Part shown: piece by piece, positions 1 to 64,000 of the stretch
How the letters are laid out: each line of letters begins with the position of its first letter
How positions within the stretch are numbered: the first letter of the stretch is position 1
Assembly (NCBI GenBank): GCA_030425905.1
Contig: JAUHZT010000001.1
Span: forward strand, 17,572 to 81,571
Direction of reading: 5' to 3'
From: Gammaproteobacteria bacterium
GTDB taxonomy: Bacteria > Pseudomonadota > Gammaproteobacteria > Steroidobacterales > Woeseiaceae
DNA length: 64,000 nucleotides
Position numbers and translations under genes: made by a program
The notes under the pieces: generated by a model
The model's database searches: none
The model's input: the letters and a program-made list of their open reading frames with translations, nothing else
Told to the model about the DNA's origin: nothing

Positions 1-228
1 GTTCAGGGATAACTCGGCCTCCAATTGCTCGATACGATCCACCCGATGCACACGCAAGATTGCCTGGGGATGGTGTCTTAAGAATTCGGCCGCACCTCGT
101 ACGGGGCGACCCTCAGTCGTGAAGACATCAAGGCGCAACCGCTCGGTGGGTACATCGGCGTATGCCGACGAGAGAGCCGCTACAGCAATCAGTGCAACCA
201 GTACGGTATGCTGTCGAAACTGCATCAT
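1..228 (-). CDS. PFL_4709-like (TIGR03757/DUF1525-type) ICE periplasmic protein, copy A; N-terminal 76 codons only, 3' end lies left of the window
   Basis: Reverse translation from ATGATG at 228 gives MMQFRQHTVLVALIAVAALSSAYADVPTERLRLDVFTTEG...RVHRVDRIEQLEAELSLN. It is open to position 1 and colinear with the full copy at 4186-4650. Confidence 0.7.
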   Translation of the reverse strand, partial: MMQFRQHTVLVALIAVAALSSAYADVPTERLRLDVFTTEGRPVRGAAEFLRHHPQAILRVHRVDRIEQLEAELSLN

Positions 229-324
229 GTCTGCCTTTGTCTGACGGCCTTTGATGCTGAGTCGGCGCGGGCAAGATTGACAGGCTTAACCCTTGCGAGG
301 CGTGAGGGCGTTTCGCAGCAAGCG
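1..324. repeat. Left copy of a diverged ~324-bp direct repeat (pairs with 4423-4746)
   Basis: Colinear, indel-free alignment at constant offset 4422. Hand count gives about 25 mismatches in the 228 coding bp, only 1 in the first 60 bp. Similarity continues ~95 bp upstream of the start codon and then stops. Confidence 0.9.
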
Positions 325-646
325 ACAGCTTGTCGCACTCGCTGGTTTACTTTGATATGTCGATTAGATCCCTAGCGCTATCCAATTTCGAACGGGTTAG
401 CCCAAGTGCGCGATTATGCTGGGCTCGTCAGCGCCTCTCGCTGGCTACGTGATACGCTTAACTTCATAGTAGCCCGCACACGACACAGTTGGAAAATAGG
501 TGATAGCCGACAACCGTCCGGCGATCCCGACCTGATTCGTTAACTGCGACACTTTTTTGCCGGTCATTACTAGATTCGATGAGCGGCGATTCTAGTCTAA
601 GCGAGACTTTGACCGCGCAAACGACTTGACTGCTAATCAAGTAATC

Positions 647-1369
647 CTAGTTTTCGAGCCGCCATTCGTCTAGCTTGCCTGCTATGAGTAACTCAACTTC
701 GGATAGGAACGCGAGATTATCGCCAGACAGCCAGAAGCTAAATTGGTCTTTCCAATCAGTGTTTCTTCGAAACCGGCATTGCGTGAAATATTGCGATTCA
801 TCGCTTTGGCGTCCAGGCTCATGATGACATGTACCTCGGATATAGTTCATGTCGGCCGGTACCGGTGAATCCGACGTAGGCCGTCGATCAAGGAGATAGA
901 AACCCGAATTTATGTGTGGCTTCGGATCGCAATAGAGGTAATACCTATAGTATCCTGTAACCGACTCTCTATCGTCCGCAATGCACGCAGTTGATCTGTA
1001 TCCAGTCATCTCCCAGAACTCCCGCCGCCGTTGTAATTCTCTTGCATCAGGCTTCCACTTGCCGTGCACGTCTTCGTCGTAAACCTGTACGACTACAATA
1101 AAATCATGACTTATCCCATAGAGGCCGTCGTCAAACCCGGGAATAGCGTTAGCAAGCTCCGCGCCGGTTAGCTCAAACGAAAATTCCATCGAGTTAATAT
1201 GGGTCGCACCAGAAGACGAGTCGCGGACACCCGGTTCGGGAGAGTATTCGTCGGGTATCAAGTATTCGCTGCGATAATGCGAACCACTATCGTCATTGCC
1301 TTGGAAGCAGCCATACGCGCAAGACCAGAAGATTACAGTCGATATCGCGAGGCTAGTTATCCTTGTCAC
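647..1369 (-). CDS. Hypothetical Cys-rich secreted protein or lipoprotein (240 aa), third gene of the cassette
   Basis: Long ORF with a 17-nt overlap on the upstream gene stop. Hydrophobic N-terminus ends ...VIFWSCAYGC (possible lipobox). Several further Cys. No family recognised. Visibly more AT-rich than the ICE backbone. Confidence 0.6.
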   Translation of the reverse strand: MTRITSLAISTVIFWSCAYGCFQGNDDSGSHYRSEYLIPDEYSPEPGVRDSSSGATHINSMEFSFELTGAELANAIPGFDDGLYGISHDFIVVVQVYDEDVHGKWKPDARELQRRREFWEMTGYRSTACIADDRESVTGYYRYYLYCDPKPHINSGFYLLDRRPTSDSPVPADMNYIRGTCHHEPGRQSDESQYFTQCRFRRNTDWKDQFSFWLSGDNLAFLSEVELLIAGKLDEWRLEN

Positions 1370-3098
1370 AACTTGGGCACCAATATCGTCCTGTTAGTAC
1401 CACCTCCCATCTGGCTCCGCTCCGTGGAGTTCCGCCGAAAGTATCTGGCGGCAGCCCAATATTTCCAAACACAGTGTGATGATAATCAGCAATCTGACGG
1501 TGCCCCAACTTTCCAATTGTAAAGGGGCCACCTTGATCTACTTCATCATTTACGGCATCCCGGTGCCTGCGCATGATCTGTACACCTACACCGTTCAAAC
1601 TATTGGGAACACCATGATCCGCGGCAAATCGCTCGTAGCGTCGATTCGCCATACAGCCAAGCGCCCACTCGTCATTTACAACATCTAATCCCAGTGGTCC
1701 TAACGGATCATACGAAACGTCCAACCTATCTTGCCAAAACGATCGGCGGGCCGCCGGGCTGCCCTGTAGGCTTATTTGTTGCTGAGCACTTGTTATTGAG
1801 AAATCATTTCCTGTTGGTGCATTAACTTTTGGCTCCCTGAATCCGTCGGCGCCAAGTACCGCATTTATCCCCGCTTCAATCTCGGAAAGCTCGCAATCTC
1901 GAACAATTTGAAGTTCGCGCTTTGGATCGTAGCCCGACTGCGACGGGTCACAATATACTCCGAGCGCCTCGCACAATACGTCGAGTACAACAGTGACTCC
2001 TGGCAAAGCGCCAGGTGAGTCCTTTGGTGTTGACCAAGGCGGTTGGACTTCCGGACCGCCGATTTCCACATCAAGTACGTCCTTTAGAACAATTAGGATC
2101 TTCTCGATAGCTGCAGCTACTTGCACATTTCCTTTTGTCGGACCAATGTCGTCCAATTCTTGGCTTAGTGAGTATGCTTCGGGGGAGATATTCGGATTCA
2201 ACACATCAATCGTATCGTTGACTTCATAGTAGATCTGAATTGTCGCAAAACCAACATCAAACCATCGCCAAATTCCAAACTCATCATAAGCATAACCCGG
2301 AGAAACGACTAGAACATACACTACGTACCACCCGGCAGTCGTTATCGTCTGCGTCGTAATGGCATTATCGAAGAACGCAGGGTCATTCAAGCCAGAGACC
2401 GTATCAGCTATAAAGTCGACTACGTCAGCCGAGATGCGTATGGCGTTCTGTGGGCTATTGCCTTGCTGTGAATATGTGCTCCAGATCGCGAAATCGTCAA
2501 TCGATTGCATACCTGTTAGAAAGACGTCTTGGGCGAAATCAAGAGTAGCGTCGCCCACCAGCACCTCACCCTGAAGCAAAGGTGCTTGCCTCGCGCTGAG
2601 GAGTTGCGCACCTGATGGTGATTCAAAAACAGTGAAGTTCCCTCCTCCAGATCCGCGAAGAATGAAGTCATCTACGAGTTGCTCATCGGGAAAAGGTGCT
2701 ATTACAGCGATATCCTGCACGCCGTCCGAGTCGAAGTCGCCACTCGTAATAATGTGAACAGCATCATTTGGTGCCGCCCCGGTTGGATCGACAACAATGG
2801 TATGCGTATCCGCCTCTTGACACCAAAGCGAATTGTCCGGCGCAAAATAGACACAATACTCTTCACTATAGTCGTAAATGCCACTTGTTCGAGTCAGAGT
2901 TACAGAACCACCCAGGGGACCGCCGCTAAACGTGGTACCACTGTTCTTCTCGATCAGCCTTGTGAACGTATATGTGCCCGGCGGCGACCAAGTCAGAGTG
3001 AAGGTTCCCGACGATTGCGTTGGACCGGAAATTGACGCTGAGGCATTTCCCGCCAAGAAGATGAATGCAACAAGCATTACTCGGAAAGAGGCACTCAT
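1353..3098 (-). CDS. Hypothetical large secreted protein (~581 aa) with one FG-GAP-like loop, second gene of the cassette
   Basis: ATG at 3098 makes an ATGA overlap with the stop of the 3095-3724 gene. N-terminus MSASFRVMLVAFIFLAGNASA looks like a signal peptide. ITSGDFDSDGVQDIAVIAP resembles an FG-GAP/Ca-binding loop. The C-terminal half is unrecognised and ends RYWCPSCDKDN. Confidence 0.7.
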   Translation of the reverse strand: MSASFRVMLVAFIFLAGNASASISGPTQSSGTFTLTWSPPGTYTFTRLIEKNSGTTFSGGPLGGSVTLTRTSGIYDYSEEYCVYFAPDNSLWCQEADTHTIVVDPTGAAPNDAVHIITSGDFDSDGVQDIAVIAPFPDEQLVDDFILRGSGGGNFTVFESPSGAQLLSARQAPLLQGEVLVGDATLDFAQDVFLTGMQSIDDFAIWSTYSQQGNSPQNAIRISADVVDFIADTVSGLNDPAFFDNAITTQTITTAGWYVVYVLVVSPGYAYDEFGIWRWFDVGFATIQIYYEVNDTIDVLNPNISPEAYSLSQELDDIGPTKGNVQVAAAIEKILIVLKDVLDVEIGGPEVQPPWSTPKDSPGALPGVTVVLDVLCEALGVYCDPSQSGYDPKRELQIVRDCELSEIEAGINAVLGADGFREPKVNAPTGNDFSITSAQQQISLQGSPAARRSFWQDRLDVSYDPLGPLGLDVVNDEWALGCMANRRYERFAADHGVPNSLNGVGVQIMRRHRDAVNDEVDQGGPFTIGKLGHRQIADYHHTVFGNIGLPPDTFGGTPRSGARWEVVLTGRYWCPSCDKDN

Positions 3099-3724
3099 TG
3101 ATTCCTGCCTCGCCCTTGTGTTGATGCCCGCCATTGGTCCATGATTACGGCATCGACAACTGCCATACTTTCCTCCACTACTTCAGAACTAAATCGTACC
3201 GCAGCGTCGTGCCTAAGGTCGTCACATTTCAATTTAGCAAGATCAAAATTAGTGGCGTAGTCGGGGGCACTTCGGATACAAGCGCTATATCTGTTAAGCG
3301 CAGCTGCTATGCCTTTTTCGTCCCTTGCGCGACCGTTGGCGACATCATTTTCGTAGGCGAGTCGTTGGGCCTCTCTTTGCGAATACCTCGTAGCCGGTCG
3401 CGGTCTGTTTCTGGTCCTTTCAAGCTGTGCGATAGGATCCCGCAGTTCACGTCGCTCATATAACTCCCGAATTCTCTCGTTAAACACTTCCAATCGATTG
3501 CCCAAAAATTTCGTCGCTTGTCTATACTCGGCCTGACACCGTTGATTTGCCTCCCCCATAGAAGATCGCAATTCCTGCTCCTTGGCAAGGCAGCTCACGT
3601 ATTGGTTTGGCGCATCATTAGCTAACTGCACTTCCCGAAGCACCGCAGTTTCATTGGCAAAAGAGATTCCTGGGGGCATCGCGAGAAGCAACGCAACTGT
3701 GCATATACTCAAGATTCGTTTCAT
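3095..3724 (-). CDS. Hypothetical secreted helical protein (209 aa) with two C-x17-C pairs, first gene of the cassette
   Basis: Signal peptide MKRILSICTVALLLAMPPGISFA. Charged, helical-looking sequence. Two Cys pairs with identical 17-residue spacing (CLAKEQ...NQRC and CIRSAP...KLKC), weakly reminiscent of DUF1311/LprI-type periplasmic proteins. Confidence 0.65.
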   Translation of the reverse strand: MKRILSICTVALLLAMPPGISFANETAVLREVQLANDAPNQYVSCLAKEQELRSSMGEANQRCQAEYRQATKFLGNRLEVFNERIRELYERRELRDPIAQLERTRNRPRPATRYSQREAQRLAYENDVANGRARDEKGIAAALNRYSACIRSAPDYATNFDLAKLKCDDLRHDAAVRFSSEVVEESMAVVDAVIMDQWRASTQGRGRNQ

Positions 3725-4185
3725 TACAAAGTTCCATTTTCCAACTGATTTTTCTTTGAAAATTGTTCGATTTAACCGTCTTAGTTCTACAAATATTTAC
3801 TGCACCTGAGCAGCGTTCTCGTCTTTTAGGACGGAAACAACTGAATGTCAACGCCTGTTAAGAAAGACGTCCTGGGCATGGTTGGGTGTTTGTCTGCACG
3901 TACATTGCGCATTGACTGACAAGGACCCGTTGGTTGATTCGATTCTGGTGACGTAATGTCTTGAGTGGACAGCTCCGAGTATCTAGTGACAAACTTTGAG
4001 TGAGGTTTCGACATTGCACTCAAACTACGAACACCGCAGTCGGAAAAGCAATCCCACGGGCTGCCAGGTGAGACAAGCAAAGGTCACGTCTACCGTTTTG
4101 TTGACAATCTCGTCGGTCGATATCTCGCCAGCGGGCGATGTACTGATCCACGCCGCAACAGACAGCGCTGCGAGGCCAATCCAGA

Positions 4186-4650
4186 TCATGGTGACCTGCG
4201 GTCTAGCAAGCTTTGATCGAGTTTCAGCGCTGCGGCCAAGTCGGTCAGGCCGTAGATCACACGTTCTTGGTCGATGACGATCGCAGGCACACGCTTGATG
4301 CCGAGTTGCAGGGCGAGTGCCAGCGACTTGGCCGTTTGCTGCAATTCGTCCTGGCGTTCACTCGACTGGTTTTGCAGTCGCCGGAGCGCCTGCTGCTCGG
4401 CTTGGTCGGGATCGACAGAAAGGTTCAGGGATAACTCGGCCTCCAATTGCGCGATACGATCCACCCGATGCACACGCAAGATTGCTTTGGGATGGTGTCT
4501 TAAGAATTCTGCTTCACCTTGTACGGGGCTATCCTCGGTCGTGAAAACATCAAGTCGCAGCCGCTCGACGGATACATCGGCGTGTGCCGACGAGAGAACC
4601 GCTACAGCGATCACTGCAACCCGTACAGTGTGTGGTCGAAACTGCATCAT
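4186..4650 (-). CDS. PFL_4709-like (TIGR03757/DUF1525-type) ICE periplasmic protein, copy B, full length (154 aa)
   Basis: Start ATGATG at 4650 chosen by alignment with copy A. Signal peptide MMQFRPHTVRVAVIAVAVLSSAHA. C-terminal ...VPAIVIDQERVIYGLTDLAAAL is typical of this thioredoxin-like ICE family. The position after traC fits the family gene order. Confidence 0.75.
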   Translation of the reverse strand: MMQFRPHTVRVAVIAVAVLSSAHADVSVERLRLDVFTTEDSPVQGEAEFLRHHPKAILRVHRVDRIAQLEAELSLNLSVDPDQAEQQALRRLQNQSSERQDELQQTAKSLALALQLGIKRVPAIVIDQERVIYGLTDLAAALKLDQSLLDRRSP

Positions 4651-4746
4651 GTCTGCTGTTGTCAGAGGGCTCCTGATGCTGAGACGCCGCGAGCAAGAAT
4701 GACAGGCGTAACCCTTGCCAGGCGTGACGGCGTTTGGCAAGGCGCG
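4423..4746. repeat. Right copy of the diverged ~324-bp direct repeat (pairs with 1-324)
   Basis: See the left copy. Covers the 5' half of the 4186-4650 gene plus ~95 bp of its leader. Confidence 0.9.
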
Positions 4747-4996
4747 AATGTGGCGAAGCCCGGAAAAATATTCGCGGACCCATGCCCGGCCGTGCACTGC
4801 GCCTCTATCAAGACGATATTGCGCTGCGTCGAGTCAGCACTGCTAAAGACTGAGTCAAGATGTCAGCGGTCGACGTGTATTTTTGCTCAATGGTTGTTTC
4901 TGGCGCCACATGTGGTCAGCGACTCGTTCCGCTGCCGCCAGACGATCAGGACTGACCCGAGTCTGCGGATTTTGAGTTACTTATCGAGTGTATTGT

Positions 4997-5380
4997 TTAG
5001 GCGGCGCATGAATTGTTCTCAATCCAAGTTGCCAACGTATCTTCGTCCACTTCGCCGGCCGCGACAGCGCGGATCATGACGACAGCCTCCGCTTCATTGG
5101 CAGCAAACTCTACGCCGTTACATATCAGAAAGACGTCGATCGCATTTAGTGCTACTCGCTTGTTGCCGTCAGCAAAGCAGTGATTTCGCGCGAAACCAAA
5201 TCCATACGCGGCTGCCAGTTGGTGAATTGATGCCCCGGGATTGTAGGCTAACAAGTGTCGGGGTCGCGCGAGTGTCGATTGCAGCGGGCCATCATTGACA
5301 GGCCCGCGCAATCCCCCATCTTCGGCGATGGTCAGTTCCAGGAAATATTCGATCTCGCGTTGATTGAGCCAGACAGGCAA
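4997..5380 (-). CDS. doc: Doc (death-on-curing) Fic-family toxin
   Basis: 127 aa with Fic/Doc motif HCFADGNKRVA. Directly abuts the antitoxin gene (5380/5381). Confidence 0.9.
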   Translation of the reverse strand: MPVWLNQREIEYFLELTIAEDGGLRGPVNDGPLQSTLARPRHLLAYNPGASIHQLAAAYGFGFARNHCFADGNKRVALNAIDVFLICNGVEFAANEAEAVVMIRAVAAGEVDEDTLATWIENNSCAA

Positions 5381-5611
5381 TTACTTGGCGAGCTCGCGGT
5401 ATGCATTGCGATACTTTCGACGCGATCGATCAATAGCTTCTACTTTGCGTGCAAAATCATCGTCGTAGGCAGTAATGAAAACGCCATTCTCCCGATGCTC
5501 AATGGCAACGCAATCGCCAAGACCAGCCGCAAGATGCTGTAAATCTGCTGGCGACAAGGTAACTGCTGCAGAGTTACCGTGCTTGCTGATTTTCTTGACT
5601 GCGGTCGTCAT
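5381..5611 (-). CDS. AbrB/MazE/SpoVT-type antitoxin partner of Doc
   Basis: 76 aa. The KISKHGNSAAVTLSPADLQHL swapped-hairpin-like N-terminus is followed by a C-terminal tail. Lies immediately upstream of doc. Confidence 0.8.
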   Translation of the reverse strand: MTTAVKKISKHGNSAAVTLSPADLQHLAAGLGDCVAIEHRENGVFITAYDDDFARKVEAIDRSRRKYRNAYRELAK

Positions 5612-5626
5612 AGTGAGCCCTCCATG

Positions 5627-5671
5627 TGTACGTACAGATGTACTAATGGAGTATATACCTATGTACGTACA
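5627..5671 (-). promoter_or_regulatory. Two identical 10-bp palindromes TGTACGTACA (each followed by GA) upstream of the antitoxin gene; probable TA autoregulatory operators
   Basis: Exact copies at 5627-5636 and 5662-5671, 35 bp apart, starting 16 bp upstream of the antitoxin ATG at 5611. Confidence 0.5.
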
Positions 5672-5802
5672 GACAGCAAAGCCAAGGTGCGAATCAGGTC
5701 ACAGTACTGACAAACGACGAAAATATCGAAAAACTCTTGAAACTCAATAGGATACCAGGCTAACGGCCGGAAATAACCCGGTGCAGCTCTGCAAGATGCC
5801 TT

Positions 5803-8493
5803 TCAGCCATCGCCGTCATTCCTACGCACAATGCGTTCAGCCTGGATGTAGGCAGCCTCAAGCTCGGAGCACTGGTTTTCGCGCATGATGGCCGTGCGCT
5901 CGGCTTTTTCGTGCTTTTCGGTCATGGCGAGCGCGAGCGACAATGGTGGTAGCACGTTGCGAAACAGAGCCTCGATGCTGTCGGCGATGACCACGCCTTC
6001 GGTGTAGTTGCCGGGTTCCTTGCGGGCTGACAGCAACAGGCGTCGCTGCTCGTCGGTCAGGTCTTTGAAGCGTCCGATCTGCTCCACTTCCTCCTTGGGC
6101 ATGACCAGACACAGCCACCACTCCATCATGTTGAGCATGCGGCGACTGGCATCGGGAAAATCCTCGAGGTTCTGGGTTGCGATCCAGAACCAGGCACCGA
6201 GCTTTCGCCACATCTTGGTGATCTTGACGACGTAGCGCGCGAGCAACGGATTGGTTGTGATGATATGCCCTTCGTCCGTGACCACCAGCGTCGGCCGGTG
6301 GTCGTGCTGTTGTGCTTCGACCAGCGCATTGATGTGGCTCATCATGGAGAGATAGGCGACGGTCAACTGGTCCTCGTAGCCTTCGCGAGCCAGCAGACCC
6401 ATGTCGAGGATGGTCACATCGACCAACGGCCACGGTCTGCCGAGGCGGTTGAAGAACTTCCCGGCAAGCCCGGAGCAAAAGAGCGCCATGCCGTCGGCCA
6501 TTTCAGTTGCGCGGTGCCGGCGGACCTCGGCGAGGGCTTCCTGCGTGCCGAGTTCCCGCAGTGCGGCGACCACGTCCGCGGTGAGTACTTGCTCCCGGCC
6601 TGCAATGCGGGTGCGCTCTGCGGCCAGGTAGATGGCGTTTCGAATCAGCAAACGGTCCGCGCGGGTCATGCGTGCATCTTCGCGTTCGTCGCCACCCGTG
6701 ATCATGATGCGCGCAGCGATTTCCATTTCCCCGAGGAAGTCACGCCCGCCCTCCTCGTCGGTTTCTTCTTCGGATTCCCGATCCTGCGGTGATTCCAGAT
6801 CGAACGACGTACCGACGCCCGGCCGCAAGCACAGGGCATCGGCGAAGGGCGGCAGGCTCACGTCGGCATCCGGGTTCAGCGTGATCGAATTGACCGAGAG
6901 TCCATGGTGGCGAAGATGCTGGCCCAGAAGACCGAAGGAGTTACCAGCCTCAATGATGAACACGCGTGGCCGGTAGACGGCCAGCATCTGCTGCAGAAGG
7001 TAGACGAGCAGTGCCGACTTGCCGGCGCCGGTGGGCCCCAGGATCAGCGTGTGAGCGTTCTTTTTGCGGTCAGCGACATTGAGCGGATCGAACACCAGGG
7101 GCTCGGCGCCGCGATTGAAAAACACCAGACCCGGATGGCCGGTGCCGCGCGAGCGGCCATAGAGCGGCAGGAGATTGGCCGCGTGCTGGGAGAACACCAG
7201 CCGGGAGCGTCGGCGGCGCTTGTCGAGCGCCGGCTCGTAGGCCATGGGCAGGTTACGCACGTAGCTGTCCTGTTGCAGCAGATCAACCTCGTGCCGAATC
7301 GGCTGCAGTCCGTTCGACAACAGCAGGGCCTGGGCCTGATTGAGTTGGGCACGCAAATCGATCGCGTCGGCGCCACGCAGGTAAAAGCCGATCTCGAGCG
7401 GATACAGCTTATTTCCGGCGGCCATCTCGCGTTCCACGGCCTCGGCATCTTCCCGGACAAGCGTGGCTTCGGCCGCATCGCCAACCGCGGCGCGACGCAT
7501 TTGAGCAATGTGATTGCGCAGGACGTGCTGCGCCCTGACGGTCAGGGTCAGGACCATGACGCTGTACTCGGGTAAACGGTCAAAAAGCGCGTAGACCTGG
7601 TCGCCGATGTGACGCTCGGCCGTAAAATGCCCGATGTCCGGGGCGCGCCGCAGGCTTTGTACGCTGAGCATGGTGTGCGCCAGCTCGTCAAACCACCAGA
7701 TGCCGTCTTTCGAGCGGGGCGTCGACAGCGTGAGTTGCTCAGCGAACTCGTAGCCGAAAGGCATGGCGGTATCGCCGGGGTACGGCGCGAGTTCGGCGAT
7801 GTCCCGGCAGCCGCCATTGACGATCCGTGGCCCCGGGTTGAACCAGCGCAGGAGCCAGGTGTAGAGCCCTTCGCCGGTGCCGCGATGCGCCTGCACGCCG
7901 GCCGCGGCCAGTGCTTCGGTCCATCGTGCGGCCACGTCATTCAACTCGTCCTCGCTGTGTCTGAGCGCGGTGCCGCGATGGGTCGTGCTTTGACGTCGAT
8001 AGAGTGTTGCGCGGACGATGCGTCGTTTGCCCCGCCACGCGGTGCCGGTAACGCCCTTGTCCGTGAACAGTCCACCCTGACGGCTGATGCGGGCCAGGTG
8101 ATCGCTCATCATTGCTGCGTGGTGTTGTGTGAAACCGCTGCCCTGCAGGCGCTGGTCCGGGTAGTTCCTGAGCGTATCGGCAAACGGTTCCAGGCGGGGT
8201 TCGTCCTGGACATAGATCTGCAACACCCAGGGATCCGGGTCCTCCTCGGGGATGGCATCATTGAGGGCCACCTGCAGGCTGTCGCGCAGTTCGGCCATGA
8301 ACGCGGGGCTGCGCGCTTCGGTGCCGACGGGCTCCAGGCGAAACAAGGCACCGACACTGATGCCGTCTTCGAGCAGGAACGACTTCGTGTCCGGACTGTA
8401 CTCGACCCAGGGCAACAGGTCGGTGAAGGATCGTGGCTCCGTATAGAGTCGCTTGGCCGCCGAGTGCTCGACCGCCTGGCCGCTGTGGGTCAC
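5803..8493 (-). CDS. traC: Conjugative transfer ATPase, TraC/VirB4-like (PFL_4706 / TIGR03744 type)
   Basis: 896 aa. Walker A LILGPTGAGKS and Walker B-like LVVTDEGH. ATGA overlap with the upstream lipoprotein gene at 8490-8493. Confidence 0.92.
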   Translation of the reverse strand: MTHSGQAVEHSAAKRLYTEPRSFTDLLPWVEYSPDTKSFLLEDGISVGALFRLEPVGTEARSPAFMAELRDSLQVALNDAIPEEDPDPWVLQIYVQDEPRLEPFADTLRNYPDQRLQGSGFTQHHAAMMSDHLARISRQGGLFTDKGVTGTAWRGKRRIVRATLYRRQSTTHRGTALRHSEDELNDVAARWTEALAAAGVQAHRGTGEGLYTWLLRWFNPGPRIVNGGCRDIAELAPYPGDTAMPFGYEFAEQLTLSTPRSKDGIWWFDELAHTMLSVQSLRRAPDIGHFTAERHIGDQVYALFDRLPEYSVMVLTLTVRAQHVLRNHIAQMRRAAVGDAAEATLVREDAEAVEREMAAGNKLYPLEIGFYLRGADAIDLRAQLNQAQALLLSNGLQPIRHEVDLLQQDSYVRNLPMAYEPALDKRRRRSRLVFSQHAANLLPLYGRSRGTGHPGLVFFNRGAEPLVFDPLNVADRKKNAHTLILGPTGAGKSALLVYLLQQMLAVYRPRVFIIEAGNSFGLLGQHLRHHGLSVNSITLNPDADVSLPPFADALCLRPGVGTSFDLESPQDRESEEETDEEGGRDFLGEMEIAARIMITGGDEREDARMTRADRLLIRNAIYLAAERTRIAGREQVLTADVVAALRELGTQEALAEVRRHRATEMADGMALFCSGLAGKFFNRLGRPWPLVDVTILDMGLLAREGYEDQLTVAYLSMMSHINALVEAQQHDHRPTLVVTDEGHIITTNPLLARYVVKITKMWRKLGAWFWIATQNLEDFPDASRRMLNMMEWWLCLVMPKEEVEQIGRFKDLTDEQRRLLLSARKEPGNYTEGVVIADSIEALFRNVLPPLSLALAMTEKHEKAERTAIMRENQCSELEAAYIQAERIVRRNDGDG

Positions 8494-8918
8494 TGGTCCG
8501 CCGCGCCGCTGGACGTTCGCTCGGTGGACAGTACCTCACCGGGGAGTGCGTACTCGACGCGCTCGTACAGCGAAAACGTTGTCGCGTACCCCGGCACGGG
8601 CACGCGCGCGCTGCCAGCCAGGTGCGGATAGACGTACAGCACAAGAGTCGGGTTCGGCAATCGCGGAAAGTGCAGGTTCAGCTCGTTGTACGCATCGCGC
8701 GTGTAGCCAGCGAGATCCATGTCGTCATCCTGGATCGGACGCGTGGCCACATGCCGGCGCAGGGACTCCGTAAGCTGCAGGCCGATGTCCGAGAAATGCC
8801 GCGTGTAAATCGCCTGCATCGTCGGACCGTGCGTCGGCAGAATTCGGTCCTTGTCCGAGGCGCAGCCGACAAGACTAGTCCAGAGGACGAGCAGCAGAAA
8901 AAGGTGGGGGCGTGTCAT
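8490..8918 (-). CDS. Conjugative transfer region lipoprotein (TIGR03751 type)
   Basis: Internal start MTRPHLFLLLVLWTSLVGCASD gives a clean lipobox. 142 aa. Position fits the family gene order. Confidence 0.8.
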   Translation of the reverse strand: MTRPHLFLLLVLWTSLVGCASDKDRILPTHGPTMQAIYTRHFSDIGLQLTESLRRHVATRPIQDDDMDLAGYTRDAYNELNLHFPRLPNPTLVLYVYPHLAGSARVPVPGYATTFSLYERVEYALPGEVLSTERTSSGAADQ

Positions 8919-10221
8919 GTTTAAGTCTCCGTCCGTTCGGGTCGCGATCGATACTGAGTTCCCGGTCGACGTGGATCGCGACTTCACCGCCAGCCGGGAC
9001 GAACACAGCATCGAAGTTCTGCGCCTGGCGCTCGGCGAGCCAGGCGGTGATCTCACTGCCGGCATCGGCCAGGGTCTTGCCGAGCACGTAGTCGCCCTTG
9101 TTGCCGGCAACGTGGCTGCTGATCGCACCGCTGTCGCGCAATACGGTCGTGGTCTGCGATGCGGCCGCGGCTTCGGCGGCCGCCTCCATCGCCGTGATAC
9201 CAATGCGCTCGCTTAGGTAAGCGGTGGCGTTTGATTTGCGTTCGCCCGAGATGCAGGGGATGCCGTGGGCATCCGAGATCCAGCCCAGCGGCCGGTTACC
9301 ATCACCGCCCCGGTTGTCGTTGTCGTCGGTCGACAGGGTGCGAATGGTGCCGTCGTCGAAAACGAAGGTTACGGATTCCAGGCGACCCGTGATGCAAGAC
9401 AGCGTCCAGTCACCGATCGCCGTGCCGCTCCAGATCATGCCGTGGATACCCGGAACGCTGAGGCCGTTGGCGGCCAAATTGTCGCGGCCGGTAATGAGCT
9501 TGAACGGCATCGGGTCGCGGACTTCACCGCGCACAGGAACCCGGCCAATGAGTGCCGTCATCGAGGTCGCGCCCATCAGGGTGGCATTGCGTGGGACGGT
9601 GTACACAGGAATGGGTTCCGCGACCGTCTCGATGTCACGGCGACCCAGGTTTCGTGCGGGATCAACCTGTTCTCGCAGGGCCTCACTGAGTCCGGGCGCG
9701 GCGCGGTCCAGTGGCTCGATCCAGACCAACTCGGTCGATACCCCGGTCGTCGGCAAACCCAGCCCGACCGGTATGTCCGCACTATCGGCCGCGAGCCGGG
9801 CCGGGTCCAGCGCATCACTCAGTGCCGCAACGCGTTGCTCAAGACGTGCCAGCGACGCCCGATCCTTCGCCGTGGCCGCGTCCGATTGCAAAGCACCAAG
9901 TACCTCGTCGATGCGCGCCTCGAATCGCTCCTGGATATTTGCTTCGCGCGCCGTCAGGGTGTTCTTGTCGACCCGGAGCCGGTCGTTCGCCTTACGCAGG
10001 CGTTCAAGTTCGGCGGTCATGGCCGCAACGTTGGCTGTGAGGGTCTCGATCGTGTCCGCCGGCGTATCGGCATCGGGACGCGCGGCGATCGGGACCGCGT
10101 CAAGGCTGCCGGCCGCCTCATGCTCGTCATTGCAAGCGCGCATCAGGACCAACAGCAACATGAGCACGACCACGCCAGTTAAGATTGGCAGCAACCGATT
10201 CTGTCGCGTGATCAGCATCAG
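8875..10221 (-). CDS. ICE protein, PFL_4705 (TIGR03752) type, N-terminal TM plus coiled coil
   Basis: Start MLITRQNRLLPILTGVVVLMLLLVL at 10221 (ATGA overlap with the upstream stop). Coiled-coil region LTANVAAMTAELERLRKANDRL. Conserved position. Confidence 0.8.
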   Translation of the reverse strand: MMLITRQNRLLPILTGVVVLMLLLVLMRACNDEHEAAGSLDAVPIAARPDADTPADTIETLTANVAAMTAELERLRKANDRLRVDKNTLTAREANIQERFEARIDEVLGALQSDAATAKDRASLARLEQRVAALSDALDPARLAADSADIPVGLGLPTTGVSTELVWIEPLDRAAPGLSEALREQVDPARNLGRRDIETVAEPIPVYTVPRNATLMGATSMTALIGRVPVRGEVRDPMPFKLITGRDNLAANGLSVPGIHGMIWSGTAIGDWTLSCITGRLESVTFVFDDGTIRTLSTDDNDNRGGDGNRPLGWISDAHGIPCISGERKSNATAYLSERIGITAMEAAAEAAAASQTTTVLRDSGAISSHVAGNKGDYVLGKTLADAGSEITAWLAERQAQNFDAVFVPAGGEVAIHVDRELSIDRDPNGRRLKHDTPPPFSAARPLD

Positions 10222-11006
10222 GGTAAGACCGAGGCGGCAAAGGGTTGTGCCGAGACCAGATACACGACCGTGGTGTCGGCCTCGTCGCCGGCCGGCAACA
10301 AACGGGCGTGTTGAAACGTGGCGCTGAGCCACTGACCGCGCAGCGCCCTTGGATCGAGGACCTGAGGCTCGGTGCTGCGATTGGTGAGCTTGACGGCCGT
10401 CACATAGTGCGAGCCGGCGCGCCAGGCAATTAACGGCCTGGCCTCGACGGCGCCGCCACGCACGAGCGACACGGCATCTTGCTGCAGCGGCACTCGCACC
10501 ACGCCGGATAAGGCTGAGACCAATCGTGCCGGAGCGTACAATTGCTGTGCTGCAAAACGTGTCATTTGAACGTAGTCGTACTGCACCGGGCCCGTTGGCG
10601 TTGTGACGCCATCCTCACCGATTGCCGGCGTGTCCAGCGTGATACGAATCGGCGCGTTGTCGTTGGGTGCGAAGCTGGCCTCAAGATCGATCAGGACCAT
10701 GCGGCCGCTGTCGAGCTCGCGGATAGCGACACGTGTCGTCGCAAACGGTGCCGCCGCACGCCAGTAAACCGTGCCGTTCACGGTTTGTGTGCGCAGGCTT
10801 GAATCCAATGACTTCGGCACACCGACGCTGACCGCGCCGGCAAAATGCACCAGCTGCTCCTCGCCGACCATGAGTTGAACCGCAATCGGCACTTTTTGCC
10901 AAGGGATGTGCCGGGCCGCTGTTTCCTGGGCCTGAATGCCCGTAGCGAGACAGGAGAGGAGCAACAGCGACCCGGCACAAAGCCATGTGATGGCGTGACG
11001 ACCCAT
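10218..11006 (-). CDS. ICE periplasmic protein, PFL_4704 (TIGR03749) type
   Basis: Start MGRHAITWLCAGSLLLLSCLATGIQA (signal peptide) at 11006, with a TAATG 1-nt overlap on the upstream gene. Confidence 0.75.
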   Translation of the reverse strand: MGRHAITWLCAGSLLLLSCLATGIQAQETAARHIPWQKVPIAVQLMVGEEQLVHFAGAVSVGVPKSLDSSLRTQTVNGTVYWRAAAPFATTRVAIRELDSGRMVLIDLEASFAPNDNAPIRITLDTPAIGEDGVTTPTGPVQYDYVQMTRFAAQQLYAPARLVSALSGVVRVPLQQDAVSLVRGGAVEARPLIAWRAGSHYVTAVKLTNRSTEPQVLDPRALRGQWLSATFQHARLLPAGDEADTTVVYLVSAQPFAASVLP

Positions 11007-11674
11007 TATGAGGAGTCCTCGCGTGAGGCTGATCGTGAGTGTTCCGGTTGGGAGTCTGCTATCAGACGTTCGGGGCCAGCGCCGGCAAATCCGTCGAGCG
11101 CCAGGCCCCAGGGGTTGGATTCCGGATCGATGGCCAGGCGCACAACACGCAACGGATAGCGGATCCGTGTTTTCTTGATGGTCATGCCTTTCACGGATTC
11201 CTGCAGTTCGAGATCCAACCACACGACCCAGGCGTCGGCGCCCAGTACCTCGACGCGCTCTGCGCTGTAGGCAACGCCCGGCAGGGCCTGCAGACTGCGC
11301 GTGCGGTGTGCGAGTTCACCGCGTTTGCCGCGATTGTCCATGTCGATAACCAGGGCATTGCGGTAGGCGTCGGTCAGGTACGGCGCGATGCGAAAAATCG
11401 CCTTGCCGTAATCTTCGGCGCCGTTGTTCGGCCAGCGGTTCAATTGCTGAAAGATGTAGTAGGCGAAACTGTAAACATTGGGCGACGGCACCTCGTCGAG
11501 AGCCAACCGGGATCCGGAGCGAAGATCGGGCGGAATATGCACGGTGATCGTCGACGGCATGCGCATCCAGCCGATCCACAGCGCCAGAATGACCACCAGT
11601 TGCAGGCCGATGACGGCCCATAGCGAGCGCAGGTGGCTGCGTACATTGTCGATCTCGTAGCGATAGCGTTGCAT
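11006..11674 (-). CDS. ICE membrane protein, PFL_4703 (TIGR03746/DUF2895) type
   Basis: 222 aa with a single N-terminal TM (LWAVIGLQLVVILALWIGW). Conserved position. Confidence 0.8.
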   Translation of the reverse strand: MQRYRYEIDNVRSHLRSLWAVIGLQLVVILALWIGWMRMPSTITVHIPPDLRSGSRLALDEVPSPNVYSFAYYIFQQLNRWPNNGAEDYGKAIFRIAPYLTDAYRNALVIDMDNRGKRGELAHRTRSLQALPGVAYSAERVEVLGADAWVVWLDLELQESVKGMTIKKTRIRYPLRVVRLAIDPESNPWGLALDGFAGAGPERLIADSQPEHSRSASREDSS

Positions 11675-11683
11675 CGGGCGACT

Positions 11684-12043
11684 CTAGCCGGATCGTTGAC
11701 GGCCGATTGACCAGTCGCCGTCCCGTCGGATAAACGGCGCGGGCTTCAGGCGTGTCCTGGCGAACGCAATCGCCAGTTTCTGCTGGTAGTAGCCATCGGG
11801 CCGACCGCGCTTGATGCGCTGAAAGAGGCTGCCCATATCAATGACGGTTGCCACAATGGCAACACCCGCAAGGCCGAGGCCCATTGCGGCGGCGCCCAGC
11901 ACCCAGGCGATCAGCACACTGACGGGCAGCCATATGAGAACTGCGAGACCCGTAATAATGCCAAGTTCGGACGATGAGCAGCCACGAAAAATTGGCGGCT
12001 CGTCGTTCAACCGTTCGGCGAGCAGTCGTCCGGTGGCCGTCAT
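11684..12043 (-). CDS. Conjugative transfer region membrane protein (TIGR03750 type)
   Basis: Start MTATGRLLAERLNDEPPIFRG at 12043 (ATGA overlap). Two TM segments. Confidence 0.75.
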   Translation of the reverse strand: MTATGRLLAERLNDEPPIFRGCSSSELGIITGLAVLIWLPVSVLIAWVLGAAAMGLGLAGVAIVATVIDMGSLFQRIKRGRPDGYYQQKLAIAFARTRLKPAPFIRRDGDWSIGRQRSG

Positions 12044-12384
12044 ACGATGATACCGGCGGCTTCGGTGAGCAGGTAGCTGGCGAATATCAGCACGATGGCA
12101 CCGACAATCCCGAGCACGCCGACCTCGGCCCACTCGGCCTTACCCTGGCGCGCTTCGTTGAACTTGGCAAAGGCCAGGTAGGCGACCCACAGGAAGCCCA
12201 GCACGGCAATGGCCAAGCCAAGTACAATGCCACCGTCCTTGATATAGCCCTCAATCAGGCCGATCCAGTCGCCGTCGGCCGGTGCCGTGCTCGGCGCCAC
12301 GGGTGTCGGCAGATTGGCGTTCGCGAGGCTCAGCCAGCCGAGACTCAACGCTCCGCCGAACACTAGTTTCCAGATAGTCTTCAT
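12040..12384 (-). CDS. ICE membrane protein, PFL_4702 (TIGR03745) type, pilin-like
   Basis: Start MKTIWKLVFGGALSLGWLSLANA (signal peptide), followed by two hydrophobic helices. Confidence 0.75.
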   Translation of the reverse strand: MKTIWKLVFGGALSLGWLSLANANLPTPVAPSTAPADGDWIGLIEGYIKDGGIVLGLAIAVLGFLWVAYLAFAKFNEARQGKAEWAEVGVLGIVGAIVLIFASYLLTEAAGIIV

Positions 12385-12456
12385 CAGTACAACTCCAATG
12401 TGTGCGAGCACGCTCGCGTACCCTATGACCCGGCCCATTGCCGGGTACCCAAGTAA

Positions 12457-12687
12457 TCAGCGCAGGTAGAAGCCGAGCACCATGACGACGATGCTGGCGC
12501 GAAGCGCACCCCAGGCCAGATCAAACAGACTGGCGCTGCCCTCTTGCCAGGCCCGAAACGTGCCAAAGGTTACCCACAGCGCCCAGACAAAGATCAGCAC
12601 CATGACCATCGAGGCGATGCCGATGAGGACCGCATTGGGGCTAATCCCGGCAGCGGACTGAAACACGGCCTGCTGTGTCGCATTCAC
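12457..12687 (-). CDS. ICE small membrane protein, PFL_4701 (TIGR03758/DUF3262) type
   Basis: 76 aa with two TM segments. Conserved position. Confidence 0.7.
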   Translation of the reverse strand: MNATQQAVFQSAAGISPNAVLIGIASMVMVLIFVWALWVTFGTFRAWQEGSASLFDLAWGALRASIVVMVLGFYLR

Positions 12688-12692
12688 GAGTT

Positions 12693-12989
12693 TCAGCGCC
12701 GATAGTCGCCGCGCAGCGGCTTGACGGCGCGGGGTTCGTTGTGCGGTGCATCGATGTGTTCCTGGATGCCGCTGCGCACACGCTCGAGATCCTGACGCAG
12801 CCAGTCGTAGCGAAAACGAATTCGCGCATCTCCATCAGCGGCTTGCTCGGCACGATCGATGAGCGTTTGCAATTCCTCGAGTTCATGGACGATGCCCGCA
12901 AGGGCCTTGCGTTCGACATCCCTATCGGCATAGGCCGATGCGCAAGTGAGGGAAATCCAGGTGAATCCGATTAGGAAAAGTGATCGCAT
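12693..12989 (-). CDS. RAQPRD-family ICE protein
   Basis: Internal start MRSLFLIGFTWISLTCASAYA (signal peptide), 98 aa. C-terminal ...HNEPRAVKPLRGDYRR sits where the RAQPRD motif occurs. Confidence 0.7.
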   Translation of the reverse strand: MRSLFLIGFTWISLTCASAYADRDVERKALAGIVHELEELQTLIDRAEQAADGDARIRFRYDWLRQDLERVRSGIQEHIDAPHNEPRAVKPLRGDYRR

Positions 12990-13535
12990 GATCTTGCCGC
13001 TTTGTTGAAACTGGCGGCGATGATCCGCGATTGCATTGCGGGCGGCGATAGATAAGTAAATCCGGTGGGCGTGGGATATTCCGCAAATCTGCCTGTGGCC
13101 ACGAATCTTTTGCCTACCGTGCTGCGACAGGCGCGGCCAAACTTGCGCAATGAAACCGATGCAAATAGAGATACAGTCGCTCGGAGTAAATCGCCATCTT
13201 GTTGCGGTAGGTGTACGCGCTTTCGCAAAGGACGCCAATAGGACATTGAAAGTGCGCTTTCCGCACCCGCAGTCGGCGGCGATAGAGGAGCTCCAGGAGT
13301 TGGCTAGGCATGAAGTCTTCCGCTACCTCGACCCTGCCTGAGTCTTGTCTGCAAGCGGTGTGTGAGTGGCGCCTTTTCGGTCTGGTAGAGTTGTATCTGT
13401 CGCCGGCGGAATAATTCGTTGGGTTGGTCGGTACAACTAACACTTAACACTTGGGCGGAGGTTCCAGCGATAAGCAAGGGGAAGAATCGGCCATTACTTG
13501 CCGCTGTCGGCTTCCGCTATTGAAGCAACAGCCAC

Positions 13536-13946
13536 TCAATCCGAATAGAGCGTATCCACGATTGGACAGTCAGGCAACAGTCCACCGTCACACTTCGACG
13601 CCATCGTTTTTAGCGTATTCTGCATTTTTCGAAGATCACGAATCTTCGTTGCAACTTCATCCAGGTGACGCAGAGTCCGATCACGGATCTCGGCGCATGT
13701 ATACTCGCCACCATCGACAAATTCCAGTAGTTCACGGATTTCTTGCAGCGTGAATCCAAGCTCCCGAGATCTCCTGATAAACGACAATCTCTTCGTGTGT
13801 GATTGATCGTAAATGCGGTGACCGCCGGAACTTCTGGCGGGATCCGGCATCAGGCCGATCTTCTCGTAGTACCTGATCGTCTCGATATTTACGCCCGTTT
13901 CTGTGGAAAGCGCGCCGCGTGACAACTGAACATTTTGGGATTTCAT
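13536..13946 (-). CDS. merR: MerR-family divalent-metal-responsive regulator, divergent from merTP
   Basis: Start MKSQNVQLSRGALSTETGVNIETIRYYEKIGL (HTH). Metal Cys pattern ...EYTCAEI... and ...KCDGGLLPDCPI. Divergent operator/promoter at 13958-13988. Confidence 0.85.
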   Translation of the reverse strand: MKSQNVQLSRGALSTETGVNIETIRYYEKIGLMPDPARSSGGHRIYDQSHTKRLSFIRRSRELGFTLQEIRELLEFVDGGEYTCAEIRDRTLRHLDEVATKIRDLRKMQNTLKTMASKCDGGLLPDCPIVDTLYSD

Positions 13947-13957
13947 GACGTCTGCAC

Positions 13958-13988
13958 TTGAACCTGTAGCTACTACAGGGTCTATATT
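13958..13988 (+). promoter_or_regulatory. MerR-type promoter/operator: -35 TTGAAC, 7-3-7 dyad CCTGTAG-cta-CTACAGG, -10 TATATT with a 19-bp spacer
   Basis: TTGAAC at 13958-13963, dyad at 13963-13979, TATATT at 13983-13988. The over-long 19-bp spacer containing the dyad is the MerR-family hallmark. Confidence 0.75.
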
Positions 13989-14026
13989 AATGCACTGAAG
14001 AAGTCCGTCAATGAGAGGCATACGAG

Positions 14027-14395
14027 TTGCTTGATCAGCTAGCCGAAAAATCCACCGGGAAAGAAAGGTTCGCCGCTAGCGGCGGCATCGTAGGAGCGTT
14101 GCTTGCTTCTTCCTGCTGCATCCTTCCACTGGTTCTGATAACGCTAGGCGCAAGCGGCCCTTGGATCGGTAAGCTGACGGCTTTGAAAGCCTATCAGCCG
14201 ATGTTTGTTGGGCTGACCGCGGCCTTCCTTGGCTACGGATTTTGGCACGTCTATTGGAAATCGGATCGGGACTGTGACGATGAATCCTGCGCGACGCCAA
14301 AATCAGATCGAATCGTGAAGGTGGCGCTCTGGACGGCCACCTTGTTGGTGATCGTCGCCCTAACAACCGACCTCTGGGCGCCGCTCTTTTACTGA
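14027..14395 (+). CDS. merT: Mercuric ion transport protein MerT
   Basis: 122 aa with a TTG start preceded by GAGAGG. First TM carries the CC pair (ALLASSCCILPLVL). Overall colinear with MerT as remembered from Tn501/Tn21. Confidence 0.9.
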   Translation: MLDQLAEKSTGKERFAASGGIVGALLASSCCILPLVLITLGASGPWIGKLTALKAYQPMFVGLTAAFLGYGFWHVYWKSDRDCDDESCATPKSDRIVKVALWTATLLVIVALTTDLWAPLFY

Positions 14396-14405
14396 GGAAA
14401 TCGAT

Positions 14406-14696
14406 ATGAAAAGCTTATGGGCATTAGCTGCCACTTTATTCCTGCTGACCGGCGCTTCGCTGGCGTCCGAGACTGACGAAACAGTGACGTTTGACGTTGA
14501 GAAGATGACGTGCGCGACCTGTCCAATCGCCGTCCGAAAAGCCATGCAACGAGTTGAAGGCGTCAAAGAAGTTCAGGTCAGCATGGAAGACGAGTCGGCG
14601 GTTGTGACATTTGACTCAAGCGTTACGACGGCCGCGGAAATAGGGCAAGCGTCCTCAAATGTTGGATTCCCTGCGAAAGCCAGAGGCAGCGAATGA
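14406..14696 (+). CDS. merP: Periplasmic mercuric ion binding protein MerP
   Basis: Signal peptide followed by an HMA fold with MTCATCP. Confidence 0.92.
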   Translation: MKSLWALAATLFLLTGASLASETDETVTFDVEKMTCATCPIAVRKAMQRVEGVKEVQVSMEDESAVVTFDSSVTTAAEIGQASSNVGFPAKARGSE

Positions 14697-14917
14697 CCGT
14701 GGCAGGGCGCTCGACCGAACCATATTCGACGATAACTTGTCCCGAGTGCGGGCATCAATCCAAGGACTTGATGCCTACGAATGCGTGTCAATTCTACTAT
14801 GACTGCAAAGGATGCGGTGCCGTACTCAGACCGCTAGATGGTGACTGCTGCGTTTATTGTTCGTATGGCGACGTCAAGTGCCCGCCGATTCAAGAAGGCA
14901 GTTCGTGCTGTGCTTAA
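14693..14917 (+). CDS. Small GDCCVxC-motif Cys-rich protein
   Basis: 74 aa with ATGA overlap on the merP stop. Motifs CPECG, CKGCG and LDGDCCVYCSYGDVKCP. Confidence 0.8.
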   Translation: MTVAGRSTEPYSTITCPECGHQSKDLMPTNACQFYYDCKGCGAVLRPLDGDCCVYCSYGDVKCPPIQEGSSCCA

Positions 14918-14926
14918 TGACTTCGA

Positions 14927-15472
14927 ATGGCTACAACCGACCTAGAGCTTGACGAACCTGGTTCACTGCCGAAGCCGGGACCTATAGGTCGGCTTGCCCG
15001 ATTGGCATTTGGTCTACTCTGCGCTTGGTATGTGAGGGGTCTAATTGACGTAGCAGGCACCCTTGTTACCAGTGACGGGCATATCCGTACCTTGATTTGG
15101 AACGGGATTCTTCCGGGTCTGTTTTTGATTAGCTATGTTGTCAATATTGGCTTCTCGCGTGCATGGCGAAAGGGGCCAGCGATTGTCAGCGCGATTGCCA
15201 TTCTGGCCGTGGCCGGAGTCGGTTACTTCCTACGAGGTAATATGGAAACTGAGCTTTTGGCGCGCACGATATGGACTTGGGAGACTTACCTCTTCTCACA
15301 CTTGGGTCTGGCATTTTTGATCGCCGGAGTTATCGGAACACCTGGATGTGAAATGAGAGCGTTCCACGACCTCTACTCGCGAATCACACGCGCACCAACC
15401 AAAGAGCACTTCTGCCCCATTGGACCGCTCCACCCTATTGATCAATGGGAATCGCGGCGGTCAAGCACGTAG
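14927..15472 (+). CDS. Uncharacterised polytopic membrane protein with conserved-looking Cys motifs (GTPGCEMRA, HFCPIGPL)
   Basis: 181 aa with about 4 hydrophobic helices. Lies 10 nt downstream of the GDCCVxC gene on the same strand. No family recognised with confidence. Confidence 0.65.
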   Translation: MATTDLELDEPGSLPKPGPIGRLARLAFGLLCAWYVRGLIDVAGTLVTSDGHIRTLIWNGILPGLFLISYVVNIGFSRAWRKGPAIVSAIAILAVAGVGYFLRGNMETELLARTIWTWETYLFSHLGLAFLIAGVIGTPGCEMRAFHDLYSRITRAPTKEHFCPIGPLHPIDQWESRRSST

Positions 15473-16676
15473 AACGCGGCCCCGACAATCCATACAAGCT
15501 GCTACTGTAGCCCGAGTGCGGAGGTGCCGCTGGTCTGATGTAGAGGACGGCTACTCCCCCAAACGGGCGTCGGCCAGCGGTGCGATTTACACGGAGAAGG
15601 CTCGTGATCGAACGTGGTAATTGGACTTGGCTCGTCATCGAATCCGGCACAATTGTGCTCAGCATTTACTAGCACTTGGAATAGCGCATTCGTACTTCCA
15701 GAAGTAAAGAGTTCGATGCGCGAATTGATTTATTGGCAGCAGGTCAGTGGGATAAATTTCCGTCGACGTGGAGGAAATCAGGTACCAATACCACGTTACT
15801 ACGAGCGGGCGGGGCCTATTTAGTATCAAGTGATGCCATCGCGTTAGACGATGAAAAGACTGCGCTCATTACGTATTGGGTCGGACCGGAAGGCTCCGAG
15901 AGCCAAGATATCTATCGCTGCGTTGATGTTATGGCTCGAGTCGATTTTGCACATGCTACTCAGAAATGCCGGAAGATAATGCGCGCGGGTAGTCCCACGT
16001 GAATCAGTTTATTCATGACCGTCCGCTTCTGACCTATTCTGTTGAAAAGCTTTGTTTCTGTGAATGGCGAATTCTCATTTGCGATTTTCGGCAAGTTTCG
16101 TACTGCAGATACCAGGAGGTAGTGCAATCACTATGAAAATATCTCCTAGCAACGCTCAGTGATGCTAACCAGTGCTATCAATTGCGCACAGGACTGAACG
16201 AAATTCTCTGCGAATTTTCCCGCCATTCGGAATTCCGAGCTTTTCAACAGAAAAGACCGTTGACGGACTCCTGAGGCTGAAGTTTGAACGGCTATTTTCG
16301 GTGCGGAAAAGCTGCTGCTCAGCCTGAGTGGCGAGTAAGTCAATACCTGCCGCTTGGAAAATCACAATCGACGCCCTATCCATTCGTTCTACTGGAGGCA
16401 CTGCTGGCCAAACCATTGGAGACCCAAGCCAAAATGGTGATAGACCTTATGGATATGTTCGAAAAGCTCTTCCCATGAAACACACCGAACATCGGAACGC
16501 TCGAGCACGTTGACGAATTGTTGTTCAATTCACATGCTCTCAAATGAATCATCGTTTTCGGAGACGCACCTGTTTACCACAAACCGGTCTCGATTCTATT
16601 AAAAAAAGTCGCACAAGCTACTCACAGCTCAGCCAGGACTTGCTGGCAACACGACAAAGTCGCTATCCGGATCCGA

Positions 16677-17417
16677 TTACATGTACTTCTTGAAGGTGCT
16701 CGCAGTAATGTTGATGCTGGCGGCAAACAGTATTGCGAAAGGCACTAGAACGAATGCCGGATGCAAGCTGATGGGCAGTGCCAGGTAAGTGATCGCAGCA
16801 ATCAGCACGAAACGCCAGACACTCTTTTTGGCGTAGTGGTAGAGATAGGAGCTTTCTCGTCCGCCACCCCAGCGGCGCAGGTCGCGGCGTACCAGCCCGT
16901 CGATCAGGCCGACCACGAAGAAGAGGACAAACGTCGGCAGCGTGAGTATCAGCACCGCCAGGCGCACGGCGAACAGCTGGACGATGTTTCTTGCGGCTTC
17001 TGCATGGGTTGCAACCGCCTGACGGAGGTGCTGCAGGTAGGCGCGCAGTGCCGAGCGTTCCTGGCCGGCACGGTTCCAGGTGCCGGATAACAGGTGTCGG
17101 ATGCCGGTCAGTTCGAATAAGGATCGTGCGCTTTTCGCAAAGGACGCGGCGAAGCGTCCCGGGCTGTCGGTCATGAGGCTCCTCCTAAAATCTTGCTGTA
17201 AATAGCGGAGTTCTGTTTGCAGCATGGTGCGGCTGTGTTCGGGGCCGGCTTCCGGCCACCAAAGGCCGACGCCGAGGCACTCAATGGCGATGGAGATCAG
17301 TAGTGATAAGGCAAGCCAGCGCAGCGCTCTCGTGATGCGTGCTGCGGTGCGGGCAAGCAATCCTTGCCGGCGCTCGGACAGATCAGCCTCATGGCGATTC
17401 GGCGCACGCCTCGTCAT
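16677..17417 (-). CDS. ICE membrane protein, PFL_4697 (TIGR03747) type
   Basis: Internal start MTRRAPNRHEADLSERRQG at 17417, directly after the traD stop (17419). Several TM segments. Conserved position after traD. Confidence 0.8.
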   Translation of the reverse strand: MTRRAPNRHEADLSERRQGLLARTAARITRALRWLALSLLISIAIECLGVGLWWPEAGPEHSRTMLQTELRYLQQDFRRSLMTDSPGRFAASFAKSARSLFELTGIRHLLSGTWNRAGQERSALRAYLQHLRQAVATHAEAARNIVQLFAVRLAVLILTLPTFVLFFVVGLIDGLVRRDLRRWGGGRESSYLYHYAKKSVWRFVLIAAITYLALPISLHPAFVLVPFAILFAASINITASTFKKYM

Positions 17418-17418
17418 T

Positions 17419-19515
17419 CTATATCTCGGGGCGCTCCGTGTGCGCACTTGCCGCGGTGCTGCCGTGAATCCACCAGTATTCGCGTTGCCGATACCAGTGA
17501 TCATTGGTGATGTAGCAGCGCGCCATATCCGCGGCGACGCGCACCAGGGTTTCGGGTAAGGCAGATTCCGGAATTGTGGGTGACATGGGCATGCGCAGCT
17601 TCCACAGCTGGCCGCCCGAGAACATGGCGAATGCTTGACCTTTAGGCAGGGTGACGAGTTCGGCGACACCCAACAGCGGGACTTCCGAGACACTGATGCG
17701 GTCTTCATTGCGCGAGCGAAAATCGATGCCGGACTCAGGTTCCGATGAATCGTCAACACCCGAGACGCTCATCAGGCTGAGTACGTCGACATTCGGCAGC
17801 TGGTCGGTAAGCATGCGGGCCGTCGCGAGTTCCTTGACGCGCAGCATGATCATCGTGTTGAAGTTGCCGGCCACCTGCCCCGCCTTGGCCCGATTGCCGA
17901 GCCGCGCTTCCACGTCCGACCAGGTCTGGGTATAGGCCGTGACCTGAAATCCGGCACCGCCGGCTTTGTTCAAGAGCGGAATGAACTCATCGCCGATGAG
18001 TTCGTTGAATTCATCGGCGTGCAGTGACACGGTCGGAACACCTCGCTCGGTACCGGGCACGCCGTGCTTGTAGACGTGGCCGGCCACGGAAACGAGATCC
18101 GCAAACATCGAGTTGCCGACCGCGCTGGCCACCGTCGTGTCGCTGAGCGCATCGAGGCCGACGTAAACAATGCCGCGATGTTTGACGACGTTCAGCCATT
18201 CGAGGATTGGTCGTGTGTCGCTGTCGTCTTCGGTTTGCGGCGACAACAGCTCGCCGATGTTGCCCGTGGTGAGCTTCTCAAGCAGCGGTCCGAGGGAGCT
18301 GACGATCTTGTCAAAGTAGGTCTTGTCGTATTTGAAGGCCGACATCAGCCCGTCGAGTACCGGCTCGTACACGCCGGTCGCCCCGATATAGCGTGCCAGT
18401 GCAATGGCCTCCGGGTGCCGGCCGCGCATCGCCGGTATGGCACTCTTGTTGCCGTCGTCTCCGGCCAGCATTTCTACTGCCTCTTCCCAGTGGGCATCGG
18501 CCTGCACATTGAGCACGGCGCGGGCGTATTCGACAAACAGCGGTTCGATGTCATTGATGTAGCGGCGGATCTTGTCGTAGTCGGGGCGCTTGCCGAGTGC
18601 GATCAGGGCGCGGGCGATGATGTTGACGAAGCGCCAGGCGAATTCCTTGAAGGCAGCAGAATTGCCCGCGCTGGGCAGTTGATTGGCGATGCGTGTCGCC
18701 ACCTCGGTGATGCGAGCGAAGTTACCGATCGCGTTGTAACGCACCGATGCACCCGGGTAGCCGAGGTGAAACATCATGAAGTCCTTTTGGCGACCGCACT
18801 GGCAGGCCTCGGAATAGACGCGTTTCAAGAGATCGGCATCGCCTTTAGGGTCGAAAACAATCACGACGTCGCCGCGGCGAATGTCCTGGGCTATCAGGAG
18901 CTCAGCCAGCCGTGTCTTGCCGACCCGCGTGGTGCCCAGCACCAGGGTGTGCCCCACCCGTTCCTCAAGATCCATCCATACAGCCTGTTCCTTGATGCCG
19001 ACACCGTGCAGGGCACGATTACCGCCGAGCGGTGGGAGAGGCGCCAGCGGGTTCCAGCGGCTTCGGGACTGCAGGCCTCTGACCAACCAGGACAGCATGG
19101 GTTTGCCCTCCCAGGCTGTCTCGACGCGGCGGGCCCAGCGATACAGCGGTCCCGGGCGGACGTATTGCTGCACCTCGGGGCGAATCGTGTCGCGCAATCG
19201 CTGCGTGTGCGCCTGGTTCCAGCGAAATCCTCGTCCGAGGAAGAGCTTTTGTCGGCTGACCGGGATCTTGTTGTGCGCCAGCCGGTAGGTTGGCAGCTGC
19301 CTGAGGCGGCGCTGATAGCGCCATACCCGCCAGGCCTGATGAGCCCGCCACGCGGCAAAGCCCAGCAGGCTCGCCGCCACGGCGTAGGCAACACCGGGCG
19401 GCATCATCAGGGCCCAGGGGGCGGCGGCGGCGATTGTGGCGGCACAAACCGCGGCCAACGCCGTCCAGAGTTCCACCAGCGGACGCAACATCGCTTCGAT
19501 CACGTGGCGACTCAC
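17419..19515 (-). CDS. traD: Conjugative coupling protein TraD (SXT/TOL/PFGI-1 class)
   Basis: Walker A LVLGTTRVGKT and two N-terminal TM segments. GTG at 19515 gives a GTGA overlap with the upstream stop (alternative ATG at 19491). The ORF-track N-terminal 110 aa are rejected as an Arg/Pro-rich read-through. Confidence 0.9.
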   Translation of the reverse strand: MSRHVIEAMLRPLVELWTALAAVCAATIAAAAPWALMMPPGVAYAVAASLLGFAAWRAHQAWRVWRYQRRLRQLPTYRLAHNKIPVSRQKLFLGRGFRWNQAHTQRLRDTIRPEVQQYVRPGPLYRWARRVETAWEGKPMLSWLVRGLQSRSRWNPLAPLPPLGGNRALHGVGIKEQAVWMDLEERVGHTLVLGTTRVGKTRLAELLIAQDIRRGDVVIVFDPKGDADLLKRVYSEACQCGRQKDFMMFHLGYPGASVRYNAIGNFARITEVATRIANQLPSAGNSAAFKEFAWRFVNIIARALIALGKRPDYDKIRRYINDIEPLFVEYARAVLNVQADAHWEEAVEMLAGDDGNKSAIPAMRGRHPEAIALARYIGATGVYEPVLDGLMSAFKYDKTYFDKIVSSLGPLLEKLTTGNIGELLSPQTEDDSDTRPILEWLNVVKHRGIVYVGLDALSDTTVASAVGNSMFADLVSVAGHVYKHGVPGTERGVPTVSLHADEFNELIGDEFIPLLNKAGGAGFQVTAYTQTWSDVEARLGNRAKAGQVAGNFNTMIMLRVKELATARMLTDQLPNVDVLSLMSVSGVDDSSEPESGIDFRSRNEDRISVSEVPLLGVAELVTLPKGQAFAMFSGGQLWKLRMPMSPTIPESALPETLVRVAADMARCYITNDHWYRQREYWWIHGSTAASAHTERPEI

Positions 19516-20027
19516 TGCCAGAGCCGCGTCGGTGTGATGCAAACCGGGTAGTGCCGTATTTTCAGGATTGCGGCCAGGTCGGTGGCCGGTGCCGGCACGA
19601 TCGGCAGGGTGCCGGCCAGTTCGGCAATCGCCTCGAGATCCGTTGGTGTCTCGGCCTCGACCAGCAGGCCGATTGCGCCGAGCGATTCGAGGCGCGCTCG
19701 ATGGCGGGTCAGCCAGCTTTTGGAGCGCTCTCCTGCGCCAATCAGAAACACCGGCTGTGTCAGCGAGAGTGCGTGTCCGCGGGGGGCAACCGGCCCCGGT
19801 GTCAGTCCCGGCGAGTGAATTGGCAACAGGGTTCGAAGGTCCCACGCTTTCGGTCCTTGTGGCAACGGCTTTCGTATCGAAGTCTGCCTCGGTGTGCCCA
19901 GAAAATCGCTCAGCGGTTGGGCTCCGGGCGCCTCGTGGATCACGGTCAACTCGCCCATGGCCGGCACCACAGCGAGCAGCGCGGCGAGGATCACGGCGCG
20001 TCCGAAGTGCAAGGGCCAGCGTGTCAT
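19512..20027 (-). CDS. ICE protein, PFL_4695 (TIGR03765/DUF2859) type
   Basis: Start MTRWPLHFGRAVILAALLAVVPAMG at 20027 (ATGA overlap with the SLT gene stop). C-terminal ...KIRHYPVCITPTRLWQ. Confidence 0.75.
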   Translation of the reverse strand: MTRWPLHFGRAVILAALLAVVPAMGELTVIHEAPGAQPLSDFLGTPRQTSIRKPLPQGPKAWDLRTLLPIHSPGLTPGPVAPRGHALSLTQPVFLIGAGERSKSWLTRHRARLESLGAIGLLVEAETPTDLEAIAELAGTLPIVPAPATDLAAILKIRHYPVCITPTRLWQ

Positions 20028-20575
20028 TTCGTGTCCTTTACGCTGCGCCAGGCAGCACGAACCCGTTCGGTATACCGTTTGGCCCGGCCCGCAGTGTTCG
20101 GTGCGTGATAGCAGCCAACGCTGTCCCACCAGTCACCGCGCTCGGCGTAGCAGCGCTTGAGGATCTCGGCCGCCACGTCCAGGTTGTGTTCGGGCTGCAG
20201 GGCCAGCCAGGTGTTCCCGAGTTGCTGCCGGTGGTAGTGCCAGTTGACCTGCATCAGGCCAATATCAATGCGGGTTTCACCCGCGGCCAGCGTCGCATCG
20301 AGCACGCGCCAGGCGGCCAATCGTGTCGAAAAATAACGGCCTTTGCCGGCAATGTTCAGGGTCCAGGGCCAAGGGCGTCTGGCCGACAATGACGGAATTC
20401 GTTTGCCACTCTCGGCAAGGGCCACGGCGTACAGCATCGCGGCCGGTATCTCGTGGCGGACCGCAATGCGCTCGTAGATCGGCGGAATACCCGTGCCGGC
20501 GAGACTTGCCTCCGGTGACGAGATTACGACGACCAGGCAGATCAGCCTGGCCAGAACTCGGTGCCGCCGGGCCAT
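20024..20575 (-). CDS. Lytic transglycosylase (SLT domain)
   Basis: 183 aa with a signal-like N-terminus. Catalytic-Glu context MLYAVALAESG and GLMQVN motif. Confidence 0.85.
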   Translation of the reverse strand: MARRHRVLARLICLVVVISSPEASLAGTGIPPIYERIAVRHEIPAAMLYAVALAESGKRIPSLSARRPWPWTLNIAGKGRYFSTRLAAWRVLDATLAAGETRIDIGLMQVNWHYHRQQLGNTWLALQPEHNLDVAAEILKRCYAERGDWWDSVGCYHAPNTAGRAKRYTERVRAAWRSVKDTK

Positions 20576-21396
20576 CAGAGATCGGCATACGCGAGTGCCT
20601 CCACGGCCTCGCCGCGGCGGCGAAACAGCACGGGTGCCTGACTCTTTTCACCCGACAGAGAAGCCAACATGCCATTGTCAATATTGAGCGTGACGCGGCG
20701 ACCCTGTACCCAGGCAGGCTCGATGGCATGTTCGTCGGCCCAGGACCGAATACGCGCCTCGCTGCCAGGGCCCAGATCGGTGAAGTAAATATCGATGCCG
20801 GCAACGGTGTTCAAGTGCGTCAGGAGTTTTACCAGCATGGCTTCACAAGGCGGACATTGGAGGGCTGTGAAGAACAGCACCCGGTCGCCCGCGCTGAGCG
20901 CACTGGTCATTTGCGGCACGGTCTTGAGCCGGCCGGCATCGATAAGCGTTTGCCCGGCGAACAGTTGCTCGGCCGCCGCATCGTAAGCACGCTGAAATGC
21001 GAGGACGCGTTCGGCGTCCGCGCGCATCGCCTCGGCCCAGCGCAGGGCGTAGTGGCGCCGTTCGGCCGCATCGCGGGCGTGGATGCCGAGCACTTCAACG
21101 GGCGAGAGGCGCGCATCGCTGACACTGCCACGGATGCCAAGCATCAGTTGCCGGTAGCGTCGCCATTCGGATTCATTGAGTTCCCAGGTGTGGGCTTGAT
21201 GTTGTTCCGTGACTGACAGGGCCGTCTCGCCTTCATCGCTGGGCACTGTTCGCGTGATGTCGGTTTCGCTTCTGGCCGTTTCCTGCGCCGGCACTGAGTT
21301 TGTTGTGCTCAGCAGCACAATCATTGCCGTAACTGAAATAGCGCAGATGACGTGAGCCGATCGCACCTTCAGCTGCTGCAGTTCATAACCGGGCAT
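20575..21396 (-). CDS. ICE protein, PFL_4693 (TIGR03759) type with thioredoxin-like CPPC
   Basis: LNESEWRRYRQLMLGIRG...AFQRAYDAAAEQLF matches my recollection of the family. LFFTALQCPPCEAML is a thioredoxin-like motif. The start is uncertain (21396 or 21435). Confidence 0.8.
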   Translation of the reverse strand: MPGYELQQLKVRSAHVICAISVTAMIVLLSTTNSVPAQETARSETDITRTVPSDEGETALSVTEQHQAHTWELNESEWRRYRQLMLGIRGSVSDARLSPVEVLGIHARDAAERRHYALRWAEAMRADAERVLAFQRAYDAAAEQLFAGQTLIDAGRLKTVPQMTSALSAGDRVLFFTALQCPPCEAMLVKLLTHLNTVAGIDIYFTDLGPGSEARIRSWADEHAIEPAWVQGRRVTLNIDNGMLASLSGEKSQAPVLFRRRGEAVEALAYADL

Positions 21397-21868
21397 CGTC
21401 GCCCTCGCCTGCGCTGTCCGCGTGGATGAGTTCAAAACTCACGAGGCGGTACACCGGATCGACGACCAGACGAAACGCCTCGCCGCTCACGATTTCGAGC
21501 GCATCGCGGCGCGTAATGGGACCGAGCTGGCGCTGCACATCGGGCAGCGGCAGTGCAAACAGGTGCACGCGGTAGGACTCGGCGAGCTGGGCACTCAGCA
21601 GGCGATAGCCGCTGCCTTTGAGGAGATCTTCAACCGCCTCGCCGACGGTGCGAATGTCCTTGTCAAATTGGTGCGTAATAACTGCCGAGAGCAGGTCCAG
21701 CTGCACGGCCTCGGGTCCCGCGGCCATGCTCTGGTAGCGTCCAATCTGGATATCGTGTGAGTGGGCCACGCACGGCGACGCGACGGCCGCCGGCCCTATC
21801 GACGATGCGAGTAAGCCGCTCAGAAGCACAATGATCGGGCGATGGCGGGGGAGACTTGGACGATACAT
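21383..21868 (-). CDS. PilL-like conjugative transfer region protein (TIGR03748 type)
   Basis: 161 aa with signal peptide/lipobox-like ...AVASPC. Also IQIGRYQSMAAGP...LLKGSGYRL. Confidence 0.75.
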   Translation of the reverse strand: MYRPSLPRHRPIIVLLSGLLASSIGPAAVASPCVAHSHDIQIGRYQSMAAGPEAVQLDLLSAVITHQFDKDIRTVGEAVEDLLKGSGYRLLSAQLAESYRVHLFALPLPDVQRQLGPITRRDALEIVSGEAFRLVVDPVYRLVSFELIHADSAGEGDDARL

Positions 21869-21975
21869 GCGGATTCCTTCTCAGTGGGTCCGGGTAGCTG
21901 TTGATAGACAGCATCCCCTGCCCAACCCCATCGATGAAGCCGGAATCCCGCCCGCGTGTCGCCGGATTTTCTGGG

Positions 21976-22842
21976 CTATCGACCGATGTAGACCGCGACG
22001 ACCTGCTCACGCTCGTGCCCCAATTCCCAGCTGATCGTGAGTCTTGCCGCCCTGTCGATACGGCGTTGCTCAGCGCTTTGGTGTTTGCAACTCGGTCCGC
22101 CGGCGTGCGGGCAGCGCCAGCCGGTGAGCTCGAAGTAGCGCCGCTGCGCGTAGGCGTGTCGAAGCCCATGCATTTTCGAGAGTCCGGCGTTCATGATCTG
22201 CCGCACATACACCCGAAGGTGCTGAACAAAGCTGCGCTCCGGCGGGATCAGTGAGCCGTTGCCGACGAGGCGCCAGGCGCGTGCCAGCACAATGCGCTGC
22301 GCGCGCGTTCGCACCGGAATCTCCCGCGCCTTGCCGCCCTTGGTCCAGCTGGGCCGTAGTACCAGCTTGTCGCCGCGATCGGCGTAGCGCGGCTGGAATT
22401 TCAAAGCCTCTTCGCGCCTGAGGCCGAAGGCGCGTTGCAACTCCAGACTCAGGCGCACGTGCGGATCGGTGATCCGCGCGAGCTGGCCTTTGGACAGGTA
22501 GCGTGCTTTCGAGAAACGGCTTACCAGGCGCCGCGAGGCGATACCGTAATAATCGTTGCCGGCCGCCACGGCCGCTTCCCGGTCCACCTTGTGTGCCCAC
22601 CAGCGGATCGCCGCCATGCGGTTCTTGATGGTGCCGGCGGCGATGCCTTCGTCCTGCCAACGTGCCACGAGCGCGTGCACGTGTTTGGGCTTTAAGGATC
22701 GCGCCGACATGCCGCGATAGCCCATCTCGTGTAACTGGTTGGCAATCTGAGAGAGCAAATACGCGCGCTTCGCCTGGGTCGCCCGACTGCCGTCGCGATT
22801 CTTGTCGCCGAGTTGTTTGAGCTGGTAATTCAGGTCTCTCAT
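21976..22842 (-). CDS. Tyrosine recombinase (phage-integrase family) with the integrase N-terminal domain typical of ICE-internal copies
   Basis: 288 aa. Catalytic-type residues in ...FGLRREEAL..., ...MHGLRHAYAQ... and C-terminal ...VVAVYIGR. Confidence 0.8.
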   Translation of the reverse strand: MRDLNYQLKQLGDKNRDGSRATQAKRAYLLSQIANQLHEMGYRGMSARSLKPKHVHALVARWQDEGIAAGTIKNRMAAIRWWAHKVDREAAVAAGNDYYGIASRRLVSRFSKARYLSKGQLARITDPHVRLSLELQRAFGLRREEALKFQPRYADRGDKLVLRPSWTKGGKAREIPVRTRAQRIVLARAWRLVGNGSLIPPERSFVQHLRVYVRQIMNAGLSKMHGLRHAYAQRRYFELTGWRCPHAGGPSCKHQSAEQRRIDRAARLTISWELGHEREQVVAVYIGR

Positions 22843-23346
22843 AGTGCTGAACCCGTGGGTCAGTGAATCTGACTGACCGAAGTCGATGCTTCGGCAGCGC
22901 GTGAGCGCCAGCGTCGCGGGACACTACCCCCGTTTGACCTGATTATTGTCTGGTCGCAGACAACACTGCGCGTTCCCGGATGGGAACCGACACAGTGCAC
23001 ACCAGAGCGCCCGTGAGCGGGCGTGGTTGGATATTGATGCACATCACCTCCTTTGGATTGAGCGGGTTGCCCGCATGAAAAAAAGCATCGCGTGCCCTGC
23101 AGGCGCGCGCGTATACGCTCAAGGCGAATGCCTTGATGAAAAGGACAGAGCACCTACTCTGTTTGTTTTTGACAATGGACCGTCGATCGTTCGATCGTGG
23201 CACCCCGCGCCGGCCCTTGGGTGCCTTTGCCACGTTGTCCGGCGTGGCGCCGGCTTAAAATCGCTCAGAGGGCGACAGTATTCAGAACAGATCACCCGTC
23301 GGGAACCCGCAATTCCGGCCTGCAGGCGGCGTACTTTCAGGTCTCG

Positions 23347-23382
23347 GCGCCCTCGTCACCAGTGCACTGGTGACGAGGGCGC
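23347..23382. repeat. 36-bp perfect palindrome GCGCCCTCGTCACCAGTG|CACTGGTGACGAGGGCGC
   Basis: Checked base by base: 18+18 with no loop. Lies in an ORF-poor ~800-bp region. Confidence 0.95.
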
Positions 23383-23473
23383 GTCCGAACAGTTCATCGC
23401 CCAAAACAGCGGCCGCCGGAGCACGCCTGCCCACAGGGGCCCACAGGCTGCTCGCATGGCGGTGCGGTTGCCG

Positions 23474-23500
23474 GCATCGCGAGTGTGAGGCTCGCGATGC
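23474..23500. repeat. Hairpin GCATCGCGAG-tgtgagg-CTCGCGATGC (10-bp stem, 7-nt loop)
   Basis: Read directly from the sequence. About 90 bp from the 36-bp palindrome. Confidence 0.9.
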
Positions 23501-23596
23501 GTTTGGGCTCAAGGCCTGTGGACTCTGTGGACAGCCGTTGCGCCTGATCGTCGCCCGTTCAACGCCCCCAACAAGATCGCGGCGGCGTGACCGCAT

Positions 23597-23624
23597 AAAA
23601 AAAGGCCGCTTACGAGAAGCGGCC
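23597..23624 (-). terminator. Rho-independent terminator after the 23653-24075 gene
   Basis: The minus strand reads GGCCGCTT-ctcgt-AAGCGGCC followed by TTTTTTT. Begins 29 nt after the stop codon. Confidence 0.75.
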
Positions 23625-23652
23625 AAAGCGGGGGAACAGCCAGAGAAGCTGT

Positions 23653-24075
23653 TCAGTCTTCGCCGGGAAGCAGGATCGTGATCACGGGTTCGCCGTCATC
23701 GCCGGGCCCGAGGATCAGCGTCAGGGCGAGCTGCCGGCTGCGGCGCGAACGGCCGTCGCGCGGGATGCGATTGAGCGAGAACTTGAGCGGCTGAACGCCC
23801 TTGCTGTCGCTGCGAATCGCGTGGGCGGCCATGAAGAGTACGTCCCAAAGGCGCCCCGACTCGTCCTGGTAGGCCTGGCGCTCGTTGTCGGCCTCGCTCC
23901 AGGCGACGGCATCAGCCCAGGCCGCTGCCGTCAGGGCCACCGGCAGCGTAAAGCCGGCTTCGGCTGCCACGGCGGATGCATCGATGAGGACGCCATCCTC
24001 GATTGCCTGTTGGCGGGTGTAGCGAAAGATTACCTTGCCGAAGTCGGCGTGGTTCGGTGGTTGTTGTTGTGACAT
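23653..24075 (-). CDS. Conserved ICE/plasmid leading-region protein of unknown function (DUF6573-like by recollection)
   Basis: Start MSQQQPPNHADFGKVIFRYTRQQAIEDGVLIDAS at 24075, and ...QDESGRLWDVLFMAAH. 140 aa. Confidence 0.7.
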   Translation of the reverse strand: MSQQQPPNHADFGKVIFRYTRQQAIEDGVLIDASAVAAEAGFTLPVALTAAAWADAVAWSEADNERQAYQDESGRLWDVLFMAAHAIRSDSKGVQPLKFSLNRIPRDGRSRRSRQLALTLILGPGDDGEPVITILLPGED

Positions 24076-24172
24076 GGTGAGACTCCTTGCGTGATGAAAA
24101 CGCCGGGCCATGCCGCTTCCCCTGCCGGGGACGCGCACGGTCCCCGGCAGGGTGTTTCTGCAGAACGTTAAG

Positions 24173-24682
24173 TTAGATAAGTCCACGTGCGGCCATCGAC
24201 ACGCTGTCGCCATGGGCCACAATGAAGTGGTCCAGAACGCGCACGTCGACCAACTCGAGGGCGCTTTTCAGGCGGCGCGTGATGCGCTCATCCGCCTGGC
24301 TGGGCTCGGCCACGCCGGACGGGTGATTGTGAAAGAAAATCACGGCTGCTGCGTTGGCTTCCAGGACCCGTTGCACGACAACCCGCGGATACACCGAGGT
24401 GCCGTCGATGGTGCCTTGAAACAGCTCCTTGACCTCAAGCACCCGGTGGCGGTTGTCCAGCAACACGTAACCGAAACGCTCGGTCTTCTTGTCCGCCAGT
24501 CGCAGTTGCAGATAGGCCTGCGTATCCGCAGGACTCCTGATGACGCGACCCCGATAGTGTCGTGCTGCCAGCGCTTTGAGCGCCAGGTCGATCAGCGTGC
24601 AACGCTCCTCCTCATTCAGACTCGATATCGCCAGATCCGCAAAGCGGTTGCTTCGCTTTCTGGTGTCAACGTTGTTACTCAT
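24173..24682 (-). CDS. radC: RadC-family JAB/MPN domain protein
   Basis: Start MSNNVDTRKRS at 24682. JAMM motif FFHNHPSGVAEPSQAD. Confidence 0.9.
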   Translation of the reverse strand: MSNNVDTRKRSNRFADLAISSLNEEERCTLIDLALKALAARHYRGRVIRSPADTQAYLQLRLADKKTERFGYVLLDNRHRVLEVKELFQGTIDGTSVYPRVVVQRVLEANAAAVIFFHNHPSGVAEPSQADERITRRLKSALELVDVRVLDHFIVAHGDSVSMAARGLI

Positions 24683-24789
24683 GGCTGTTCTCCTCAAAAT
24701 TGCGGGAGAATCAGCCCCCGGGCGGGGATACGATTCCCCGCTGGGTGGAAAAATGGCCGGATACGTGTAGTACCCGGCCTTGGCTTGAA

Positions 24790-25194
24790 TCAGGCGACGC
24801 GTTGCGACTCGCTCGAGATACGCTCGCCGTTCACCTTGGCCCACGCAACCTTGATCAGGCGCGCTTTGAGGTTCACGCCGGGCTGACCGGCCTTCTCGCC
24901 TTGGGTAAAGGTAAAGGCATCGGCCTTGAGGTTGCTCAAGGTAAAGCCGATGAGTACCTTCGACTCGTCCTCGACGGCCGGCATGAGCTCGCGCACGATG
25001 CGCTGAGTCTCGTCGCCGTACACGCCGCACTCAAAGTACGTGTGCTGGACGTTGGTGACGCTGCCGTGAATGGCAGCGATGGTGACCGCGAGAAAAGGCG
25101 AACCCTCTTTCGGTGTCACCTCCCGGATGCGATTAAGGTAACCGATGCCGGTGGTGTGAAGATCGAAATACTTGCTGCTTTCGTTGTTGTTCAT
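24790..25194 (-). CDS. DUF3577 / STY4534-type ICE replication-associated protein
   Basis: Start MNNNESSKYFDLHTTGIGYLNRIREV... The family-typical opening is recognised from memory. Confidence 0.75.
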   Translation of the reverse strand: MNNNESSKYFDLHTTGIGYLNRIREVTPKEGSPFLAVTIAAIHGSVTNVQHTYFECGVYGDETQRIVRELMPAVEDESKVLIGFTLSNLKADAFTFTQGEKAGQPGVNLKARLIKVAWAKVNGERISSESQRVA

Positions 25195-25386
25195 GACACG
25201 TTCTCCTGTCATCGAGATGAACCGGTGTCGGTGCCTCCCTGGCGGGGACACGTTCCCCGGCAGGGTGGATGGCAACCGCATCGGTTGCCGAGACAATGGA
25301 CCGTCGGCGGATGCCGTGATACCCCGAAGTCGGCCCTTGGGTATCGGTTTGTCACTGAAACCGCAGTGACGGCGGATAAATCTTGT

Positions 25387-26469
25387 TCAGTCATTTGCGT
25401 CCTCGCCGGCGACGTAGCGGCCGTACTTGAGCATGCCGCGGGCGTTGGCGAACGCCGCTTCCGCCACGATCAGTTGGTTCGGAAACCAGTCGACGACATG
25501 CTCGGCGAGCGCCACGGTGCCGCCGCCGACGAACAGCACGCGTTCGAGCTCCGTGCCCGAGCCGAGCTGACGCCGAGTCTCGGCATAGAGCCGTTCGACG
25601 AGTTCGTGTTTGGCGGTGGTAACTTCTGCCGTCAGGTCGTAGTCGCGGCCATAGAGCCGCACGCGCTTTTGGCGCAGGGCCTGGCTCAGGACGCGATCGC
25701 TGATCCGGCCCAGATCGAAGCGTTCCTGGATCGCCTCGGCAAGCGCCTGCTTGACGTCCAGCAATCCGTATTCGAAAGAACCCGACGAGCGATGCAGAAC
25801 GCCCTGATCGCGCACCACTACGATGTCGGTGGTGCGCCCGCCAATGTCCACCACGGCGATCGACGCATGCTGGCGCTCGCGATTGAGTCGCGGCGCGCCG
25901 TCAGCGTCGGCGATGACGTAGTCGTACCAGGCAGCAAGCGCTTCCGGGATCACCCGGTGCGCCACGCATGCGACGGGCAGCGCCTCGCTGCGCGGTGTCA
26001 CCGGCTGCAGCAGATTGACCTGCTTGTCGTTGATCGCACTGCTGCGCTTGGCACCGGAGCTGCGGTAATACGCGCTGACCGGCAGGCCGGAAACAGCGTC
26101 GACATCAAGGCCTTCGAGACCGGCGCACTGCAGGGCATGCTGCACAATGGCGCGGTTCATGCCGGAGCAGGCATAGCCTTCGAATCGCGTCGTCGCGCCG
26201 TCAACATCTCCGACCGAATAGATGGAGTTCTCGGTCTGGTACTCGTGGATAGTGCGCTGACCCGGGTTCAGCCAGGTCACGTGAGCGCGCCCGATCTCGG
26301 CGCGCGATGGGCACGCAATGAGCCGCCCGTCCGGCAGCGCCAGTTTGGTGACGGCGAAACCGTCGTCGATACCGATCTTCAGCGGGGTCTTGGTCGTCAA
26401 TGCTTCACTCCGTTGGCGCGTGTGGGCTGACAGGTCGGGTGGTAGTGCAATCGCCGTCATGCCGCTCAA
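25387..26469 (-). CDS. ParM/StbA-type actin-like segregation ATPase
   Basis: 360 aa. Actin-fold phosphate motifs KIGIDDGFAVTK, VVDIGGRTTDIV and LFVGGGT. Confidence 0.8.
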   Translation of the reverse strand: MSGMTAIALPPDLSAHTRQRSEALTTKTPLKIGIDDGFAVTKLALPDGRLIACPSRAEIGRAHVTWLNPGQRTIHEYQTENSIYSVGDVDGATTRFEGYACSGMNRAIVQHALQCAGLEGLDVDAVSGLPVSAYYRSSGAKRSSAINDKQVNLLQPVTPRSEALPVACVAHRVIPEALAAWYDYVIADADGAPRLNRERQHASIAVVDIGGRTTDIVVVRDQGVLHRSSGSFEYGLLDVKQALAEAIQERFDLGRISDRVLSQALRQKRVRLYGRDYDLTAEVTTAKHELVERLYAETRRQLGSGTELERVLFVGGGTVALAEHVVDWFPNQLIVAEAAFANARGMLKYGRYVAGEDAND

Positions 26470-26840
26470 CCGATGACCTTGCGCAGCGCGGCAAAGGCCA
26501 TCGGGGACGTCGTATCAGTAGCATCAGGATCCGGTTCCTCTTGAGCCGGTACTTCGGGCAGTGGATCCGCAGCTGCGTCTTTGACGATGGCAAGCGCAGA
26601 ATCCCTGCTCGGTGCCGTCGTCGTATCCTGCGCCGCTATGAACGTGGCGCCGGTCGCCTGCACCGCCTGCAGGGCGCGGCGTTCGAACAAAAAGCCTTGC
26701 ACCAGCAGCCCGCGTAACCATTCAGCCTGCCGGGCCGTTGCGCGGCGCCGGAGTTCGTTCAGGATCAGCGCTTCGAACGCGACCGTGACATCGAGCTGCA
26801 GCACGACGGGCGTCGAGGTGGCTGTGGGCCCCGCGTTCAT
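26466..26840 (-). CDS. Hypothetical ICE protein (124 aa), translationally coupled on both sides
   Basis: ATGA-type overlaps with both the upstream and downstream genes. No family recognised. Confidence 0.55.
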   Translation of the reverse strand: MNAGPTATSTPVVLQLDVTVAFEALILNELRRRATARQAEWLRGLLVQGFLFERRALQAVQATGATFIAAQDTTTAPSRDSALAIVKDAAADPLPEVPAQEEPDPDATDTTSPMAFAALRKVIG

Positions 26841-27556
26841 GCCCTCGCCTTGCGCGGTGCAAGCCGCGGTCGCTGCTCACCGAGCAGAATAGCCGGCGGC
26901 ACCGGGCCCATGATCTCGGCCGCCGCAATAGCCGCCGGAGCGCCTGCTTTGACCGCGGCCCGGTCAGTGCGCAGGACTCGATAGCTTTGCGGGATGGCAA
27001 ATAATGAACGCAGCACTGCAGAGCAACGCTCGATCTGCCGGAAGCTCTGCTCTTCGCTGAGCAGCCCGACATGGCGCGCCGTCAGAATCGTACGCACCGC
27101 GGCATCGAACTCGGCCACGAGTTGCGCACCACGATAGGCGTAAGGATTGATGAAGCGCAGTTTGATGCGGTAGGGCCGCTCCGAGGTGGCGATGTCGATC
27201 TCGAGCGCGGGCTGCGCCCGCAGGTAACGTCGGATCTTGGTGGCCATCGTTTCCAGCCGGTGCTGCACAAGATCGATCGCATCGTCGATCTTGATCAGCC
27301 ACCAGTCAGCCCAGGGATCATCAGCCCTAGACGCATTCCAGATACTGCGCAGCTGATCGGCGAAGGCCAGCAGACCCATGATCGCTGGTGTGTTGGCCGT
27401 CGCCGAACGGCCCAGCACCACCAGTCGTGCGTAGCGGGATTGCGTGGTCAAAGACACCGCGTGGCGCAGCGGGCCCGGCACACCGTCGGTGGTCGCCGCC
27501 GGCGGGCCGAAGTTGTCAGCCGACAGTCGAAAGGGCGTGGCGTGCTGGGTCATCAT
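26837..27556 (-). CDS. ICE protein, PFL_4669 (TIGR03761) type
   Basis: 239 aa. ...SRADDPWADWWLIKIDDAI... fits my recollection of the family. Conserved position. Confidence 0.7.
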   Translation of the reverse strand: MMTQHATPFRLSADNFGPPAATTDGVPGPLRHAVSLTTQSRYARLVVLGRSATANTPAIMGLLAFADQLRSIWNASRADDPWADWWLIKIDDAIDLVQHRLETMATKIRRYLRAQPALEIDIATSERPYRIKLRFINPYAYRGAQLVAEFDAAVRTILTARHVGLLSEEQSFRQIERCSAVLRSLFAIPQSYRVLRTDRAAVKAGAPAAIAAAEIMGPVPPAILLGEQRPRLAPRKARA

Positions 27557-27805
27557 GGAATGCGCCGGTCATTGGGTTGGCGCTATGAACCCATATTGTG
27601 GGCCCGAGCCACAACGAAAAGGGGCGACCGATCAGCGTGTGACTTATTGGGCCTGGCGGCGCGTACCGGTCCCGCAGCTGTCTACAGTGTAGACAGCTGC
27701 GGGATTGGCATGCGCTGCAAGTTTCACTGGCGCTGCGTGCTTCGCTGGCGATGCGCGTTTGGTCCGCAGGGCGGGTTTTATTGGCGGTCCGTTGGCAGTC
27801 GACCG

Positions 27806-28363
27806 TCAGACCGAGAGCGTCGACAATTCGTGTGTGGCGGCATCGCGCACGCGCCGCACGGAATGCATCGCAAGGTCTTCGAGGTAAGACGCATAGCCAG
27901 GATCGAGGAAGATCGTGTCGGCCACCGGCAGCCGAGTTGGGTGCAGCGCGTAGGCCATGCCCACCTTTCGGCCACCACCGTGCCAGGCGGTCGCGCAGAC
28001 GGACAAGTAGCGCCGGCAACGCAGCATCGCCAGGGCGGTTGCAATCGTGTCGCGCGTCGCAATGCGGGTGCTGCGGGCCAGCTCGGTATTGCTCGGCAAG
28101 GTCCGCTCCCCGGGACCCTGGTCATGCCGGATTCTCAGCGTCATCCAGAGCACTTTGTCAACAGGCGACAGCGCCGTATCCTCGATCAATGCCACCGGCA
28201 GGATCGATGCCTCCGGCGCCAAGAACAACAGCGGACTTGTCGCGCTGCCGGCAACGCGTTTTCGCCGCCTGAGCGCCAGTCGCACCAATTGTTTCAGATC
28301 CTGGGTTTCGGTTTTCAGGACAACCGATGGCAGCTCGTTCGGCCGTCCGCGCTCAGTGATCAT
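27806..28363 (-). CDS. STY4528-type pathogenicity-island/ICE replication protein
   Basis: Internal start MITERGRPNELPSV at 28363. The upstream part of the ORF-track ORF is Arg/Pro-rich and overlaps the previous gene. Confidence 0.65.
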   Translation of the reverse strand: MITERGRPNELPSVVLKTETQDLKQLVRLALRRRKRVAGSATSPLLFLAPEASILPVALIEDTALSPVDKVLWMTLRIRHDQGPGERTLPSNTELARSTRIATRDTIATALAMLRCRRYLSVCATAWHGGGRKVGMAYALHPTRLPVADTIFLDPGYASYLEDLAMHSVRRVRDAATHELSTLSV

Positions 28364-28934
28364 TGCGCATCGTCGGCACGGTACCGTAGTCGACCCAGCG
28401 CCGGGTCTGGGTCCAGATGGTTCGCAAGGAAATCCCGGTTTCATCCTGGATGGGCAAATACTCCTCGCGCCGCAAGCGCTGCTCGTCCCTGCCCTTGGTG
28501 CGCGCTTTCCATGCCTCCCACAGGGTTTGGATTTCGTCCTCGCTCGGTTCGGGCGGCCGTCCCTGGACCGTTTTGACCATGAACATGCGTCGCAGGCGAA
28601 CATACTCACGCGCACCGGTGCCAAAGAGCTCCTCCATCATCTCGGCGGACGCATCGGCAGCGATCATGTCCTTTTGCAGTTCACCGCTCACGCGCCACTC
28701 ACGCAGGCGCCCGATCGCCGCCCAGAAGTTCTCCCGATCCAGGGTGACTGTCAGGCAATGCGAGTGCAATGTATCGAGTCGACCGAGATCGCTGAATTGC
28801 ATGTCTTTGAGTGCCTCGACTTCACGCGGCCCAAAATTGAGGCTGCGTAGCGCCGGCTGATCACCTTCGGCCAGGCAGCGCACAGCGTACAGAAACAGCG
28901 CGGCGGTCAATTCCGCTTCTTTGTTGCTCCTCAT
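28353..28934 (-). CDS. DUF2857-like ICE protein
   Basis: ATG at 28934 gives an ATGA overlap with the parB-like stop. About 193 aa. Conserved position after ParB. Confidence 0.65.
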   Translation of the reverse strand: MRSNKEAELTAALFLYAVRCLAEGDQPALRSLNFGPREVEALKDMQFSDLGRLDTLHSHCLTVTLDRENFWAAIGRLREWRVSGELQKDMIAADASAEMMEELFGTGAREYVRLRRMFMVKTVQGRPPEPSEDEIQTLWEAWKARTKGRDEQRLRREEYLPIQDETGISLRTIWTQTRRWVDYGTVPTMRNDH

Positions 28935-30553
28935 GATGATGTCCTCCACAACGGGGTTTGGGTCTCTCTTGCGGCGCGATGTAACTCACGGTAGTTGTGT
29001 GCCAGGCACAGCCAGTGGCACCACGCCTCATGGTGAATCCGTTCCCAGAAGCCCCGGCCAATTCCTGCCGTGTCGGGCAACGGCACCCGCTCAGCGAGCT
29101 GTGTGGCGTCATCCTCCATCAGCGCGACGGTAAAATCGTTATCGCTCGAAGCCGCGTCGAGCGCCGCCGATGGTGCCTCGGCCATGTCGGCGAAAACAAA
29201 GAGCTGCCACCACAAGGCCAAAACCTCGGTTCGCAACCCCGCATCGAGCTGTTCGATGACGTCGCCGGGCGGGAGTCCGCACACCAGGTAGCCCAGTCCG
29301 TTGTCTGGGAGCGGCGCGACCAGGGATCCAATGCCGTGGCCTTCGGCGAGGTGCCTGGCCAGCTCGAAGGCGGTCTCGCGCAACAGGGCCAGCGGCACGA
29401 GCCCCTTAGGCGGCGACACGATGCGCTGTAACACGGCATGGATATCGGCCTGCGGGGGAAGCTCTACGGAAATCTCGTGGCCGTCCGGGGCCAACTCCAC
29501 TTGCTGCCCTGGCGGGTTGTGATCGGCGTCGTCGGATTGCCCCGTACCGCTCGTCTTAACGGCATCGTTGACGCTCTGCGTCAGAGCCCGGTGTTCAGCA
29601 GCCGATACGACATCGGGCTCGTCCCGGCGGGACATTGGCGGGTTCACATTCGTAGTTGTTTCATCGCGTACGAATTGCGGAATCTGAGGCTCAGTCCCTT
29701 CGAGCCGACAATCGAATTCCATGCGCACCCGCTGAATCCGAATCTCGGCGGCTTCTGCGATCTCGGTCTCGATGGCCTGGCGCAGCAAATCGAACACCCA
29801 GTCCTCGTGATCGTGCCGCCGGCACAAGGCCTCGAAGACTGCTTGAAATTCTGCGTCCTCGCCCGACTCGCACAGGCGCCAGACCTCCTGCCCGACGCGT
29901 TGCAGACCGCGAATGCGCTGCACCTGCGGCCGCCCAAGTCCAGCGCCGAGTGCGCGCGGCAGGACGGGCAGCAACACCGAGACGGCGTAGCCCATCACCG
30001 AAATCAGGGAGCGGCTGGCGAAGTAGCCGTGCTCCTTGAGGAAATGCGCCAACTGGCGATTGGAGAGGCTTTCGACCTCGAGTTCAGCCGCGACCAGCCG
30101 CTGAATCTCGGCCACCGCGCGCGCCCGGTCAATGAAAATTAAGGCCCCACGCAGCTCGTTCTCGCGAAGATGAGCGAGCAAGACGGCCGATTCGCACTCC
30201 CAGTCAACGAACAGGCAGTCGACCCACAAGAACCGCTCCTCGCCGGTGCACTCGTGCAATTCCTTGAGCGCTTGCAATCGGCTGTTGCCGCCCGCCTGCA
30301 CAATATAGTCCTCGTCGCCAGGCCGGCGAGTCACGCGCAGTGCCTGGTCCAGGCCAGTGGCGCGAATTGAGGCCTTGATGCGGTCGTATTCCGGATTGGC
30401 GCTGTGGCGCGGATTGCGCTCGTACGGGCTTATCCGCGTCACGTTGAGACGCAGTGCCCGAAGTGCATCGTTTCCTTTCTGCTCCGGCGGCGCAGTTTTA
30501 CGGGTCCGTTTCTTATTGGACTTATTGGTCCTCGCCATCGTCGTCGTATCCAT
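28931..30553 (-). CDS. ParB-family protein, PFGI-1 class (TIGR03764 type)
   Basis: ParB N-terminal domain: ISPYERNPRHSANPEYDRIKASIRATGLDQALRVTRRPGDEDYIVQAGGNSRLQALKEL. Start taken at MDTTTMARTNK. Confidence 0.85.
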   Translation of the reverse strand: MDTTTMARTNKSNKKRTRKTAPPEQKGNDALRALRLNVTRISPYERNPRHSANPEYDRIKASIRATGLDQALRVTRRPGDEDYIVQAGGNSRLQALKELHECTGEERFLWVDCLFVDWECESAVLLAHLRENELRGALIFIDRARAVAEIQRLVAAELEVESLSNRQLAHFLKEHGYFASRSLISVMGYAVSVLLPVLPRALGAGLGRPQVQRIRGLQRVGQEVWRLCESGEDAEFQAVFEALCRRHDHEDWVFDLLRQAIETEIAEAAEIRIQRVRMEFDCRLEGTEPQIPQFVRDETTTNVNPPMSRRDEPDVVSAAEHRALTQSVNDAVKTSGTGQSDDADHNPPGQQVELAPDGHEISVELPPQADIHAVLQRIVSPPKGLVPLALLRETAFELARHLAEGHGIGSLVAPLPDNGLGYLVCGLPPGDVIEQLDAGLRTEVLALWWQLFVFADMAEAPSAALDAASSDNDFTVALMEDDATQLAERVPLPDTAGIGRGFWERIHHEAWCHWLCLAHNYRELHRAARETQTPLWRTSS

Positions 30554-30879
30554 CGCTAGGCCTGCCCAGGTGTTCGGTCCAAATCGGGCCGAACCGGTGC
30601 AGGCAGCTAATCTCACCGCTACTGCCGCGTGAAGAGAAAAACGCTGCACAATTACGCGGGGCTTTGCTAATTCAATCAGTTATCCTGCCAGACTTGCTCC
30701 ATTAGCCATATTTGGGCTACTTTAAACATATAGAAGCCAACAAAGTACACCAAATATCGCGATAAATAACCTTATTTGGGAATTTTTCCCCTTTTTTGGT
30801 ATGCTTCTGACACCAAAGGCCGACAGGCATAGATTGCGCCGTGTTGAAAAGCGAACGAATCTCGGGAACGCCATGAATA

Positions 30880-31269
30880 ATGAGATCGATACTGTCGATG
30901 TTTGAACAGACGCAATCCTCGGTCTTGATTAACTGGCTCAACCATGAGGAAGTGGATGAGCCGCTGGACATTCGTGCAATCCTGGAAACGTGCAAGTTTT
31001 TGCCAACGGTAGTCACCCAGGCAAGTTTAACGATGGTCGTCGAGCGCCTTGTTGATCAGGAACTCTTGAGTTCGTTGACCAGCGACGTATCCTGCCCAAA
31101 CAGCTCAAGTGAGTGGGACGGGCGTAGAGAGCGGCGCGAAGCAGCGCTGTCTCGCTACCTCGGTCAGGTACTGATTTGCGTATTCATCAGATTGCCGGGC
31201 ATTCACTACACGATCGAGATTGACCCGCAGAAACGGAGCGTCATTCACTGTGAATGGCAGGAAATCTGA
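30880..31269 (+). CDS. Hypothetical protein (129 aa) in the AT-rich junction region
   Basis: Only the ORF and a plausible amino-acid composition support it. No family recognised. Competes with the antisense ORF 30717-31016. Confidence 0.35.
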   Translation: MRSILSMFEQTQSSVLINWLNHEEVDEPLDIRAILETCKFLPTVVTQASLTMVVERLVDQELLSSLTSDVSCPNSSSEWDGRRERREAALSRYLGQVLICVFIRLPGIHYTIEIDPQKRSVIHCEWQEI

Positions 31270-31778
31270 CGCCTCCTATCAACTGTTTGAGTTCGCCGCC
31301 ACCAAACCTGGTTCGCAACGATTTAGTACAAAAAAGGAGGTCAATATCAATAATCATATCGTAGATATTGGTTTCCGACATCGTGACAGTGGACATCATC
31401 GGGGCGAGGGAAATTGGCGAACAAGTTTGCATGCCTCGTAATTCGGTCATATTTACCCGGAGCGTCCCAAACACGGTTCGTACGGAAGCGATCTCAACGA
31501 CATGCTCAAAACTAGCATCGGCGATGCGCTTTGAGAACCTGTCAGTCGTATGCTCGCGCGTGCTTGAAAACCCATCGACATCGCGGCTGATTTGTTCGGC
31601 CAATACGCAATCCAGATTGCCGATAAGGATTGGTGGGACAAGGTCGGCATTAAACCACCCAGTAAGGCACCATGTATTTACCTGGGCTACCGGGGGAGTT
31701 TCGCCAGTTCCTCCTCGAGAACGACGAGAAAAATTAGCGCTTGCCGAACTACGGTTTCCGTCAGCCGGGAGGGCCGTC

Positions 31779-32267
31779 TCAACGGTAGGATTGGAAGACG
31801 GTCGCCTCTCCATCGGTACCTATCAGCAGTACGTCGTACGGATCGACGAATCCCCCGTAGATGGACCCATCCATGCCCGGCGAACCACGGGGCATGTCAG
31901 GAACAGACAGGCCGACCGCATCCGGTCGTTCGTGCAGCAAGCGATGGATCTCCTTCGCCGGCACGTGGCCTTCGATCGCGTAGCCGTTGATCTCGCCCGT
32001 ATGACAGGCGCTGAAGCGGTCAGGCATGCCCAGGCGCGTCTGCGCGTCGCTGTTACCCTCGTCCAAGGCTATCGCCGAGAAGCCGTTCGCCTCGAGATGA
32101 GTAATCCAGTCATCGCAGCAGTCACATCTCGAGTTCTTGTAGACCTTGATCGGCAATCCCTTCGCCTCTAACAGACGGGGACTGACGAAGCTCGCTACCG
32201 TTCCGAGAGCGAGCGCGCCGACCACGCGGCGGCGAATTGGGTTCACATCTTGGTCCTTGTTCATCAT
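31779..32267 (-). CDS. DUF411 (CopG-like) periplasmic metal-binding protein with Tat-like signal
   Basis: MMNKDQDVNPIRRRVVGALALG (RRR plus hydrophobic stretch). Cys cluster NSRCDCCDDW. ...FSACHTGEINGYAIEGHVPA is typical of DUF411. Confidence 0.8.
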   Translation of the reverse strand: MMNKDQDVNPIRRRVVGALALGTVASFVSPRLLEAKGLPIKVYKNSRCDCCDDWITHLEANGFSAIALDEGNSDAQTRLGMPDRFSACHTGEINGYAIEGHVPAKEIHRLLHERPDAVGLSVPDMPRGSPGMDGSIYGGFVDPYDVLLIGTDGEATVFQSYR

Positions 32268-32485
32268 TCGGCTCCGATAACGAAAGGTCAAAGGCTCTCA
32301 AGCATTGGCGGGTTTTGCAATCGACGAGTGCCCGATTTTCGCTGTGAAGATCTCGCGGACGCCGTCAATTTAACGTATGTCGGGGTTTTAAGTTCAGCTG
32401 GACCAAAAGTCACTTAAGGCCCAGTGACAAGGAAGCTGTTATGAGCGGTCATTTGAGTGCTCAATATCCCGGCCAGACTACGGTG

Positions 32486-32496
32486 CCCCCCCCCCC
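32486..32496. repeat. C11 homopolymer tract
   Basis: Eleven consecutive C counted at 32486-32496, in the 408-bp spacer between the methyltransferase stop and the DUF411 start. Confidence 0.95.
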
Positions 32497-32699
32497 GGCT
32501 CGCCACTCTTGTCTAGTGCACACCTGCATTCAGATCATGATCGATATCAGGCCACCTAATTTGTAATACATTGTTTTTCATACGATAACCTTCGATCTTC
32601 GACGACACCGATTTAGGCCGCTCAACCACAATCGGTCCGGTCACCGTCGAAACGGGTCACGAAACCTGGCTGGATTTCATACCTCTTTGATACCAGCAA

Positions 32700-33332
32700 T
32701 CACGTTTGTGCCGGTGACTCGAAATAGGCGACGACAAAGCCTACCGGAATGAGGCCCGACAGCAATTCGAACTTTGTTATCCGCAAACCGTTCTCCTCGA
32801 AAGCATCGCGGAGCGAGTGCCCGGTGAAACGGCGATGTCCCGGAAAACCGCTTAGTGCAAGAAGCCGAGAAACCAGCCAGGAAGACTTGGTCTGATCATG
32901 ACAAAACGTCGGGGCGACCAGGATAGCGCCAGGTGCCGCCACCTTTCGAATTGCACTAAGTGCCTCAGGTAGATCCGGGACCAGGTGTAACACATTGGCG
33001 GCGACGACAGCGTCAAACTCGCCTTCTGGATAATGAAGTGCATAGATATCAGCCTGCTCGCACGTCACGTTCTTAAGCCCTGCACCCCGAACACGCTCCT
33101 CCAGTGCCTCCACCATAGCCACCGCGTAGTCGGTGGCAACGACGGAGTCGCTCGTCTGGGCAATGGCCGAAGTAACGATGCCTGTGCCTGCTGCGACTTC
33201 CAACACCCTTGCCTTACCGCGAACGGCCTCGCTGGCAAACTCCAACATCCGCGTCAGCGGCCGTCCAAGCACCCAACGCAGTGATGCATCATAATTTCGC
33301 GCGTGTCGCTCCCAGTAGCCTTTGTCACTCAT
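32700..33332 (-). CDS. Class I SAM-dependent methyltransferase
   Basis: Motif I VLEVAAGTGIVT and a Methyltransf_11/25-like layout. Start MSDKGYWERH at 33332 overlaps the CDF stop by 8 nt. Confidence 0.8.
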   Translation of the reverse strand: MSDKGYWERHARNYDASLRWVLGRPLTRMLEFASEAVRGKARVLEVAAGTGIVTSAIAQTSDSVVATDYAVAMVEALEERVRGAGLKNVTCEQADIYALHYPEGEFDAVVAANVLHLVPDLPEALSAIRKVAAPGAILVAPTFCHDQTKSSWLVSRLLALSGFPGHRRFTGHSLRDAFEENGLRITKFELLSGLIPVGFVVAYFESPAQT

Positions 33333-33927
33333 CGGCTTCTGACCTGGCATCTCGTAGTATCTCGATCGCTTCTTTGATGACATAGAGACCAATCAACGTG
33401 CCGATTACGAAATCGGGGTACGGCACGCGGAGCCAGAGTACCAACAGACCAGCGAGGATCACTCCCAGGTTCGCGACCACATCTGCGCGCGTAAAGAGCC
33501 ACGTCGCTCGCAAGTGCACTTCTCCCGATTTCATGGGCGCCAGCAATCGCAATACGACGAGATTGACGATCAACGACAGCAGCGCAGTGCCGATCATCCA
33601 GCCGCTTAGAGGTTCGGCGCCAATAGCCACGCGTCGACCAACCTCGACGAGCACCGCGACGCCGAGCAATAGCAGCAGGCTGCCACTCAGGTAAGCGGCA
33701 TTGATCTTGAAACGAGCGGACCGTCCAATCGCCAGGAGACCGATTGAATAGGCGGTGGCATCCGACAACATATCCAGCGCATCAGCCAAGAGTCCAGTGG
33801 ACTGGGCGATCCAGCCCGCGACACCGCCGATAACAGCCATCGCTGCATTAAGCGTCAGGGCGATAATTAGTATGCGCCGCTCCTGCGCATTGACCGTTGC
33901 GGGAGGACCGCAGCCACAATCGCTCAT
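33325..33927 (-). CDS. Short cation diffusion facilitator (CDF) transporter, membrane domain only
   Basis: 200 aa with 6 hydrophobic helices. TM2 motif LLADALDMLSDA and TM5 FTRADVVANLG. Cys-rich N-terminus MSDCGCGPP. No C-terminal cytoplasmic domain. Confidence 0.8.
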   Translation of the reverse strand: MSDCGCGPPATVNAQERRILIIALTLNAAMAVIGGVAGWIAQSTGLLADALDMLSDATAYSIGLLAIGRSARFKINAAYLSGSLLLLLGVAVLVEVGRRVAIGAEPLSGWMIGTALLSLIVNLVVLRLLAPMKSGEVHLRATWLFTRADVVANLGVILAGLLVLWLRVPYPDFVIGTLIGLYVIKEAIEILRDARSEADE

Positions 33928-34061
33928 TGCACTGGCACCTTCGCCGGCTGATCACGTGCCTCAACCCGCTCATAGATGAATGGCAGTAGGACAACTGTGA
34001 GAAACCCAAAGCGCAGCGCTGGCATCAAAAGCCTCTGTTGTGTGTTCACCGCCTTCCCAGA

Positions 34062-34385
34062 TCAACCCGTGATTTCAATGGCAGACTTGATGTCGCTGAC
34101 GTAGATCCATCCTGCGGATGATTGCCCCGTCTTACCGTGTTCGCGAATAATCGCCACCGCCTCGGCGGTCTGGGTTTCGGTTTCGCAGACCAGCTCAAGC
34201 TTCACTTCGGTCACCACTTTCTGACCAATCTCCACAGAGTAGTGTTGCTCTTTGCTGTCCAATGATTTGAGCAATCCTTGCACGTCAATGACTGTCAGGT
34301 TCTTAAATCCCGCATTGGTGAGCTCACTGACGACATCCGCCACACGACTTCGATGTATGTAGGTTTTGACTTCACTCAGGCTCAC
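34062..34385 (-). CDS. P-II (GlnB)-like small protein coupled to czcA, copy 1
   Basis: GTG at 34385 forms a GTGA overlap with the czcA stop. (V)SLSEVKTYIHRSRVADVVSEL...LTVIDVQG... follows a P-II-like beta-alpha-beta pattern. Clear paralogue of 48378-48701. Confidence 0.75.
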   Translation of the reverse strand: MSLSEVKTYIHRSRVADVVSELTNAGFKNLTVIDVQGLLKSLDSKEQHYSVEIGQKVVTEVKLELVCETETQTAEAVAIIREHGKTGQSSAGWIYVSDIKSAIEITG

Positions 34386-37300
34386 GACGCACCCTCCTTT
34401 CTGGATTCGACCCATTCATAGATGGCCGGCAATAAGACCAGCGTGAGGAAGGTCGAGCTGAACAGGCCGCCAATTACGACAGACGCCAAGGGCCGCTGCG
34501 TCTCAGCCCCAACACCCGTGGATAGCAGGAGAGGAATAATGGCCAGAATTGTCGTGCACGCAGTCATCAGTACCGGTCTCAGTCTTAGTACGCACGCCTG
34601 GCGGACCGCGTCCGACAATGCGAGTCCCTTGGCGCGCAACTCATTCATATAGGAAACGAGCACAACGCCATTGAGCATGGCCACCCCAAACACGGCAATA
34701 AAACCAACCGCCGATGGTACAGACACGTACTGCCCGCTAATAGCCAACGCGAAAATTCCGCCAATCGTGGCGAACGGCACATTGGCGATGATCATCGTTG
34801 CGAATTTCGCGGAGTTGAAGGCCGTGTAGAGCAACAAGAAAATAAAGAAGATGGTTACCGGCACGATCAGTGAAAGTCGAGTCAAGGCACGCTGTTGATT
34901 TTCGAAGGCACCGCCCCACTCAAACCAGTAACCGGCCGGGATGTCCAGCTCAGCGTCAAGGCGCTGCTCGACTGCCTCGACGAACCCATCGACATCGCGC
35001 CCCACAACATCCATTTGGATCACGGCATAGCGCTGCAGCTGTTCTCGTCGCACGAAAGAGAAACCTTCAGTTACGTCGATATCAGCCACCTTGGACAGCA
35101 ACACAATCGCGCCGTCATCAGTTCGTAGCGGAATATTGCCAATTGTCTCGACGTCCACCTTCGCGTCGGGGTGTAGCCCGGCAGTGATATCAAACCGGCG
35201 CACGCCATCGATCAGTGTGCTCACCGCCTCATTGCCGATACCGTTGCGCACAAGCGTGAGAACATCCTCTGCGTTCAACCCGTAGCGCGACAACTGGCTT
35301 CGGTCGACCTCGATGCGAACCTGCGGCTTGCCGAGGTTGGCCTCGAGCGACAGATCTTCGACGCCAGGCACCTCGCTAATCACGCTCTTAATCTGCTGAC
35401 TCAAACGGTCGAGTCCCGACAGATCGGGCCCGTACACCTTTACTGCCAATGTTGCTCTGACACCTGAAATCAGTTCTTCAACCCGCATTTGGATTGGTTG
35501 TGTGAATGCCACCACTGATGCAGGCGCTACCTCCTGCAACCGCGCCTCCATATCTTCACGCAGATCGTCAAAATCACGGTCTGTCGGCCAATCGTCATAC
35601 GGTAGCAGTTCCGTGTACACCTCCATGGAATTGACGTCCGCGATCTCACCCTTTTCGGCGCGGCCGATCATCGCCACACTGGTCGTGACTTCCGGAAACT
35701 CGCTGAGCGCAGCAGAGACCCGCTTCGATAACGCGATTGATTCTTCGAGCGACGTCGACGGAATTGATGCGATGCGCCAGACGATAGACCCTTCTTGCAT
35801 CGTGGGCATGAATTCTTTGCCGAGAAACGGAAAGATAGCCAAGCTTGCGACAAGCAACGCCGCCGCGCTGCCGATGAGTTTTCTCTTGTTGGCCAACGCC
35901 CAGTCTAGCAGGGGCACGTATCCGCGTTTGAGCCAGCTAACCAAGCGCGTATCTCGATCTCCGTGAGGCTTAAGCAGCAAGGCGGCCAGGACGGGAATGA
36001 GCGTCAATGTCAGCAGCAGCGAGCCGGCCATGGCAAAGCTGATGTTGAAGGCCATCGGCTTAAAGAGCTTACCCTCCAGTCCTTCGAGAGAAAACAACGG
36101 TAAGAAAACGACAATGATGATGATGATCGCAAAGGCGATCGGGTTGGCGACCTCGCGAGCAGCGGCCAGTACGGCCTCGACGCGATTGACCTTTCGGCCT
36201 TCTGCTAGACGCTCGGCCATGATGCGAAAGGAATTTTCCGTGATCACCACCGCACCATCGACCACCATACCGATTCCGATGGCGAGACCTGCCAACGACA
36301 TCAGATTGGCCGATAATCCCACCGCGTCCATGAAGATAAACGCGATCAACATCGCCATCGGCAATGCTGCGATGACGACGACGGCCGAACGCAATTCGCC
36401 GAGAAAAAGGAACAACACAACCGCCACAAGTAAGGCGCCTTGGACAAGCGCGGTAACGGCGGTATTGACCGCTTTGTCTACCAGGTCGGTACGGTCATAG
36501 ACCGGGCGCAGCTGCATGGACTGCGGGAGTATGGTCGATGCGGTCGCAATTTTTTCTTTAACAGCATCGACAACGTTGGCGGCGTTTTCGCCGATGCGGG
36601 CGAGCGCCATGCCCAGCACGACCTCCTGACCGTCGCGCGTCACCGCGCCAAAACGCAGCGCCGGGGCTTCTTTGATCTCGGCGATATCGCGCATTCGCAC
36701 TGGAACGCCGTCCACCGCCTTCAACACGATGTCGCCGATATCGTCGGTGTTTCGTACTAACCCTAGCCCGCGCACCAAGTATTGCTCGGGGCCCAGGTTG
36801 ATGTACTGTCCACCGACCTGACCATTGTTGACCTCGATGGCCTCGAGGACCGTGCGATAATCGAGGTCGTAAGCGATCAATTGCCGCGGATCGATCTGAA
36901 CCTGGTACTGGCGCTCCTGCCCACCCCAGGACATGACGTCATCGACACCCGGCACGGTGCGCAGCACCAACCGGACCGACCAGTCCTGTGCGGTTCTAAG
37001 ATCCATGTCAGACGTGGCTGACTTCATCGCTTCATCGGTTCGCTCAATCGTGTACCAGAACACCTGGCCGAGTGCCGACGTGTTCGGGCCCATCTCCGGG
37101 GTGCCGTAGCCCTCCGGAATTCGCTCACCGACCTCCTGTAGTCGCTCCATCACCAGGCGACGGGCAAAGTAAATGTCCACATCGTCGTCAAAATAGACGG
37201 AGACGTAAGACAGGCCAAATAGGCTGACCGAACGAATCTGTTGCACTCCGGGCAGCCCCGCCATACCGGATTCCACCGGGAAGGTCAGCAGCTGTTCGAC

Positions 37301-37480
37301 TGCCTCGGCCGCAAGTCCGGGCGACTCTGTGTAGATATTGACCTGGATCGGTGTGAGATCGGGGAACGCATCGATGGGTACCGTATTGACGGCACGCCAA
37401 CCCAAAAATGCAATCAGTCCAAACGCGACCAGCGTTAGCAGCTTGTAGCGCAGCGAGATATCGACTAGAGCGTTGAGCAT
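34382..37480 (-). CDS. czcA: Heavy-metal efflux RND pump, CzcA/CusA family, copy 1
   Basis: 1032 aa with a 12-TM RND layout. AGGAGG lies 6 nt upstream of the ATG. Paralogue of 48837-51950. Confidence 0.93.
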   Translation of the reverse strand: MLNALVDISLRYKLLTLVAFGLIAFLGWRAVNTVPIDAFPDLTPIQVNIYTESPGLAAEAVEQLLTFPVESGMAGLPGVQQIRSVSLFGLSYVSVYFDDDVDIYFARRLVMERLQEVGERIPEGYGTPEMGPNTSALGQVFWYTIERTDEAMKSATSDMDLRTAQDWSVRLVLRTVPGVDDVMSWGGQERQYQVQIDPRQLIAYDLDYRTVLEAIEVNNGQVGGQYINLGPEQYLVRGLGLVRNTDDIGDIVLKAVDGVPVRMRDIAEIKEAPALRFGAVTRDGQEVVLGMALARIGENAANVVDAVKEKIATASTILPQSMQLRPVYDRTDLVDKAVNTAVTALVQGALLVAVVLFLFLGELRSAVVVIAALPMAMLIAFIFMDAVGLSANLMSLAGLAIGIGMVVDGAVVITENSFRIMAERLAEGRKVNRVEAVLAAAREVANPIAFAIIIIIVVFLPLFSLEGLEGKLFKPMAFNISFAMAGSLLLTLTLIPVLAALLLKPHGDRDTRLVSWLKRGYVPLLDWALANKRKLIGSAAALLVASLAIFPFLGKEFMPTMQEGSIVWRIASIPSTSLEESIALSKRVSAALSEFPEVTTSVAMIGRAEKGEIADVNSMEVYTELLPYDDWPTDRDFDDLREDMEARLQEVAPASVVAFTQPIQMRVEELISGVRATLAVKVYGPDLSGLDRLSQQIKSVISEVPGVEDLSLEANLGKPQVRIEVDRSQLSRYGLNAEDVLTLVRNGIGNEAVSTLIDGVRRFDITAGLHPDAKVDVETIGNIPLRTDDGAIVLLSKVADIDVTEGFSFVRREQLQRYAVIQMDVVGRDVDGFVEAVEQRLDAELDIPAGYWFEWGGAFENQQRALTRLSLIVPVTIFFIFLLLYTAFNSAKFATMIIANVPFATIGGIFALAISGQYVSVPSAVGFIAVFGVAMLNGVVLVSYMNELRAKGLALSDAVRQACVLRLRPVLMTACTTILAIIPLLLSTGVGAETQRPLASVVIGGLFSSTFLTLVLLPAIYEWVESRKEGAS

Positions 37481-37489
37481 CAGTGCCTC

Positions 37490-38584
37490 CTAATCGGTAT
37501 CGCCGATTTGCGATTTGAGCAGTAGCGACTTCAATTGGAAAACACCGGCCACGGCAACGGTGTCATCTTCGTCCAGACCTGCCGTGATCGCTGTAAAGCC
37601 GTGTGCTTTGAGTCCCGGTTCAACCGGTTGCGGCTCGAACTCGTTCCCTTCGAGCTTGAACACCATCGGTGTCCCGAAAATCAGCATGATGGCCTCATCA
37701 GGAACCGCCAGGCTTGGGTTGCCCGCCCCGGTACGCACGGCAACATTGACGAACTGGCCTGGGCGCAACGCTGACGTGTCTTGCACCTCAATGCGGACAT
37801 TCAAAGTACGCGTAGACTCATCTAGGTGCGGCGCACGCTGTACAACCTTGCCCTCTACCCAGGTCCGGTCATCGGCCGTCACTCGCACTGCATCGCCGAC
37901 AGTGATCGCTGAGGCGAGCTCGGGATCGACCCGCGCTTCGACCCACAGCGTCGTCAAATCACTCAACTCCATCAACAAGCGACCGGCGTCAACAACTTCG
38001 CCCAAGACAAACGCATCACGAATCACCACACCGGGCTGCAGCGCATAGAGCGTGTACTCGCCCGTCGCCGCACTCACGTCGGCGTTCTTGATGAGCCGCT
38101 CTAACTCCTTACGGGGCATGCCGTAGGCCAAGGCTTTAGCGTATGCCCGCTGTCTAGCAACCTCCGCCTCAACGTAGCGGGATTCGGAGACGACGTCGCG
38201 ACCTAAGTTCTTTACGCGGCGCCATTCCCGATCGTTCACCAATAGATCCCCGACGGCGTCGGCCATTTCGACGCTCGACAAGGTCACGAGTGCCGCGCCG
38301 GCCTCCACCGTCTCGCCCATGCGCGCGTGACGGGCAACGACCTGCGCTTCGATACGCGAGGCAACCTGACTGGTCGCATAGGCATTCAACATCACTTCAC
38401 CGGACGCGTTGACCTCCGGATACAACACGCGCTCGCCAACCCCGGTGATCTCAATACCGAGTTCCTCACGTTCGTCGGCGGAGAAGATGAGCTCGACCGC
38501 CTCCTCTTCTTCCTCTTCCTCGGCATGCACCCAAGGGATTGAAACCAGCAACGGCAACAGGACCATCCATGCGACTTTCTTCAT
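37490..38584 (-). CDS. czcB: RND membrane fusion protein, CzcB family, copy 1
   Basis: Start MKKVAWMVLLPLLVSIPWVHA preceded by GGAGAAAATTACG, the same SD arrangement as copy 2. An acidic run EEEEEEE follows the signal peptide. Confidence 0.88.
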   Translation of the reverse strand: MKKVAWMVLLPLLVSIPWVHAEEEEEEEAVELIFSADEREELGIEITGVGERVLYPEVNASGEVMLNAYATSQVASRIEAQVVARHARMGETVEAGAALVTLSSVEMADAVGDLLVNDREWRRVKNLGRDVVSESRYVEAEVARQRAYAKALAYGMPRKELERLIKNADVSAATGEYTLYALQPGVVIRDAFVLGEVVDAGRLLMELSDLTTLWVEARVDPELASAITVGDAVRVTADDRTWVEGKVVQRAPHLDESTRTLNVRIEVQDTSALRPGQFVNVAVRTGAGNPSLAVPDEAIMLIFGTPMVFKLEGNEFEPQPVEPGLKAHGFTAITAGLDEDDTVAVAGVFQLKSLLLKSQIGDTD

Positions 38585-38603
38585 CGTAATTTTCTCCATT
38601 AGG

Positions 38604-39899
38604 CTAGCGCCGAGTGCCAAATCCAGACCAGGTATCGACTTGGCCACTGACGGCCAACCAGGCAATCCAGGCCTCCCACACCACGCCACGTTGTTCACTG
38701 GCGGCCACGCGCGTGTCGAGCGTTTGCTGCAGCTGCACCAAGTAATCAGTAGTGTTTAACTCACCGGCGCGCCACAGGCGCTCCAACATTTCGGTCTGGC
38801 TGGTGAGGCTGCCGGCACCCATACGTTGCCATTCGTCCCACGCGGTTCGTGCCAGTTCATAGCGTTGATGTGCGGCGATCAGTTCAGCGCGCAGTTGCCG
38901 ATAGTCGTTGGCCACCGATTGGTCCAGGGCTTCAAGGTCGGCGCTCGCCGCATCGACTTCGGCGCGAAAACTGTTTCGCACTGGTAGAGGAATCGAAAAG
39001 CGAATGCCGATCAGGTCATCATCACCTTCGCGACCGGCGTAGAGACCCACCGTGGGGTCCGGTCGTCGCTCGCGGCGCCGAAGATCCACGACGGCCTTCG
39101 CCGCGGCTACGCGCGCTTGCGCGGCGCGCACGCTTGGTAAGTTTGTGAGAAATGCATCAACTGCTGGCTCATTCAGGCTCACCGACGCATAGGCGATCGG
39201 TAGTGGTGGGTAGGCCGGTAAATCACCGCCGGCCACTCGGGCGAGGGCTTGTTGTGCGGTCACTTGCTGCGCCGCCGCTTGGGATCGCAGCAGCGCGGCT
39301 TCGGCGTAGGCGAGGCGCGCGAGTTCGAGCTCAATCTGACTCAAATCGCCGGCTTGCCGTCGTTCATCTGCCAACATCCGGAGGCGCTCGATCAAGGCCT
39401 TGCGTTCATCGGCGATACGCAATTGCTCGGCGGCAACGTCGACCATACCCAGCGCGCTGAACAATTCTGCCAAGACGCCTTGGCGTACCAGCCCCAACGA
39501 TTCAGTCGCCGACTGCACTTCGAACGAGGCAGCGCGTTCGCGTGCACCGCGCTTGCCGCTAAGATCAATCGTCTGATTGATGCCAACGCTGCGCGTGCGC
39601 ACCTCACCGTCTTCGTATTCCGCATCGAGTTCCGGGTTGTACAATGCGCGACCCGCGCCGCGTTCTCGCGCCACGGCAGCATCGAGTTGTGCCTGTGCGG
39701 CCTGCACGCGAGGGTGGGCTTGCAGGATTCGATTGGCGAACGAGGTCAGTGCCTGCGGTGCCGAGACTTCGCTCGCCGGTGTCGCTTCATCCGATGCCGA
39801 AACTGACAGCGGTATCGAAAGTATCCATACCGCACACAGCAGTGCGATGCCCAGTGGCATGTTGACCCTGCGGTTAGACAACAGTGTTTCAGAATGCAT
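38604..39899 (-). CDS. czcC: Outer membrane factor, CzcC/TolC family, copy 1
   Basis: Start MHSETLLSNRRVNMPLGIALLCAV... preceded by GAAGGAG. Two-repeat OMF-like helical sequence. Confidence 0.85.
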   Translation of the reverse strand: MHSETLLSNRRVNMPLGIALLCAVWILSIPLSVSASDEATPASEVSAPQALTSFANRILQAHPRVQAAQAQLDAAVARERGAGRALYNPELDAEYEDGEVRTRSVGINQTIDLSGKRGARERAASFEVQSATESLGLVRQGVLAELFSALGMVDVAAEQLRIADERKALIERLRMLADERRQAGDLSQIELELARLAYAEAALLRSQAAAQQVTAQQALARVAGGDLPAYPPLPIAYASVSLNEPAVDAFLTNLPSVRAAQARVAAAKAVVDLRRRERRPDPTVGLYAGREGDDDLIGIRFSIPLPVRNSFRAEVDAASADLEALDQSVANDYRQLRAELIAAHQRYELARTAWDEWQRMGAGSLTSQTEMLERLWRAGELNTTDYLVQLQQTLDTRVAASEQRGVVWEAWIAWLAVSGQVDTWSGFGTRR

Positions 39900-39921
39900 T
39901 CGCGGTTGGCTCCTTCGACGA

Positions 39922-41861
39922 TTAACTGCGCAGCAGCCGCAAGCCACTTGCGATAACTACAAACTCACTGATTTCGTGAACGAGCACCGCAATGGGTAGC
40001 GACAAGGCACCCGTGAGGGCGGTGAGAGCCAACACGCCGATCACAACAATCGATAAGGCGATGTTATGGCGAATGACACGCCAGGTGCGTTGGCTAAACT
40101 GCATCAGGTAGGGAAGTTTGGATAAGTCATCCGCCATAAAGGCAACGTCGGCGGTTTCCAGAGCGACATCAGAACCCGCCACTCCCATGGCGATCCCGAC
40201 GTGGGCGGCCGCCAGCGCGGGCGCGTCATTGACGCCATCGCCCACCATAGCGACCGGGCCGTATTCGCGGCTCAACGCCTCGATGGCTCGACTCTTTTCG
40301 TCGGGCGTCAACTCGGCACGAACCTCATCAACACCAGCTTTGGCACCGATGGCATTGCCGGCCAATCGGTTGTCGCCGGTGAGCATGATGACGTGTTCCA
40401 TACCGGCCGTTTTTAGGGCATTGACGGCTGCCTGCGCACTCGAACGAATCGCATCAGCAATTGCGATGATGCCCATGATCCGCGATGCGTTGCCGACCAG
40501 CACCACGGTGTTGCCCTCGCCTTGCAATTTCTCAATGTGAGCCAAAAGGACCGGCAGGTCGACGCGCGCTGGGTTGGTCGTGAATTCGCCGCCCAATGCA
40601 GAAAACAGATCCGGACTACCGATGTATTGCAACTCACCATCGACGTCACCCCTGATCCCGGCGCCGGTGAGTGACTGCACATCGTCTGCCGCAGCCACTG
40701 GTACGTTCGCCGCATCGGCAGCCGCGACGACCGCCTGGGCCAGTGGGTGTGCCGAACGCGCCTCGAGCGCCGCAGCGACTCGCAATAGTTCGTTGGTGCT
40801 GGTTCCCTCCGTTGGCTCAAAGTGCGTGACCACCGGAACCCCGCGGGTCAAGGTGCCGGTCTTGTCCATGGCTACCACACGAATCTTGGCCAGGCGTTCG
40901 AGATGCACGCCGCCTTTGATCAACACGCCCTGGCGACCGGCGGTACCGATAGCAGCCACCAATGCGATGGGGATCGAGATCACCAACGCGCAGGGTGCCG
41001 CTGCGACGATGAATACCGTGGCACGGCTTAACCATTCGGCCCAACCGAAGCCCAGTAGCCCGGGTACAAGGACAATGAGAATTCCGGTCGCGAGCACGAT
41101 CGGACTGTAACGACGACCGAAGCGTTCAATGAAACGCTGCGTTTGGGCTTTACTGCCTTGCGCTTCTTCGACCAGTTCGATAATGCGAGCGAGCGTATTG
41201 TCCGCAGCGGTTTTGGTTGCCACCACAGTCAATGCCCCTTCGCCGTTGAGCGTTGCAGCGAAGACCGTGTCACCCTCGGCTTTCTCAACGGGGATCGACT
41301 CGCCAGTGACAGGCGCTTGGTTGACGTTCGAATTGCCCTCGACTATTTCACCGTCTGTTGGGATCGCTTCGCCGGGACGCACGATGAAGCGATCGCCCAC
41401 AAACAACTCCTCAATCGGTACGTTCACCTCTTGGCCGTCGCGAAGCGCTGAGGCGGTTTGGGCGCCAAATCCATCAGCGCGCGGATTGCGCCACGCGCAC
41501 GCTCCTCCGTGTAACTTTCTGCCGCCTCCGAGATGGAGTACAGGAACACCAGCATGGCGGCTTCGCCCCACTGGCCCAAGAGGCCTGCGACAATCGCCGC
41601 AACGCTCATTAAGAGCTCGATGCCGATCTCGCGCTCTTTGATTAGTTCTTCGAGCGCCTCGCGGCCGAAGAACCAGCCGCCGATCAACACAGCCGCAACA
41701 TAAATAACTGTCTGCACCGTCGCGCCGACGCCCAGCTGGCCGGCGACAAACCCGAGCAACAGCAACACCCCGGATATGAACGACGTCACCACGGGCGGAT
41801 TGCGCCACGGTGCCGGGACGGCCTTGGACGGGTCCGTTGTGGCGCAGGTATCGGCCGTCAT
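39922..41861 (-). pseudogene. P1B-type heavy-metal ATPase (no N-terminal CxxC domain, APC in TM6) interrupted by a -1 frameshift
   Basis: The N-terminal 134 codons read in the 41424-41861 frame (...RALMDLAPK). The rest reads in the 39922-41808 frame (TASALRDGQEVNVPIEE...). The join needs one extra A in the AAA run (ttt at 41457-41459 on the plus strand). Motifs TGES, DKTGTLT and GDGVNDAP are present. Confidence 0.8.
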
Positions 41862-42259
41862 ACGGCCTCGGTTTTCAGCGCATTCGTCAGTACGCCGACA
41901 CGGCAGCGGCCGGCCTCTCGATACGCGAGACGCTTTTGAAAACGCCTGCGATCAGCAGCGTAGTCCCCAGCAGGATCTGGAAGCGTGGCAATCCATCCAA
42001 ACAGGGTTTGCAAATGTTCAGGGCCTGCGACCAGGCGGTGGTAAACCCAGCGCCCCTCTTTTTCAGCGTCCATAAGCCCCGTCTGGCGCAGTATTTTGAG
42101 ATGACGCGACAACTTGTACTGCGGTTCGAGCAGACTATCAACGAATTCACACAGGCAAGCCTCTTCGCCTGTCGCCGCCAGTAACTGCACGATACGCAAG
42201 CGGGTTCGGTCACTGAGCGCACCAAAGGTGTCTTCTATCGGTATTTCAATTATTTGCAT
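41858..42259 (-). CDS. ArsR/SmtB-family metalloregulator
   Basis: ALSDRTRLRIVQLL...ACLCEFVDSL (CxC in helix 3). ATGA overlap with the ATPase start at 41858-41861. Confidence 0.85.
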   Translation of the reverse strand: MQIIEIPIEDTFGALSDRTRLRIVQLLAATGEEACLCEFVDSLLEPQYKLSRHLKILRQTGLMDAEKEGRWVYHRLVAGPEHLQTLFGWIATLPDPAGDYAADRRRFQKRLAYREAGRCRVGVLTNALKTEAV

Positions 42260-42350
42260 ACTTGCAGTATCGTGCAACTATTAAGAAGATACAAGTCCTG
42301 AAATCGTGATGCCGATCACGTAATCGGCGTCCCGATCCCGATATGAAGAC

Positions 42351-42635
42351 CTAGACGATCGAAACGATCTGTACGGCTTTCTTGTTCGCGTCCGTGTGGC
42401 TTCTTGAAGCGCCGGCAGCACACTCCTGCCCGAACTGTTGGTAGGAAAACGCGTCGTGGGAAGGAGAGTGGCGGGAGCGATTCGTGGCGAAATGATGGAT
42501 CCAGCCACCGTATTCGATTTGATTGGCAATACGGATGTGAATCAACTCGCCGTCGAGGTAAATAACCACCTTAACCGCGTACTCACTGCGCCCTTCGTAG
42601 CGATGTGGCGCAGAATCAGTGCTGATTATCTGCAT
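42351..42635 (-). CDS. Hypothetical small protein (94 aa)
   Basis: ORF only. Same strand as the operon, between the DUF411 and arsR genes. No family recognised. Confidence 0.35.
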   Translation of the reverse strand: MQIISTDSAPHRYEGRSEYAVKVVIYLDGELIHIRIANQIEYGGWIHHFATNRSRHSPSHDAFSYQQFGQECAAGASRSHTDANKKAVQIVSIV

Positions 42636-42687
42636 AGCGACACAGGACGAAATCTCAACGCATTGACGATCATTGAGACCGAGCTAG

Positions 42688-43263
42688 TTACGGGTCATGC
42701 GGTACGGGTTCATCGGCCACATCGTTATCTTGAACCTGCGTTTCGCTAGAAATCGGTCGCCCGTCGGTGCCGTAGCTGACTACCTCCCGGAAGAGTCGCT
42801 CGCCCGTTTGCTGCTCTGCTCGCAAATGGGCGAGACCACTAACCTTGTCGGGCTTCTCCACAAGCAACGCGGCGATCGACTGAGCCGGTACGTGTCCTTC
42901 AAGCCAATAGCCACCCGCGACTGCGGTGTGACAGGCAGAGAACTCGCGAGGCACACCGAGGTCAGCCTGCGTTTTTGTAACGGATCGTGTTAGCGCAACA
43001 CCGACCTTGAGACCCTCTTGCTGGAGATGTCTCACCCAGGGTCGGTAGCATGTACAGGACGCAGTGGCATACACAACGACGTCCGCGTCCTCGGGTGCGG
43101 TGACCGGGTCGTGGCGGATGACCGCAACCGCCCAAAAGATCATAAAGAAAGCGATGCCGGCGAGACTCAATGCTGGCTTAACGGGCTTCCTGGAGCCACC
43201 TCGCACCCACGCAAAAAAACTCGATCGCTTCGGCTGAGACTTTCGTTTTCGTCGTCTCCTCAT
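42688..43263 (-). CDS. DUF411 (CopG-like) metal-binding protein, membrane-anchored variant
   Basis: Basic N-terminus plus a TM (LSLAGIAFFMIFWAVAVI). ...ATASCTCYRPW... and ...FSACHTAVAGGYWLEGHVPA match the other DUF411 copy. Confidence 0.75.
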   Translation of the reverse strand: MRRRRKRKSQPKRSSFFAWVRGGSRKPVKPALSLAGIAFFMIFWAVAVIRHDPVTAPEDADVVVYATASCTCYRPWVRHLQQEGLKVGVALTRSVTKTQADLGVPREFSACHTAVAGGYWLEGHVPAQSIAALLVEKPDKVSGLAHLRAEQQTGERLFREVVSYGTDGRPISSETQVQDNDVADEPVPHDP

Positions 43264-43358
43264 GCGTCGTCACCCCAGACCCTCGCAGGGCCACGTTCGG
43301 ATACATCGATTACCTACAGTCATTCGGAGTGGCCCCACAGTCGATCCACCGCTGTCCA

Positions 43359-44042
43359 TCAGTCGGGCTCCAAGCTCTTTTCCGAGTCGAGGCAGACGTT
43401 AGCCCGCAGGCAACCCGCGTCGGTCAGAAAAGACCCGTCAGCGAGCTCGCGGTACTGCTTCTTCATGCGAGGAAAACGACTGTGGGGTTGCGATTGCAGT
43501 GCGCCCTCCTCGTCGCGCGGTACGTAGACGCTAAAGACACGCCGCCCGTCCTCGTCAAAGAATGCGGCCTGATGGGTCTCGCCATTGCGACCGTCGGTTG
43601 ACAGCAATTAAATGGCGGCCAAACGGTCGACATTTAGGTGGCCACCGTAGGGACTATCGGGCGCATCGAAATTGAAGTAGCCGCGTTCGGCATTACCTTC
43701 TGGAACCGGGCCGAACATCTCGAAGACGCTGTCCGAGGACAGAGCAATCACCAGGGCATCCTCCCATTTCGTTAACGCCTTCCAGACGTTGTCGAATTCA
43801 GCCATGGCCACTGGGGTTTGCAAATCCGCAGGCAACCCGTTAACCACGGCGGCCTCGCTGAGACCAGTCGTTTTCGCGATCTGCACGGGCGAGGCCTTGG
43901 ATGACTCCGCCAACGCCGATTGGACCATCTGCCGCTGCTCCGAGGACGCGCACAATTGGTTGGATTCCGCGTTCGCAGTTACGAATGCCGACAACACGAT
44001 GCCATTGATCGCTGCGACGGCTAATCGGGAACGGTTTATCAT
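43359..44042 (-). pseudogene. ChuX/HutX-like (haem-utilisation type) protein with signal peptide, split by an in-frame TAA
   Basis: The 43608-44042 ORF ends ...GGHLNVDRLAAI-TAA (stop at 43608-43610). The next codon in the same frame continues LLSTDGRNGETHQAAFFDEDGRRVFSVYVPRD. The family call is from memory and is tentative. Confidence 0.5.
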
Positions 44043-44065
44043 GCGATTTACTCCTTTGACTCTGA

Positions 44066-46537
44066 CTACCCACTGAAAGACGGTTCCGCCTGAGCGCCAC
44101 GACCCTTCTGCGATGGCGTGTGATCGTCAGGCACCTTGGGCGACCGGAACGCCAACAGCCGCAGGGCGTTGAACACCACCAACACGGTCGAACCTTCGTG
44201 CATCAGAACCGCGACCCCTATGCTCAGTCCGAAAAGAGTCGAGGGCACCAGAACAGCCACCATGCCGAGGCTGAACCAGAGGTTTTGGCGAATGATGCGA
44301 CTGCTGGCGCGGCTTAATCCGACGGCGAACGGCAGGTGGCGGAGCTCATCCGCCATGAGTGCGACGTCCGCCGTCTCCAACGCGACGTCGGAACCCGCCG
44401 CTCCCATGGCAATGCCGACGGTCGCGTTGGCCATAGCGGGCGCATCGTTAACGCCATCCCCGACCATGGCCACGGCGGATTCTTCGCGGAGTTTGCGAAT
44501 CGTCTCAACCTTGTCCGCTGGCATAAGGTCGCCGTGCGCCTCGGTCAAGCCGACGTCTCTTGCTACAGCGTCCGCCACCTTCTGATTATCGCCGGAGATC
44601 ATGATCATGCGCCGTATCCCGAGTTTGGTCAGGTGTTCAATCACGATGCGCGCTGCCGATCGGGGCGTATCCATCAGCCCCAGGACACCGAGGTAATCGG
44701 CGCCCCGCCGCACGATCATGGTGGTGCGTCCCGCCGACTCGAGTTCCTCGACGACCATACGAAGCGAATCGGGCAATTCGGGCCCGTCCACCTCATTGAA
44801 CAAGTCGTCTTTGCCGATGTGAACGACGTCGTTATCGATCGTCGCTGTAACACCGCGACCAGTGATGCTCTGCAAATCAGTCGCTATCATTGCGGATGTG
44901 TCGTCGATGTGCTCAGAGCCATCCCGTACAATGGCTGCCGCCAACGGATGATCGCTCAATGTCTCGACCGCGATCGCTACGCGAAGCAATTCAGATTTCG
45001 TGACACCCTCCGTCGGCTTAATGTCGGTCAGCTTAGGTTCGCCCTCGGTCAATGTGCCCGTCTTGTCAAACGCGATCGATCGTAGCCGCCCCAGGTGCTC
45101 AAGCGGGCTGCCACCCTTGATGAGTACACCGCCGCGCGCGGCGCGTGCGATGCCGCTCAGGACGGCACTGGGCGTCGCGATCGCGAGTGCGCAGGGGCTT
45201 GCGGCAACCAACAGCGCAAACGTGCGGTAAAAGCTATCGCTCATCGATTGATCAATGAAAAAGCCAACCAGCAAAGTCACCACCGCGCCAAACAGAACAG
45301 TGGGAACGAAGATCCTCTCAAAACGATCAGTGAACTGCTGAGTCGGCGACTGATTGGTTTCTGCCTCGTGAACCATGTTCACGACCCGCGCGAGCGTAGA
45401 ATCAGCGCTGACTTTCGTGATGTACACGTGCAGTCCGCCGCTGCCATTTACCGTCCCCGCGAATACCCGGCTCGCTGCATCGACCGAATTGGGATCTTCC
45501 GCCGCTTCCTCGGTATTCGGAACAGAATGCTTGTCCACCGGTACGCTTTCGCCCGTAATCGGTGCCTGATTGACGCTGCTTGCGCCCTTGATGACGAAAC
45601 CGTCTGCCGGCAAGCGCTCGTTGGGTCGAACAAGCACTATCTCCCCGACGGCCAACTCTTCGACCGGAACATCTTCTACGCGGTCGTCTCGCACACGCGA
45701 GGCGGTTTTGGGAGCGAGATCGGCCAGCGACTCGATGGCCCGCTTGGCGCGCCCCATGGCATAACTCTCTAGGGCATGACCAAGACTGAACAGGAACAAT
45801 AACAGGGCGCCTTCCGCCCATTCACCCAGGAATGCCGCGCCAATTGCGGCGACCAGCATGAGGGTATCGATTTCAAAATGGCCGCCGCGCAGGTTCGCTA
45901 TTGCTTCTCGCAGCGTAAACCAACCGCCGAAAAAGTACGCGGCTACCAGCAATGTCTGTGGCGCCCATTTCGATACCTCAGAAAAGGCGTCGAGCGACCA
46001 ACCGGCCAGCAACGTGGCCCCGCACAACGCGACAAACACGAGTTCCGTGTTCTTTCCGAACACGGTTCCGTGCGCGTGCTCGGATTCTCCGGGTTCACTT
46101 CCCGCACCAACGAGATCGTCAAGGTGCCGGCGAAGCGCTCCTTCACCGGTCTGCTCCCGATCAAACTCGATGCGCACCTGGCCATCCGGTGCGACAATGG
46201 CCTCCAGTACTCCGGCGGCCGATGCAAGTTGATTGCCAAGACGTCTTGCCCGCGAAGCCGGCAACGCGTCTATATTCAGGAACAGGTGGCCGTACTTCGC
46301 TTGCAGCCGGGCGCCTGCTCGATTTGCGAATTGACGCAGCTCCTGAACGGAGAATTCCGATGAATCGACGTGCACGCACAGTCGCAACGGATCTCCCTGC
46401 ACGCGTTCAATCAGGTGTACTCTCTCAACACCAGTCCGGGCCGATATTTGATCGCGCAGCCGCTGAAGACAGGCATCGCCTTCTTCGTCCACATCGGGTA
46501 GCAATAATTCCAGGTCAAGCTGTGTCTTTGTCGTCAT
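44066..46537 (-). CDS. P1B-type heavy-metal ATPase with SPC motif (Co/Zn/Cd, CzcP-like class)
   Basis: 823 aa. Motifs ITGESVPV, LLVAASPCALAIATP, AFDKTGTLT and GDGVNDAPA. The ~170-aa N-terminal extension has no CxxC. Confidence 0.92.
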   Translation of the reverse strand: MTTKTQLDLELLLPDVDEEGDACLQRLRDQISARTGVERVHLIERVQGDPLRLCVHVDSSEFSVQELRQFANRAGARLQAKYGHLFLNIDALPASRARRLGNQLASAAGVLEAIVAPDGQVRIEFDREQTGEGALRRHLDDLVGAGSEPGESEHAHGTVFGKNTELVFVALCGATLLAGWSLDAFSEVSKWAPQTLLVAAYFFGGWFTLREAIANLRGGHFEIDTLMLVAAIGAAFLGEWAEGALLLFLFSLGHALESYAMGRAKRAIESLADLAPKTASRVRDDRVEDVPVEELAVGEIVLVRPNERLPADGFVIKGASSVNQAPITGESVPVDKHSVPNTEEAAEDPNSVDAASRVFAGTVNGSGGLHVYITKVSADSTLARVVNMVHEAETNQSPTQQFTDRFERIFVPTVLFGAVVTLLVGFFIDQSMSDSFYRTFALLVAASPCALAIATPSAVLSGIARAARGGVLIKGGSPLEHLGRLRSIAFDKTGTLTEGEPKLTDIKPTEGVTKSELLRVAIAVETLSDHPLAAAIVRDGSEHIDDTSAMIATDLQSITGRGVTATIDNDVVHIGKDDLFNEVDGPELPDSLRMVVEELESAGRTTMIVRRGADYLGVLGLMDTPRSAARIVIEHLTKLGIRRMIMISGDNQKVADAVARDVGLTEAHGDLMPADKVETIRKLREESAVAMVGDGVNDAPAMANATVGIAMGAAGSDVALETADVALMADELRHLPFAVGLSRASSRIIRQNLWFSLGMVAVLVPSTLFGLSIGVAVLMHEGSTVLVVFNALRLLAFRSPKVPDDHTPSQKGRGAQAEPSFSG

Positions 46538-46586
46538 CTATATGCTCCGCCTCGCTGCGATCGTTGCCGTCGTCGTAAAAGCATCA

Positions 46587-47009
46587 CTACAATTCATGTG
46601 CACAAGCGCCTTGATCCCCTGCCGCGTGGTGTTTCACCGTGACCACACTACCAGGCGGTGGGATCGCGTCGAAATCAAGAAAATAAGGCTTCCTCGTGTG
46701 CCGCGGTCGAATCCGTTGCCGGGTCGTCCGGCACTCAATACCCTCGCCGTCCGGCAAGGTGATGGCCACGTCAACGTGACCGCCGATGGGACCTTTGGTC
46801 ACCGGATCGCCGACAACCTCACCCCACAGCTGGATTCCTTGATCATCTCGCCAAAAATGAGCGGAGGTAACACGACCGTCACTGGCCGGCAATGTTTGAA
46901 TTTCGACGCCGGGGTCACTGATGTACTTGGGAATCCACGCACACGACGACATACCGAGTACGCCGAGCCCGAAAGACACCAAACCGGTGAATCGCTTAAC
47001 GCGCATCAC
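46587..47009 (-). CDS. Lipoprotein of unknown function, paralogue B
   Basis: MMRVKRFTGLVSFGLGVLGMSSC signal/lipobox. Aligns with 47877-48341 (shared FW.D..G..L.GEV and GGHVD.A.T.PD). C-terminal KHHAAGDQGACAHEL. Confidence 0.65.
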   Translation of the reverse strand: MMRVKRFTGLVSFGLGVLGMSSCAWIPKYISDPGVEIQTLPASDGRVTSAHFWRDDQGIQLWGEVVGDPVTKGPIGGHVDVAITLPDGEGIECRTTRQRIRPRHTRKPYFLDFDAIPPPGSVVTVKHHAAGDQGACAHEL

Positions 47010-47074
47010 ATCTCCTTAATCTTCCTCGCCGCGCTGGAAAGACGCTTCCTTCGCGAACACAATTGCCATCGGAA

Positions 47075-47884
47075 CTACCGTCGCGATTCCGCGTTTCGTT
47101 GCTCGACGTGCGCATGGGCTTCGCGGGCATCCAGTTCCCGGGTTGAATTGCCAGTACGGACGACGTAACGCGCTGTGCCACCGTGCTGGATAAATATTGG
47201 CACCACCGATGGTTCGATAATCAATCGGCAGACTTGCTCGTCGCCCAGGTAGGGAAATTGGCAATGAATGAGCGTACAGGCGTGCGCGCCGAGCGATTTT
47301 CGTACCACATCCATGAGTGCACGCTCGAAGCCATCGATATTTTTGTGTCTTAATGTTTGACAGTCTGCGCCAATGCCAATGACGTCACCGTTGTCGTCAA
47401 CCCCGATGATCAAGCTGCCGCCACGATGATTCATGAGTCCGGCTATTGATTTGGCAATGACATTTTCCAGTGCTTTATTGGTACATCGCTCTTTGAGATC
47501 CCAACGCAGCGTTGACTTAAATTCCAGTCGTTCGTTTTCGCCTAAGGCCACGAGACTTGGTAAGTTTAAGTTCAGTTCGTGCTCGAGCCACTGCACCCGA
47601 TCCTGCGACGACTTCAAGGCAGTGGCGTAGCGCCCAAACAGTAATCCGAAAGTAACTCCAATGAGCGCGAACGCGGCGCTCATTGGAATAAATTCAAGCC
47701 AAGCGGCAATCCGCACGCGCGCTTCAACAAACGACCAGATCGACTCGGCGGGGCTTGCCAACAGGTCATTAAATTCCGCGTAGAAAACGACCGTCATCAA
47801 AGGGTGCAGGAATAACACGCCGAGGATCGCGCCCACGGCGGCTCGTGGTAGCAGGTCACGATTTTGTCGAATTGAGCTATTCAT
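47075..47884 (-). CDS. Membrane-anchored AlbA_2 (Schlafen-type putative DNA-binding) domain protein
   Basis: Start MNSSIRQNRDLLPR at 47884 (8-nt overlap with the upstream stop). Two hydrophobic helices. Then ERLEFKSTL...HRGGSLIIGVDDNGDVIGI...ARYVVRTGNSTRELDAREA, the AlbA_2 signature. Confidence 0.75.
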   Translation of the reverse strand: MNSSIRQNRDLLPRAAVGAILGVLFLHPLMTVVFYAEFNDLLASPAESIWSFVEARVRIAAWLEFIPMSAAFALIGVTFGLLFGRYATALKSSQDRVQWLEHELNLNLPSLVALGENERLEFKSTLRWDLKERCTNKALENVIAKSIAGLMNHRGGSLIIGVDDNGDVIGIGADCQTLRHKNIDGFERALMDVVRKSLGAHACTLIHCQFPYLGDEQVCRLIIEPSVVPIFIQHGGTARYVVRTGNSTRELDAREAHAHVEQRNAESRR

Positions 47885-48341
47885 CTGTTTGATTCGAACA
47901 GCCATCGTGATTAACATCGGTCGCGTGGTACGCCACCCGTACTCGGCTTCCGCGCGGCGGCAGGGCAACGAATGCGTGCGAAAAGTCGCTATCGGCGTGC
48001 TGATTCTCATGGTATATCGGTGCAAGCGTGCAAACCGTGCTCGAACGATCCGGCACGGTAGTAGCAATATCGACATGACCACCTGGCAAAGTTTGCCCAG
48101 ATAGCGCGGGCAGCACTTCGCCGCGCAACGTCAAACCGTCGCGATCGGTCCAGAAACCGACCGACCGGAGTCGTGCCACCTCGCTTGACGCCGATTCAAT
48201 AACAACGCCCGGCTCATGGATCCTGGTAGGAACGATTGAGCAAGCAATTAGAAACGGCATCCCAACTACCATGAGAAAGCGAACGCTTTTGAACGCTGTC
48301 ACTGACTTACCCTCCTCCACGTTGTCCGCGAATACCTGCAT
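47877..48341 (-). CDS. Lipoprotein of unknown function, paralogue A
   Basis: ...VRFLMVVGMPFLIAC lipobox; the exact start is uncertain. Paralogous to 46587-47009. C-terminal YHATDVNHDGC. Confidence 0.6.
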   Translation of the reverse strand: MQVFADNVEEGKSVTAFKSVRFLMVVGMPFLIACSIVPTRIHEPGVVIESASSEVARLRSVGFWTDRDGLTLRGEVLPALSGQTLPGGHVDIATTVPDRSSTVCTLAPIYHENQHADSDFSHAFVALPPRGSRVRVAYHATDVNHDGCSNQTDE

Positions 48342-48377
48342 CGGCAGCAGGCCGTCTCGACGACTTGATGCGCGCTG

Positions 48378-48701
48378 CTATGCGGTGATCTCAATGGCCG
48401 ACTGGATCTCCGTGATATAGATCCATCCCGCGGACGGACTGCCGGTTTTGGCGTTATTCCGTATTGCATGGACGGCCTCCGCAACCCTCGTTTCGTTGTC
48501 GCAAACAAGCTCAAGCTTGACTTCGTTGGTCACTTTTTGGCCGATTTCCACCGAGTAGTGGTTTTCCTCGTTGCTAAGGGTCCTCAGTATTCCTTGCACG
48601 TCGACCACGGTAATATTATGAAAATCTGATTTGTTGAGTGCGCTGACCACGTCAGCGACGCGATTGCGGTGTACAAACGCTTTGACTTCTTTCATGTTCA
48701 T
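48378..48701 (-). CDS. P-II (GlnB)-like small protein following czcA, copy 2
   Basis: MNMKEVKAFVHRNRVADVVSALNKSDFHNITVVDVQG... Roughly two-thirds of residues are shared with copy 1 by eye. Confidence 0.8.
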   Translation of the reverse strand: MNMKEVKAFVHRNRVADVVSALNKSDFHNITVVDVQGILRTLSNEENHYSVEIGQKVTNEVKLELVCDNETRVAEAVHAIRNNAKTGSPSAGWIYITEIQSAIEITA

Positions 48702-48836
48702 GTGTCACTTCCCTTGTCGGACTTGAAAAATCTGCTGGAGCGATACGCTGTCAGCTCAATGCAGCCGTTTGCATCGCGGCAAGCGCCAACGCCGTTAAGC
48801 ACCAGCAGGCGCAACCACATTTCCGGTTCTGTTCAA

Positions 48837-51800
48837 TCATTCTGAAGCCACTCCACTTCGCCGCTCTGCGCGCGACTCCATCCACTCATAGATAACCGGC
48901 AACAAAACCAAGGTCAGCAGCGTCGAAGTGATCAGTCCACCCACCACGACCGAGGCGAGTGGTCGTTGCGTCTCAGCACCAACGCCGCTCGACAGGAGCA
49001 TTGGCACCAATCCGAGAATCGCAACGCTCGCTGTCATCAGGACGGGTCGTAAGCGCAGTTCAGCACCCTCGCGGACCGCCTCTTCGACCGAGCGGCCCTT
49101 TTCTCGCAGTTCGTTGATGAAGCTCACGAGCACAATACCGTTCAGCATCGCCACCCCAAACACCGCAATAAAGCCGATGGCAGAGGGCACCGAGACATAT
49201 TGCCCGGTGACGAACAGGGCCAGCAGTCCGCCAATCGTTGCAAAAGGTACGTTCGCAATGATGAGGGTCGCGTACTTCACTGAGTTGAATGCGGTGTACA
49301 GCAATACGAAGATGAAAAAGATCGTTAGCGGTACAATGATCGACAGGCGTGCCAATGCACGTTGCTGGTTCTCAAACGCACCACCCCACTCGATCCAATA
49401 ACCCGGCGGCAGATCCATCTGAGATTCGATGGCTGCATTGGCGTCCTGGACAAAGCTGTCTACGTCGCGACCGCGCACATCCATCTGGATGACGGCGTAA
49501 CGCTGCAATTGCTCGCGACGGACGAAGGAGTAGCCCTCCGCCACCGTCACATCAGCGACCGCAGAGAGCGGCACGATGGCACCGCCGCTTGTTTTTAGCG
49601 GAATGCGCTGAATTGACTGTACCGACGCCTTCGATTCATCGTTCAGGCGGGCCGTAATGTCGAAACGCCGCACACCATCAATTAGTGTCGAAACCGGCTC
49701 ATTGCCGATGCCGGTACGCACCACTGACAACACGTCGTCCGCGTTCAGGCCAAAGCGCGCGAGCTGGTCGCGCTTCACCTGAATTCGAATTTGCGGTTTG
49801 CCGACGTTGGCTTCGAGTGACAGATCCGCGACCCCTTCGACGCCGGCGATCACATCCTTCACTTCTTCGCTCAAGCGATCGAGTTCGGTCAGTTCTTCGC
49901 CGTAGATTTTGGCGGCAAGGGTTGCGCGTACGCCGGAGATGAGTTCCTCGACCCGCATCTGGATCGGCTGGGTAAACGCGACCACGGCGGTCGGCACCAC
50001 GACTTCCAGTTCCTCGCGCATGGCTTCCGCCAATTCTTCGATGTCGCGATCCCCGGGCCATTCATCTTCGGGATTGAGTTCCGTATAAATCTCCATGTAG
50101 TTCACATCAGCGGTTTCGCCCTTTTCGGCACGACCAATCATCGCCACCGTCGTTTTCACCTCCGGAAACTCGGACAAGGCGTTTTCAATGTCGATGGATA
50201 TCTTGATCGATTGATCGAGGGATGCCGACGGAATCGACGTCACCCGCCACATGATCGAGCCTTCCTGCAGCTGCGGCATGAATTCTTTTCCGAGGAAGGG
50301 AAACAAGGCGAGACTCGCGACGAGCAAACCGACAGCGCTGCCGACCACAATCTTCTTGTTCGCGAGTGACCATGACAGGAACGGCAGGTAGCGTGTTTTG
50401 ATCACGCGCACCAACCAGGTGTCACGCTCTTCCTTGGGTTTAAGAATCAAGGCAGCCAGCACCGGGATCAGTGTGAGCGTCAAAACGAGCGACCCTGCCA
50501 TGGCAAAGCTGATGTTGAACGCCATCGGTTTGAAGAGTTTGCCTTCCAGGCCTTCAAGCGCAAACAGCGGCAGGAACACGACGATGATGATCATGATGGC
50601 GAAGGCGATCGGGTTCGCGACTTCCCGGGCTGCGGTGAGTACCGCGGCGCTTCTATCGACCGTCTCACCGGCTTCCTTGCGTTCCGCCATGATGCGAAAC
50701 GCGTTTTCCACCATCACCACGGCTCCGTCAACCATCATGCCGATGCCAACTGCGAGCCCGGCCAGGGACATCAGGTTGGCCGATAAGCCCGCCTCGCCCA
50801 TGAAGATAAACGCGATCAACATGGCCAGCGGCAATGCCGCAATGACCACGACCGCAGAACGAATTTCTCCGAGAAACAAGAACAGCACAATCGCAACCAG
50901 AATCGAGCCTTCGATCAATGCGCTGGTTGCAGTACTCACGGCTTTGTCGACCAAATCCGTGCGGTCGTACACAGGGCGCAAGGCGACCCCTTCCGGCAAA
51001 GACTGATCGAGTATCTCGACCTTCTCCTTTACCGAATCGACCACGGCCGCAGCGTTCTCGCCCAATCGCGAGAGCGCCATACCCAGAACGACCTCTTTGC
51101 CGTCACGGGTGACCGCGCCGAAGCGCAGTGCGCCATTCTGTTCGATGCGCGCGATATCCCGAAGGTAAACTGGCGTACCGTCTTCGACCTTGACGACCAT
51201 ATCACCGATGTCGTGCTCGTTCTCGACGAGGCCCAAACCCCGCACCAAGTACTGCTCAGCACCTAAATTCACGTACTGGCCCCCGACCTGCCGGTTGTTA
51301 GCCTCAATCACCTCCATCACTTCGGTGAAGGTCAGGTCGTACTTGATGAGACTTAAGGGGTCCATCACCACCTGAAACTGGCGCTCTTGCCCGCCCCAGG
51401 AGGTAACGTCATCGACGCCCGGGGCGGTGCGTAAGATCAGGCGCACGCTCCAGTCCTGCAGAGTGCGTAGATCCATGTCGCTGATGTCGCGGTTCAGTTC
51501 CTCATCGGCCCGTTCCAGCGTGTACCAAAATACCTGGCCCAAACCGGAGGTGTTCGGCCCCATTTCGGGGGTACCATAACCCTCTGGAATGCGGTCACCG
51601 ACCTCCTGAAGCCGTTCACCGACTAGGCGACGGGCAAAGTAGATGTCCATGTCGTCCTCAAAGTAGACGGCCACGTACGATAGGCCGAACAGGCTCACCG
51701 AACGGATCTGCTGTACTTTGGGCAGCCCCGCCATGCCGGACTCCACTGGGAACGTGAGCAATTGCTCCACGTCCTCGGCGGCCAAGCCCGGGGATTCGGT

Positions 51801-51950
51801 GTAAATGTTGACCTGCGCCGGCGTCACGTCCGGGAACGCGTCAATCGGCACCGTCACCACGGCACGCCAACCGAGCGCGGCGACCACGCCGAACAGGATC
51901 AGCACCAGAAATTTGTAGCGCAGTGAGGCTTCTACGAGTTTCTCTAACAT
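48837..51950 (-). CDS. czcA: Heavy-metal efflux RND pump, CzcA/CusA family, copy 2
   Basis: 1037 aa, colinear with copy 1 along its whole length. Confidence 0.93.
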   Translation of the reverse strand: MLEKLVEASLRYKFLVLILFGVVAALGWRAVVTVPIDAFPDVTPAQVNIYTESPGLAAEDVEQLLTFPVESGMAGLPKVQQIRSVSLFGLSYVAVYFEDDMDIYFARRLVGERLQEVGDRIPEGYGTPEMGPNTSGLGQVFWYTLERADEELNRDISDMDLRTLQDWSVRLILRTAPGVDDVTSWGGQERQFQVVMDPLSLIKYDLTFTEVMEVIEANNRQVGGQYVNLGAEQYLVRGLGLVENEHDIGDMVVKVEDGTPVYLRDIARIEQNGALRFGAVTRDGKEVVLGMALSRLGENAAAVVDSVKEKVEILDQSLPEGVALRPVYDRTDLVDKAVSTATSALIEGSILVAIVLFLFLGEIRSAVVVIAALPLAMLIAFIFMGEAGLSANLMSLAGLAVGIGMMVDGAVVMVENAFRIMAERKEAGETVDRSAAVLTAAREVANPIAFAIMIIIVVFLPLFALEGLEGKLFKPMAFNISFAMAGSLVLTLTLIPVLAALILKPKEERDTWLVRVIKTRYLPFLSWSLANKKIVVGSAVGLLVASLALFPFLGKEFMPQLQEGSIMWRVTSIPSASLDQSIKISIDIENALSEFPEVKTTVAMIGRAEKGETADVNYMEIYTELNPEDEWPGDRDIEELAEAMREELEVVVPTAVVAFTQPIQMRVEELISGVRATLAAKIYGEELTELDRLSEEVKDVIAGVEGVADLSLEANVGKPQIRIQVKRDQLARFGLNADDVLSVVRTGIGNEPVSTLIDGVRRFDITARLNDESKASVQSIQRIPLKTSGGAIVPLSAVADVTVAEGYSFVRREQLQRYAVIQMDVRGRDVDSFVQDANAAIESQMDLPPGYWIEWGGAFENQQRALARLSIIVPLTIFFIFVLLYTAFNSVKYATLIIANVPFATIGGLLALFVTGQYVSVPSAIGFIAVFGVAMLNGIVLVSFINELREKGRSVEEAVREGAELRLRPVLMTASVAILGLVPMLLSSGVGAETQRPLASVVVGGLITSTLLTLVLLPVIYEWMESRAERRSGVASE

Positions 51951-51959
51951 TGGATTCCC

Positions 51960-53081
51960 CTAGTGCGCGTGGCCTTCGCCAAGCGAAGACTTAAGTAGCA
52001 GTGACTTGAGATGGAACACGCCATCGACGGCAATCTCGTCGCCAACGTTCAAGCCCCCCATGACCACGGTCCAATCGCCCACGGTCGGTCCAGCCTCGAT
52101 GGTCTCCGCATGAAATTCATGACCGTTTTCGAGTTTGAAGACAGTCGGTGATCCCTCGATCATCGTCACCGCGGCGCTCGGCACCGCGAGTATGGGTTCC
52201 CTCGTTCCGGTCACAATCTCGGTCTCGACAAACTGGCCGGGATGCAGTCGGTCATCGGCATTGTCGACCTCGATACGCAAGCCTTGCGTACGGGTGGTCT
52301 CGTCCAAGCGGTGATGACGCTGAATGACCGTACCCTTGAGCCACGTGATGCCATCAAGGCTCACGCGCGCGGTAGCACCGTCATCGATGTCGGGCATGCC
52401 GTTCGGCACCGTCTGCGCCTCCACCCACATCACCGATTCATCGCTGATGTCGATCAGCACACGGCCGGGTTCAATCAATTCACCGACGATGAAGTCGTCC
52501 TGCAAGACCGTACCGGCCTGCGGCGCCAACAACTCGAACGCGCCTGTTGCTTTGCTGGCATCACCGGATCGGGCGAGTGCCGCCGCTTGCGCCTCGGTTA
52601 TGCCGTAGGCGATCACCTTCGCAAGGGCTTGCTGCTGTGCAACCTGTGCTTCGGTGTAGCGGCGCTCGGAGACGGTTTCTCGGCCCAGGCTCTTAACCCG
52701 CTGCCATTCGCGATCCGCGACAATGAGCATACCTTGCGCCTCGGCCATCTCGACGCTCGACAGTGTCACCAGGCGTTGACCTGCCTCCACGCTATCGCCA
52801 AGCGTGACGTGACGCGCTGCAACCTGCGCCGTGATTCGGGGGGTTACGCGCGAGGAACGGTACGCGTTGATGACCACCTCGCCGGGTACGCGAATAGTCT
52901 CTTTCAGCGCCCGTGGCGCTACGGCATCCAGTACAATGCCAGCGCCGCGTTGTTCTTCCGCGGAAAGCTCAATGGAGCCGCCTTCCTCCTCGCCGTGATC
53001 ATCGTGGTCATCTTCCTGGGCATGCACCGGGGCGATCAGTGCGAAACACAGACACACCGCCCAAAGCTTCAGGGTGTTCAT
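51960..53081 (-). CDS. czcB: RND membrane fusion protein, CzcB family, copy 2
   Basis: Start MNTLKLWAVCLCFALIAPVHA preceded by GGAGAACGTAACG. Alternative ATG at 53117 with an ATGA overlap. A His/Asp-rich stretch QEDDHDDHGEEEGG follows the signal peptide. Confidence 0.88.
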   Translation of the reverse strand: MNTLKLWAVCLCFALIAPVHAQEDDHDDHGEEEGGSIELSAEEQRGAGIVLDAVAPRALKETIRVPGEVVINAYRSSRVTPRITAQVAARHVTLGDSVEAGQRLVTLSSVEMAEAQGMLIVADREWQRVKSLGRETVSERRYTEAQVAQQQALAKVIAYGITEAQAAALARSGDASKATGAFELLAPQAGTVLQDDFIVGELIEPGRVLIDISDESVMWVEAQTVPNGMPDIDDGATARVSLDGITWLKGTVIQRHHRLDETTRTQGLRIEVDNADDRLHPGQFVETEIVTGTREPILAVPSAAVTMIEGSPTVFKLENGHEFHAETIEAGPTVGDWTVVMGGLNVGDEIAVDGVFHLKSLLLKSSLGEGHAH

Positions 53082-53113
53082 CGTTACGTTCTCCGTTGTT
53101 GGTTTGGGGGTGT

Positions 53114-54379
53114 TCATTGGTAGCTACCTCGGCCCAGCCAGGCATCCACCTGTCCCGAGGCCCACAGCCATTCGAACCAGGCGCGCCACAGGGCCTCGCG
53201 GAGGTCTAGGGCGCTTTCTTGCACGTCCAGCGTCGCGGTCAGTTGCACCAGGTAGTCAGTCGTACTGAGCTCACCAGCTTCCCACAGTCGTTGCAGCTGC
53301 TCGGTCTGCCGCATAAGGCTGGCCTCGCCGATCTGTTGCCAGTCACCCCAGGCACCGCGGGAAAGTTCGTATCGCTCAGCTGCGCTAATCAATCGGGCAT
53401 AAGCGCGTTGCATGACGTCATTGGCGATTTGTTGGGCCTGGCTGCGCTCAGCCAAGGCGGCCGTCACTTCGTGGCTGAAGCTATTGCGCACGAACAGCGG
53501 AATGGTCACGTTGAGCCCGATCAGGGTCTCGCCGTCCTCGTCTCCGCCGGCGAGACTTAATGTTGGGTCCGGTCGCCGTTCGCGGCGCCGCAGTTCGACC
53601 ACTGCATCGGCCGTCGCGACTTCCCGCTGAGCCGCGAGCACTTCCGGCAGATCCACCACCAACGATTGCGGATCGTCAGCGCTTTTTGGCAGCGACGGCA
53701 AAGCATCAGGCAGCGATGGCCATTGGGCACTGGCGGATGATCGAGGCGTTAAACTGCGCACTGCCTGTCGCGCTTCGGCGAGTCCGGCGGCAGCGGTTGC
53801 TTTTTGAATTCGCGCATCGGCGGATGCCAGCCGTGCCAGGTCAAGTTCCACCTGGGCAAGATCGCCGGCGTCGAAGCGGCGTTGCGCCAGGCCCGCAAAC
53901 CGGTCCATGAAATCTCGACGAGCTTGCGCGAGCGTTTCACGCTCCACCCCGGTCTGATGCTGGGCGAGACCATCCAAGAGCTCCACGGTGACGGACCAGC
54001 GTGCGGCAAGGTACTCTGCCTCGACCACCAATCGATCAGATTCAGCTACAGCCGTTCGGGCATTGCGTTTGCCGCCCCAGTCAAGCGTCTGGCTGATACC
54101 CAACGCCCGCGTTCTGTCGGCCGCGTTTTCAGCCTCAAGGCTCAGTTCCGGGTTGTACAGTGGGCGAGAGGCGGCATCCCGAAACGCGCCGCTGGCCTCA
54201 AGCGCGGCGCGCGCAGCTTGCACGCGCGGATTTGCCTCAACCACAGTTTGCACAAATTGGATGAGTGCGGGGTCGGCACCCAGAGCGCCAGGTGTGGGCG
54301 ACTCATCAGCTGCTGCCACCCATGGACTTATTATCAGGCCGCCAACAATAAGGGCGAGCCCAGAAATGCGAATGTGCAT
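53114..54379 (-). CDS. czcC: Outer membrane factor, CzcC/TolC family, copy 2
   Basis: 421 aa with signal peptide MHIRISGLALIVGGLIISPWVAA. Colinear with copy 1. Confidence 0.85.
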   Translation of the reverse strand: MHIRISGLALIVGGLIISPWVAAADESPTPGALGADPALIQFVQTVVEANPRVQAARAALEASGAFRDAASRPLYNPELSLEAENAADRTRALGISQTLDWGGKRNARTAVAESDRLVVEAEYLAARWSVTVELLDGLAQHQTGVERETLAQARRDFMDRFAGLAQRRFDAGDLAQVELDLARLASADARIQKATAAAGLAEARQAVRSLTPRSSASAQWPSLPDALPSLPKSADDPQSLVVDLPEVLAAQREVATADAVVELRRRERRPDPTLSLAGGDEDGETLIGLNVTIPLFVRNSFSHEVTAALAERSQAQQIANDVMQRAYARLISAAERYELSRGAWGDWQQIGEASLMRQTEQLQRLWEAGELSTTDYLVQLTATLDVQESALDLREALWRAWFEWLWASGQVDAWLGRGSYQ

Positions 54380-54456
54380 AAATCATCTTCCGAATACAGA
54401 TAGTCGGCGTGCACACCCACTCGCGTGGGCGCGCACGAACTCAAGGAAAAAATGAA

Positions 54457-54798
54457 TTAGGCGTTGGGGGGAGGCGTCGGAGGAGCTTGCGAAAAGTTGA
54501 GTACAAACTCAGAACGACCGACGGTATGCTCGCTTGCCACAAACGACGTTGTCATTGACGTGAATTGGCCGGTGACGCCGGCCGAGTGGCCGTGACAGCA
54601 GTGCTTGCAATGCTCATCGTCGAGGTCGACGCTTGACGTTTCGTCTTCATGGTCTTCAAGAGAATGGCCGAACTCGCTCTCATGGGCTGCCACATCGTCA
54701 GCGTGCGGCAAGCCGCCGTCGATCAGCAGATCCGCGGCACTCTCCACGCTCGTGAAAAGCACAGAAATCGAGACCAATATGTACCAAAAGGACTTCAT
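54457..54798 (-). CDS. Small secreted His/Cys/acidic-rich protein in the czcI position
   Basis: 113 aa with signal peptide MKSFWYILVSISVLFTSVESA. Motifs HESEFGHSLEDHEDE and HCKHCCHGH. Lies directly upstream of czcC copy 2. Confidence 0.6.
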   Translation of the reverse strand: MKSFWYILVSISVLFTSVESAADLLIDGGLPHADDVAAHESEFGHSLEDHEDETSSVDLDDEHCKHCCHGHSAGVTGQFTSMTTSFVASEHTVGRSEFVLNFSQAPPTPPPNA

Positions 54799-54976
54799 AG
54801 CGCCGCAATACTACCCCAATTTTTGCGGAAATTGTGGAATCGGGTTCACATTCGCCGAGCGGCGCACGTAGTTCCGTTCGTGCCAACCACACTACATCAG
54901 GCGCCACGCTGACAAAGGCCCTGTTCGATACAAGCAGAGTTCACACAATCTGTGCGAAAATTTCCACGATGCGATG

Positions 54977-56275
54977 TCAATCGCCGCGCCTCTGCGCCAG
55001 GTAGTAGCGCTCGAAGCCAAAAATCGCGACGATCGACGAAACGGCGATCATTACGATCAGTGGATCCGCGCCGCCCTTGATGACTAAGAATGCGACCAGC
55101 GCCAGCGCATCGAGCACGATTGCCGTCATCAGGACCCAGGCGCTCGCATTGACGTCAGCTTTGAGGTGACGCCAAACACCCCAGTGTATGGCGATATCCA
55201 TGACAAGATAGTAAATCGCGCCAAGCGATGCGATCCGGCTCAGGTCGAAAAATGCTGCAAGAAAAGCAGCCAGCACGACCGTATACACCAGCGTGTGTTT
55301 CTGGATGCCGCCCGGCATCCCGAAGTGGCGATGCGGAATGATGTCCATATTGGTCAGCATCGCAAGCATGCGCGAGACGGCGAATACGCTCGCCAGCAAC
55401 CCTGAGCTGGTGGCTACGATCGCTATCGCGACCGTGAACCACACACCATAGTCGCCCATCGCCGGTCGTGCCGCTTCTGCCAATGAATAGTCCTTGGCCC
55501 TGACAATCTCTTCGACGGTCAAGGTTGATCCGACGCCAAAGGCGACTAGCATGTAGACAACGACGCAGATTCCGAGCGAGATCACGATCGCCCGTCCGAC
55601 GTTTTTGTGCGGGTCGACAACCTCGTCGCCGCTATTCGTTATGGTCGTAAATCCCTTGTAAGCGAGAATCGCCAATGCGACGCCGGCGAGAAACCCGGTC
55701 GCCGAAGTATCATCAATCACGCCACCAGTTGCCGGCTCGAAAGACCAGCCGGCGGCCCACAGGGCTGTTGTCGCGAAACCAAGTATTCCGAGGATCTTGA
55801 CGACGGCAGTAACCTTGGAAACCGCGCCGATCAGCCGATTGCCGGCGATGTTTATAAGGAACGCGACAACGATCAGCCCGACCGCAAGCGCCGAGACCAG
55901 CCAGCCGAGGTTTTTGGCGTCGAATAATTGCAGCGTGTAGGTACCGAAAGTTCGGGCGACCAGGCTTTCGTTGATGATCATCGAAAATGCCATCAGCAGC
56001 GCGCTGGCGCCGGTCATTATGGTCTTGCCGTAGGCCTTCTGCAGAATCATCGCGATGCCGCCAGCCGACGGGTACTTGCTGGTTACCTTTATGTAGGTGT
56101 ACGCGCTGAATCCGCTGATGATGGCCGCCAGCAGGAACGCCGCCGGAAACAGTGGACCGGCGTATTCCGCGACCTGACCGGTTAGTGCAAAAATACCGGC
56201 GCCAATCATCACGCCGGTACCCATCGCAACTGTCGCCGTCAGTGACAAGCTGCCCAATTTATAGTTATCGCTCAT
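54977..56275 (-). CDS. APC-superfamily amino acid/polyamine permease
   Basis: 432 aa with about 12 TM segments. N-terminal GTGVMIGAGIFALTG is typical of APC permeases. Confidence 0.85.
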   Translation of the reverse strand: MSDNYKLGSLSLTATVAMGTGVMIGAGIFALTGQVAEYAGPLFPAAFLLAAIISGFSAYTYIKVTSKYPSAGGIAMILQKAYGKTIMTGASALLMAFSMIINESLVARTFGTYTLQLFDAKNLGWLVSALAVGLIVVAFLINIAGNRLIGAVSKVTAVVKILGILGFATTALWAAGWSFEPATGGVIDDTSATGFLAGVALAILAYKGFTTITNSGDEVVDPHKNVGRAIVISLGICVVVYMLVAFGVGSTLTVEEIVRAKDYSLAEAARPAMGDYGVWFTVAIAIVATSSGLLASVFAVSRMLAMLTNMDIIPHRHFGMPGGIQKHTLVYTVVLAAFLAAFFDLSRIASLGAIYYLVMDIAIHWGVWRHLKADVNASAWVLMTAIVLDALALVAFLVIKGGADPLIVMIAVSSIVAIFGFERYYLAQRRGD

Positions 56276-56303
56276 GTCAAAGACATTGTGTCAGTTACTT
56301 TCT

Positions 56304-58526
56304 TCAGAGTTTCAGGCGGCGCAGCCTGAGCGCGTTGCCGATCACCGACACCGAGCTCAGACTCATTGCCGCGGCTGCAATCATCGGGCTCAATAGCAAC
56401 CCGAATACCGGGTACAACACGCCGGCCGCAATGGGAATTCCCGCCGTGTTATAGGCGAACGCAAAGAACAGGTTCTGGCGAATATTTCGCATTGTTTGCT
56501 GACTCAGCTCACGTGCCTTGGCGACGCCCAGCAGGTCGCCACGAACCAGCGTCACGCTAGCGCTTTCCATGGCCACGTCGGTGCCGGTTCCCATCGCAAT
56601 GCCGACGTTCGCCTGCGCCAGTGCCGGCGCATCGTTGATACCGTCTCCCGCCATCGCGACGATGGCGCCATTTTCTTGCAGCTCCCGGACAACACGATTC
56701 TTGTCTTCCGGAGACACGTCGGCATGCACTTCGTCGATACCGATCTGGCGAGCGACCGCATTCGCCGTGCCCTCGCTGTCACCGGTCAGCATCACAACCT
56801 TGAGCCCGGCGTCATGCAACATTTGGATGGCCCTTGGAGTTGATTCCTTAATCGGATCCGCGACACCGATAATACCGGCAGCCTTTTTGTCGACCGCGAC
56901 GAACATGACGGTCTGGCCTTTGGCACGATACTTTTCAGCCGCTTCAGCCAGCGACTTGTCCTCGGCGTCCAGACGCCGCATGAACTTGCCGTTGCCAATG
57001 GCGACCACCCGATCGCCGACGCGTGCGCTTGCGCCCTCGCCCGTGACCGACTCGAAACCAGTCGCGGAACTCATGCTCAGTGACCGCTTTTCTGCTGCTG
57101 CGACGATAGCCTGTGCCAACGGATGCTCGCTGGCTTTCTCGACTGACGCGACCAGGGCCAGCAGTGATTCTTCGTCGTACTCACTGGCAGGCTCGATCAT
57201 AACCAGTTCGGGGCGGCCTTCGGTCAACGTACCGGTTTTGTCGACCACGACCGTATCGACCTTCTCGAAAGTCTCCAGCGCTTCGGCATTCTTGATGAGT
57301 ATGCCGTGCCGGGCGCCCTTGCCGGTGCCGACCATAATGGACATTGGCGTCGCGAGCCCGAGCGCACAGGGACAGGCGATGATCAGCACGGCAACCGCAT
57401 TGACGATAGCATAGGCCATGGCGGGCTCTGGTCCCCAGATGGACCAGACTACAAAGGTAACAATAGCCGTCACGACAACCGCCGGCACGAACCACGCCGC
57501 GACAAGGTCGACCAACTTCTGGATCGGAGCACGACTGCGTTGTGCTTCGGCAACCATGCGCACGATCTGCGACAAGAGAGTGTCGTCGCCGACCTGCGTC
57601 ACTTCCATGATCAGGCTGCCGGTGCCGTTGACGGTGCCGCCAACAACATCGTCGCCCGCGGTCTTCTCAACCGGAATTGGCTCACCGCTGATCATCGACT
57701 CGTCGACGGAGCTGTGTCCCTCGGTCACTTTGCCGTCGACCGGAACCTTCTCGCCGGGTTTTACTCGCAGGCGATCGCCGGGCGCGAGATCGTCCAGTGA
57801 CACCTCCTCCTCGCTGCCGTCATGGTTGATTCGCCGCGCAGTTGGCGGCGCCAATTCCAGCAATGCACGAATGGCACCTGACGTTCGGCTCCGTGCCTTC
57901 AGCTCGAGCACCTGGCCCAGCAGGACGAGCGTCGTGATGACGGCCGCCGCTTCATAGTAAAGCGCAACTTCGCCGGCATGATTCCGAAATGCATCGGGGA
58001 AAATTCCGGGAAATGTCGTCGCGACGAGCGAGTAGACGAACGCCACGCCGACGCCCAGCGCGATCAGGGTGAACATATTGAGATTCATCGTGCGAACCGA
58101 ATGCCAGCCGCGCACGAAAAACGGCCAGCCACCCCAGAACACGACTGGCGCCGCCAGCGCCAGTTGCAGCCACTGGCTCCATGCGACTGGCAACAGGTGC
58201 GCCAGCGGTTGTCCCGGGATCATCTCGGCCATGGCATAGACGAACAGCGGGAGCGTCAAAACAGCACTAATCCAAAACCGGCGCGTCATGTCATCGAGTT
58301 CGGACGTATCTTCTTCCGCACTCACAACCACCGGTTCCAGCGCCATGCCGCATTTGGGGCAACTGCCGGGTTTATCGCGAACGATCTCCGGGTGCATCGG
58401 GCAGGTGTATTGCGTTCGTTTCACGGCAATGTCGGCGCGCTCGAGCGCCATGCCGCATTTCGGGCAGCTGCCCGGCTGATCGGACTTCACTTCGGGGTGC
58501 ATCGGACAGGTATAAATGGCGCTCAT
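56304..58526 (-). CDS. copA: Copper-translocating P1B-1 ATPase with two N-terminal YTCPMHPE...CPKCGMALE metal-binding modules
   Basis: 740 aa. Motifs [30 protein letters not shown] and [10 protein letters not shown]. Two tandem Cys4-type N-terminal modules replace the HMA CxxC domains. Confidence 0.92.
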
Positions 58527-58918
58527 GATTCGCTCCTTTCAAGGTCGTGCAGTATCGGGCAGTCGGGACGTTTGTCGCCGTCGCAGCGATCGGCCAGGTG
58601 CTGCAAGGTATCGACCATCGCCTGCAGTTCGCCGATCTTTTCCCGTAGTTCGTCGAGGTGTGTCTCGACGAGTCGCTTGACATCGGCACTGCTACGGCCC
58701 TGGTCCTGCCAAAGCGCGAGTAGCGCCGAGATCTTCGGCACAGAAAAACCAAGGCGGCGAGCCCGCCGGATAAAGCTCAATGTGTGCAGATCGTCCCGGT
58801 CAAACACCCGGTAGCCCGAGGCGCTGCGTTTCGACTTGCCGAGCAACCCGATCTGTTCGTAATAGCGAATGCGTTTCGCGGACACGCCTGTGGCGGCCGC
58901 CGCTTGTCCGATGTTCAT
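58523..58918 (-). CDS. cueR: Cu(I)-responsive MerR-family regulator CueR
   Basis: Start [26 protein letters not shown] at 58918. C-terminal [11 protein letters not shown] is a C-x7-C loop. ATGA overlap with copA. Confidence 0.88.
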
Positions 58919-58964
58919 AGGAATTACCCTCCGTTCACCGTCATCGATTGACGGTAACGGCACG

Positions 58965-58995
58965 ATCCTACACCTTCCCATTATGGGAAGGTCAA
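58965..58995 (-). promoter_or_regulatory. CueR-type promoter/operator: -35 TTGACC, dyad ACCTTCCCAT-A-ATGGGAAGGT, -10 TAGGAT, 19-bp spacer
   Basis: The minus strand reads CTTGACCTTCCCATAATGGGAAGGTGTAGGAT, very close to the E. coli copA promoter architecture as remembered. Drives cueR-copA. Confidence 0.7.
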
Positions 58996-59170
58996 GCTTT
59001 TTTCGATCGCAAACCCGGCGCCCCACGGCCTCGCCACAACAGGAACAAGACCGGAATAACGATCTGAGTCAGTACGGTGGCGCTGATTGGGATATATGTC
59101 CGTACCGGCGCCGTACATCACCTGTCGGTTTCATGTCCGAGCCTAAATTGAGCTTTGCCCTCATAGCGCG

Positions 59171-59204
59171 TATATTACCTGTCTAGACAAGTCTAGGTAA
59201 TATA
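59171..59204 (+). promoter_or_regulatory. Nested inverted repeats upstream of hutU containing GTCTAGAC (fits the GntR/HutC-type GT-n-TA-n-AC operator)
   Basis: Arms TATATTACCT (59171-59180) and AGGTAATATA (59195-59204) flank gtctagacaagtct. GTCTAGAC lies at 59181-59188. Confidence 0.5.
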
Positions 59205-59268
59205 GGTGGCGCCAATTGCGAGATCTGTCCTGACGCAATTGGCACCGATGAATGGAGAGGACGATCTC

Positions 59269-60945
59269 ATGCCCGCACCTGCACTTGAATCTGTATCAAC
59301 TATTGTTGCGCCAACCGGATCGCAGCTCAATGCTAAACAGTGGACCACCGAGGCAGCGCTCAGGATGTTGATGAATAACTTGCACCCTGATGTCGCGGAG
59401 CGTCCTGAGGATCTTGTTGTGTATGGCGGGATCGGAAAGGCCGCTCGAAACTGGGACTGCTACCACAAGATCGTTGAGGCCCTGATTGACCTGGAGGCAG
59501 ACGAGACGCTGATGATTCAAAGCGGCAAGCCGGTGTTCGTGGCCAAAACCACCGTAGATGCCCCACGCGTGCTGATCGCCAATTCGAATCTCGTGCCGCA
59601 TTGGTCTAGTTGGGACACATTCAATGATCTCGACAAAGCGGGGCTGATGATGTTCGGTCAGATGACCGCTGGGTCGTGGATCTACATTGGCAGCCAGGGA
59701 ATAGTTCAAGGCACCTATGAAACATTCGTCGAGATGGCACGCCAGCACTTCGACGGAGACCTCACTGGCAACTGGATTTTGACGGCTGGCCTGGGTGGAA
59801 TGGGCGGCGCCCAACCTCTCGCCGCTTCACTCGCCGGCGCCTGCAGCTTGAATATCGAATGCCAGGAGAGTCGCATCGATTTTCGGTTGCGCACCGGATA
59901 TCTCGACTATAAAGCGACCTCCGTGAGCGACGCGATGGTATTGATCGAAAATCTTGTCTCGGCCGGTGAAGCCAAGTCGGTGGGATTGCTCGGAAATGCA
60001 GGCGAAATCTTGCCTAAAATGCTGGAACTCGGAATCAGACCTGACGCCGTTACCGATCAGACATCCGCTCATGACCCGGCACACGGATACTTGCCGATCG
60101 GGTGGACTGTAGAGCAATGGCTGGACAAACAAGACAATAACAAGGCGCTGGTCGCTCGCGAGGCAAAAGCGTCGATGGCGGTCCATGTCCGGGCAATGCT
60201 CGAATTTCATCGGCTGGGAATCCCCGTGTTCGACTACGGTAATAACATTCGGCAAGTGGCCAAGGACGAAGGTGTCGATGATGCATTTGACTTTCCGGGC
60301 TTTGTGCCGGCCTATATACGGCCGCTATTTTGCCGCGGCATTGGGCCTTTTCGCTGGGTTGCCCTGAGCGGCGATCCCGAGGACATTTACAAGACGGACG
60401 AAAAGGTCAAGGAGTTAATTCCAGATGACCCGCACCTGCACCAATGGCTGGACCTGGCGCGTGATCGAATTCAGTTTCAGGGATTGCCGGCCAGAATCTG
60501 TTGGGTCGGTCTCGGACAACGTCATCGATTGGGAATGGCGTTCAACGATATGGTCGCCAGCGGTGAACTAAGTGCCCCCATCGTGATCGGTAGGGACCAC
60601 TTGGACAGCGGTTCCGTTGCAAGCCCCAACCGGGAAACCGAGGCCATGAGGGACGGTAGCGATGCAGTGTCCGACTGGCCATTGCTGAATGCCCTTTTGA
60701 ACACAGCTAGTGGTGCCACCTGGGTTTCGATTCACCATGGTGGTGGTGTCGGAATGGGTTATTCACAACATGCCGGAGTGGTCATCGTGGCCGATGGATC
60801 GGATGCTGCCGCGGCTCGCCTGAAGAGGGTATTGTGGAATGATCCGGCCTCTGGCGTGTACCGACACGCTGATGCAGGGTATCAGGACGCCATTGATTGC
60901 GCCAAACAACATGGCTTGCGGCTACCGATGATTCCAGACGAATAG
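59269..60945 (+). CDS. hutU: Urocanate hydratase
   Basis: Start [25 protein letters not shown]. ...[54 protein letters not shown] is the classic HutU core. Confidence 0.93.
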
Positions 60946-60960
60946 CACAACGTCGTCGAA

Positions 60961-61689
60961 TCAGTCCCCCATTGTGCCAATCAACTCGTAGGTGTCTCCA
61001 GGATGGCTGAGTTCCACCAGGCTGACGGGTCGTCCCTCGGTCCAGGTTCTGCGCTTTATAACGAGGCATGGCTCACTGTGAGCCATCTGCAATAGCCCAC
61101 GCACTTCGTCGGATGGCATGACCGCCCTGATTATGTGCTCCGCGGTGTGCAACGGAGCTACCTGGGTCAAATAGGAATTTGGCGTTATTCCGGTGAAATC
61201 CATTTTCAGGTAATCCGGTGCCAATGTAGGACAGACGTAGCGATCCTCATGTTGTATAGGACGCCCGCTTTCCAGGTGCAGGATTACCGAATGAAACAGT
61301 CTTGCGCCCGGCCTCAACTCCAATCGCTCGGCCAACCGCCCGTCCGCCGACACTTCCTCAAGTGCAACCACGGTTGCCGAATGTTCGTGCCCTCGCGCCC
61401 GAATCTCGTCAGCGATATTCCGAACTTTTAGCACATCCGAATGCGGTCGCGAGTCGGCAACAAACGTGCCAACGCCGGCAAGTCTGGTCACGTAGCCATC
61501 CTCTGCCAATTCGCGTAGCGCCCGATGCACGGTCATGCGGGCGACACCCAGCGATTTAACCAATTCATTTTCGGATGGAACGCGATCCCTAGCCTTTAGA
61601 TCGCCGCTGTTAATCATTGCGATAACGTAATCCATGACCTGGCGATATCTGGGTTGTGCTTTTCTAAGAGTCGCAAAGTTCTTGTTCAT
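60961..61689 (-). CDS. hutC: Histidine utilisation repressor, GntR/HutC family (HTH plus UTRA)
   Basis: Start MNKNFATLRKAQPRYRQVMDYV... and RVPSENELVKSLGVARMTVHRALRELAEDGYVTRLAGVGTFVA. Confidence 0.85.
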   Translation of the reverse strand: MNKNFATLRKAQPRYRQVMDYVIAMINSGDLKARDRVPSENELVKSLGVARMTVHRALRELAEDGYVTRLAGVGTFVADSRPHSDVLKVRNIADEIRARGHEHSATVVALEEVSADGRLAERLELRPGARLFHSVILHLESGRPIQHEDRYVCPTLAPDYLKMDFTGITPNSYLTQVAPLHTAEHIIRAVMPSDEVRGLLQMAHSEPCLVIKRRTWTEGRPVSLVELSHPGDTYELIGTMGD

Positions 61690-61737
61690 CTTTCCTTCCC
61701 CAATCCATCCGCGAAGACCAGCCACCTCATACGCTCG

Positions 61738-63600
61738 TTATATTCCGAAATCGTCAAAAAATACTTGCGTCGCGGGCACACCAAACTCTGTCAACAATTG
61801 ACGCGTTGCCGCCAGCATAGGCGGCGGCCCACAAATGTAATACTCAAAATCACGATAACGGTTGGTGTCAAGCAACACGCTTTTACGTACCTGTTCGTGA
61901 ACGAATCCAGTCGCTCCGGACCAGTTCGAATCTACTCGATTGCCGGACAATACCACGTGCCAACGAAATCTTTCGTACCTATCTTGCAGTTCATTGAACT
62001 CATCAACGTAGAAAAGATCATCCTCGCCGCGCGCGCCGTACCAAAATTCAATGCGTCGGCTAGAGCCGCTTTGCTGCAACTGATCACGAATAATTGCTCG
62101 TAGCGGTGCCATGCCCGCGCCACCCCCAATTACGATCATGTGGGCGTCGTTGTCGGTCGCATGGAAGTCTCCAAGGGGGCCGACAACCTGCAATGCGTCG
62201 CCATCTTTGAGATTCCACATAAACCCAGACCCGACGCCGGCATCCCTCACCGATTCGTCCGGTGGGGGCATGAAGCGCACATTCAACACAATTTGCCCCG
62301 CACTCTCGTCACAGGGCAAAGCCAGCGAATAGGCACGTCGGATTTCATCTTTGCTTCGGCTCGTACTGCCACCGTTATAGCCCGGCCAAATCTGCTGAAT
62401 ACTGCTTGCGGTCGGCGATTCATCAAATCGAATTTCGTGCGGCGGCATGATGACGTGCACGAAAGCGCCGGCACGATAAGAGAAGTGTTTGTCATCTGAC
62501 TTCAATACAATTTCACGGATGTGCGGCGTCAATAAGCGGGTATGGGCAACAGTACATTCGAGCGTTTCCGCAGCGAGCACTTCACCCGGAATACCCACTT
62601 GCATGCCGTCAATGACCCGAGCCTGGCATGAAAGTCTTGCGCCGGATTGTCGTTCGTGCTCCGCAAGCCGTGCCCTGTCGGCGGCAGTTTCTGGCGACGA
62701 CGGCTCCAATTCAACGACGCACAGCCCGCAGGTTCCACCGCCGCCACAGTTTGATGGCAACACGATATCTTCCTTGGCCAGTTCGTCATAAAGGGTCGAG
62801 CCCGCTGTAGCACTAAGCCTTGAAATGACCTCGCCGTGCGGTGCGTGCACGGTTACGCTCGCAAGTCGGCGGCCAAACTGCCCTGGCAGCAAGCCGAGAA
62901 ACTCACTCTTGTTGAAGCTGTTGAAAAGCAATATTACACCGGTGATCGATAACCAAGTGGCGCTCAGAGCGAAGATGATCGCCAGTGCGTTGTTGAAGTC
63001 CTCTCGATTTTGGTAGTCCATAATGTGGAGCATCCAAAAGATATCAAACAGCCTCCAGGTCGAGTTGCGGCGCTCCAGCACAGCGCCGTCCTGACCCGAC
63101 ACATAAATCGACGTTTCATCCGCGTCGTCGAAGTCGACCCGCCAGACCTTCCCTTTGTGACGACGAACCTCCATGGACGGCGCCTGTACCTCGGTTATGC
63201 TGGTGATCTGGCCAGTCCCGGCATAGTCCCGATTCGCGACGTCCCGGGCGATCGAAGCGTCGATTTCAATAGCCGACCCTGTTGAGGCGTCAAACAAGCG
63301 GGTCTCGGTCGACGTGGCAACTCGATAAACTGGCCGGCCAATGAGCCTTTGCAGTTTCAGCCCTTCAACTGCAACATCATCAGGTAATTGCGAGATAACA
63401 GCCCCCGGCCCAATCAACGCGGTCTCAGCTGCTTGTATTGGCACCGGTATGTGGTGCGCCAGATTGTTGTGCCCTTGCACTTTTTCGTGCTCAAGCAAGC
63501 CCATCATCAGGCCACTCAGCATCCAGATCGCGACCTGAAGCCCGATCGCAAGACCAAACCACTTATGTAGTTTTCGGAGCAGAATCATCGAACGATCCAT
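61738..63600 (-). CDS. Fusion protein: PepSY-associated TM domain plus NqrF-type 2Fe-2S ferredoxin/FAD/NAD(P)H oxidoreductase
   Basis: N-terminus: LRKLHKWFGL... and FWMLHIMDY. Middle: NCGGGGTCGLC (2Fe-2S). Also RRAYSLA (FAD) and VIGGGAGMAP (NAD). Start uncertain (63588-63624). Confidence 0.8.
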   Translation of the reverse strand: MDRSMILLRKLHKWFGLAIGLQVAIWMLSGLMMGLLEHEKVQGHNNLAHHIPVPIQAAETALIGPGAVISQLPDDVAVEGLKLQRLIGRPVYRVATSTETRLFDASTGSAIEIDASIARDVANRDYAGTGQITSITEVQAPSMEVRRHKGKVWRVDFDDADETSIYVSGQDGAVLERRNSTWRLFDIFWMLHIMDYQNREDFNNALAIIFALSATWLSITGVILLFNSFNKSEFLGLLPGQFGRRLASVTVHAPHGEVISRLSATAGSTLYDELAKEDIVLPSNCGGGGTCGLCVVELEPSSPETAADRARLAEHERQSGARLSCQARVIDGMQVGIPGEVLAAETLECTVAHTRLLTPHIREIVLKSDDKHFSYRAGAFVHVIMPPHEIRFDESPTASSIQQIWPGYNGGSTSRSKDEIRRAYSLALPCDESAGQIVLNVRFMPPPDESVRDAGVGSGFMWNLKDGDALQVVGPLGDFHATDNDAHMIVIGGGAGMAPLRAIIRDQLQQSGSSRRIEFWYGARGEDDLFYVDEFNELQDRYERFRWHVVLSGNRVDSNWSGATGFVHEQVRKSVLLDTNRYRDFEYYICGPPPMLAATRQLLTEFGVPATQVFFDDFGI

Positions 63601-64000
63601 GTGGCGGCGGGCCTCCCGGCGCATGATCTATTGCCGGCCGGTGGCGACGCAGGCTGAATACCAACAGCCACAATCCACTTAGAGCTGTTAACAGGCCAAT
63701 GGCGGATGCGACTCTCAACAGATTGTTGTTAACATCGGAACGATTCTCGTAGTCCATGATATGCAACATCCAGAGAAAGTCGAAGCCTCGCCAGAATGTG
63801 TGGCGTCGCGTGATCAACTCACCGGTGCTGGGCGACAGATAAAACGTCGTACGGATATTATCGTCGAAGGAAACTTGCCAGAGAGGTAATGGTCGGGTTT
63901 GAATTTCAGTAGGACTCGGGTCATCTACCGTCAACAAGCGAACGCCGTTCACAGATCCACTGCCCGCATAGTAATGTTCGGCCAGGCGAATAACGTGGGT
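63563..64000 (-). CDS. PepSY-associated TM protein, C-terminal part (5' end beyond the window)
   Basis: The frame stays open to position 64000 (upstream residues ...AEHYYAGSGS). FLWMLHIMDYENRSD plus a final TM segment. Paralogous to the N-terminus of the next gene. Confidence 0.7.
   Translation of the reverse strand, partial: THVIRLAEHYYAGSGSVNGVRLLTVDDPSPTEIQTRPLPLWQVSFDDNIRTTFYLSPSTGELITRRHTFWRGFDFLWMLHIMDYENRSDVNNNLLRVASAIGLLTALSGLWLLVFSLRRHRPAIDHAPGGPPPHGSFDDSAPKTT

Follow-up and report, generated by a model that had tools for sequence, protein, structure and literature searches.

Three overlapping genes (A, B and C) at positions 647-3724 of the 64,000-nucleotide stretch of DNA that we have analyzed (the window) probably constitute a polymorphic toxin-immunity module gained by horizontal transfer, which an ICE carries as cargo rather than as part of its conjugation machinery. 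This was supported by the modular architecture of the gene B product, by the presence of its C-terminal (CT) domain on Rhs and Tc toxins, by the linkage of this domain to the putative immunity gene, by envelope signals and by synteny of the trio outside ICEs.

An AT-rich cassette inside an ICE operon

The host element is a PFGI-1/ICEclc-type ICE with an MPF-G T4SS. The cassette is co-directional with the MPF-G operon and lies embedded in it, between traC and a TIGR03757 gene. Gene A (3095..3724, minus strand), which was called from its ORF, Cys spacing and conserved position, encodes 209 aa. Gene B (1353..3098, minus strand, whole CDS including the stop codon) encodes 581 aa, and gene C (647..1369, minus strand) 240 aa from a GTG start. 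As read from the sequence, A and B are joined by an ATGA overlap (3095-3098) and B and C by a 17-nt overlap (1353-1369); the first recurs in the homologous loci L002, L003, L004 and L005, and the second in L002 and L003. Translation from an ATG further upstream, at 3134, would extend gene B to a 593-aa ORF (1353-3134, minus strand), but the ATGA-coupled start at 3098 was favored because the database copy of B has 581 aa. The homologues share 24-28% (A), 47-51% (B) and 39-42% (C) protein identity across loci, and since each protein is conserved in at least six independent loci we have taken all three as real genes.

The cassette has a ~50% GC content, against ~63% for the host element. Its GC of 0.50 and GC3 of 0.47-0.52 compare with a GC of 0.63 and GC3 of 0.73-0.78 in the ICE genes traC, traD and the TIGR03752 gene. 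The upstream cargo boundary is a complete, 154-aa TIGR03757/DUF1525 (PFL_4709-like) gene, copy A (4186..4650, minus strand; TIGR03757 E 2e-26, DUF1525 E 7e-26), whose start codon was fixed by alignment to a second copy, copy B (1..228, minus strand). The latter runs off the window after its first 76 codons, with 83% protein identity to copy A over the 76 visible residues. A direct repeat (1-300/4423-4722, 87% identical DNA) covers this part of copy B plus ~85 nt upstream. An AT-rich leader of 461 bp (3725..4185, minus strand, GC 0.48) separates gene A from TIGR03757 copy A, and a non-coding trailer of 327 bp (320..646, minus strand) lies between gene C and the repeat in which TIGR03757 copy B begins. 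A sigma-70-like promoter and an intrinsic terminator were sought in leader and trailer and none was found; the leader gave no Rfam signal and no DNA similarity to the flanks of the other trio loci. A phd/doc pair, a classical addiction module, adjoins the cassette, indicating that the insertion site collects cargo.

The three N-termini resemble signal peptides: each has a basic residue and then a hydrophobic core. Cleavage is predicted at SFA/N in A and ASA/S in B, and in C a Cys aligns with the lipobox of homologues (see below). None of the three proteins matched an NCBIfam family, including the TIGR0374x-0376x ICE families, and the PADLOC anti-phage defence models gave no match at E<=1. Beyond generic FG-GAP/fn3, no Pfam-A 2025 family was found for the toxin domain, the immunity protein, the N-terminal module or the helper.

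These data agree with what a sequence-only reading of the same DNA had described: coupled genes with ATGA and 17-nt overlaps, signal-peptide-like N-termini on all three proteins, a cassette more AT-rich than the backbone and embedded co-directionally in the T4SS operon, a 461-bp leader at 3725-4185 and two flanking PFL_4709-like copies. Its statement that the proteins belong to no family it could name also held, save for one FG-GAP repeat in B.

Gene B encodes a modular, exported protein

The B protein would consist of four parts: a signal peptide, an fn3/FG-GAP module, a helical middle region and an all-helical toxin domain of ~155 aa. Residues 1-22 (3033..3098, minus strand) form a predicted Sec-type signal peptide (…AGNASA/SISGP, hydrophobic core KD 3.16), and the ISGPT motif past the cleavage site is kept in B homologues and in other B-type proteins. 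Residues ~23-105 (2784..3032, minus strand) were assigned to an fn3/Ig-like beta-sandwich with a conserved Cys82-Cys93 pair. The profile stretch 28-105 recurs five to seven times in two other proteins (P0048 and P0117), where Pfam finds fn3 and ChitinaseA_N, and the AF2 model places beta strands across ~23-105 with low confidence. An FG-GAP-like beta region follows (residues ~110-300; 2199..2771, minus strand), which includes the DFDSDGVQDIAV loop. Here, Pfam FG-GAP PF01839 scored above its cut-off (E 4.8e-5, 23.6 vs. 22.1 bits) at residues 129-150 of the 593-aa ORF, as the earlier mention of an FG-GAP-like Asp loop had anticipated. This is the one repeat detected in B, which falls short of showing a full propeller. 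The N-terminal modules of 35 other proteins of 500-700 aa, homologous to the module of B, match FG-GAP or FG-GAP_3.

The helical middle region (residues ~301-426; 1821..2198, minus strand) carries the conserved Cys376, Cys383 and Cys402, is confined to the close B family and is possibly a linker or a translocation segment. The AF2 model of whole B was poor (pLDDT 38), so the N-terminal and middle parts were assigned from sequence profiles alone. The Pfam matches of B were FG-GAP and a sub-threshold Pect-lyase; no RHS_repeat, TEN_YD-shell, Rhs core-end motif, PAAR, VgrG or SpvB domain was found in it.

Full-length relatives of B are rare, about 10 among 1.84 billion representative proteins. The N-terminal module is more widely shared: when we have compared 39 proteins carrying it, their last 150 aa fell into at least 12 unrelated clusters, and clustering of the middle regions disagreed with that of the C-termini. 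The genes of these proteins occupy the same layout of helper, toxin and small envelope protein.

The CT domain is shared with Rhs and Tc toxins

The C-terminal region of ~300 aa that had previously been left unassigned turned out to comprise two parts, the helical middle (~300-426) and the CT domain (residues 427-581, ~155 aa; 1356..1820, minus strand). The latter was modeled as an all-alpha domain of seven helices with high confidence (pLDDT 92.1, pTM 0.87). Foldseek, the structural comparison proposed by the sequence-only reading, gave no match to this CT model in PDB or BFVD. Sequence searches with the CT of the window gave no Pfam or PDB match and, in NCBIfam, nothing apart from a local Smlt3024 motif in some relatives. 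The CT family and its fold are not yet described. The domain carries the motifs FWxxR…DP, MxxH, DYHHxVF, GLPxxTFGGTP and, at the very end, WCPSCD, with Arg458, His512, His540 and Gly556 invariant. It is not hydrophobic (maximum 19-aa KD 0.73).

A profile search with B in 1.84 billion proteins returned 636 matches, and 81 of the best 150 were to the CT only. In 80 of these 81 proteins only 0-8 residues follow the domain (25 in the remaining one), and the carriers span 130-2593 aa. They include DUF6531+RHS proteins, SpvB+FG-GAP+TcdB_mid+RHS (TcB/TcC-like) proteins and LCCL proteins. In the Rhs/Tc-type carriers the CT is preceded, at a distance of 30-100 aa, by the Rhs core-end motif PxxxxDPxGL, or else it comes after a glycine-rich stretch, GGKFxxGA. 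Judging from this distribution, the CT would be a toxin tip common to Rhs and Tc toxins.

Some CT members matched NF050128 (the Smlt3024 family) locally over their first ~55 residues, with a best E of 4.7e-7, and also PDB 9p3h_A, residues 17-71. As a link to a toxin with experimental data, this counts for the toxin reading. The NF050128 matches came from three CT relatives and covered positions 13-70 of 436 only, with 15-29 bits, far below the family cut-off of 800 bits; the CT of the window itself had no NF050128 match at E<=1. B did not qualify as an X-T4SS effector of the Smlt3024 family, as there was no full-length NF050128 match at the cut-off.

Gene C follows the CT domain

The gene C product is the predicted cognate immunity protein of the CT. 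In an iterated HMM search, C homologues were found directly downstream of 35 CT ORFs in 34 loci, and for the close CT subfamily in 25 of 30 loci. They follow CT ORFs with unrelated N-termini, often overlapping the stop codon; these include the 1519-aa Rhs ORFs of L007-9 and ORFs of 1259 aa (L057) and 1230 aa (L063). In one locus (L004) C has a tandem partial duplicate. The diverged CT subfamily is followed instead by a polytopic membrane protein family (21 loci).

In the alignment of C with its homologues, Cys21 falls on their lipobox Cys (LSC, QGC, HGC), in keeping with the probable lipoprotein of 240 aa described earlier; Trp119, Pro164, Pro171, Cys181, Cys198 and Trp236 are invariant. All members of the C family start with a signal peptide, a lipobox or a membrane anchor. 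As all C homologues carry such envelope signals, the toxin probably acts in the periplasm.

Gene A travels with the N-terminal module of B

The A protein carries a predicted type I signal peptide (…ISFA/NE) and two C-x17-C helical-hairpin modules (Cys45/63 and Cys149/167), matching its earlier description as a 209-aa helical protein with two such pairs. No Pfam, NCBIfam or PADLOC match was obtained for it. Each full-length B homologue has an A homologue encoded upstream of it (L001-6, L010/11; HMM E 1e-70 to 1e-98). Other B-type genes (L075, L077, L079) are preceded by one-module A-like proteins of 94-100 aa, made of a signal peptide and one C-x17-C. In L012 the counterpart is a 123-aa upstream ORF, ~98 aa from an internal Met, with C-x22-C spacing. 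The match that links two-module to one-module proteins is weak (a six-sequence search gave E ~5e-4), and their kinship is thus argued largely from gene position, signal peptide and Cys spacing.

The A family was seen only with B-type N-termini and never with Rhs-borne CT domains. Hence, A travels with the N-terminal fn3/FG-GAP module of B rather than with the toxin tip. A would be a small periplasmic, disulfide-stapled helical protein that most likely serves as a chaperone or as a release/delivery helper.

Proposed mode of action

We propose that B is exported by Sec into the periplasm of its own producer, where A would work with the N-terminal part that serves delivery, as its chaperone or by helping in release/delivery. 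The fn3-like and FG-GAP-like module, with its signal peptide, could act in trafficking or receptor binding. To reach another cell, B would have to cross two outer membranes, and no secretion system linked to the trio was found. The target of the toxin is probably in the envelope and would be reached from the periplasm, by an enzyme or a tight binder rather than a pore-former, and C would protect the producer and its kin by neutralizing the toxin domain in their periplasm. With its carriers immune, the ICE may gain a competitive or retention edge over ICE-free neighbors and segregants.

A more ambitious version of this proposal, which we consider less likely than not, is that the signal peptide, the fn3 and FG-GAP module and the C-x17-C partner represent an unrecognized Gram-negative delivery route for polymorphic toxins, dependent on Sec and independent of T5SS, T6SS and Rhs. 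In this version, the CT would found a new all-helical fold and hit, from the periplasm, a target in the envelope; its mechanism may be the one, as yet unknown, of Smlt3024. Given its position inside the T4SS operon, the cassette would be switched on in transfer-competent cells, and toxin pressure on ICE-free neighbors would be coupled to the conjugative spread of the immunity gene.

Homologous loci and alternative roles

The trio could also be directed at its own host. The only export signal of B is of Sec type, no system for secretion across the outer membrane was found linked to it, its immunity protein is in the same compartment, and the cassette adjoins the phd/doc addiction pair on a mobile element. 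B might then stay in the producer periplasm and form with C an envelope-located toxin-antitoxin pair that kills cells once the ICE is lost and the antidote decays, A modulating the stability of the B-C complex. We regard this as improbable, because the same CT is found on Rhs and Tc-like toxins, whose delivery is from cell to cell, and because a large fn3/FG-GAP module with shuffled C-termini would be pointless in an intracellular addiction toxin. In addition, lipoprotein immunity proteins are usually stable, contrary to the logic of antitoxin decay.

The homologous loci bear on a role in conjugation. The trio is syntenic in L001-L006 and L010-L012, that is, it travels as a unit, a point that the sequence-only reading had left for checking. 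These loci come from marine metagenomes, from a Woeseiaceae chromosome and from another conjugative element unrelated to the ICE, and all those examined besides the window are outside MPF-G elements. In the Woeseiaceae chromosome the trio lies between Rhs toxin genes and rnr, and another trio locus adjoins a FecIR/TonB-receptor cluster; neither has a T4SS. In L012 the trio adjoins an integrase, and in L010/L011 it lies between relaxase genes and virD4-virB11-virB10 of an MPF-T-type conjugative element. The GC of the trio is below that of its flanks in every context.

An exported trio that is expressed with the T4SS and serves mating-pair formation as an adhesin, by surface or entry exclusion or by remodelling the envelope would fit the embedding in the MPF-G operon, the recurrence inside the second conjugative element (L010/L011) and the fn3 and FG-GAP domains, which are common in adhesins. 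We find this quite unlikely, given the two settings without a nearby T4SS, the lack of matches to the TIGR037xx ICE families, a CT that is a toxin tip on Rhs/Tc toxins with C following it whatever the context, and the phd/doc pair showing that the site gathers cargo. The mating-pair adhesin or surface exclusion function put forward earlier was therefore left without backing, while the option of a periplasmic effector/inhibitor set, mentioned alongside it, is essentially where the evidence points. As for L010/L011, the trio there fits toxin-immunity cargo on mobile elements, perhaps with a looser link to transfer.

Least probable, and hardly to be expected, is an anti-eukaryotic or non-toxic secreted B (an adhesin or enzyme, e.g., against polysaccharides or grazers) with A and C as maturation or anchoring factors: TcB/TcC-like CT carriers are of a class known chiefly for its insecticidal toxins and no activity could be assigned to the CT, but the tight one-to-one pairing of CT and C, the tandem duplicate of C and the envelope signals on every C homologue form a signature of antibacterial self-protection, and the membrane-embedded partner family of the diverged CT subfamily suits immunity better than maturation.

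Comparison with known systems

The interpretation as a toxin-immunity module places the trio near the polymorphic toxin systems, including their signal-peptide-only ("T2SS/general secretory") class (Zhang, Aravind et al. 2012, PMC3482391). It shares with them a region for trafficking at the N-terminus, a predicted toxin domain at the C-terminus that varies and shows evidence of shuffling, an immunity gene directly downstream that co-varies with the tip, and the location of the cassette on mobile elements. It differs from the signal-peptide-only class by its dedicated upstream exported helper, which is unusual there. Rhs and TcB/TcC toxins have the same CT domain and the same immunity family downstream, but B is devoid of RHS repeats; it would be a different delivery vehicle with the same predicted warhead.

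Like B as predicted here, periplasm-acting colicin-type bacteriocins such as colicin M (with Cmi) and pesticin (with Pim) are soluble multidomain toxins with a C-terminal killing domain. They act in the target periplasm and are neutralized by a membrane-tethered immunity protein that faces it. Colicins have no signal peptide and are released by lysis proteins, whereas B has a signal peptide. No similarity to the colicin M or pesticin domains was detected in the trio.

Smlt3024, from the bacteria-killing T4SS of Stenotrophomonas maltophilia, is toxic only in the periplasm, by an unknown mechanism, and is neutralized by the lipoprotein Smlt3025 (PMC6759196); the two form an X-Tfe/X-Tfi pair, whose immunity protein (PDB 6PDK) has an FrpD-like fold. 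The candidate immunity protein of the trio is likewise a predicted periplasmic lipoprotein; the C profile found neither 6PDK nor FrpD by sequence. In Smlt3024 the matching domain is N-terminal and followed by the XVIPCD signal for VirD4, whereas the CT is C-terminal in the trio; B ends in it, at WCPSCDKDN, carries a Sec signal peptide instead and had no XVIPCD among its Pfam matches. The immunity gene is downstream of the toxin gene in the trio and upstream in Smlt3024/Smlt3025.

The myxobacterial sitBAI modules also consist of accessory, toxin and immunity genes with overlapping cistrons on mobile elements, and were proposed to favor element retention (PMC5562445). No sequence relationship between them and the trio was found. 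The resemblance is in the three-gene layout, in an accessory protein with a type I signal sequence and without a known domain, and in a toxin whose N-terminal region is conserved and whose C-terminus is polymorphic. SitA, a lipoprotein, is transferred through the outer-membrane exchange that TraA/B mediate, and has nuclease tips acting in the cytoplasm and a cytoplasmic SitI (PMC5562445), whereas B has a predicted type I signal peptide and its predicted immunity protein is periplasmic. SitB is a predicted beta-barrel, whereas the gene A protein is helical.

Gene content and placement of the cassette

The cassette comprised three minus-strand genes encoding a 209-aa exported protein (A, 3095-3724), a 581-aa large protein (B, 1353-3098) and a predicted 240-aa lipoprotein (C, 647-1369). 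The gene structure proposed in the sequence-only reading was exactly as read in the sequence, with three ORFs, an ATGA overlap at 3095-3098, a 17-nt overlap at 1353-1369 and a 461-bp leader. The signal-peptide-like N-termini of A, B and C and the two C-x17-C pairs of A were likewise confirmed. Scanning A, B and C against Pfam, NCBIfam and PADLOC returned nothing except one FG-GAP repeat in B, which scored above the Pfam threshold and agreed with the loop noticed before. The cassette had also been described as AT-richer than its surroundings, and its GC (0.50) and GC3 (0.47-0.52) were indeed below those of the backbone genes (0.63 and 0.73-0.78, respectively).

The cassette lay in a PFGI-1/ICEclc-type (MPF-G) transfer operon found within 1-12000 of the window on the minus strand. 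In the order of this strand, a TIGR03752 gene (8875-10332), a TIGR03751 lipoprotein gene (8490-9203) and a TraC-like ATPase gene (5803-8493) were followed by a phd/doc toxin-antitoxin pair (4997-5611, consisting of 5381-5611 and 4997-5380), a first TIGR03757/DUF1525 gene (copy A, 4186-4650) and the trio. The Doc toxin matched TIGR01550 (E 1e-15) and Fic/DOC models, the antidote matched TIGR02609 (E 1e-12), and the GC of the pair was below that of the backbone. Beyond the trio began another TIGR03757 gene (copy B, 228 to 1, minus strand), which runs off the window; the proposed placement between two such PFL_4709-like genes was therefore correct.

The two TIGR03757 copies, together with ~85 nt upstream of each, formed a 300-nt direct repeat (1-300 and 4423-4722) with 87% DNA identity. 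The encoded proteins were 83% identical across 76 residues, with 13 non-synonymous versus 8 synonymous codon changes. Judging from these sequences, the repeat looks either like an old duplication or as if two different ICEs had recombined; it does not resemble a recent tandem duplication. The arrangement suggests that the cassette cargo was brought in when the element recombined with another ICE and did not simply insert.

The C-terminus of B is a predicted polymorphic-toxin tip

Whole B did not match any PDB sequence. A profile built from four B proteins gave 636 matches among 1.84 billion representatives, only about ten of them full length. Among the best 150 of these 636 matches, 81 proteins aligned only to profile positions ~427-581, which correspond to the ~155-aa C-terminal domain of B (residues 427-581, hereafter CT). 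The distance between the end of the match and the C-terminus was 0-8 residues in 80 of the 81 proteins and 25 in the other one. The CT-only carriers ranged from 130 to 2593 aa, and CT carriers included DUF6531+RHS proteins, SpvB+FG-GAP+TcdB_mid+RHS proteins (TcB/TcC-like fusions) and one LCCL protein. On the Rhs carriers, CT lay 30-100 residues past the core-end PxxxxDPxGL motif; on other carriers, it followed a glycine-rich GGKFxxGA stretch. Polymorphic-toxin C-terminal domains are defined by just this, an extreme C-terminal position on varied N-termini (framework in PMC3482391), and CT, found behind unrelated architectures, is predicted to be such a tip.

The motifs FWxSR…GDP, LMxAH, YHHxVF, GLPxxTFGGTP and WCxxCD characterized the domain, and Arg458, His512, His540 and Gly556 (window numbering) were invariant among 32 diverse members, none of which had a Pfam-A match. 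The AlphaFold model of CT was all-helical, with seven helices (pLDDT 92.1, pTM 0.87), and Foldseek searches of PDB and BFVD with this model returned no neighbour (best E ~1, TM <= 0.35). Lysozyme-like, PLA2-like, HD-domain, PAP2 and colicin-type folds had no Foldseek support, and the weak HD-domain rows (E ~7) were disregarded. Because CT is not hydrophobic, an enzyme or a tight binder is more plausible than a pore-former. The AF2 model of whole B, computed from a 4-sequence alignment, was unusable (pLDDT 38) and gave no assignment for the middle region (~300-426).

C and a family of polytopic membrane proteins are candidate immunity proteins

A metagenome scan with eight of the closer CT sequences yielded 65 loci. 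Local HMM searches placed C homologues directly downstream of CT-bearing ORFs, often overlapping the stop codon, also where the toxin N-terminus was unrelated to that of B (among others, in the Rhs protein P0025 of 1519 aa and proteins of 1230-1259 aa). Three rounds of HMM iteration expanded the C family to 35 ORFs in 34 loci, all downstream of a CT-bearing ORF and all its direct neighbours, except for a second, full-length copy in L004. At that locus (11937-13316), a truncated copy of 176 aa that lacked the signal peptide was followed by the full copy of 242 aa, the two proteins being nearly identical. Tandem duplication is often seen at immunity loci. For the close CT subfamily, the C family was present in 25 of the 30 loci with room downstream.

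Trp119, Pro164, Pro171, Cys181, Cys198 and Trp236 were invariant in the C family, which had a conserved C-terminal helix and whose profile matched neither Pfam nor PDB sequences. Every member started with a signal peptide, a lipobox or a membrane anchor. The public call of the immunity gene behind the Rhs toxin P0025 (L007, 7117-7947) has its start codon at an internal GTG, so that the signal peptide is cut off; translation from the upstream ATG (MNKYNLFTIFAIFWLIAFSRMVNC…) gave a normal exported N-terminus.

A distant CT subfamily came mainly from metagenome contigs of soil and peat. Polytopic membrane proteins of ~150-165 aa, in place of the C family, were encoded downstream of the diverged CT in 21 loci (within L031-L074; for example L049, 684-1178, and L070, 5128-5622). 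From their position, these are a putative second immunity family for the same warhead. Taken together, the data make it likely that B and C are a toxin-immunity pair. Since both partner families are located in the envelope, neutralization would take place at the periplasmic side, and the periplasm is also the likely place of toxin action, with a periplasmic or membrane-face component as the probable target.

Comparison of CT with Smlt3024

NF050128, the NCBIfam model named "Smlt3024 family type IV secretion system effector," was matched by three of the 32 CT members (best E 4.7e-7). The alignments were confined to positions 13-70 of the 436-position model and scored far less than its 800-bit cut-off, and the CT of the window did not match the model. 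Against PDB sequences, the CT profile had no significant match, the only weak one being with residues 17-71 of 9p3h_A (E 0.013), a stretch equivalent to that of the NF050128 match. The entry is a 444-aa "conserved hypothetical protein," and our literature search found no paper that mentions 9P3H. A profile of the "CDPxG" CT subfamily matched no PDB sequence. The resemblance to the Smlt3024 family lay in the N-terminal helices of CT (GNRxxFWxSR…GDP…ALxVVxN…G..AN).

[quoted passage not shown] The periplasmic action and lipoprotein immunity that we propose for the cassette were reached independently and resemble this pair. However, the CT family had no full-length match to NF050128, no XVIPCD was detected in B, which has the opposite domain order, and the cassette immunity gene lies on the other side of the toxin gene. 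Nor did we find a sequence link between the C family and 6PDK. Membership of CT in the Smlt3024 family was accordingly rejected, and the match is taken as a shared N-terminal helical motif with a possible distant relationship.

The N-terminal module of B and the role of A

At least 35 profile matches of ~500-700 aa shared the N-terminal ~250 residues of B. The common module consisted of a signal peptide, an ISGPT…FTLxW beta domain and FG-GAP-like repeats. The beta domain was fn3/ChitinaseA_N-like and occurred in 5-7 copies in some Tc-like proteins. In 39 proteins carrying the module, the last 150 residues fell into at least 12 unrelated clusters, and clustering of the middle region disagreed with that of the C-terminus. 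These unrelated and discordant C-termini support that the module carries shuffled tips. Given the shuffling and a recurrent three-gene layout, we rejected the idea that the module-bearing proteins are plain FG-GAP propellers without toxin logic.

We inspected six N-terminal-module loci outside the close family. At L075, L077 and L079, which had the layout, the first of three genes encoded an exported protein of 94-100 aa containing one C-x17-C pair, and this gene was coupled to the large one by a 4-nt overlap (L079) or a 2-nt gap (L075 and L077). The third gene encoded a small membrane-anchored or multi-pass protein, which was duplicated in L078. No such small Cys-pair protein was found upstream in L080 and L081, and the upstream protein of L012 was a C-x22-C version. 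The HMM of the A family matched the one-pair proteins weakly (E ~5e-4), collinear with the first Cys pair, and had no match beside Rhs-borne toxin tips. Judging by this gene association only, we assign A to the N-terminal trafficking module and not to the warhead. Tentatively, A could act in the periplasm as a chaperone or as a helper in release or delivery.

The trio in other genomic settings

Word-seeded searches of 5.8 billion clusters found only three B homologues, and B was encoded by a single one of 185,579 species-representative genomes, a Woeseiaceae MAG. The same searches with A and C each retrieved only the query itself, and relatives of both were recovered through synteny and local HMMs. 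In every recovered locus, B was flanked by homologues of A (24-28% identity) and C (39-42%), and most loci repeated the gene junctions of the window. The suggestion that the three genes might travel as a unit was thus borne out.

The settings were varied. On a Woeseiaceae chromosome and matching TARA contigs (L001-3 and L006), the trio adjoined Rhs toxin genes upstream of rnr-rlmB-rpsF. In L010 (1-10480) and also L011, it stood between genes for MobC, a MobA/VirD2-type relaxase and an SNase and those for VirD4, VirB11 and VirB10/TrbI; this is a second conjugative element, with another T4SS type than that of the window ICE. An integrase and an XRE regulator preceded the trio in L012, and in L004 it came after a FecI/FecR/TonB-receptor/PepSY_TM cluster. 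The GC of the trio was below that of the flanks in every locus with substantial flanks. The low GC and the varied settings indicate a mobile cassette that settles in diverse locations, two unrelated conjugative elements among them. When the cassette flanks were compared by blastn with the other trio loci, no common non-coding boundaries that would mark the cassette ends were detected. No secretion system was linked to the trio in the loci examined.

We also observed several Rhs genes or fragments (DUF6531/RHS/TEN_YD-shell) just upstream of the trio in L001/L002 (1-8539), which gives the region the appearance of a toxin island. Genes for a TonB-dependent receptor and a PepSY_TM protein adjoined a B-type gene in two independent loci (L004, 5142-9031; L080, 4543-5758), with FecI/FecR-like regulators accompanying them in L004. 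This proximity may be a coincidence or a hint at a receptor or uptake route.

Proposed role in the ICE

A conjugation-linked envelope function, the main idea of the sequence-only reading, had no support, the trio not being ICE-specific and the tip of B being a probable toxin domain. The "periplasmic effector/inhibitor set" that the reading had also listed came close. From its sequence, we classify the cassette as a variant polymorphic toxin system in which warhead fold and immunity family are both unclassified and the delivery module, accompanied by a putative helper, is a candidate new one.

The ICE would carry a secreted toxin and its immunity as cargo; ICE-bearing cells would be protected, and sensitive neighbours or segregants inhibited. 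A proposal along these lines exists for the sitBAI cassettes of Mx-alpha elements (PMC5562445). The interval from traC to the TIGR03757 gene is a cargo hotspot, because the phd/doc pair is also found there, and the cassette shows that this gap of PFGI-1/ICEclc-type elements takes competition or addiction cargo within the transfer operon. Promoter, terminator and Rfam scans across 1-6000 of the window gave nothing over background. With the cassette co-directional and no promoter or terminator consensus seen in its leader, the trio may be expressed by read-through together with the T4SS genes, and coupling of toxin expression to transfer competence becomes testable.

Beyond this element, CT is a widespread unclassified putative toxin domain with a confident predicted fold and no structural neighbour; it has hundreds of representatives, their carriers being of the Rhs, Tc-like and stand-alone kinds. 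The cassette adds two candidate immunity families, one of lipoproteins and one of polytopic membrane proteins, and the N-terminal module of B, with A as its putative helper, is a candidate for a new delivery module. If the motif link with Smlt3024 is true, CT would bring added sequence diversity and the conserved Arg458, His512 and His540 to a mechanism open since 2019. In annotations, predicted toxin, immunity protein and accessory protein can now replace three entries of "hypothetical protein."

The window also contained a heavy-metal resistance cargo block (34382-58526, minus strand), with two CusA/CzcA-type RND pumps (34382-37480 and 48837-51950) and three heavy-metal P-type ATPases (39922-41808, 44066-46537 and 56304-58526, the last being CopA-like).

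Follow-up and report, generated by a model that had tools for sequence, protein, structure and literature searches.

A membrane-anchored Schlafen-type protein and an efflux-associated lipoprotein family, interleaved in a gammaproteobacterial metal island

Since 2026, bacterial Schlafens have been described as phage-defence tRNases carrying soluble sensor domains, with Ex4(E/D)xK as their experimentally proven active site (PMC13056530, PMC13462974), and one of these works lists 558 'unannotated fusion' clusters of Schlafens (PMC13056530). An earlier note on the DNA studied here knew of no described membrane-anchored AlbA_2 protein with duplicated lipoproteins on its flanks, and the main texts of the two 2026 prokaryotic surveys name no membrane-anchored form and do not contain the word 'transmembrane' (PMC13056530, PMC13462974). 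Membrane-tethered regulators of the ToxR/CadC/TcpP type are built differently: they begin with an OmpR-type winged helix, cross the membrane with a single TM helix and have a folded sensor domain in the periplasm. Concerning metal efflux, CusF accepts Cu(I) from CopA, an ATPase, and delivers it to CusB.

The locus analyzed lies in a stretch of 64,000 nucleotides from a Woeseiaceae gammaproteobacterium, hereafter the window, and its features are collected in Table 1. The earlier note described a trio of minus-strand genes, lipoprotein A, a middle gene (here TM-AlbA_2) and lipoprotein B, placed between a P-II-like gene and a P1B-type ATPase gene with an SPC motif; the ORF list agrees with the three positions and with an overlap of 8 nt (47877-47884) between lipoprotein A and the middle gene, and the two flanking genes are as described. 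The middle gene is followed after 65 nt by lipoprotein B, and the latter after 49 nt by the ATPase gene. A scan for promoters and terminators inside the trio gave no signal exceeding the shuffle expectation. The likelier start of lipoprotein A is a GTG located 7 nt past a GGAGGAGGG Shine-Dalgarno, from which the protein reads MTAFKSVRFLMVVGMPFLIAC and shows the lipobox LIAC, while lipoprotein B reads MRVKRFTGLVSFGLGVLGMSSC. With respect to regulators, the island is, as claimed, without a two-component system, but the picture has to be corrected in that two one-component metalloregulators, ArsR/SmtB and MerR, are encoded there.

Table 1. Positions in the window of the genes, domains and motifs discussed in the text.
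Feature	Position	Strand	Remarks
Lipoprotein A	47877..48302	-	141 aa from GTG 48302; mechanical ORF 47877-48341 from ATG 48341
TM-AlbA_2 protein (middle gene)	47075..47884	-	269 aa; mechanical ORF extends to 48082
Lipoprotein B	46587..47009	-	139-140 aa; lipobox GMSSC
TM helix 1 of TM-AlbA_2 (predicted)	47780..47842	-	residues ~15-35; 19-residue Kyte-Doolittle mean 2.17
TM helix 2 of TM-AlbA_2 (predicted)	47633..47695	-	residues ~64-84; 19-residue Kyte-Doolittle mean 2.06
Schlafen/AlbA_2 domain	47132..47539	-	residues 116-251; PF04326
Ex4ExK motif, E116...E121-x-K123	47516-47539	-	within Schlafen/AlbA_2 domain
P-II-like gene after czcA	48378..48701	-	PF00543, E 9.4e-12
P1B-type ATPase, SPC motif	44066..46537	-	823 aa; ORF and synteny
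czcCBA-like operon 2	48837..54379	-	upstream of P-II gene and lipoproteins
Operon 2 OMF gene	53114-54379	-	similarity to Pfam-annotated OEP in related loci
Operon 2 MFP gene	51960-53117	-	similarity to Pfam-annotated CzcB in related loci
Operon 2 RND gene	48837-51950	-	similarity to Pfam-annotated ACR_tran in related loci
ArsR/SmtB one-component metalloregulator	41858-42277		within metal island
MerR one-component metalloregulator	58523-59026		within metal island

The middle protein matches the Pfam family SLFN_AlbA_2 with 48.8 bits against a cutoff of 25.3 (E 1.2e-12), and the match covers positions 1-117 of the 118 in the profile. Its AF2 model (pLDDT 91.7) comprises helices 3-41, 49-59 and 62-105 followed by an alpha/beta domain, which Foldseek relates to DIP2311, SAMD9 and SLFN5/11/12/13/14, with probability 1.0 to 3lmm, 7ksp, 9o0d, 5yd0, 7cux and 7zep. 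Profile search and fold comparison thus both agree with the AlbA_2/Schlafen domain read previously from the letters. Residues E116, E121, K123 and D164 are invariant in 110 homologues, the last being the third carboxylate of the motif, located in GVDD, and profile alignment places these motif residues on the 'ESxSIEFKQ' and 'GVDD' of SLFN11, SLFN13 and SLFN14. Both elements of the Schlafen-nuclease motif, Ex4(E/D)xK and a third carboxylate, are hence found in TM-AlbA_2 and, as judged from the alignment, the complete Ex4ExK...D active site known from Schlafen RNases is retained in the domain. It should be kept in mind that Ex4ExK is retained in nearly all AlbA_2 domains, so that the motif alone is no proof of catalysis in the TM-AlbA_2 clade.

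The two N-terminal hydrophobic helices proposed for this protein are borne out by hydropathy (Table 1) and by the conservation of both segments across the 110 homologues, where hairpin residues are kept in 90-100% of the sequences. TM helix 1 carries conserved G18, A19, G22, L26, H27 (98/110) and P28 (109/110), and TM helix 2 carries M68, F72, A73 and a G76xxxG80 motif whose first glycine is present in all 110. The second helix extends as a helical stalk to about residue 105 (AF2 helix 62-105), and the loop predicted to face the periplasm between TM1 and TM2 has only some 27 residues. Charge distribution is compatible with an N-in/C-in arrangement, and an inner-membrane protein with both termini inside and a cytoplasmic Schlafen domain is accordingly the predicted topology. 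The conservation of H27-P28, E37, R56, M68 and G76xxxG80 suggests that the hairpin is more than a mere anchor.

Database searches yielded 197 homologues, the best 120 of which are mostly full-length proteins of 260-280 aa and all contain PF04326; at least 590 relatives are found among 185,579 species-representative genomes. TM-AlbA_2 is, in short, a widespread and unstudied family of membrane-anchored Schlafen-type proteins, and a literature search found no paper connecting AlbA_2 with metal resistance. Genomic context was derived from neighbouring ORFs called with a GC3-weighted caller. Metal or cation genes occur at 30 of the 42 loci whose protein is at least 40% identical to that of the window, in agreement with the metal-gene context ascribed to the middle gene. 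These closer relatives are co-directional with, and adjoin, metal or cation transporters in four phyla, and the usual setting of the gene is a co-directional transporter array in which 4-150 nt separate the genes. Among the neighbours that share its direction and lie no more than 150 nt away are P1B ATPase, CDF, NhaA, MgtC, RND, multicopper oxidase and amino-acid permease genes, and in one case (L088) a TauE gene begins 2 nt past the TM-AlbA_2 stop. Plasmids of Sphingorhabdus and of Pontibacter (Bacteroidota) carry copies beside czc or RND genes, and in Methyloprofundus the gene overlaps a two-component system, at its response-regulator gene, and this system itself adjoins an RND pump and a multicopper oxidase. 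TM-AlbA_2 has its place in cation-transporter operons and is probably co-transcribed with them. Metal or cation neighbours are nevertheless present in only about half of the dereplicated lineages; a clade below approximately 40% identity (Roseibium, Stappia and many Methylococcaceae) shows housekeeping or miscellaneous contexts, the setting in Roseibium-type genomes being a conserved housekeeping one, and a Pfam tally of the three ORFs on either side at 44 dereplicated loci revealed no universal partner gene. Since metal islands move horizontally as blocks, part of the metal association may be due to hitch-hiking.

Whether the three genes form one functional unit, as the earlier note proposed, can be judged from the neighbourhoods. 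A family HMM detects lipoprotein-family ORFs within 8 kb at 4 of 92 TM-AlbA_2 loci, and the gene has lipoproteins on both sides only in the window, L001 and L098, which represent one lineage (91-95% identity). Locus L001 is 92% identical to the window at the DNA level, yet it has 450 extra bp at the junction between lipoprotein A and the middle gene; examined as a possible MITE or repeat, this segment showed short, chance-level repeats only. In L002 and L091 two lipoprotein genes lie in tandem upstream of the ATPase and TM-AlbA_2 is found 4-5 kb further on, and in L093, L095, L099 and L102 the lipoproteins accompany czc and ATPase genes with no TM-AlbA_2 nearby. A conserved three-gene module is discarded on the basis of this synteny and of the junction difference in L001, the want of conserved lipoprotein synteny being what the note itself had named as evidence against the trio.

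The lipoproteins have a distribution of their own. That A and B are paralogues is confirmed by 34% identity over 131 residues (BLASTP E 2e-20), with every motif quoted in their favour present. Both show, at the pattern level, a lipobox (LIAC in A, MSSC in B) preceded by an n-region of positive charge and by an h-region; the lipobox Cys is kept in 98 of 101 family members and a lipobox-like pattern in 90. Lipoprotein A scores 118.6 bits against the family HMM and has a His-rich beta-sandwich domain behind its signal peptide; B, which most resembles the family's widespread form, is modelled by AF2 (pLDDT 91.0) as a His-rich beta-sandwich of seven strands. An exhaustive HMM search collected 328 representatives, compared with just 9 and 18 matches in k-mer-prefiltered protein searches, and a metagenome scan with a narrow alignment gave 6 loci. 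H78 is present in 100 and H128 in 90 of the 101 members, the median His content is 6 per mature chain of 123 residues, and C93 and C136 are conserved in the close subfamily only. A and B belong to no Pfam, NCBIfam or PADLOC family, and the same holds for the family as a whole as regards Pfam (no match in the 101 members) and NCBIfam; a sequence search of the PDB gave nothing below E 0.28, and Foldseek returned generic sandwiches (best E 0.03) and no informative structural neighbour.

In 9 of 11 further contigs the lipoprotein gene adjoins that of a heavy-metal RND pump or of its P-II-like partner, the order RND-P-II-lipoprotein and a directly downstream P1B ATPase being each observed in 6 of the 11, and even a member at only 25% identity comes after RND-P-II. 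The gene order of the czc operon recurs in L099 and L102 (the L091 segment examined ends before the outer-membrane gene). The usual place of the lipoproteins is thus czcCBA-(P-II)-lipoprotein-P1B ATPase, with one or two lipoprotein copies, and the window keeps this order except for the inserted TM-AlbA_2 gene. They are an undescribed accessory family of Zn/Co/Cd efflux pumps, separate from TM-AlbA_2.

Taken together, the explanation we favour is that TM-AlbA_2 and the lipoproteins are two independent components of the island which happen to be interleaved in this lineage; that this is so, with the roles proposed here, we hold to be on balance probable. The best reading of TM-AlbA_2 is that of a putative membrane-gated Schlafen RNase or nucleic-acid binder tied to ion stress. 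The conserved hairpin would sense a cue at the membrane or near the periplasm, for instance a stress from metal, ions or the envelope, the cue would travel through the helical stalk of about 20 residues, and the cytoplasmic domain would switch between an inactive and an active form. The output would most likely be a divalent-metal-dependent cleavage of tRNA or other RNA, and less likely nucleic-acid binding alone. The lipoproteins, for their part, may bind metal in the periplasm or hand it off between the ATPase and the RND pump. A potentially toxic RNase inside an efflux operon is a point that counts against the nuclease reading.

A more far-reaching version, which we regard as doubtful, would make TM-AlbA_2 the first non-immune prokaryotic Schlafen, a membrane-tethered tRNase or RNase that perceives metal, ion or envelope stress through its conserved 2-TM hairpin (H27, E37, M68) and, in the service of heavy-metal and cation homeostasis, throttles translation or processes transporter mRNAs; separately, the lipoproteins would form a novel class of proteins handing Zn/Co/Cd over in the periplasm between CzcP-type ATPases and CzcCBA.

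The earlier note's alternative of an unrelated defence or abortive module, taken here as a Schlafen tRNase whose 2-TM module senses phage at the membrane and which travels as antiphage or abortive cargo of mobile metal islands, appears unlikely. The bacterial Schlafens that have been characterised are tRNases acting in phage defence and carry fused sensor modules (PMC13056530, PMC13462974), and the catalytic motif is intact here; at some loci mobile-element or defence genes lie just beyond TM-AlbA_2, namely AbiEi/AbiEii and a MukF-like gene in L082 and, in L084, PRTase-CE together with a reverse transcriptase and ArdA, and the Sphingorhabdus plasmid copy has a stop at the E116 codon, as expected if the protein is costly. 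However, no PADLOC model matches TM-AlbA_2 (best E 0.043), and at the 44 dereplicated loci very few of the 252 neighbouring ORFs have PADLOC matches, namely MADS components, one kinase, two AriA-like ATPases and one MkoA. The neighbourhood therefore lies well under the score of 0.5 above which defence-gene enrichment marks antiphage pSlfns in PMC13056530. The gene was encoded in no phage record searched, and both its transporter arrays and the housekeeping surroundings in Roseibium-type genomes argue in the same direction.

Quite unlikely, in our view, is a non-catalytic nucleic-acid binder at the membrane, which would keep transporter-operon mRNA or DNA in place there or serve, with no part for the lipoproteins, as a membrane-bound regulator of a general kind. 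Both DNA and RNA are bound by AlbA_2 domains, and nuclease function is missing from several mammalian Schlafens (PMC13462974). The gene shares operons with many membrane transporters of unrelated kinds, which fits a general role in membrane-protein expression. Against this, none of the four catalytic positions varies among 110 sequences from several phyla, which is hard to account for without catalysis, and we know of no precedent for a non-catalytic, membrane-localised AlbA_2 binder.

Finally, the ToxR/CadC-like one-component metal sensor of the earlier note, with AlbA_2 binding promoter DNA and the lipoproteins as periplasmic co-sensors, is very improbable: a membrane tether joined to a nucleic-acid-binding fold (the SAMD9 AlbA_2 was crystallised with DNA, 7ksp), the tight gene spacing in the window, the fact that no regulator adjoins czc operon 2 or the 823-aa ATPase, and the Methyloprofundus gene abutting a metal two-component system all speak for it, but the lipoproteins are missing at 88 of the 92 loci, flank the gene in one lineage only and occur with czc and ATPase in four loci of their own, the overlap is not kept at 92% DNA identity, Pfam and NCBIfam find neither an HTH nor a Trans_reg_C domain, the domains come in the opposite order, the short loop would leave little surface for a partner, and ArsR and MerR regulators are already in the island.

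Returning to the favoured explanation of two independent components, its interest lies in that the TM-AlbA_2 clade stands apart by its membrane anchor, strongly conserved hairpin, transporter-operon context in four phyla and near lack of defence neighbours; were it an active nuclease, metal or envelope stress would be linked to RNA cleavage and Schlafen biology would reach beyond immunity. Culturable carriers exist (Hyphomonas jannaschiana VP2, Erythrobacter and Qipengyuania species, Roseibium aggregatum and Methylotuvimicrobium buryatense 5G), which makes this reading testable. A further lead, independent of this one, is the lipoprotein family as an unannotated component of czcCBA-P-II-P1B ATPase clusters.

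Compared with known systems, TM-AlbA_2 shares PF04326 and its fold with the pSlfn nucleases (RorSlfn5, Cash (Csx15-Schlafen) and SLFN-pAgo), SLFN11/13/14 and SAMD9, has the Ex4ExK motif and GVDD aspartate of the pSlfn and SLFN nucleases, with cleavage being a prediction, and, as in pSlfns, is fused to a non-catalytic module that may act as a sensor. It differs in that this module is an N-terminal 2-TM hairpin, whereas the pSlfn modules are soluble (HisKinase-like, HTH, Ig-like, DUF262, Csx15, NACHT), and in its context of cation and metal transporter operons instead of defence islands. Like ToxR, CadC and TcpP it would hold a nucleic-acid-binding domain at the cytoplasmic side of the inner membrane, with a possible direct route from envelope signal to cytoplasmic output, but here two TM helices come first, the loop has 27 residues, an HTH is absent and the Schlafen domain is C-terminal. 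The 2-TM hairpin, very short extracytoplasmic loop and long stalk recall the intramembrane-sensing histidine kinases (LiaS/BceS); this likeness is architectural only, with no sequence homology and with a Schlafen output in place of DHp/CA, and Foldseek matches to HK853 helical regions are weak and non-significant (E 0.2-1). As for the lipoproteins, they show no sequence or significant structural similarity to CusF, CzcE, CzcI or CopC/CopK in Pfam, NCBIfam, PDB and Foldseek searches and are distinguished by a lipid anchor and a seven-strand beta-sandwich, their metal binding being putative; like those proteins they are small, exported, encoded in heavy-metal RND/ATPase clusters and provided with conserved His, and they may fill for Zn/Co/Cd the missing role of periplasmic chaperone that CusF has for copper.

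The locus very probably consists of two independent components, a lipoprotein family and a membrane-anchored AlbA_2 protein (TM-AlbA_2, the product of the middle gene), and not of one module. ORF calls confirm the three minus-strand frames described in the earlier note, with the 8-nt overlap of lipoprotein A and the middle gene; spacers of 65 nt and 49 nt precede lipoprotein B and the ATPase gene, respectively. For lipoprotein A, translation more probably begins at the GTG at 48302, which a GGAGGAGGG ribosome-binding site precedes; read from there, the protein opens with a textbook signal peptide whose last residues are LIAC, those of lipoprotein B being GMSSC. The paralogy of A and B and the Schlafen-type domain and hydrophobic helices of the middle protein, also proposed in that note, hold as well: A and B share 34% identity over 131 residues (E 2e-20), and the middle protein matches Pfam SLFN_AlbA_2 with 48.8 bits (cutoff 25.3) and contains two strongly hydrophobic segments. 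A scan of the trio found no promoter- or terminator-like sites above shuffle expectation, and czcCBA, P-II, lipoprotein A, TM-AlbA_2, lipoprotein B and ATPase are read as a single long transcription unit in this window.

Coordinates of features in the window and in related loci (L handles denote fetched public loci or contigs)
Locus	Feature	Position	Strand	Remark
Window	Lipoprotein A	47877-48341	minus	ORF as placed in the earlier note
Window	Middle gene, TM-AlbA_2	47075-47884	minus	ORF as placed in the earlier note
Window	Lipoprotein B	46587-47009	minus	ORF as placed in the earlier note
Window	Two P-II-like genes	34062-34415; 48378-48701		PF00543, also DUF3240 or DUF190; each directly 3' of a czcA-type RND pump gene
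Window	ArsR/SmtB one-component metalloregulator	41858-42277		
Window	MerR one-component metalloregulator	58523-59026		
Window	Two DUF411 (CopG-like) genes and APC-family amino-acid permease	42688-43263; 31779-32291; 54977-56275		
Window	HutX/ChuX-like gene	43608-44042		
Window	113-aa ORF	54457-54798		Between czc operon 2 OMF gene and permease; no Pfam match
Window	Methyltransferase, CDF transporter			Island
Window	Two MFP/OMF sets			Island
Window	Three P-type ATPases			Island
L001	450-bp segment without window counterpart	543-992		
L002	HutX/ChuX-like gene	9473-10159		
L091	HutX/ChuX-like gene	13694-14380		
L082	AbiEi/AbiEii and MukF/KicB-like gene	9228-12017		
L083	TM-AlbA_2 and response-regulator gene	7001-8513		Methyloprofundus sp., AP023240.1
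L084	PRTase-CE, reverse transcriptase, ArdA	10467-14487		
L096	TM-AlbA_2 with in-frame stop	8962-9771		Sphingorhabdus sp. YGSMI21 plasmid NZ_CP022549.1

The reading of these genes as a three-gene sensor or defence module is not borne out. For relatives of the middle protein 80 genomic loci were fetched, single-homologue and two plasmid-record look-ups bringing the set to 92, and the lipoprotein family HMM was run on all their six-frame ORFs. Only four of the 92 loci (the window, L001, L002 and L091) have a lipoprotein gene in their flanks, so that synteny across homologues, the check suggested in the earlier note itself, came out against the trio. An arrangement with lipoproteins flanking TM-AlbA_2 is confined to the window, L001 (an uncultured Woeseiaceae MAG, the closest public sequence, protein 94% identical) and L098 (added after the 92-locus scan), which are one lineage at 91-95% identity. 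In L002 and L091 (~70% identity) the two lipoprotein genes stand in tandem, B type first, directly after P-II and before the ATPase, and TM-AlbA_2 follows 4-5 kb further on, past the ATPase and an NhaA gene. Since L001, 92% identical, carries 450 extra bp exactly at the lipoprotein A/TM-AlbA_2 junction, the 8-nt overlap is a recent accident. The extra segment shows no convincing terminal repeats, and a possible ORF for a 48-aa single-TM peptide begins near 614. Two real, unstudied heavy-metal-island components are thereby revealed, the membrane-anchored Schlafen being the more interesting.

The lipoproteins form a small, undescribed family whose genomic address is clear. A k-mer-prefiltered search returned only nine relatives; when 1.84 billion representatives were searched exhaustively with a profile, 328 came up at E 1e-3 or better, 47 of them at 1e-10 or better, the best 150 of the 328 being all small (80-340 aa, most 130-170 aa). 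Pfam and NCBIfam models gave no meaningful match in any of 101 members, no PDB sequence relative of the profile was found, and the AF2 model (pLDDT 91.0), a seven-strand beta-sandwich, finds as best PDB fold matches generic sandwiches with E about 0.03 or worse. Conservation is centred on the lipobox Cys (98/101), G63 (101/101), G77 (98/101), H78 (100/101) and D80 (84/101), with H127 in 64 and H128 in 90 of the 101 members; the median is six His per 123-residue mature chain, and C93 and an HxxC at the C terminus are further features of the close subfamily. In nine of 11 further contigs the lipoprotein gene or tandem pair is next to the gene of a heavy-metal RND pump or of that pump's P-II-like partner, with the order RND-P-II-lipoprotein in six and an 800-aa P1B ATPase directly downstream in six. 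Even a member of only 25% identity (L095) lies 3' of RND-P-II/DUF3240, and another (L094) adjoins a ZrgA/ABC/DUF3299 zinc cluster. The lipoproteins are thus quite likely czc/ATPase accessories; we infer a periplasmic, lipid-anchored, putatively metal-binding accessory of the czcCBA/P1B-ATPase pair. By analogy with the CusF-type hand-off, they may pass metal from ATPase to RND pump, although they share no homology with CusF.

Concerning TM-AlbA_2, a k-mer search gave 197 matches, the best 120 of which are mostly full-length (260-280 aa) and all carry PF04326, and 185,579 species-representative genomes hold at least 590 relatives, in Gamma- and Alphaproteobacteria, Gemmatimonadota, Planctomycetota and others; a Pontibacter (Bacteroidota) plasmid encodes a full-length homologue of 29% identity. 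In the protein a 2-TM hairpin leads through a stalk into a Schlafen domain whose catalytic motif is intact. In its AF2 model (pLDDT 91.7), two long helices (3-41 and 62-105), separated by a short one (49-59), precede an alpha/beta domain. K/R density is greater ahead of TM1 and beyond TM2 than within the 27-residue loop, which fits both termini and the AlbA_2 domain being cytoplasmic. The hairpin is conserved at H27 (98/110), P28 (109/110), E37 (105/110) and G76 (110/110), as well as G18, A19, G22, L26, F52, R56, M68, F72, A73 and G80, which, judged from the alignment, is far beyond what an anchor would need. Foldseek matched the C-terminal domain to DIP2311, the SAMD9 DNA-binding/tRNase domain and the SLFN5/11/12/13/14 nuclease domains, all with probability 1.0. 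The family profile aligns E116-x4-E121-x-K123 with SLFN 'ESxSIEFKQ' and D164 with SLFN 'GVDD', all four residues being invariant in 110/110 sequences; in PMC13056530 and PMC13462974, mutations proved Ex4(E/D)xK to be the active site in bacterial Schlafen tRNases.

TM-AlbA_2 is recurrently, and probably operonically, linked to cation transporters across phyla. Metal or cation genes lie within the flanks in 30 of 42 loci with at least 40% identity to the window protein (L001-L042) and in only three of 38 below that (L043-L080). The partner is lineage-dependent and usually co-directional, at 4-150 nt: P1B ATPases, CDF, NhaA, MgtC, RND pumps, a multicopper oxidase in Methylotuvimicrobium buryatense 5G, and DUF411 plus amino-acid permease in Erythrobacteraceae and Hyphomonadaceae. 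Within ±3 ORFs in 44 dereplicated lineages there is no universal neighbour, the commonest being P-type ATPase (6), amino-acid permease (4), DUF411 (4), RND (3), MgtC (3) and NhaA (3). DUF411 and permease genes recur with TM-AlbA_2 (window, L010-L036, L061, L086), in the Erythrobacteraceae/Hyphomonadaceae islands in the order DUF411, TM-AlbA_2, permease. In Methyloprofundus TM-AlbA_2 has a cusCBA-like operon on one side and a two-component system on the other, with a multicopper oxidase beyond the latter, and overlaps the response-regulator gene by 47 nt, which suggests co-transcription with a metal-sensing system. On the Sphingorhabdus plasmid it belongs to a czcBA/DUF190/ATPase ... CDF array; this copy, annotated as two CDS, is intact except for a stop exactly at the E116 codon, which may reflect either an error in sequencing or selection to inactivate a costly protein. 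RND/TolC/MFP genes lie directly downstream of the Pontibacter plasmid copy, and a Roseibium/Stappia-type clade keeps the gene among housekeeping neighbours in a conserved array (M20 peptidase, TM-AlbA_2, TauE, leuB), 2 nt from TauE.

There is no defence enrichment around TM-AlbA_2, and that it is a defence hitch-hiker appears unlikely. In two loci (L082, L084) defence or mobile-element genes do lie a few kb past it, but where the metal genes end; they may only mark island edges, an order consistent with mobile islands; PADLOC defence models hit very few of 252 neighbouring ORFs, none matched the protein itself, and it was not found in phage records.

As to mechanism, the conserved hairpin, probably dimeric, would sense a membrane or periplasm-proximal cue, which the stalk would relay to the cytoplasmic Schlafen domain, whose output would most likely be divalent-metal-dependent RNA cleavage. 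A stress-gated nuclease in particular is a tentative proposal. Since Mn or Mg is required by those Schlafen nucleases that have been characterised (RorSlfn5 is Mn-dependent, PMC13056530; Cash uses Mn or Mg, PMC13462974), a direct effect of cytoplasmic metal load on activity is conceivable. A non-catalytic membrane-bound nucleic-acid binder or regulator, in a family keeping the catalytic motif, seems rather improbable.

The island lacks a two-component system, as the earlier note had observed. It is not regulator-free: ArsR/SmtB and MerR genes, each upstream of a P-type ATPase, provide conventional one-component metal regulators. The ToxR-like sensor with lipoprotein co-sensors is very improbable, with lipoproteins flanking TM-AlbA_2 in one lineage only. 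The RND-then-P-II-like order is found in both window czc operons and most related loci (L081, L091, L095, L099, L102; L096 annotated DUF190), and the P-II-like gene seems to accompany heavy-metal RND pumps as a fixed partner. A HutX/ChuX-like gene, of a haem-utilisation family unexpected in this setting, is kept downstream of the 823-aa ATPase in the window, L002 and L091. G+C drops from ~0.61-0.67 (6-30 kb) to ~0.54-0.61 across the island (30-59 kb), where GC skew is negative throughout, consistent with minus-strand gene orientation.

Compared with known systems, TM-AlbA_2 is by its profile match a Pfam SLFN_AlbA_2 member and, by motif and predicted fold, belongs to the Schlafen nuclease superfamily as a putative nuclease. 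It fails the context test of the described antiphage pSlfn systems and has none of the defining features of ToxR/CadC regulators. Two 2026 Schlafen surveys (PMC13056530, PMC13462974) distinguish 55 domain compositions and class another 17% of proteins as 'unannotated fusions'; the main text of both leaves a transmembrane form unmentioned, and their supplementary tables may catalogue the family without comment. A literature search combining AlbA_2 with metal resistance found no paper.
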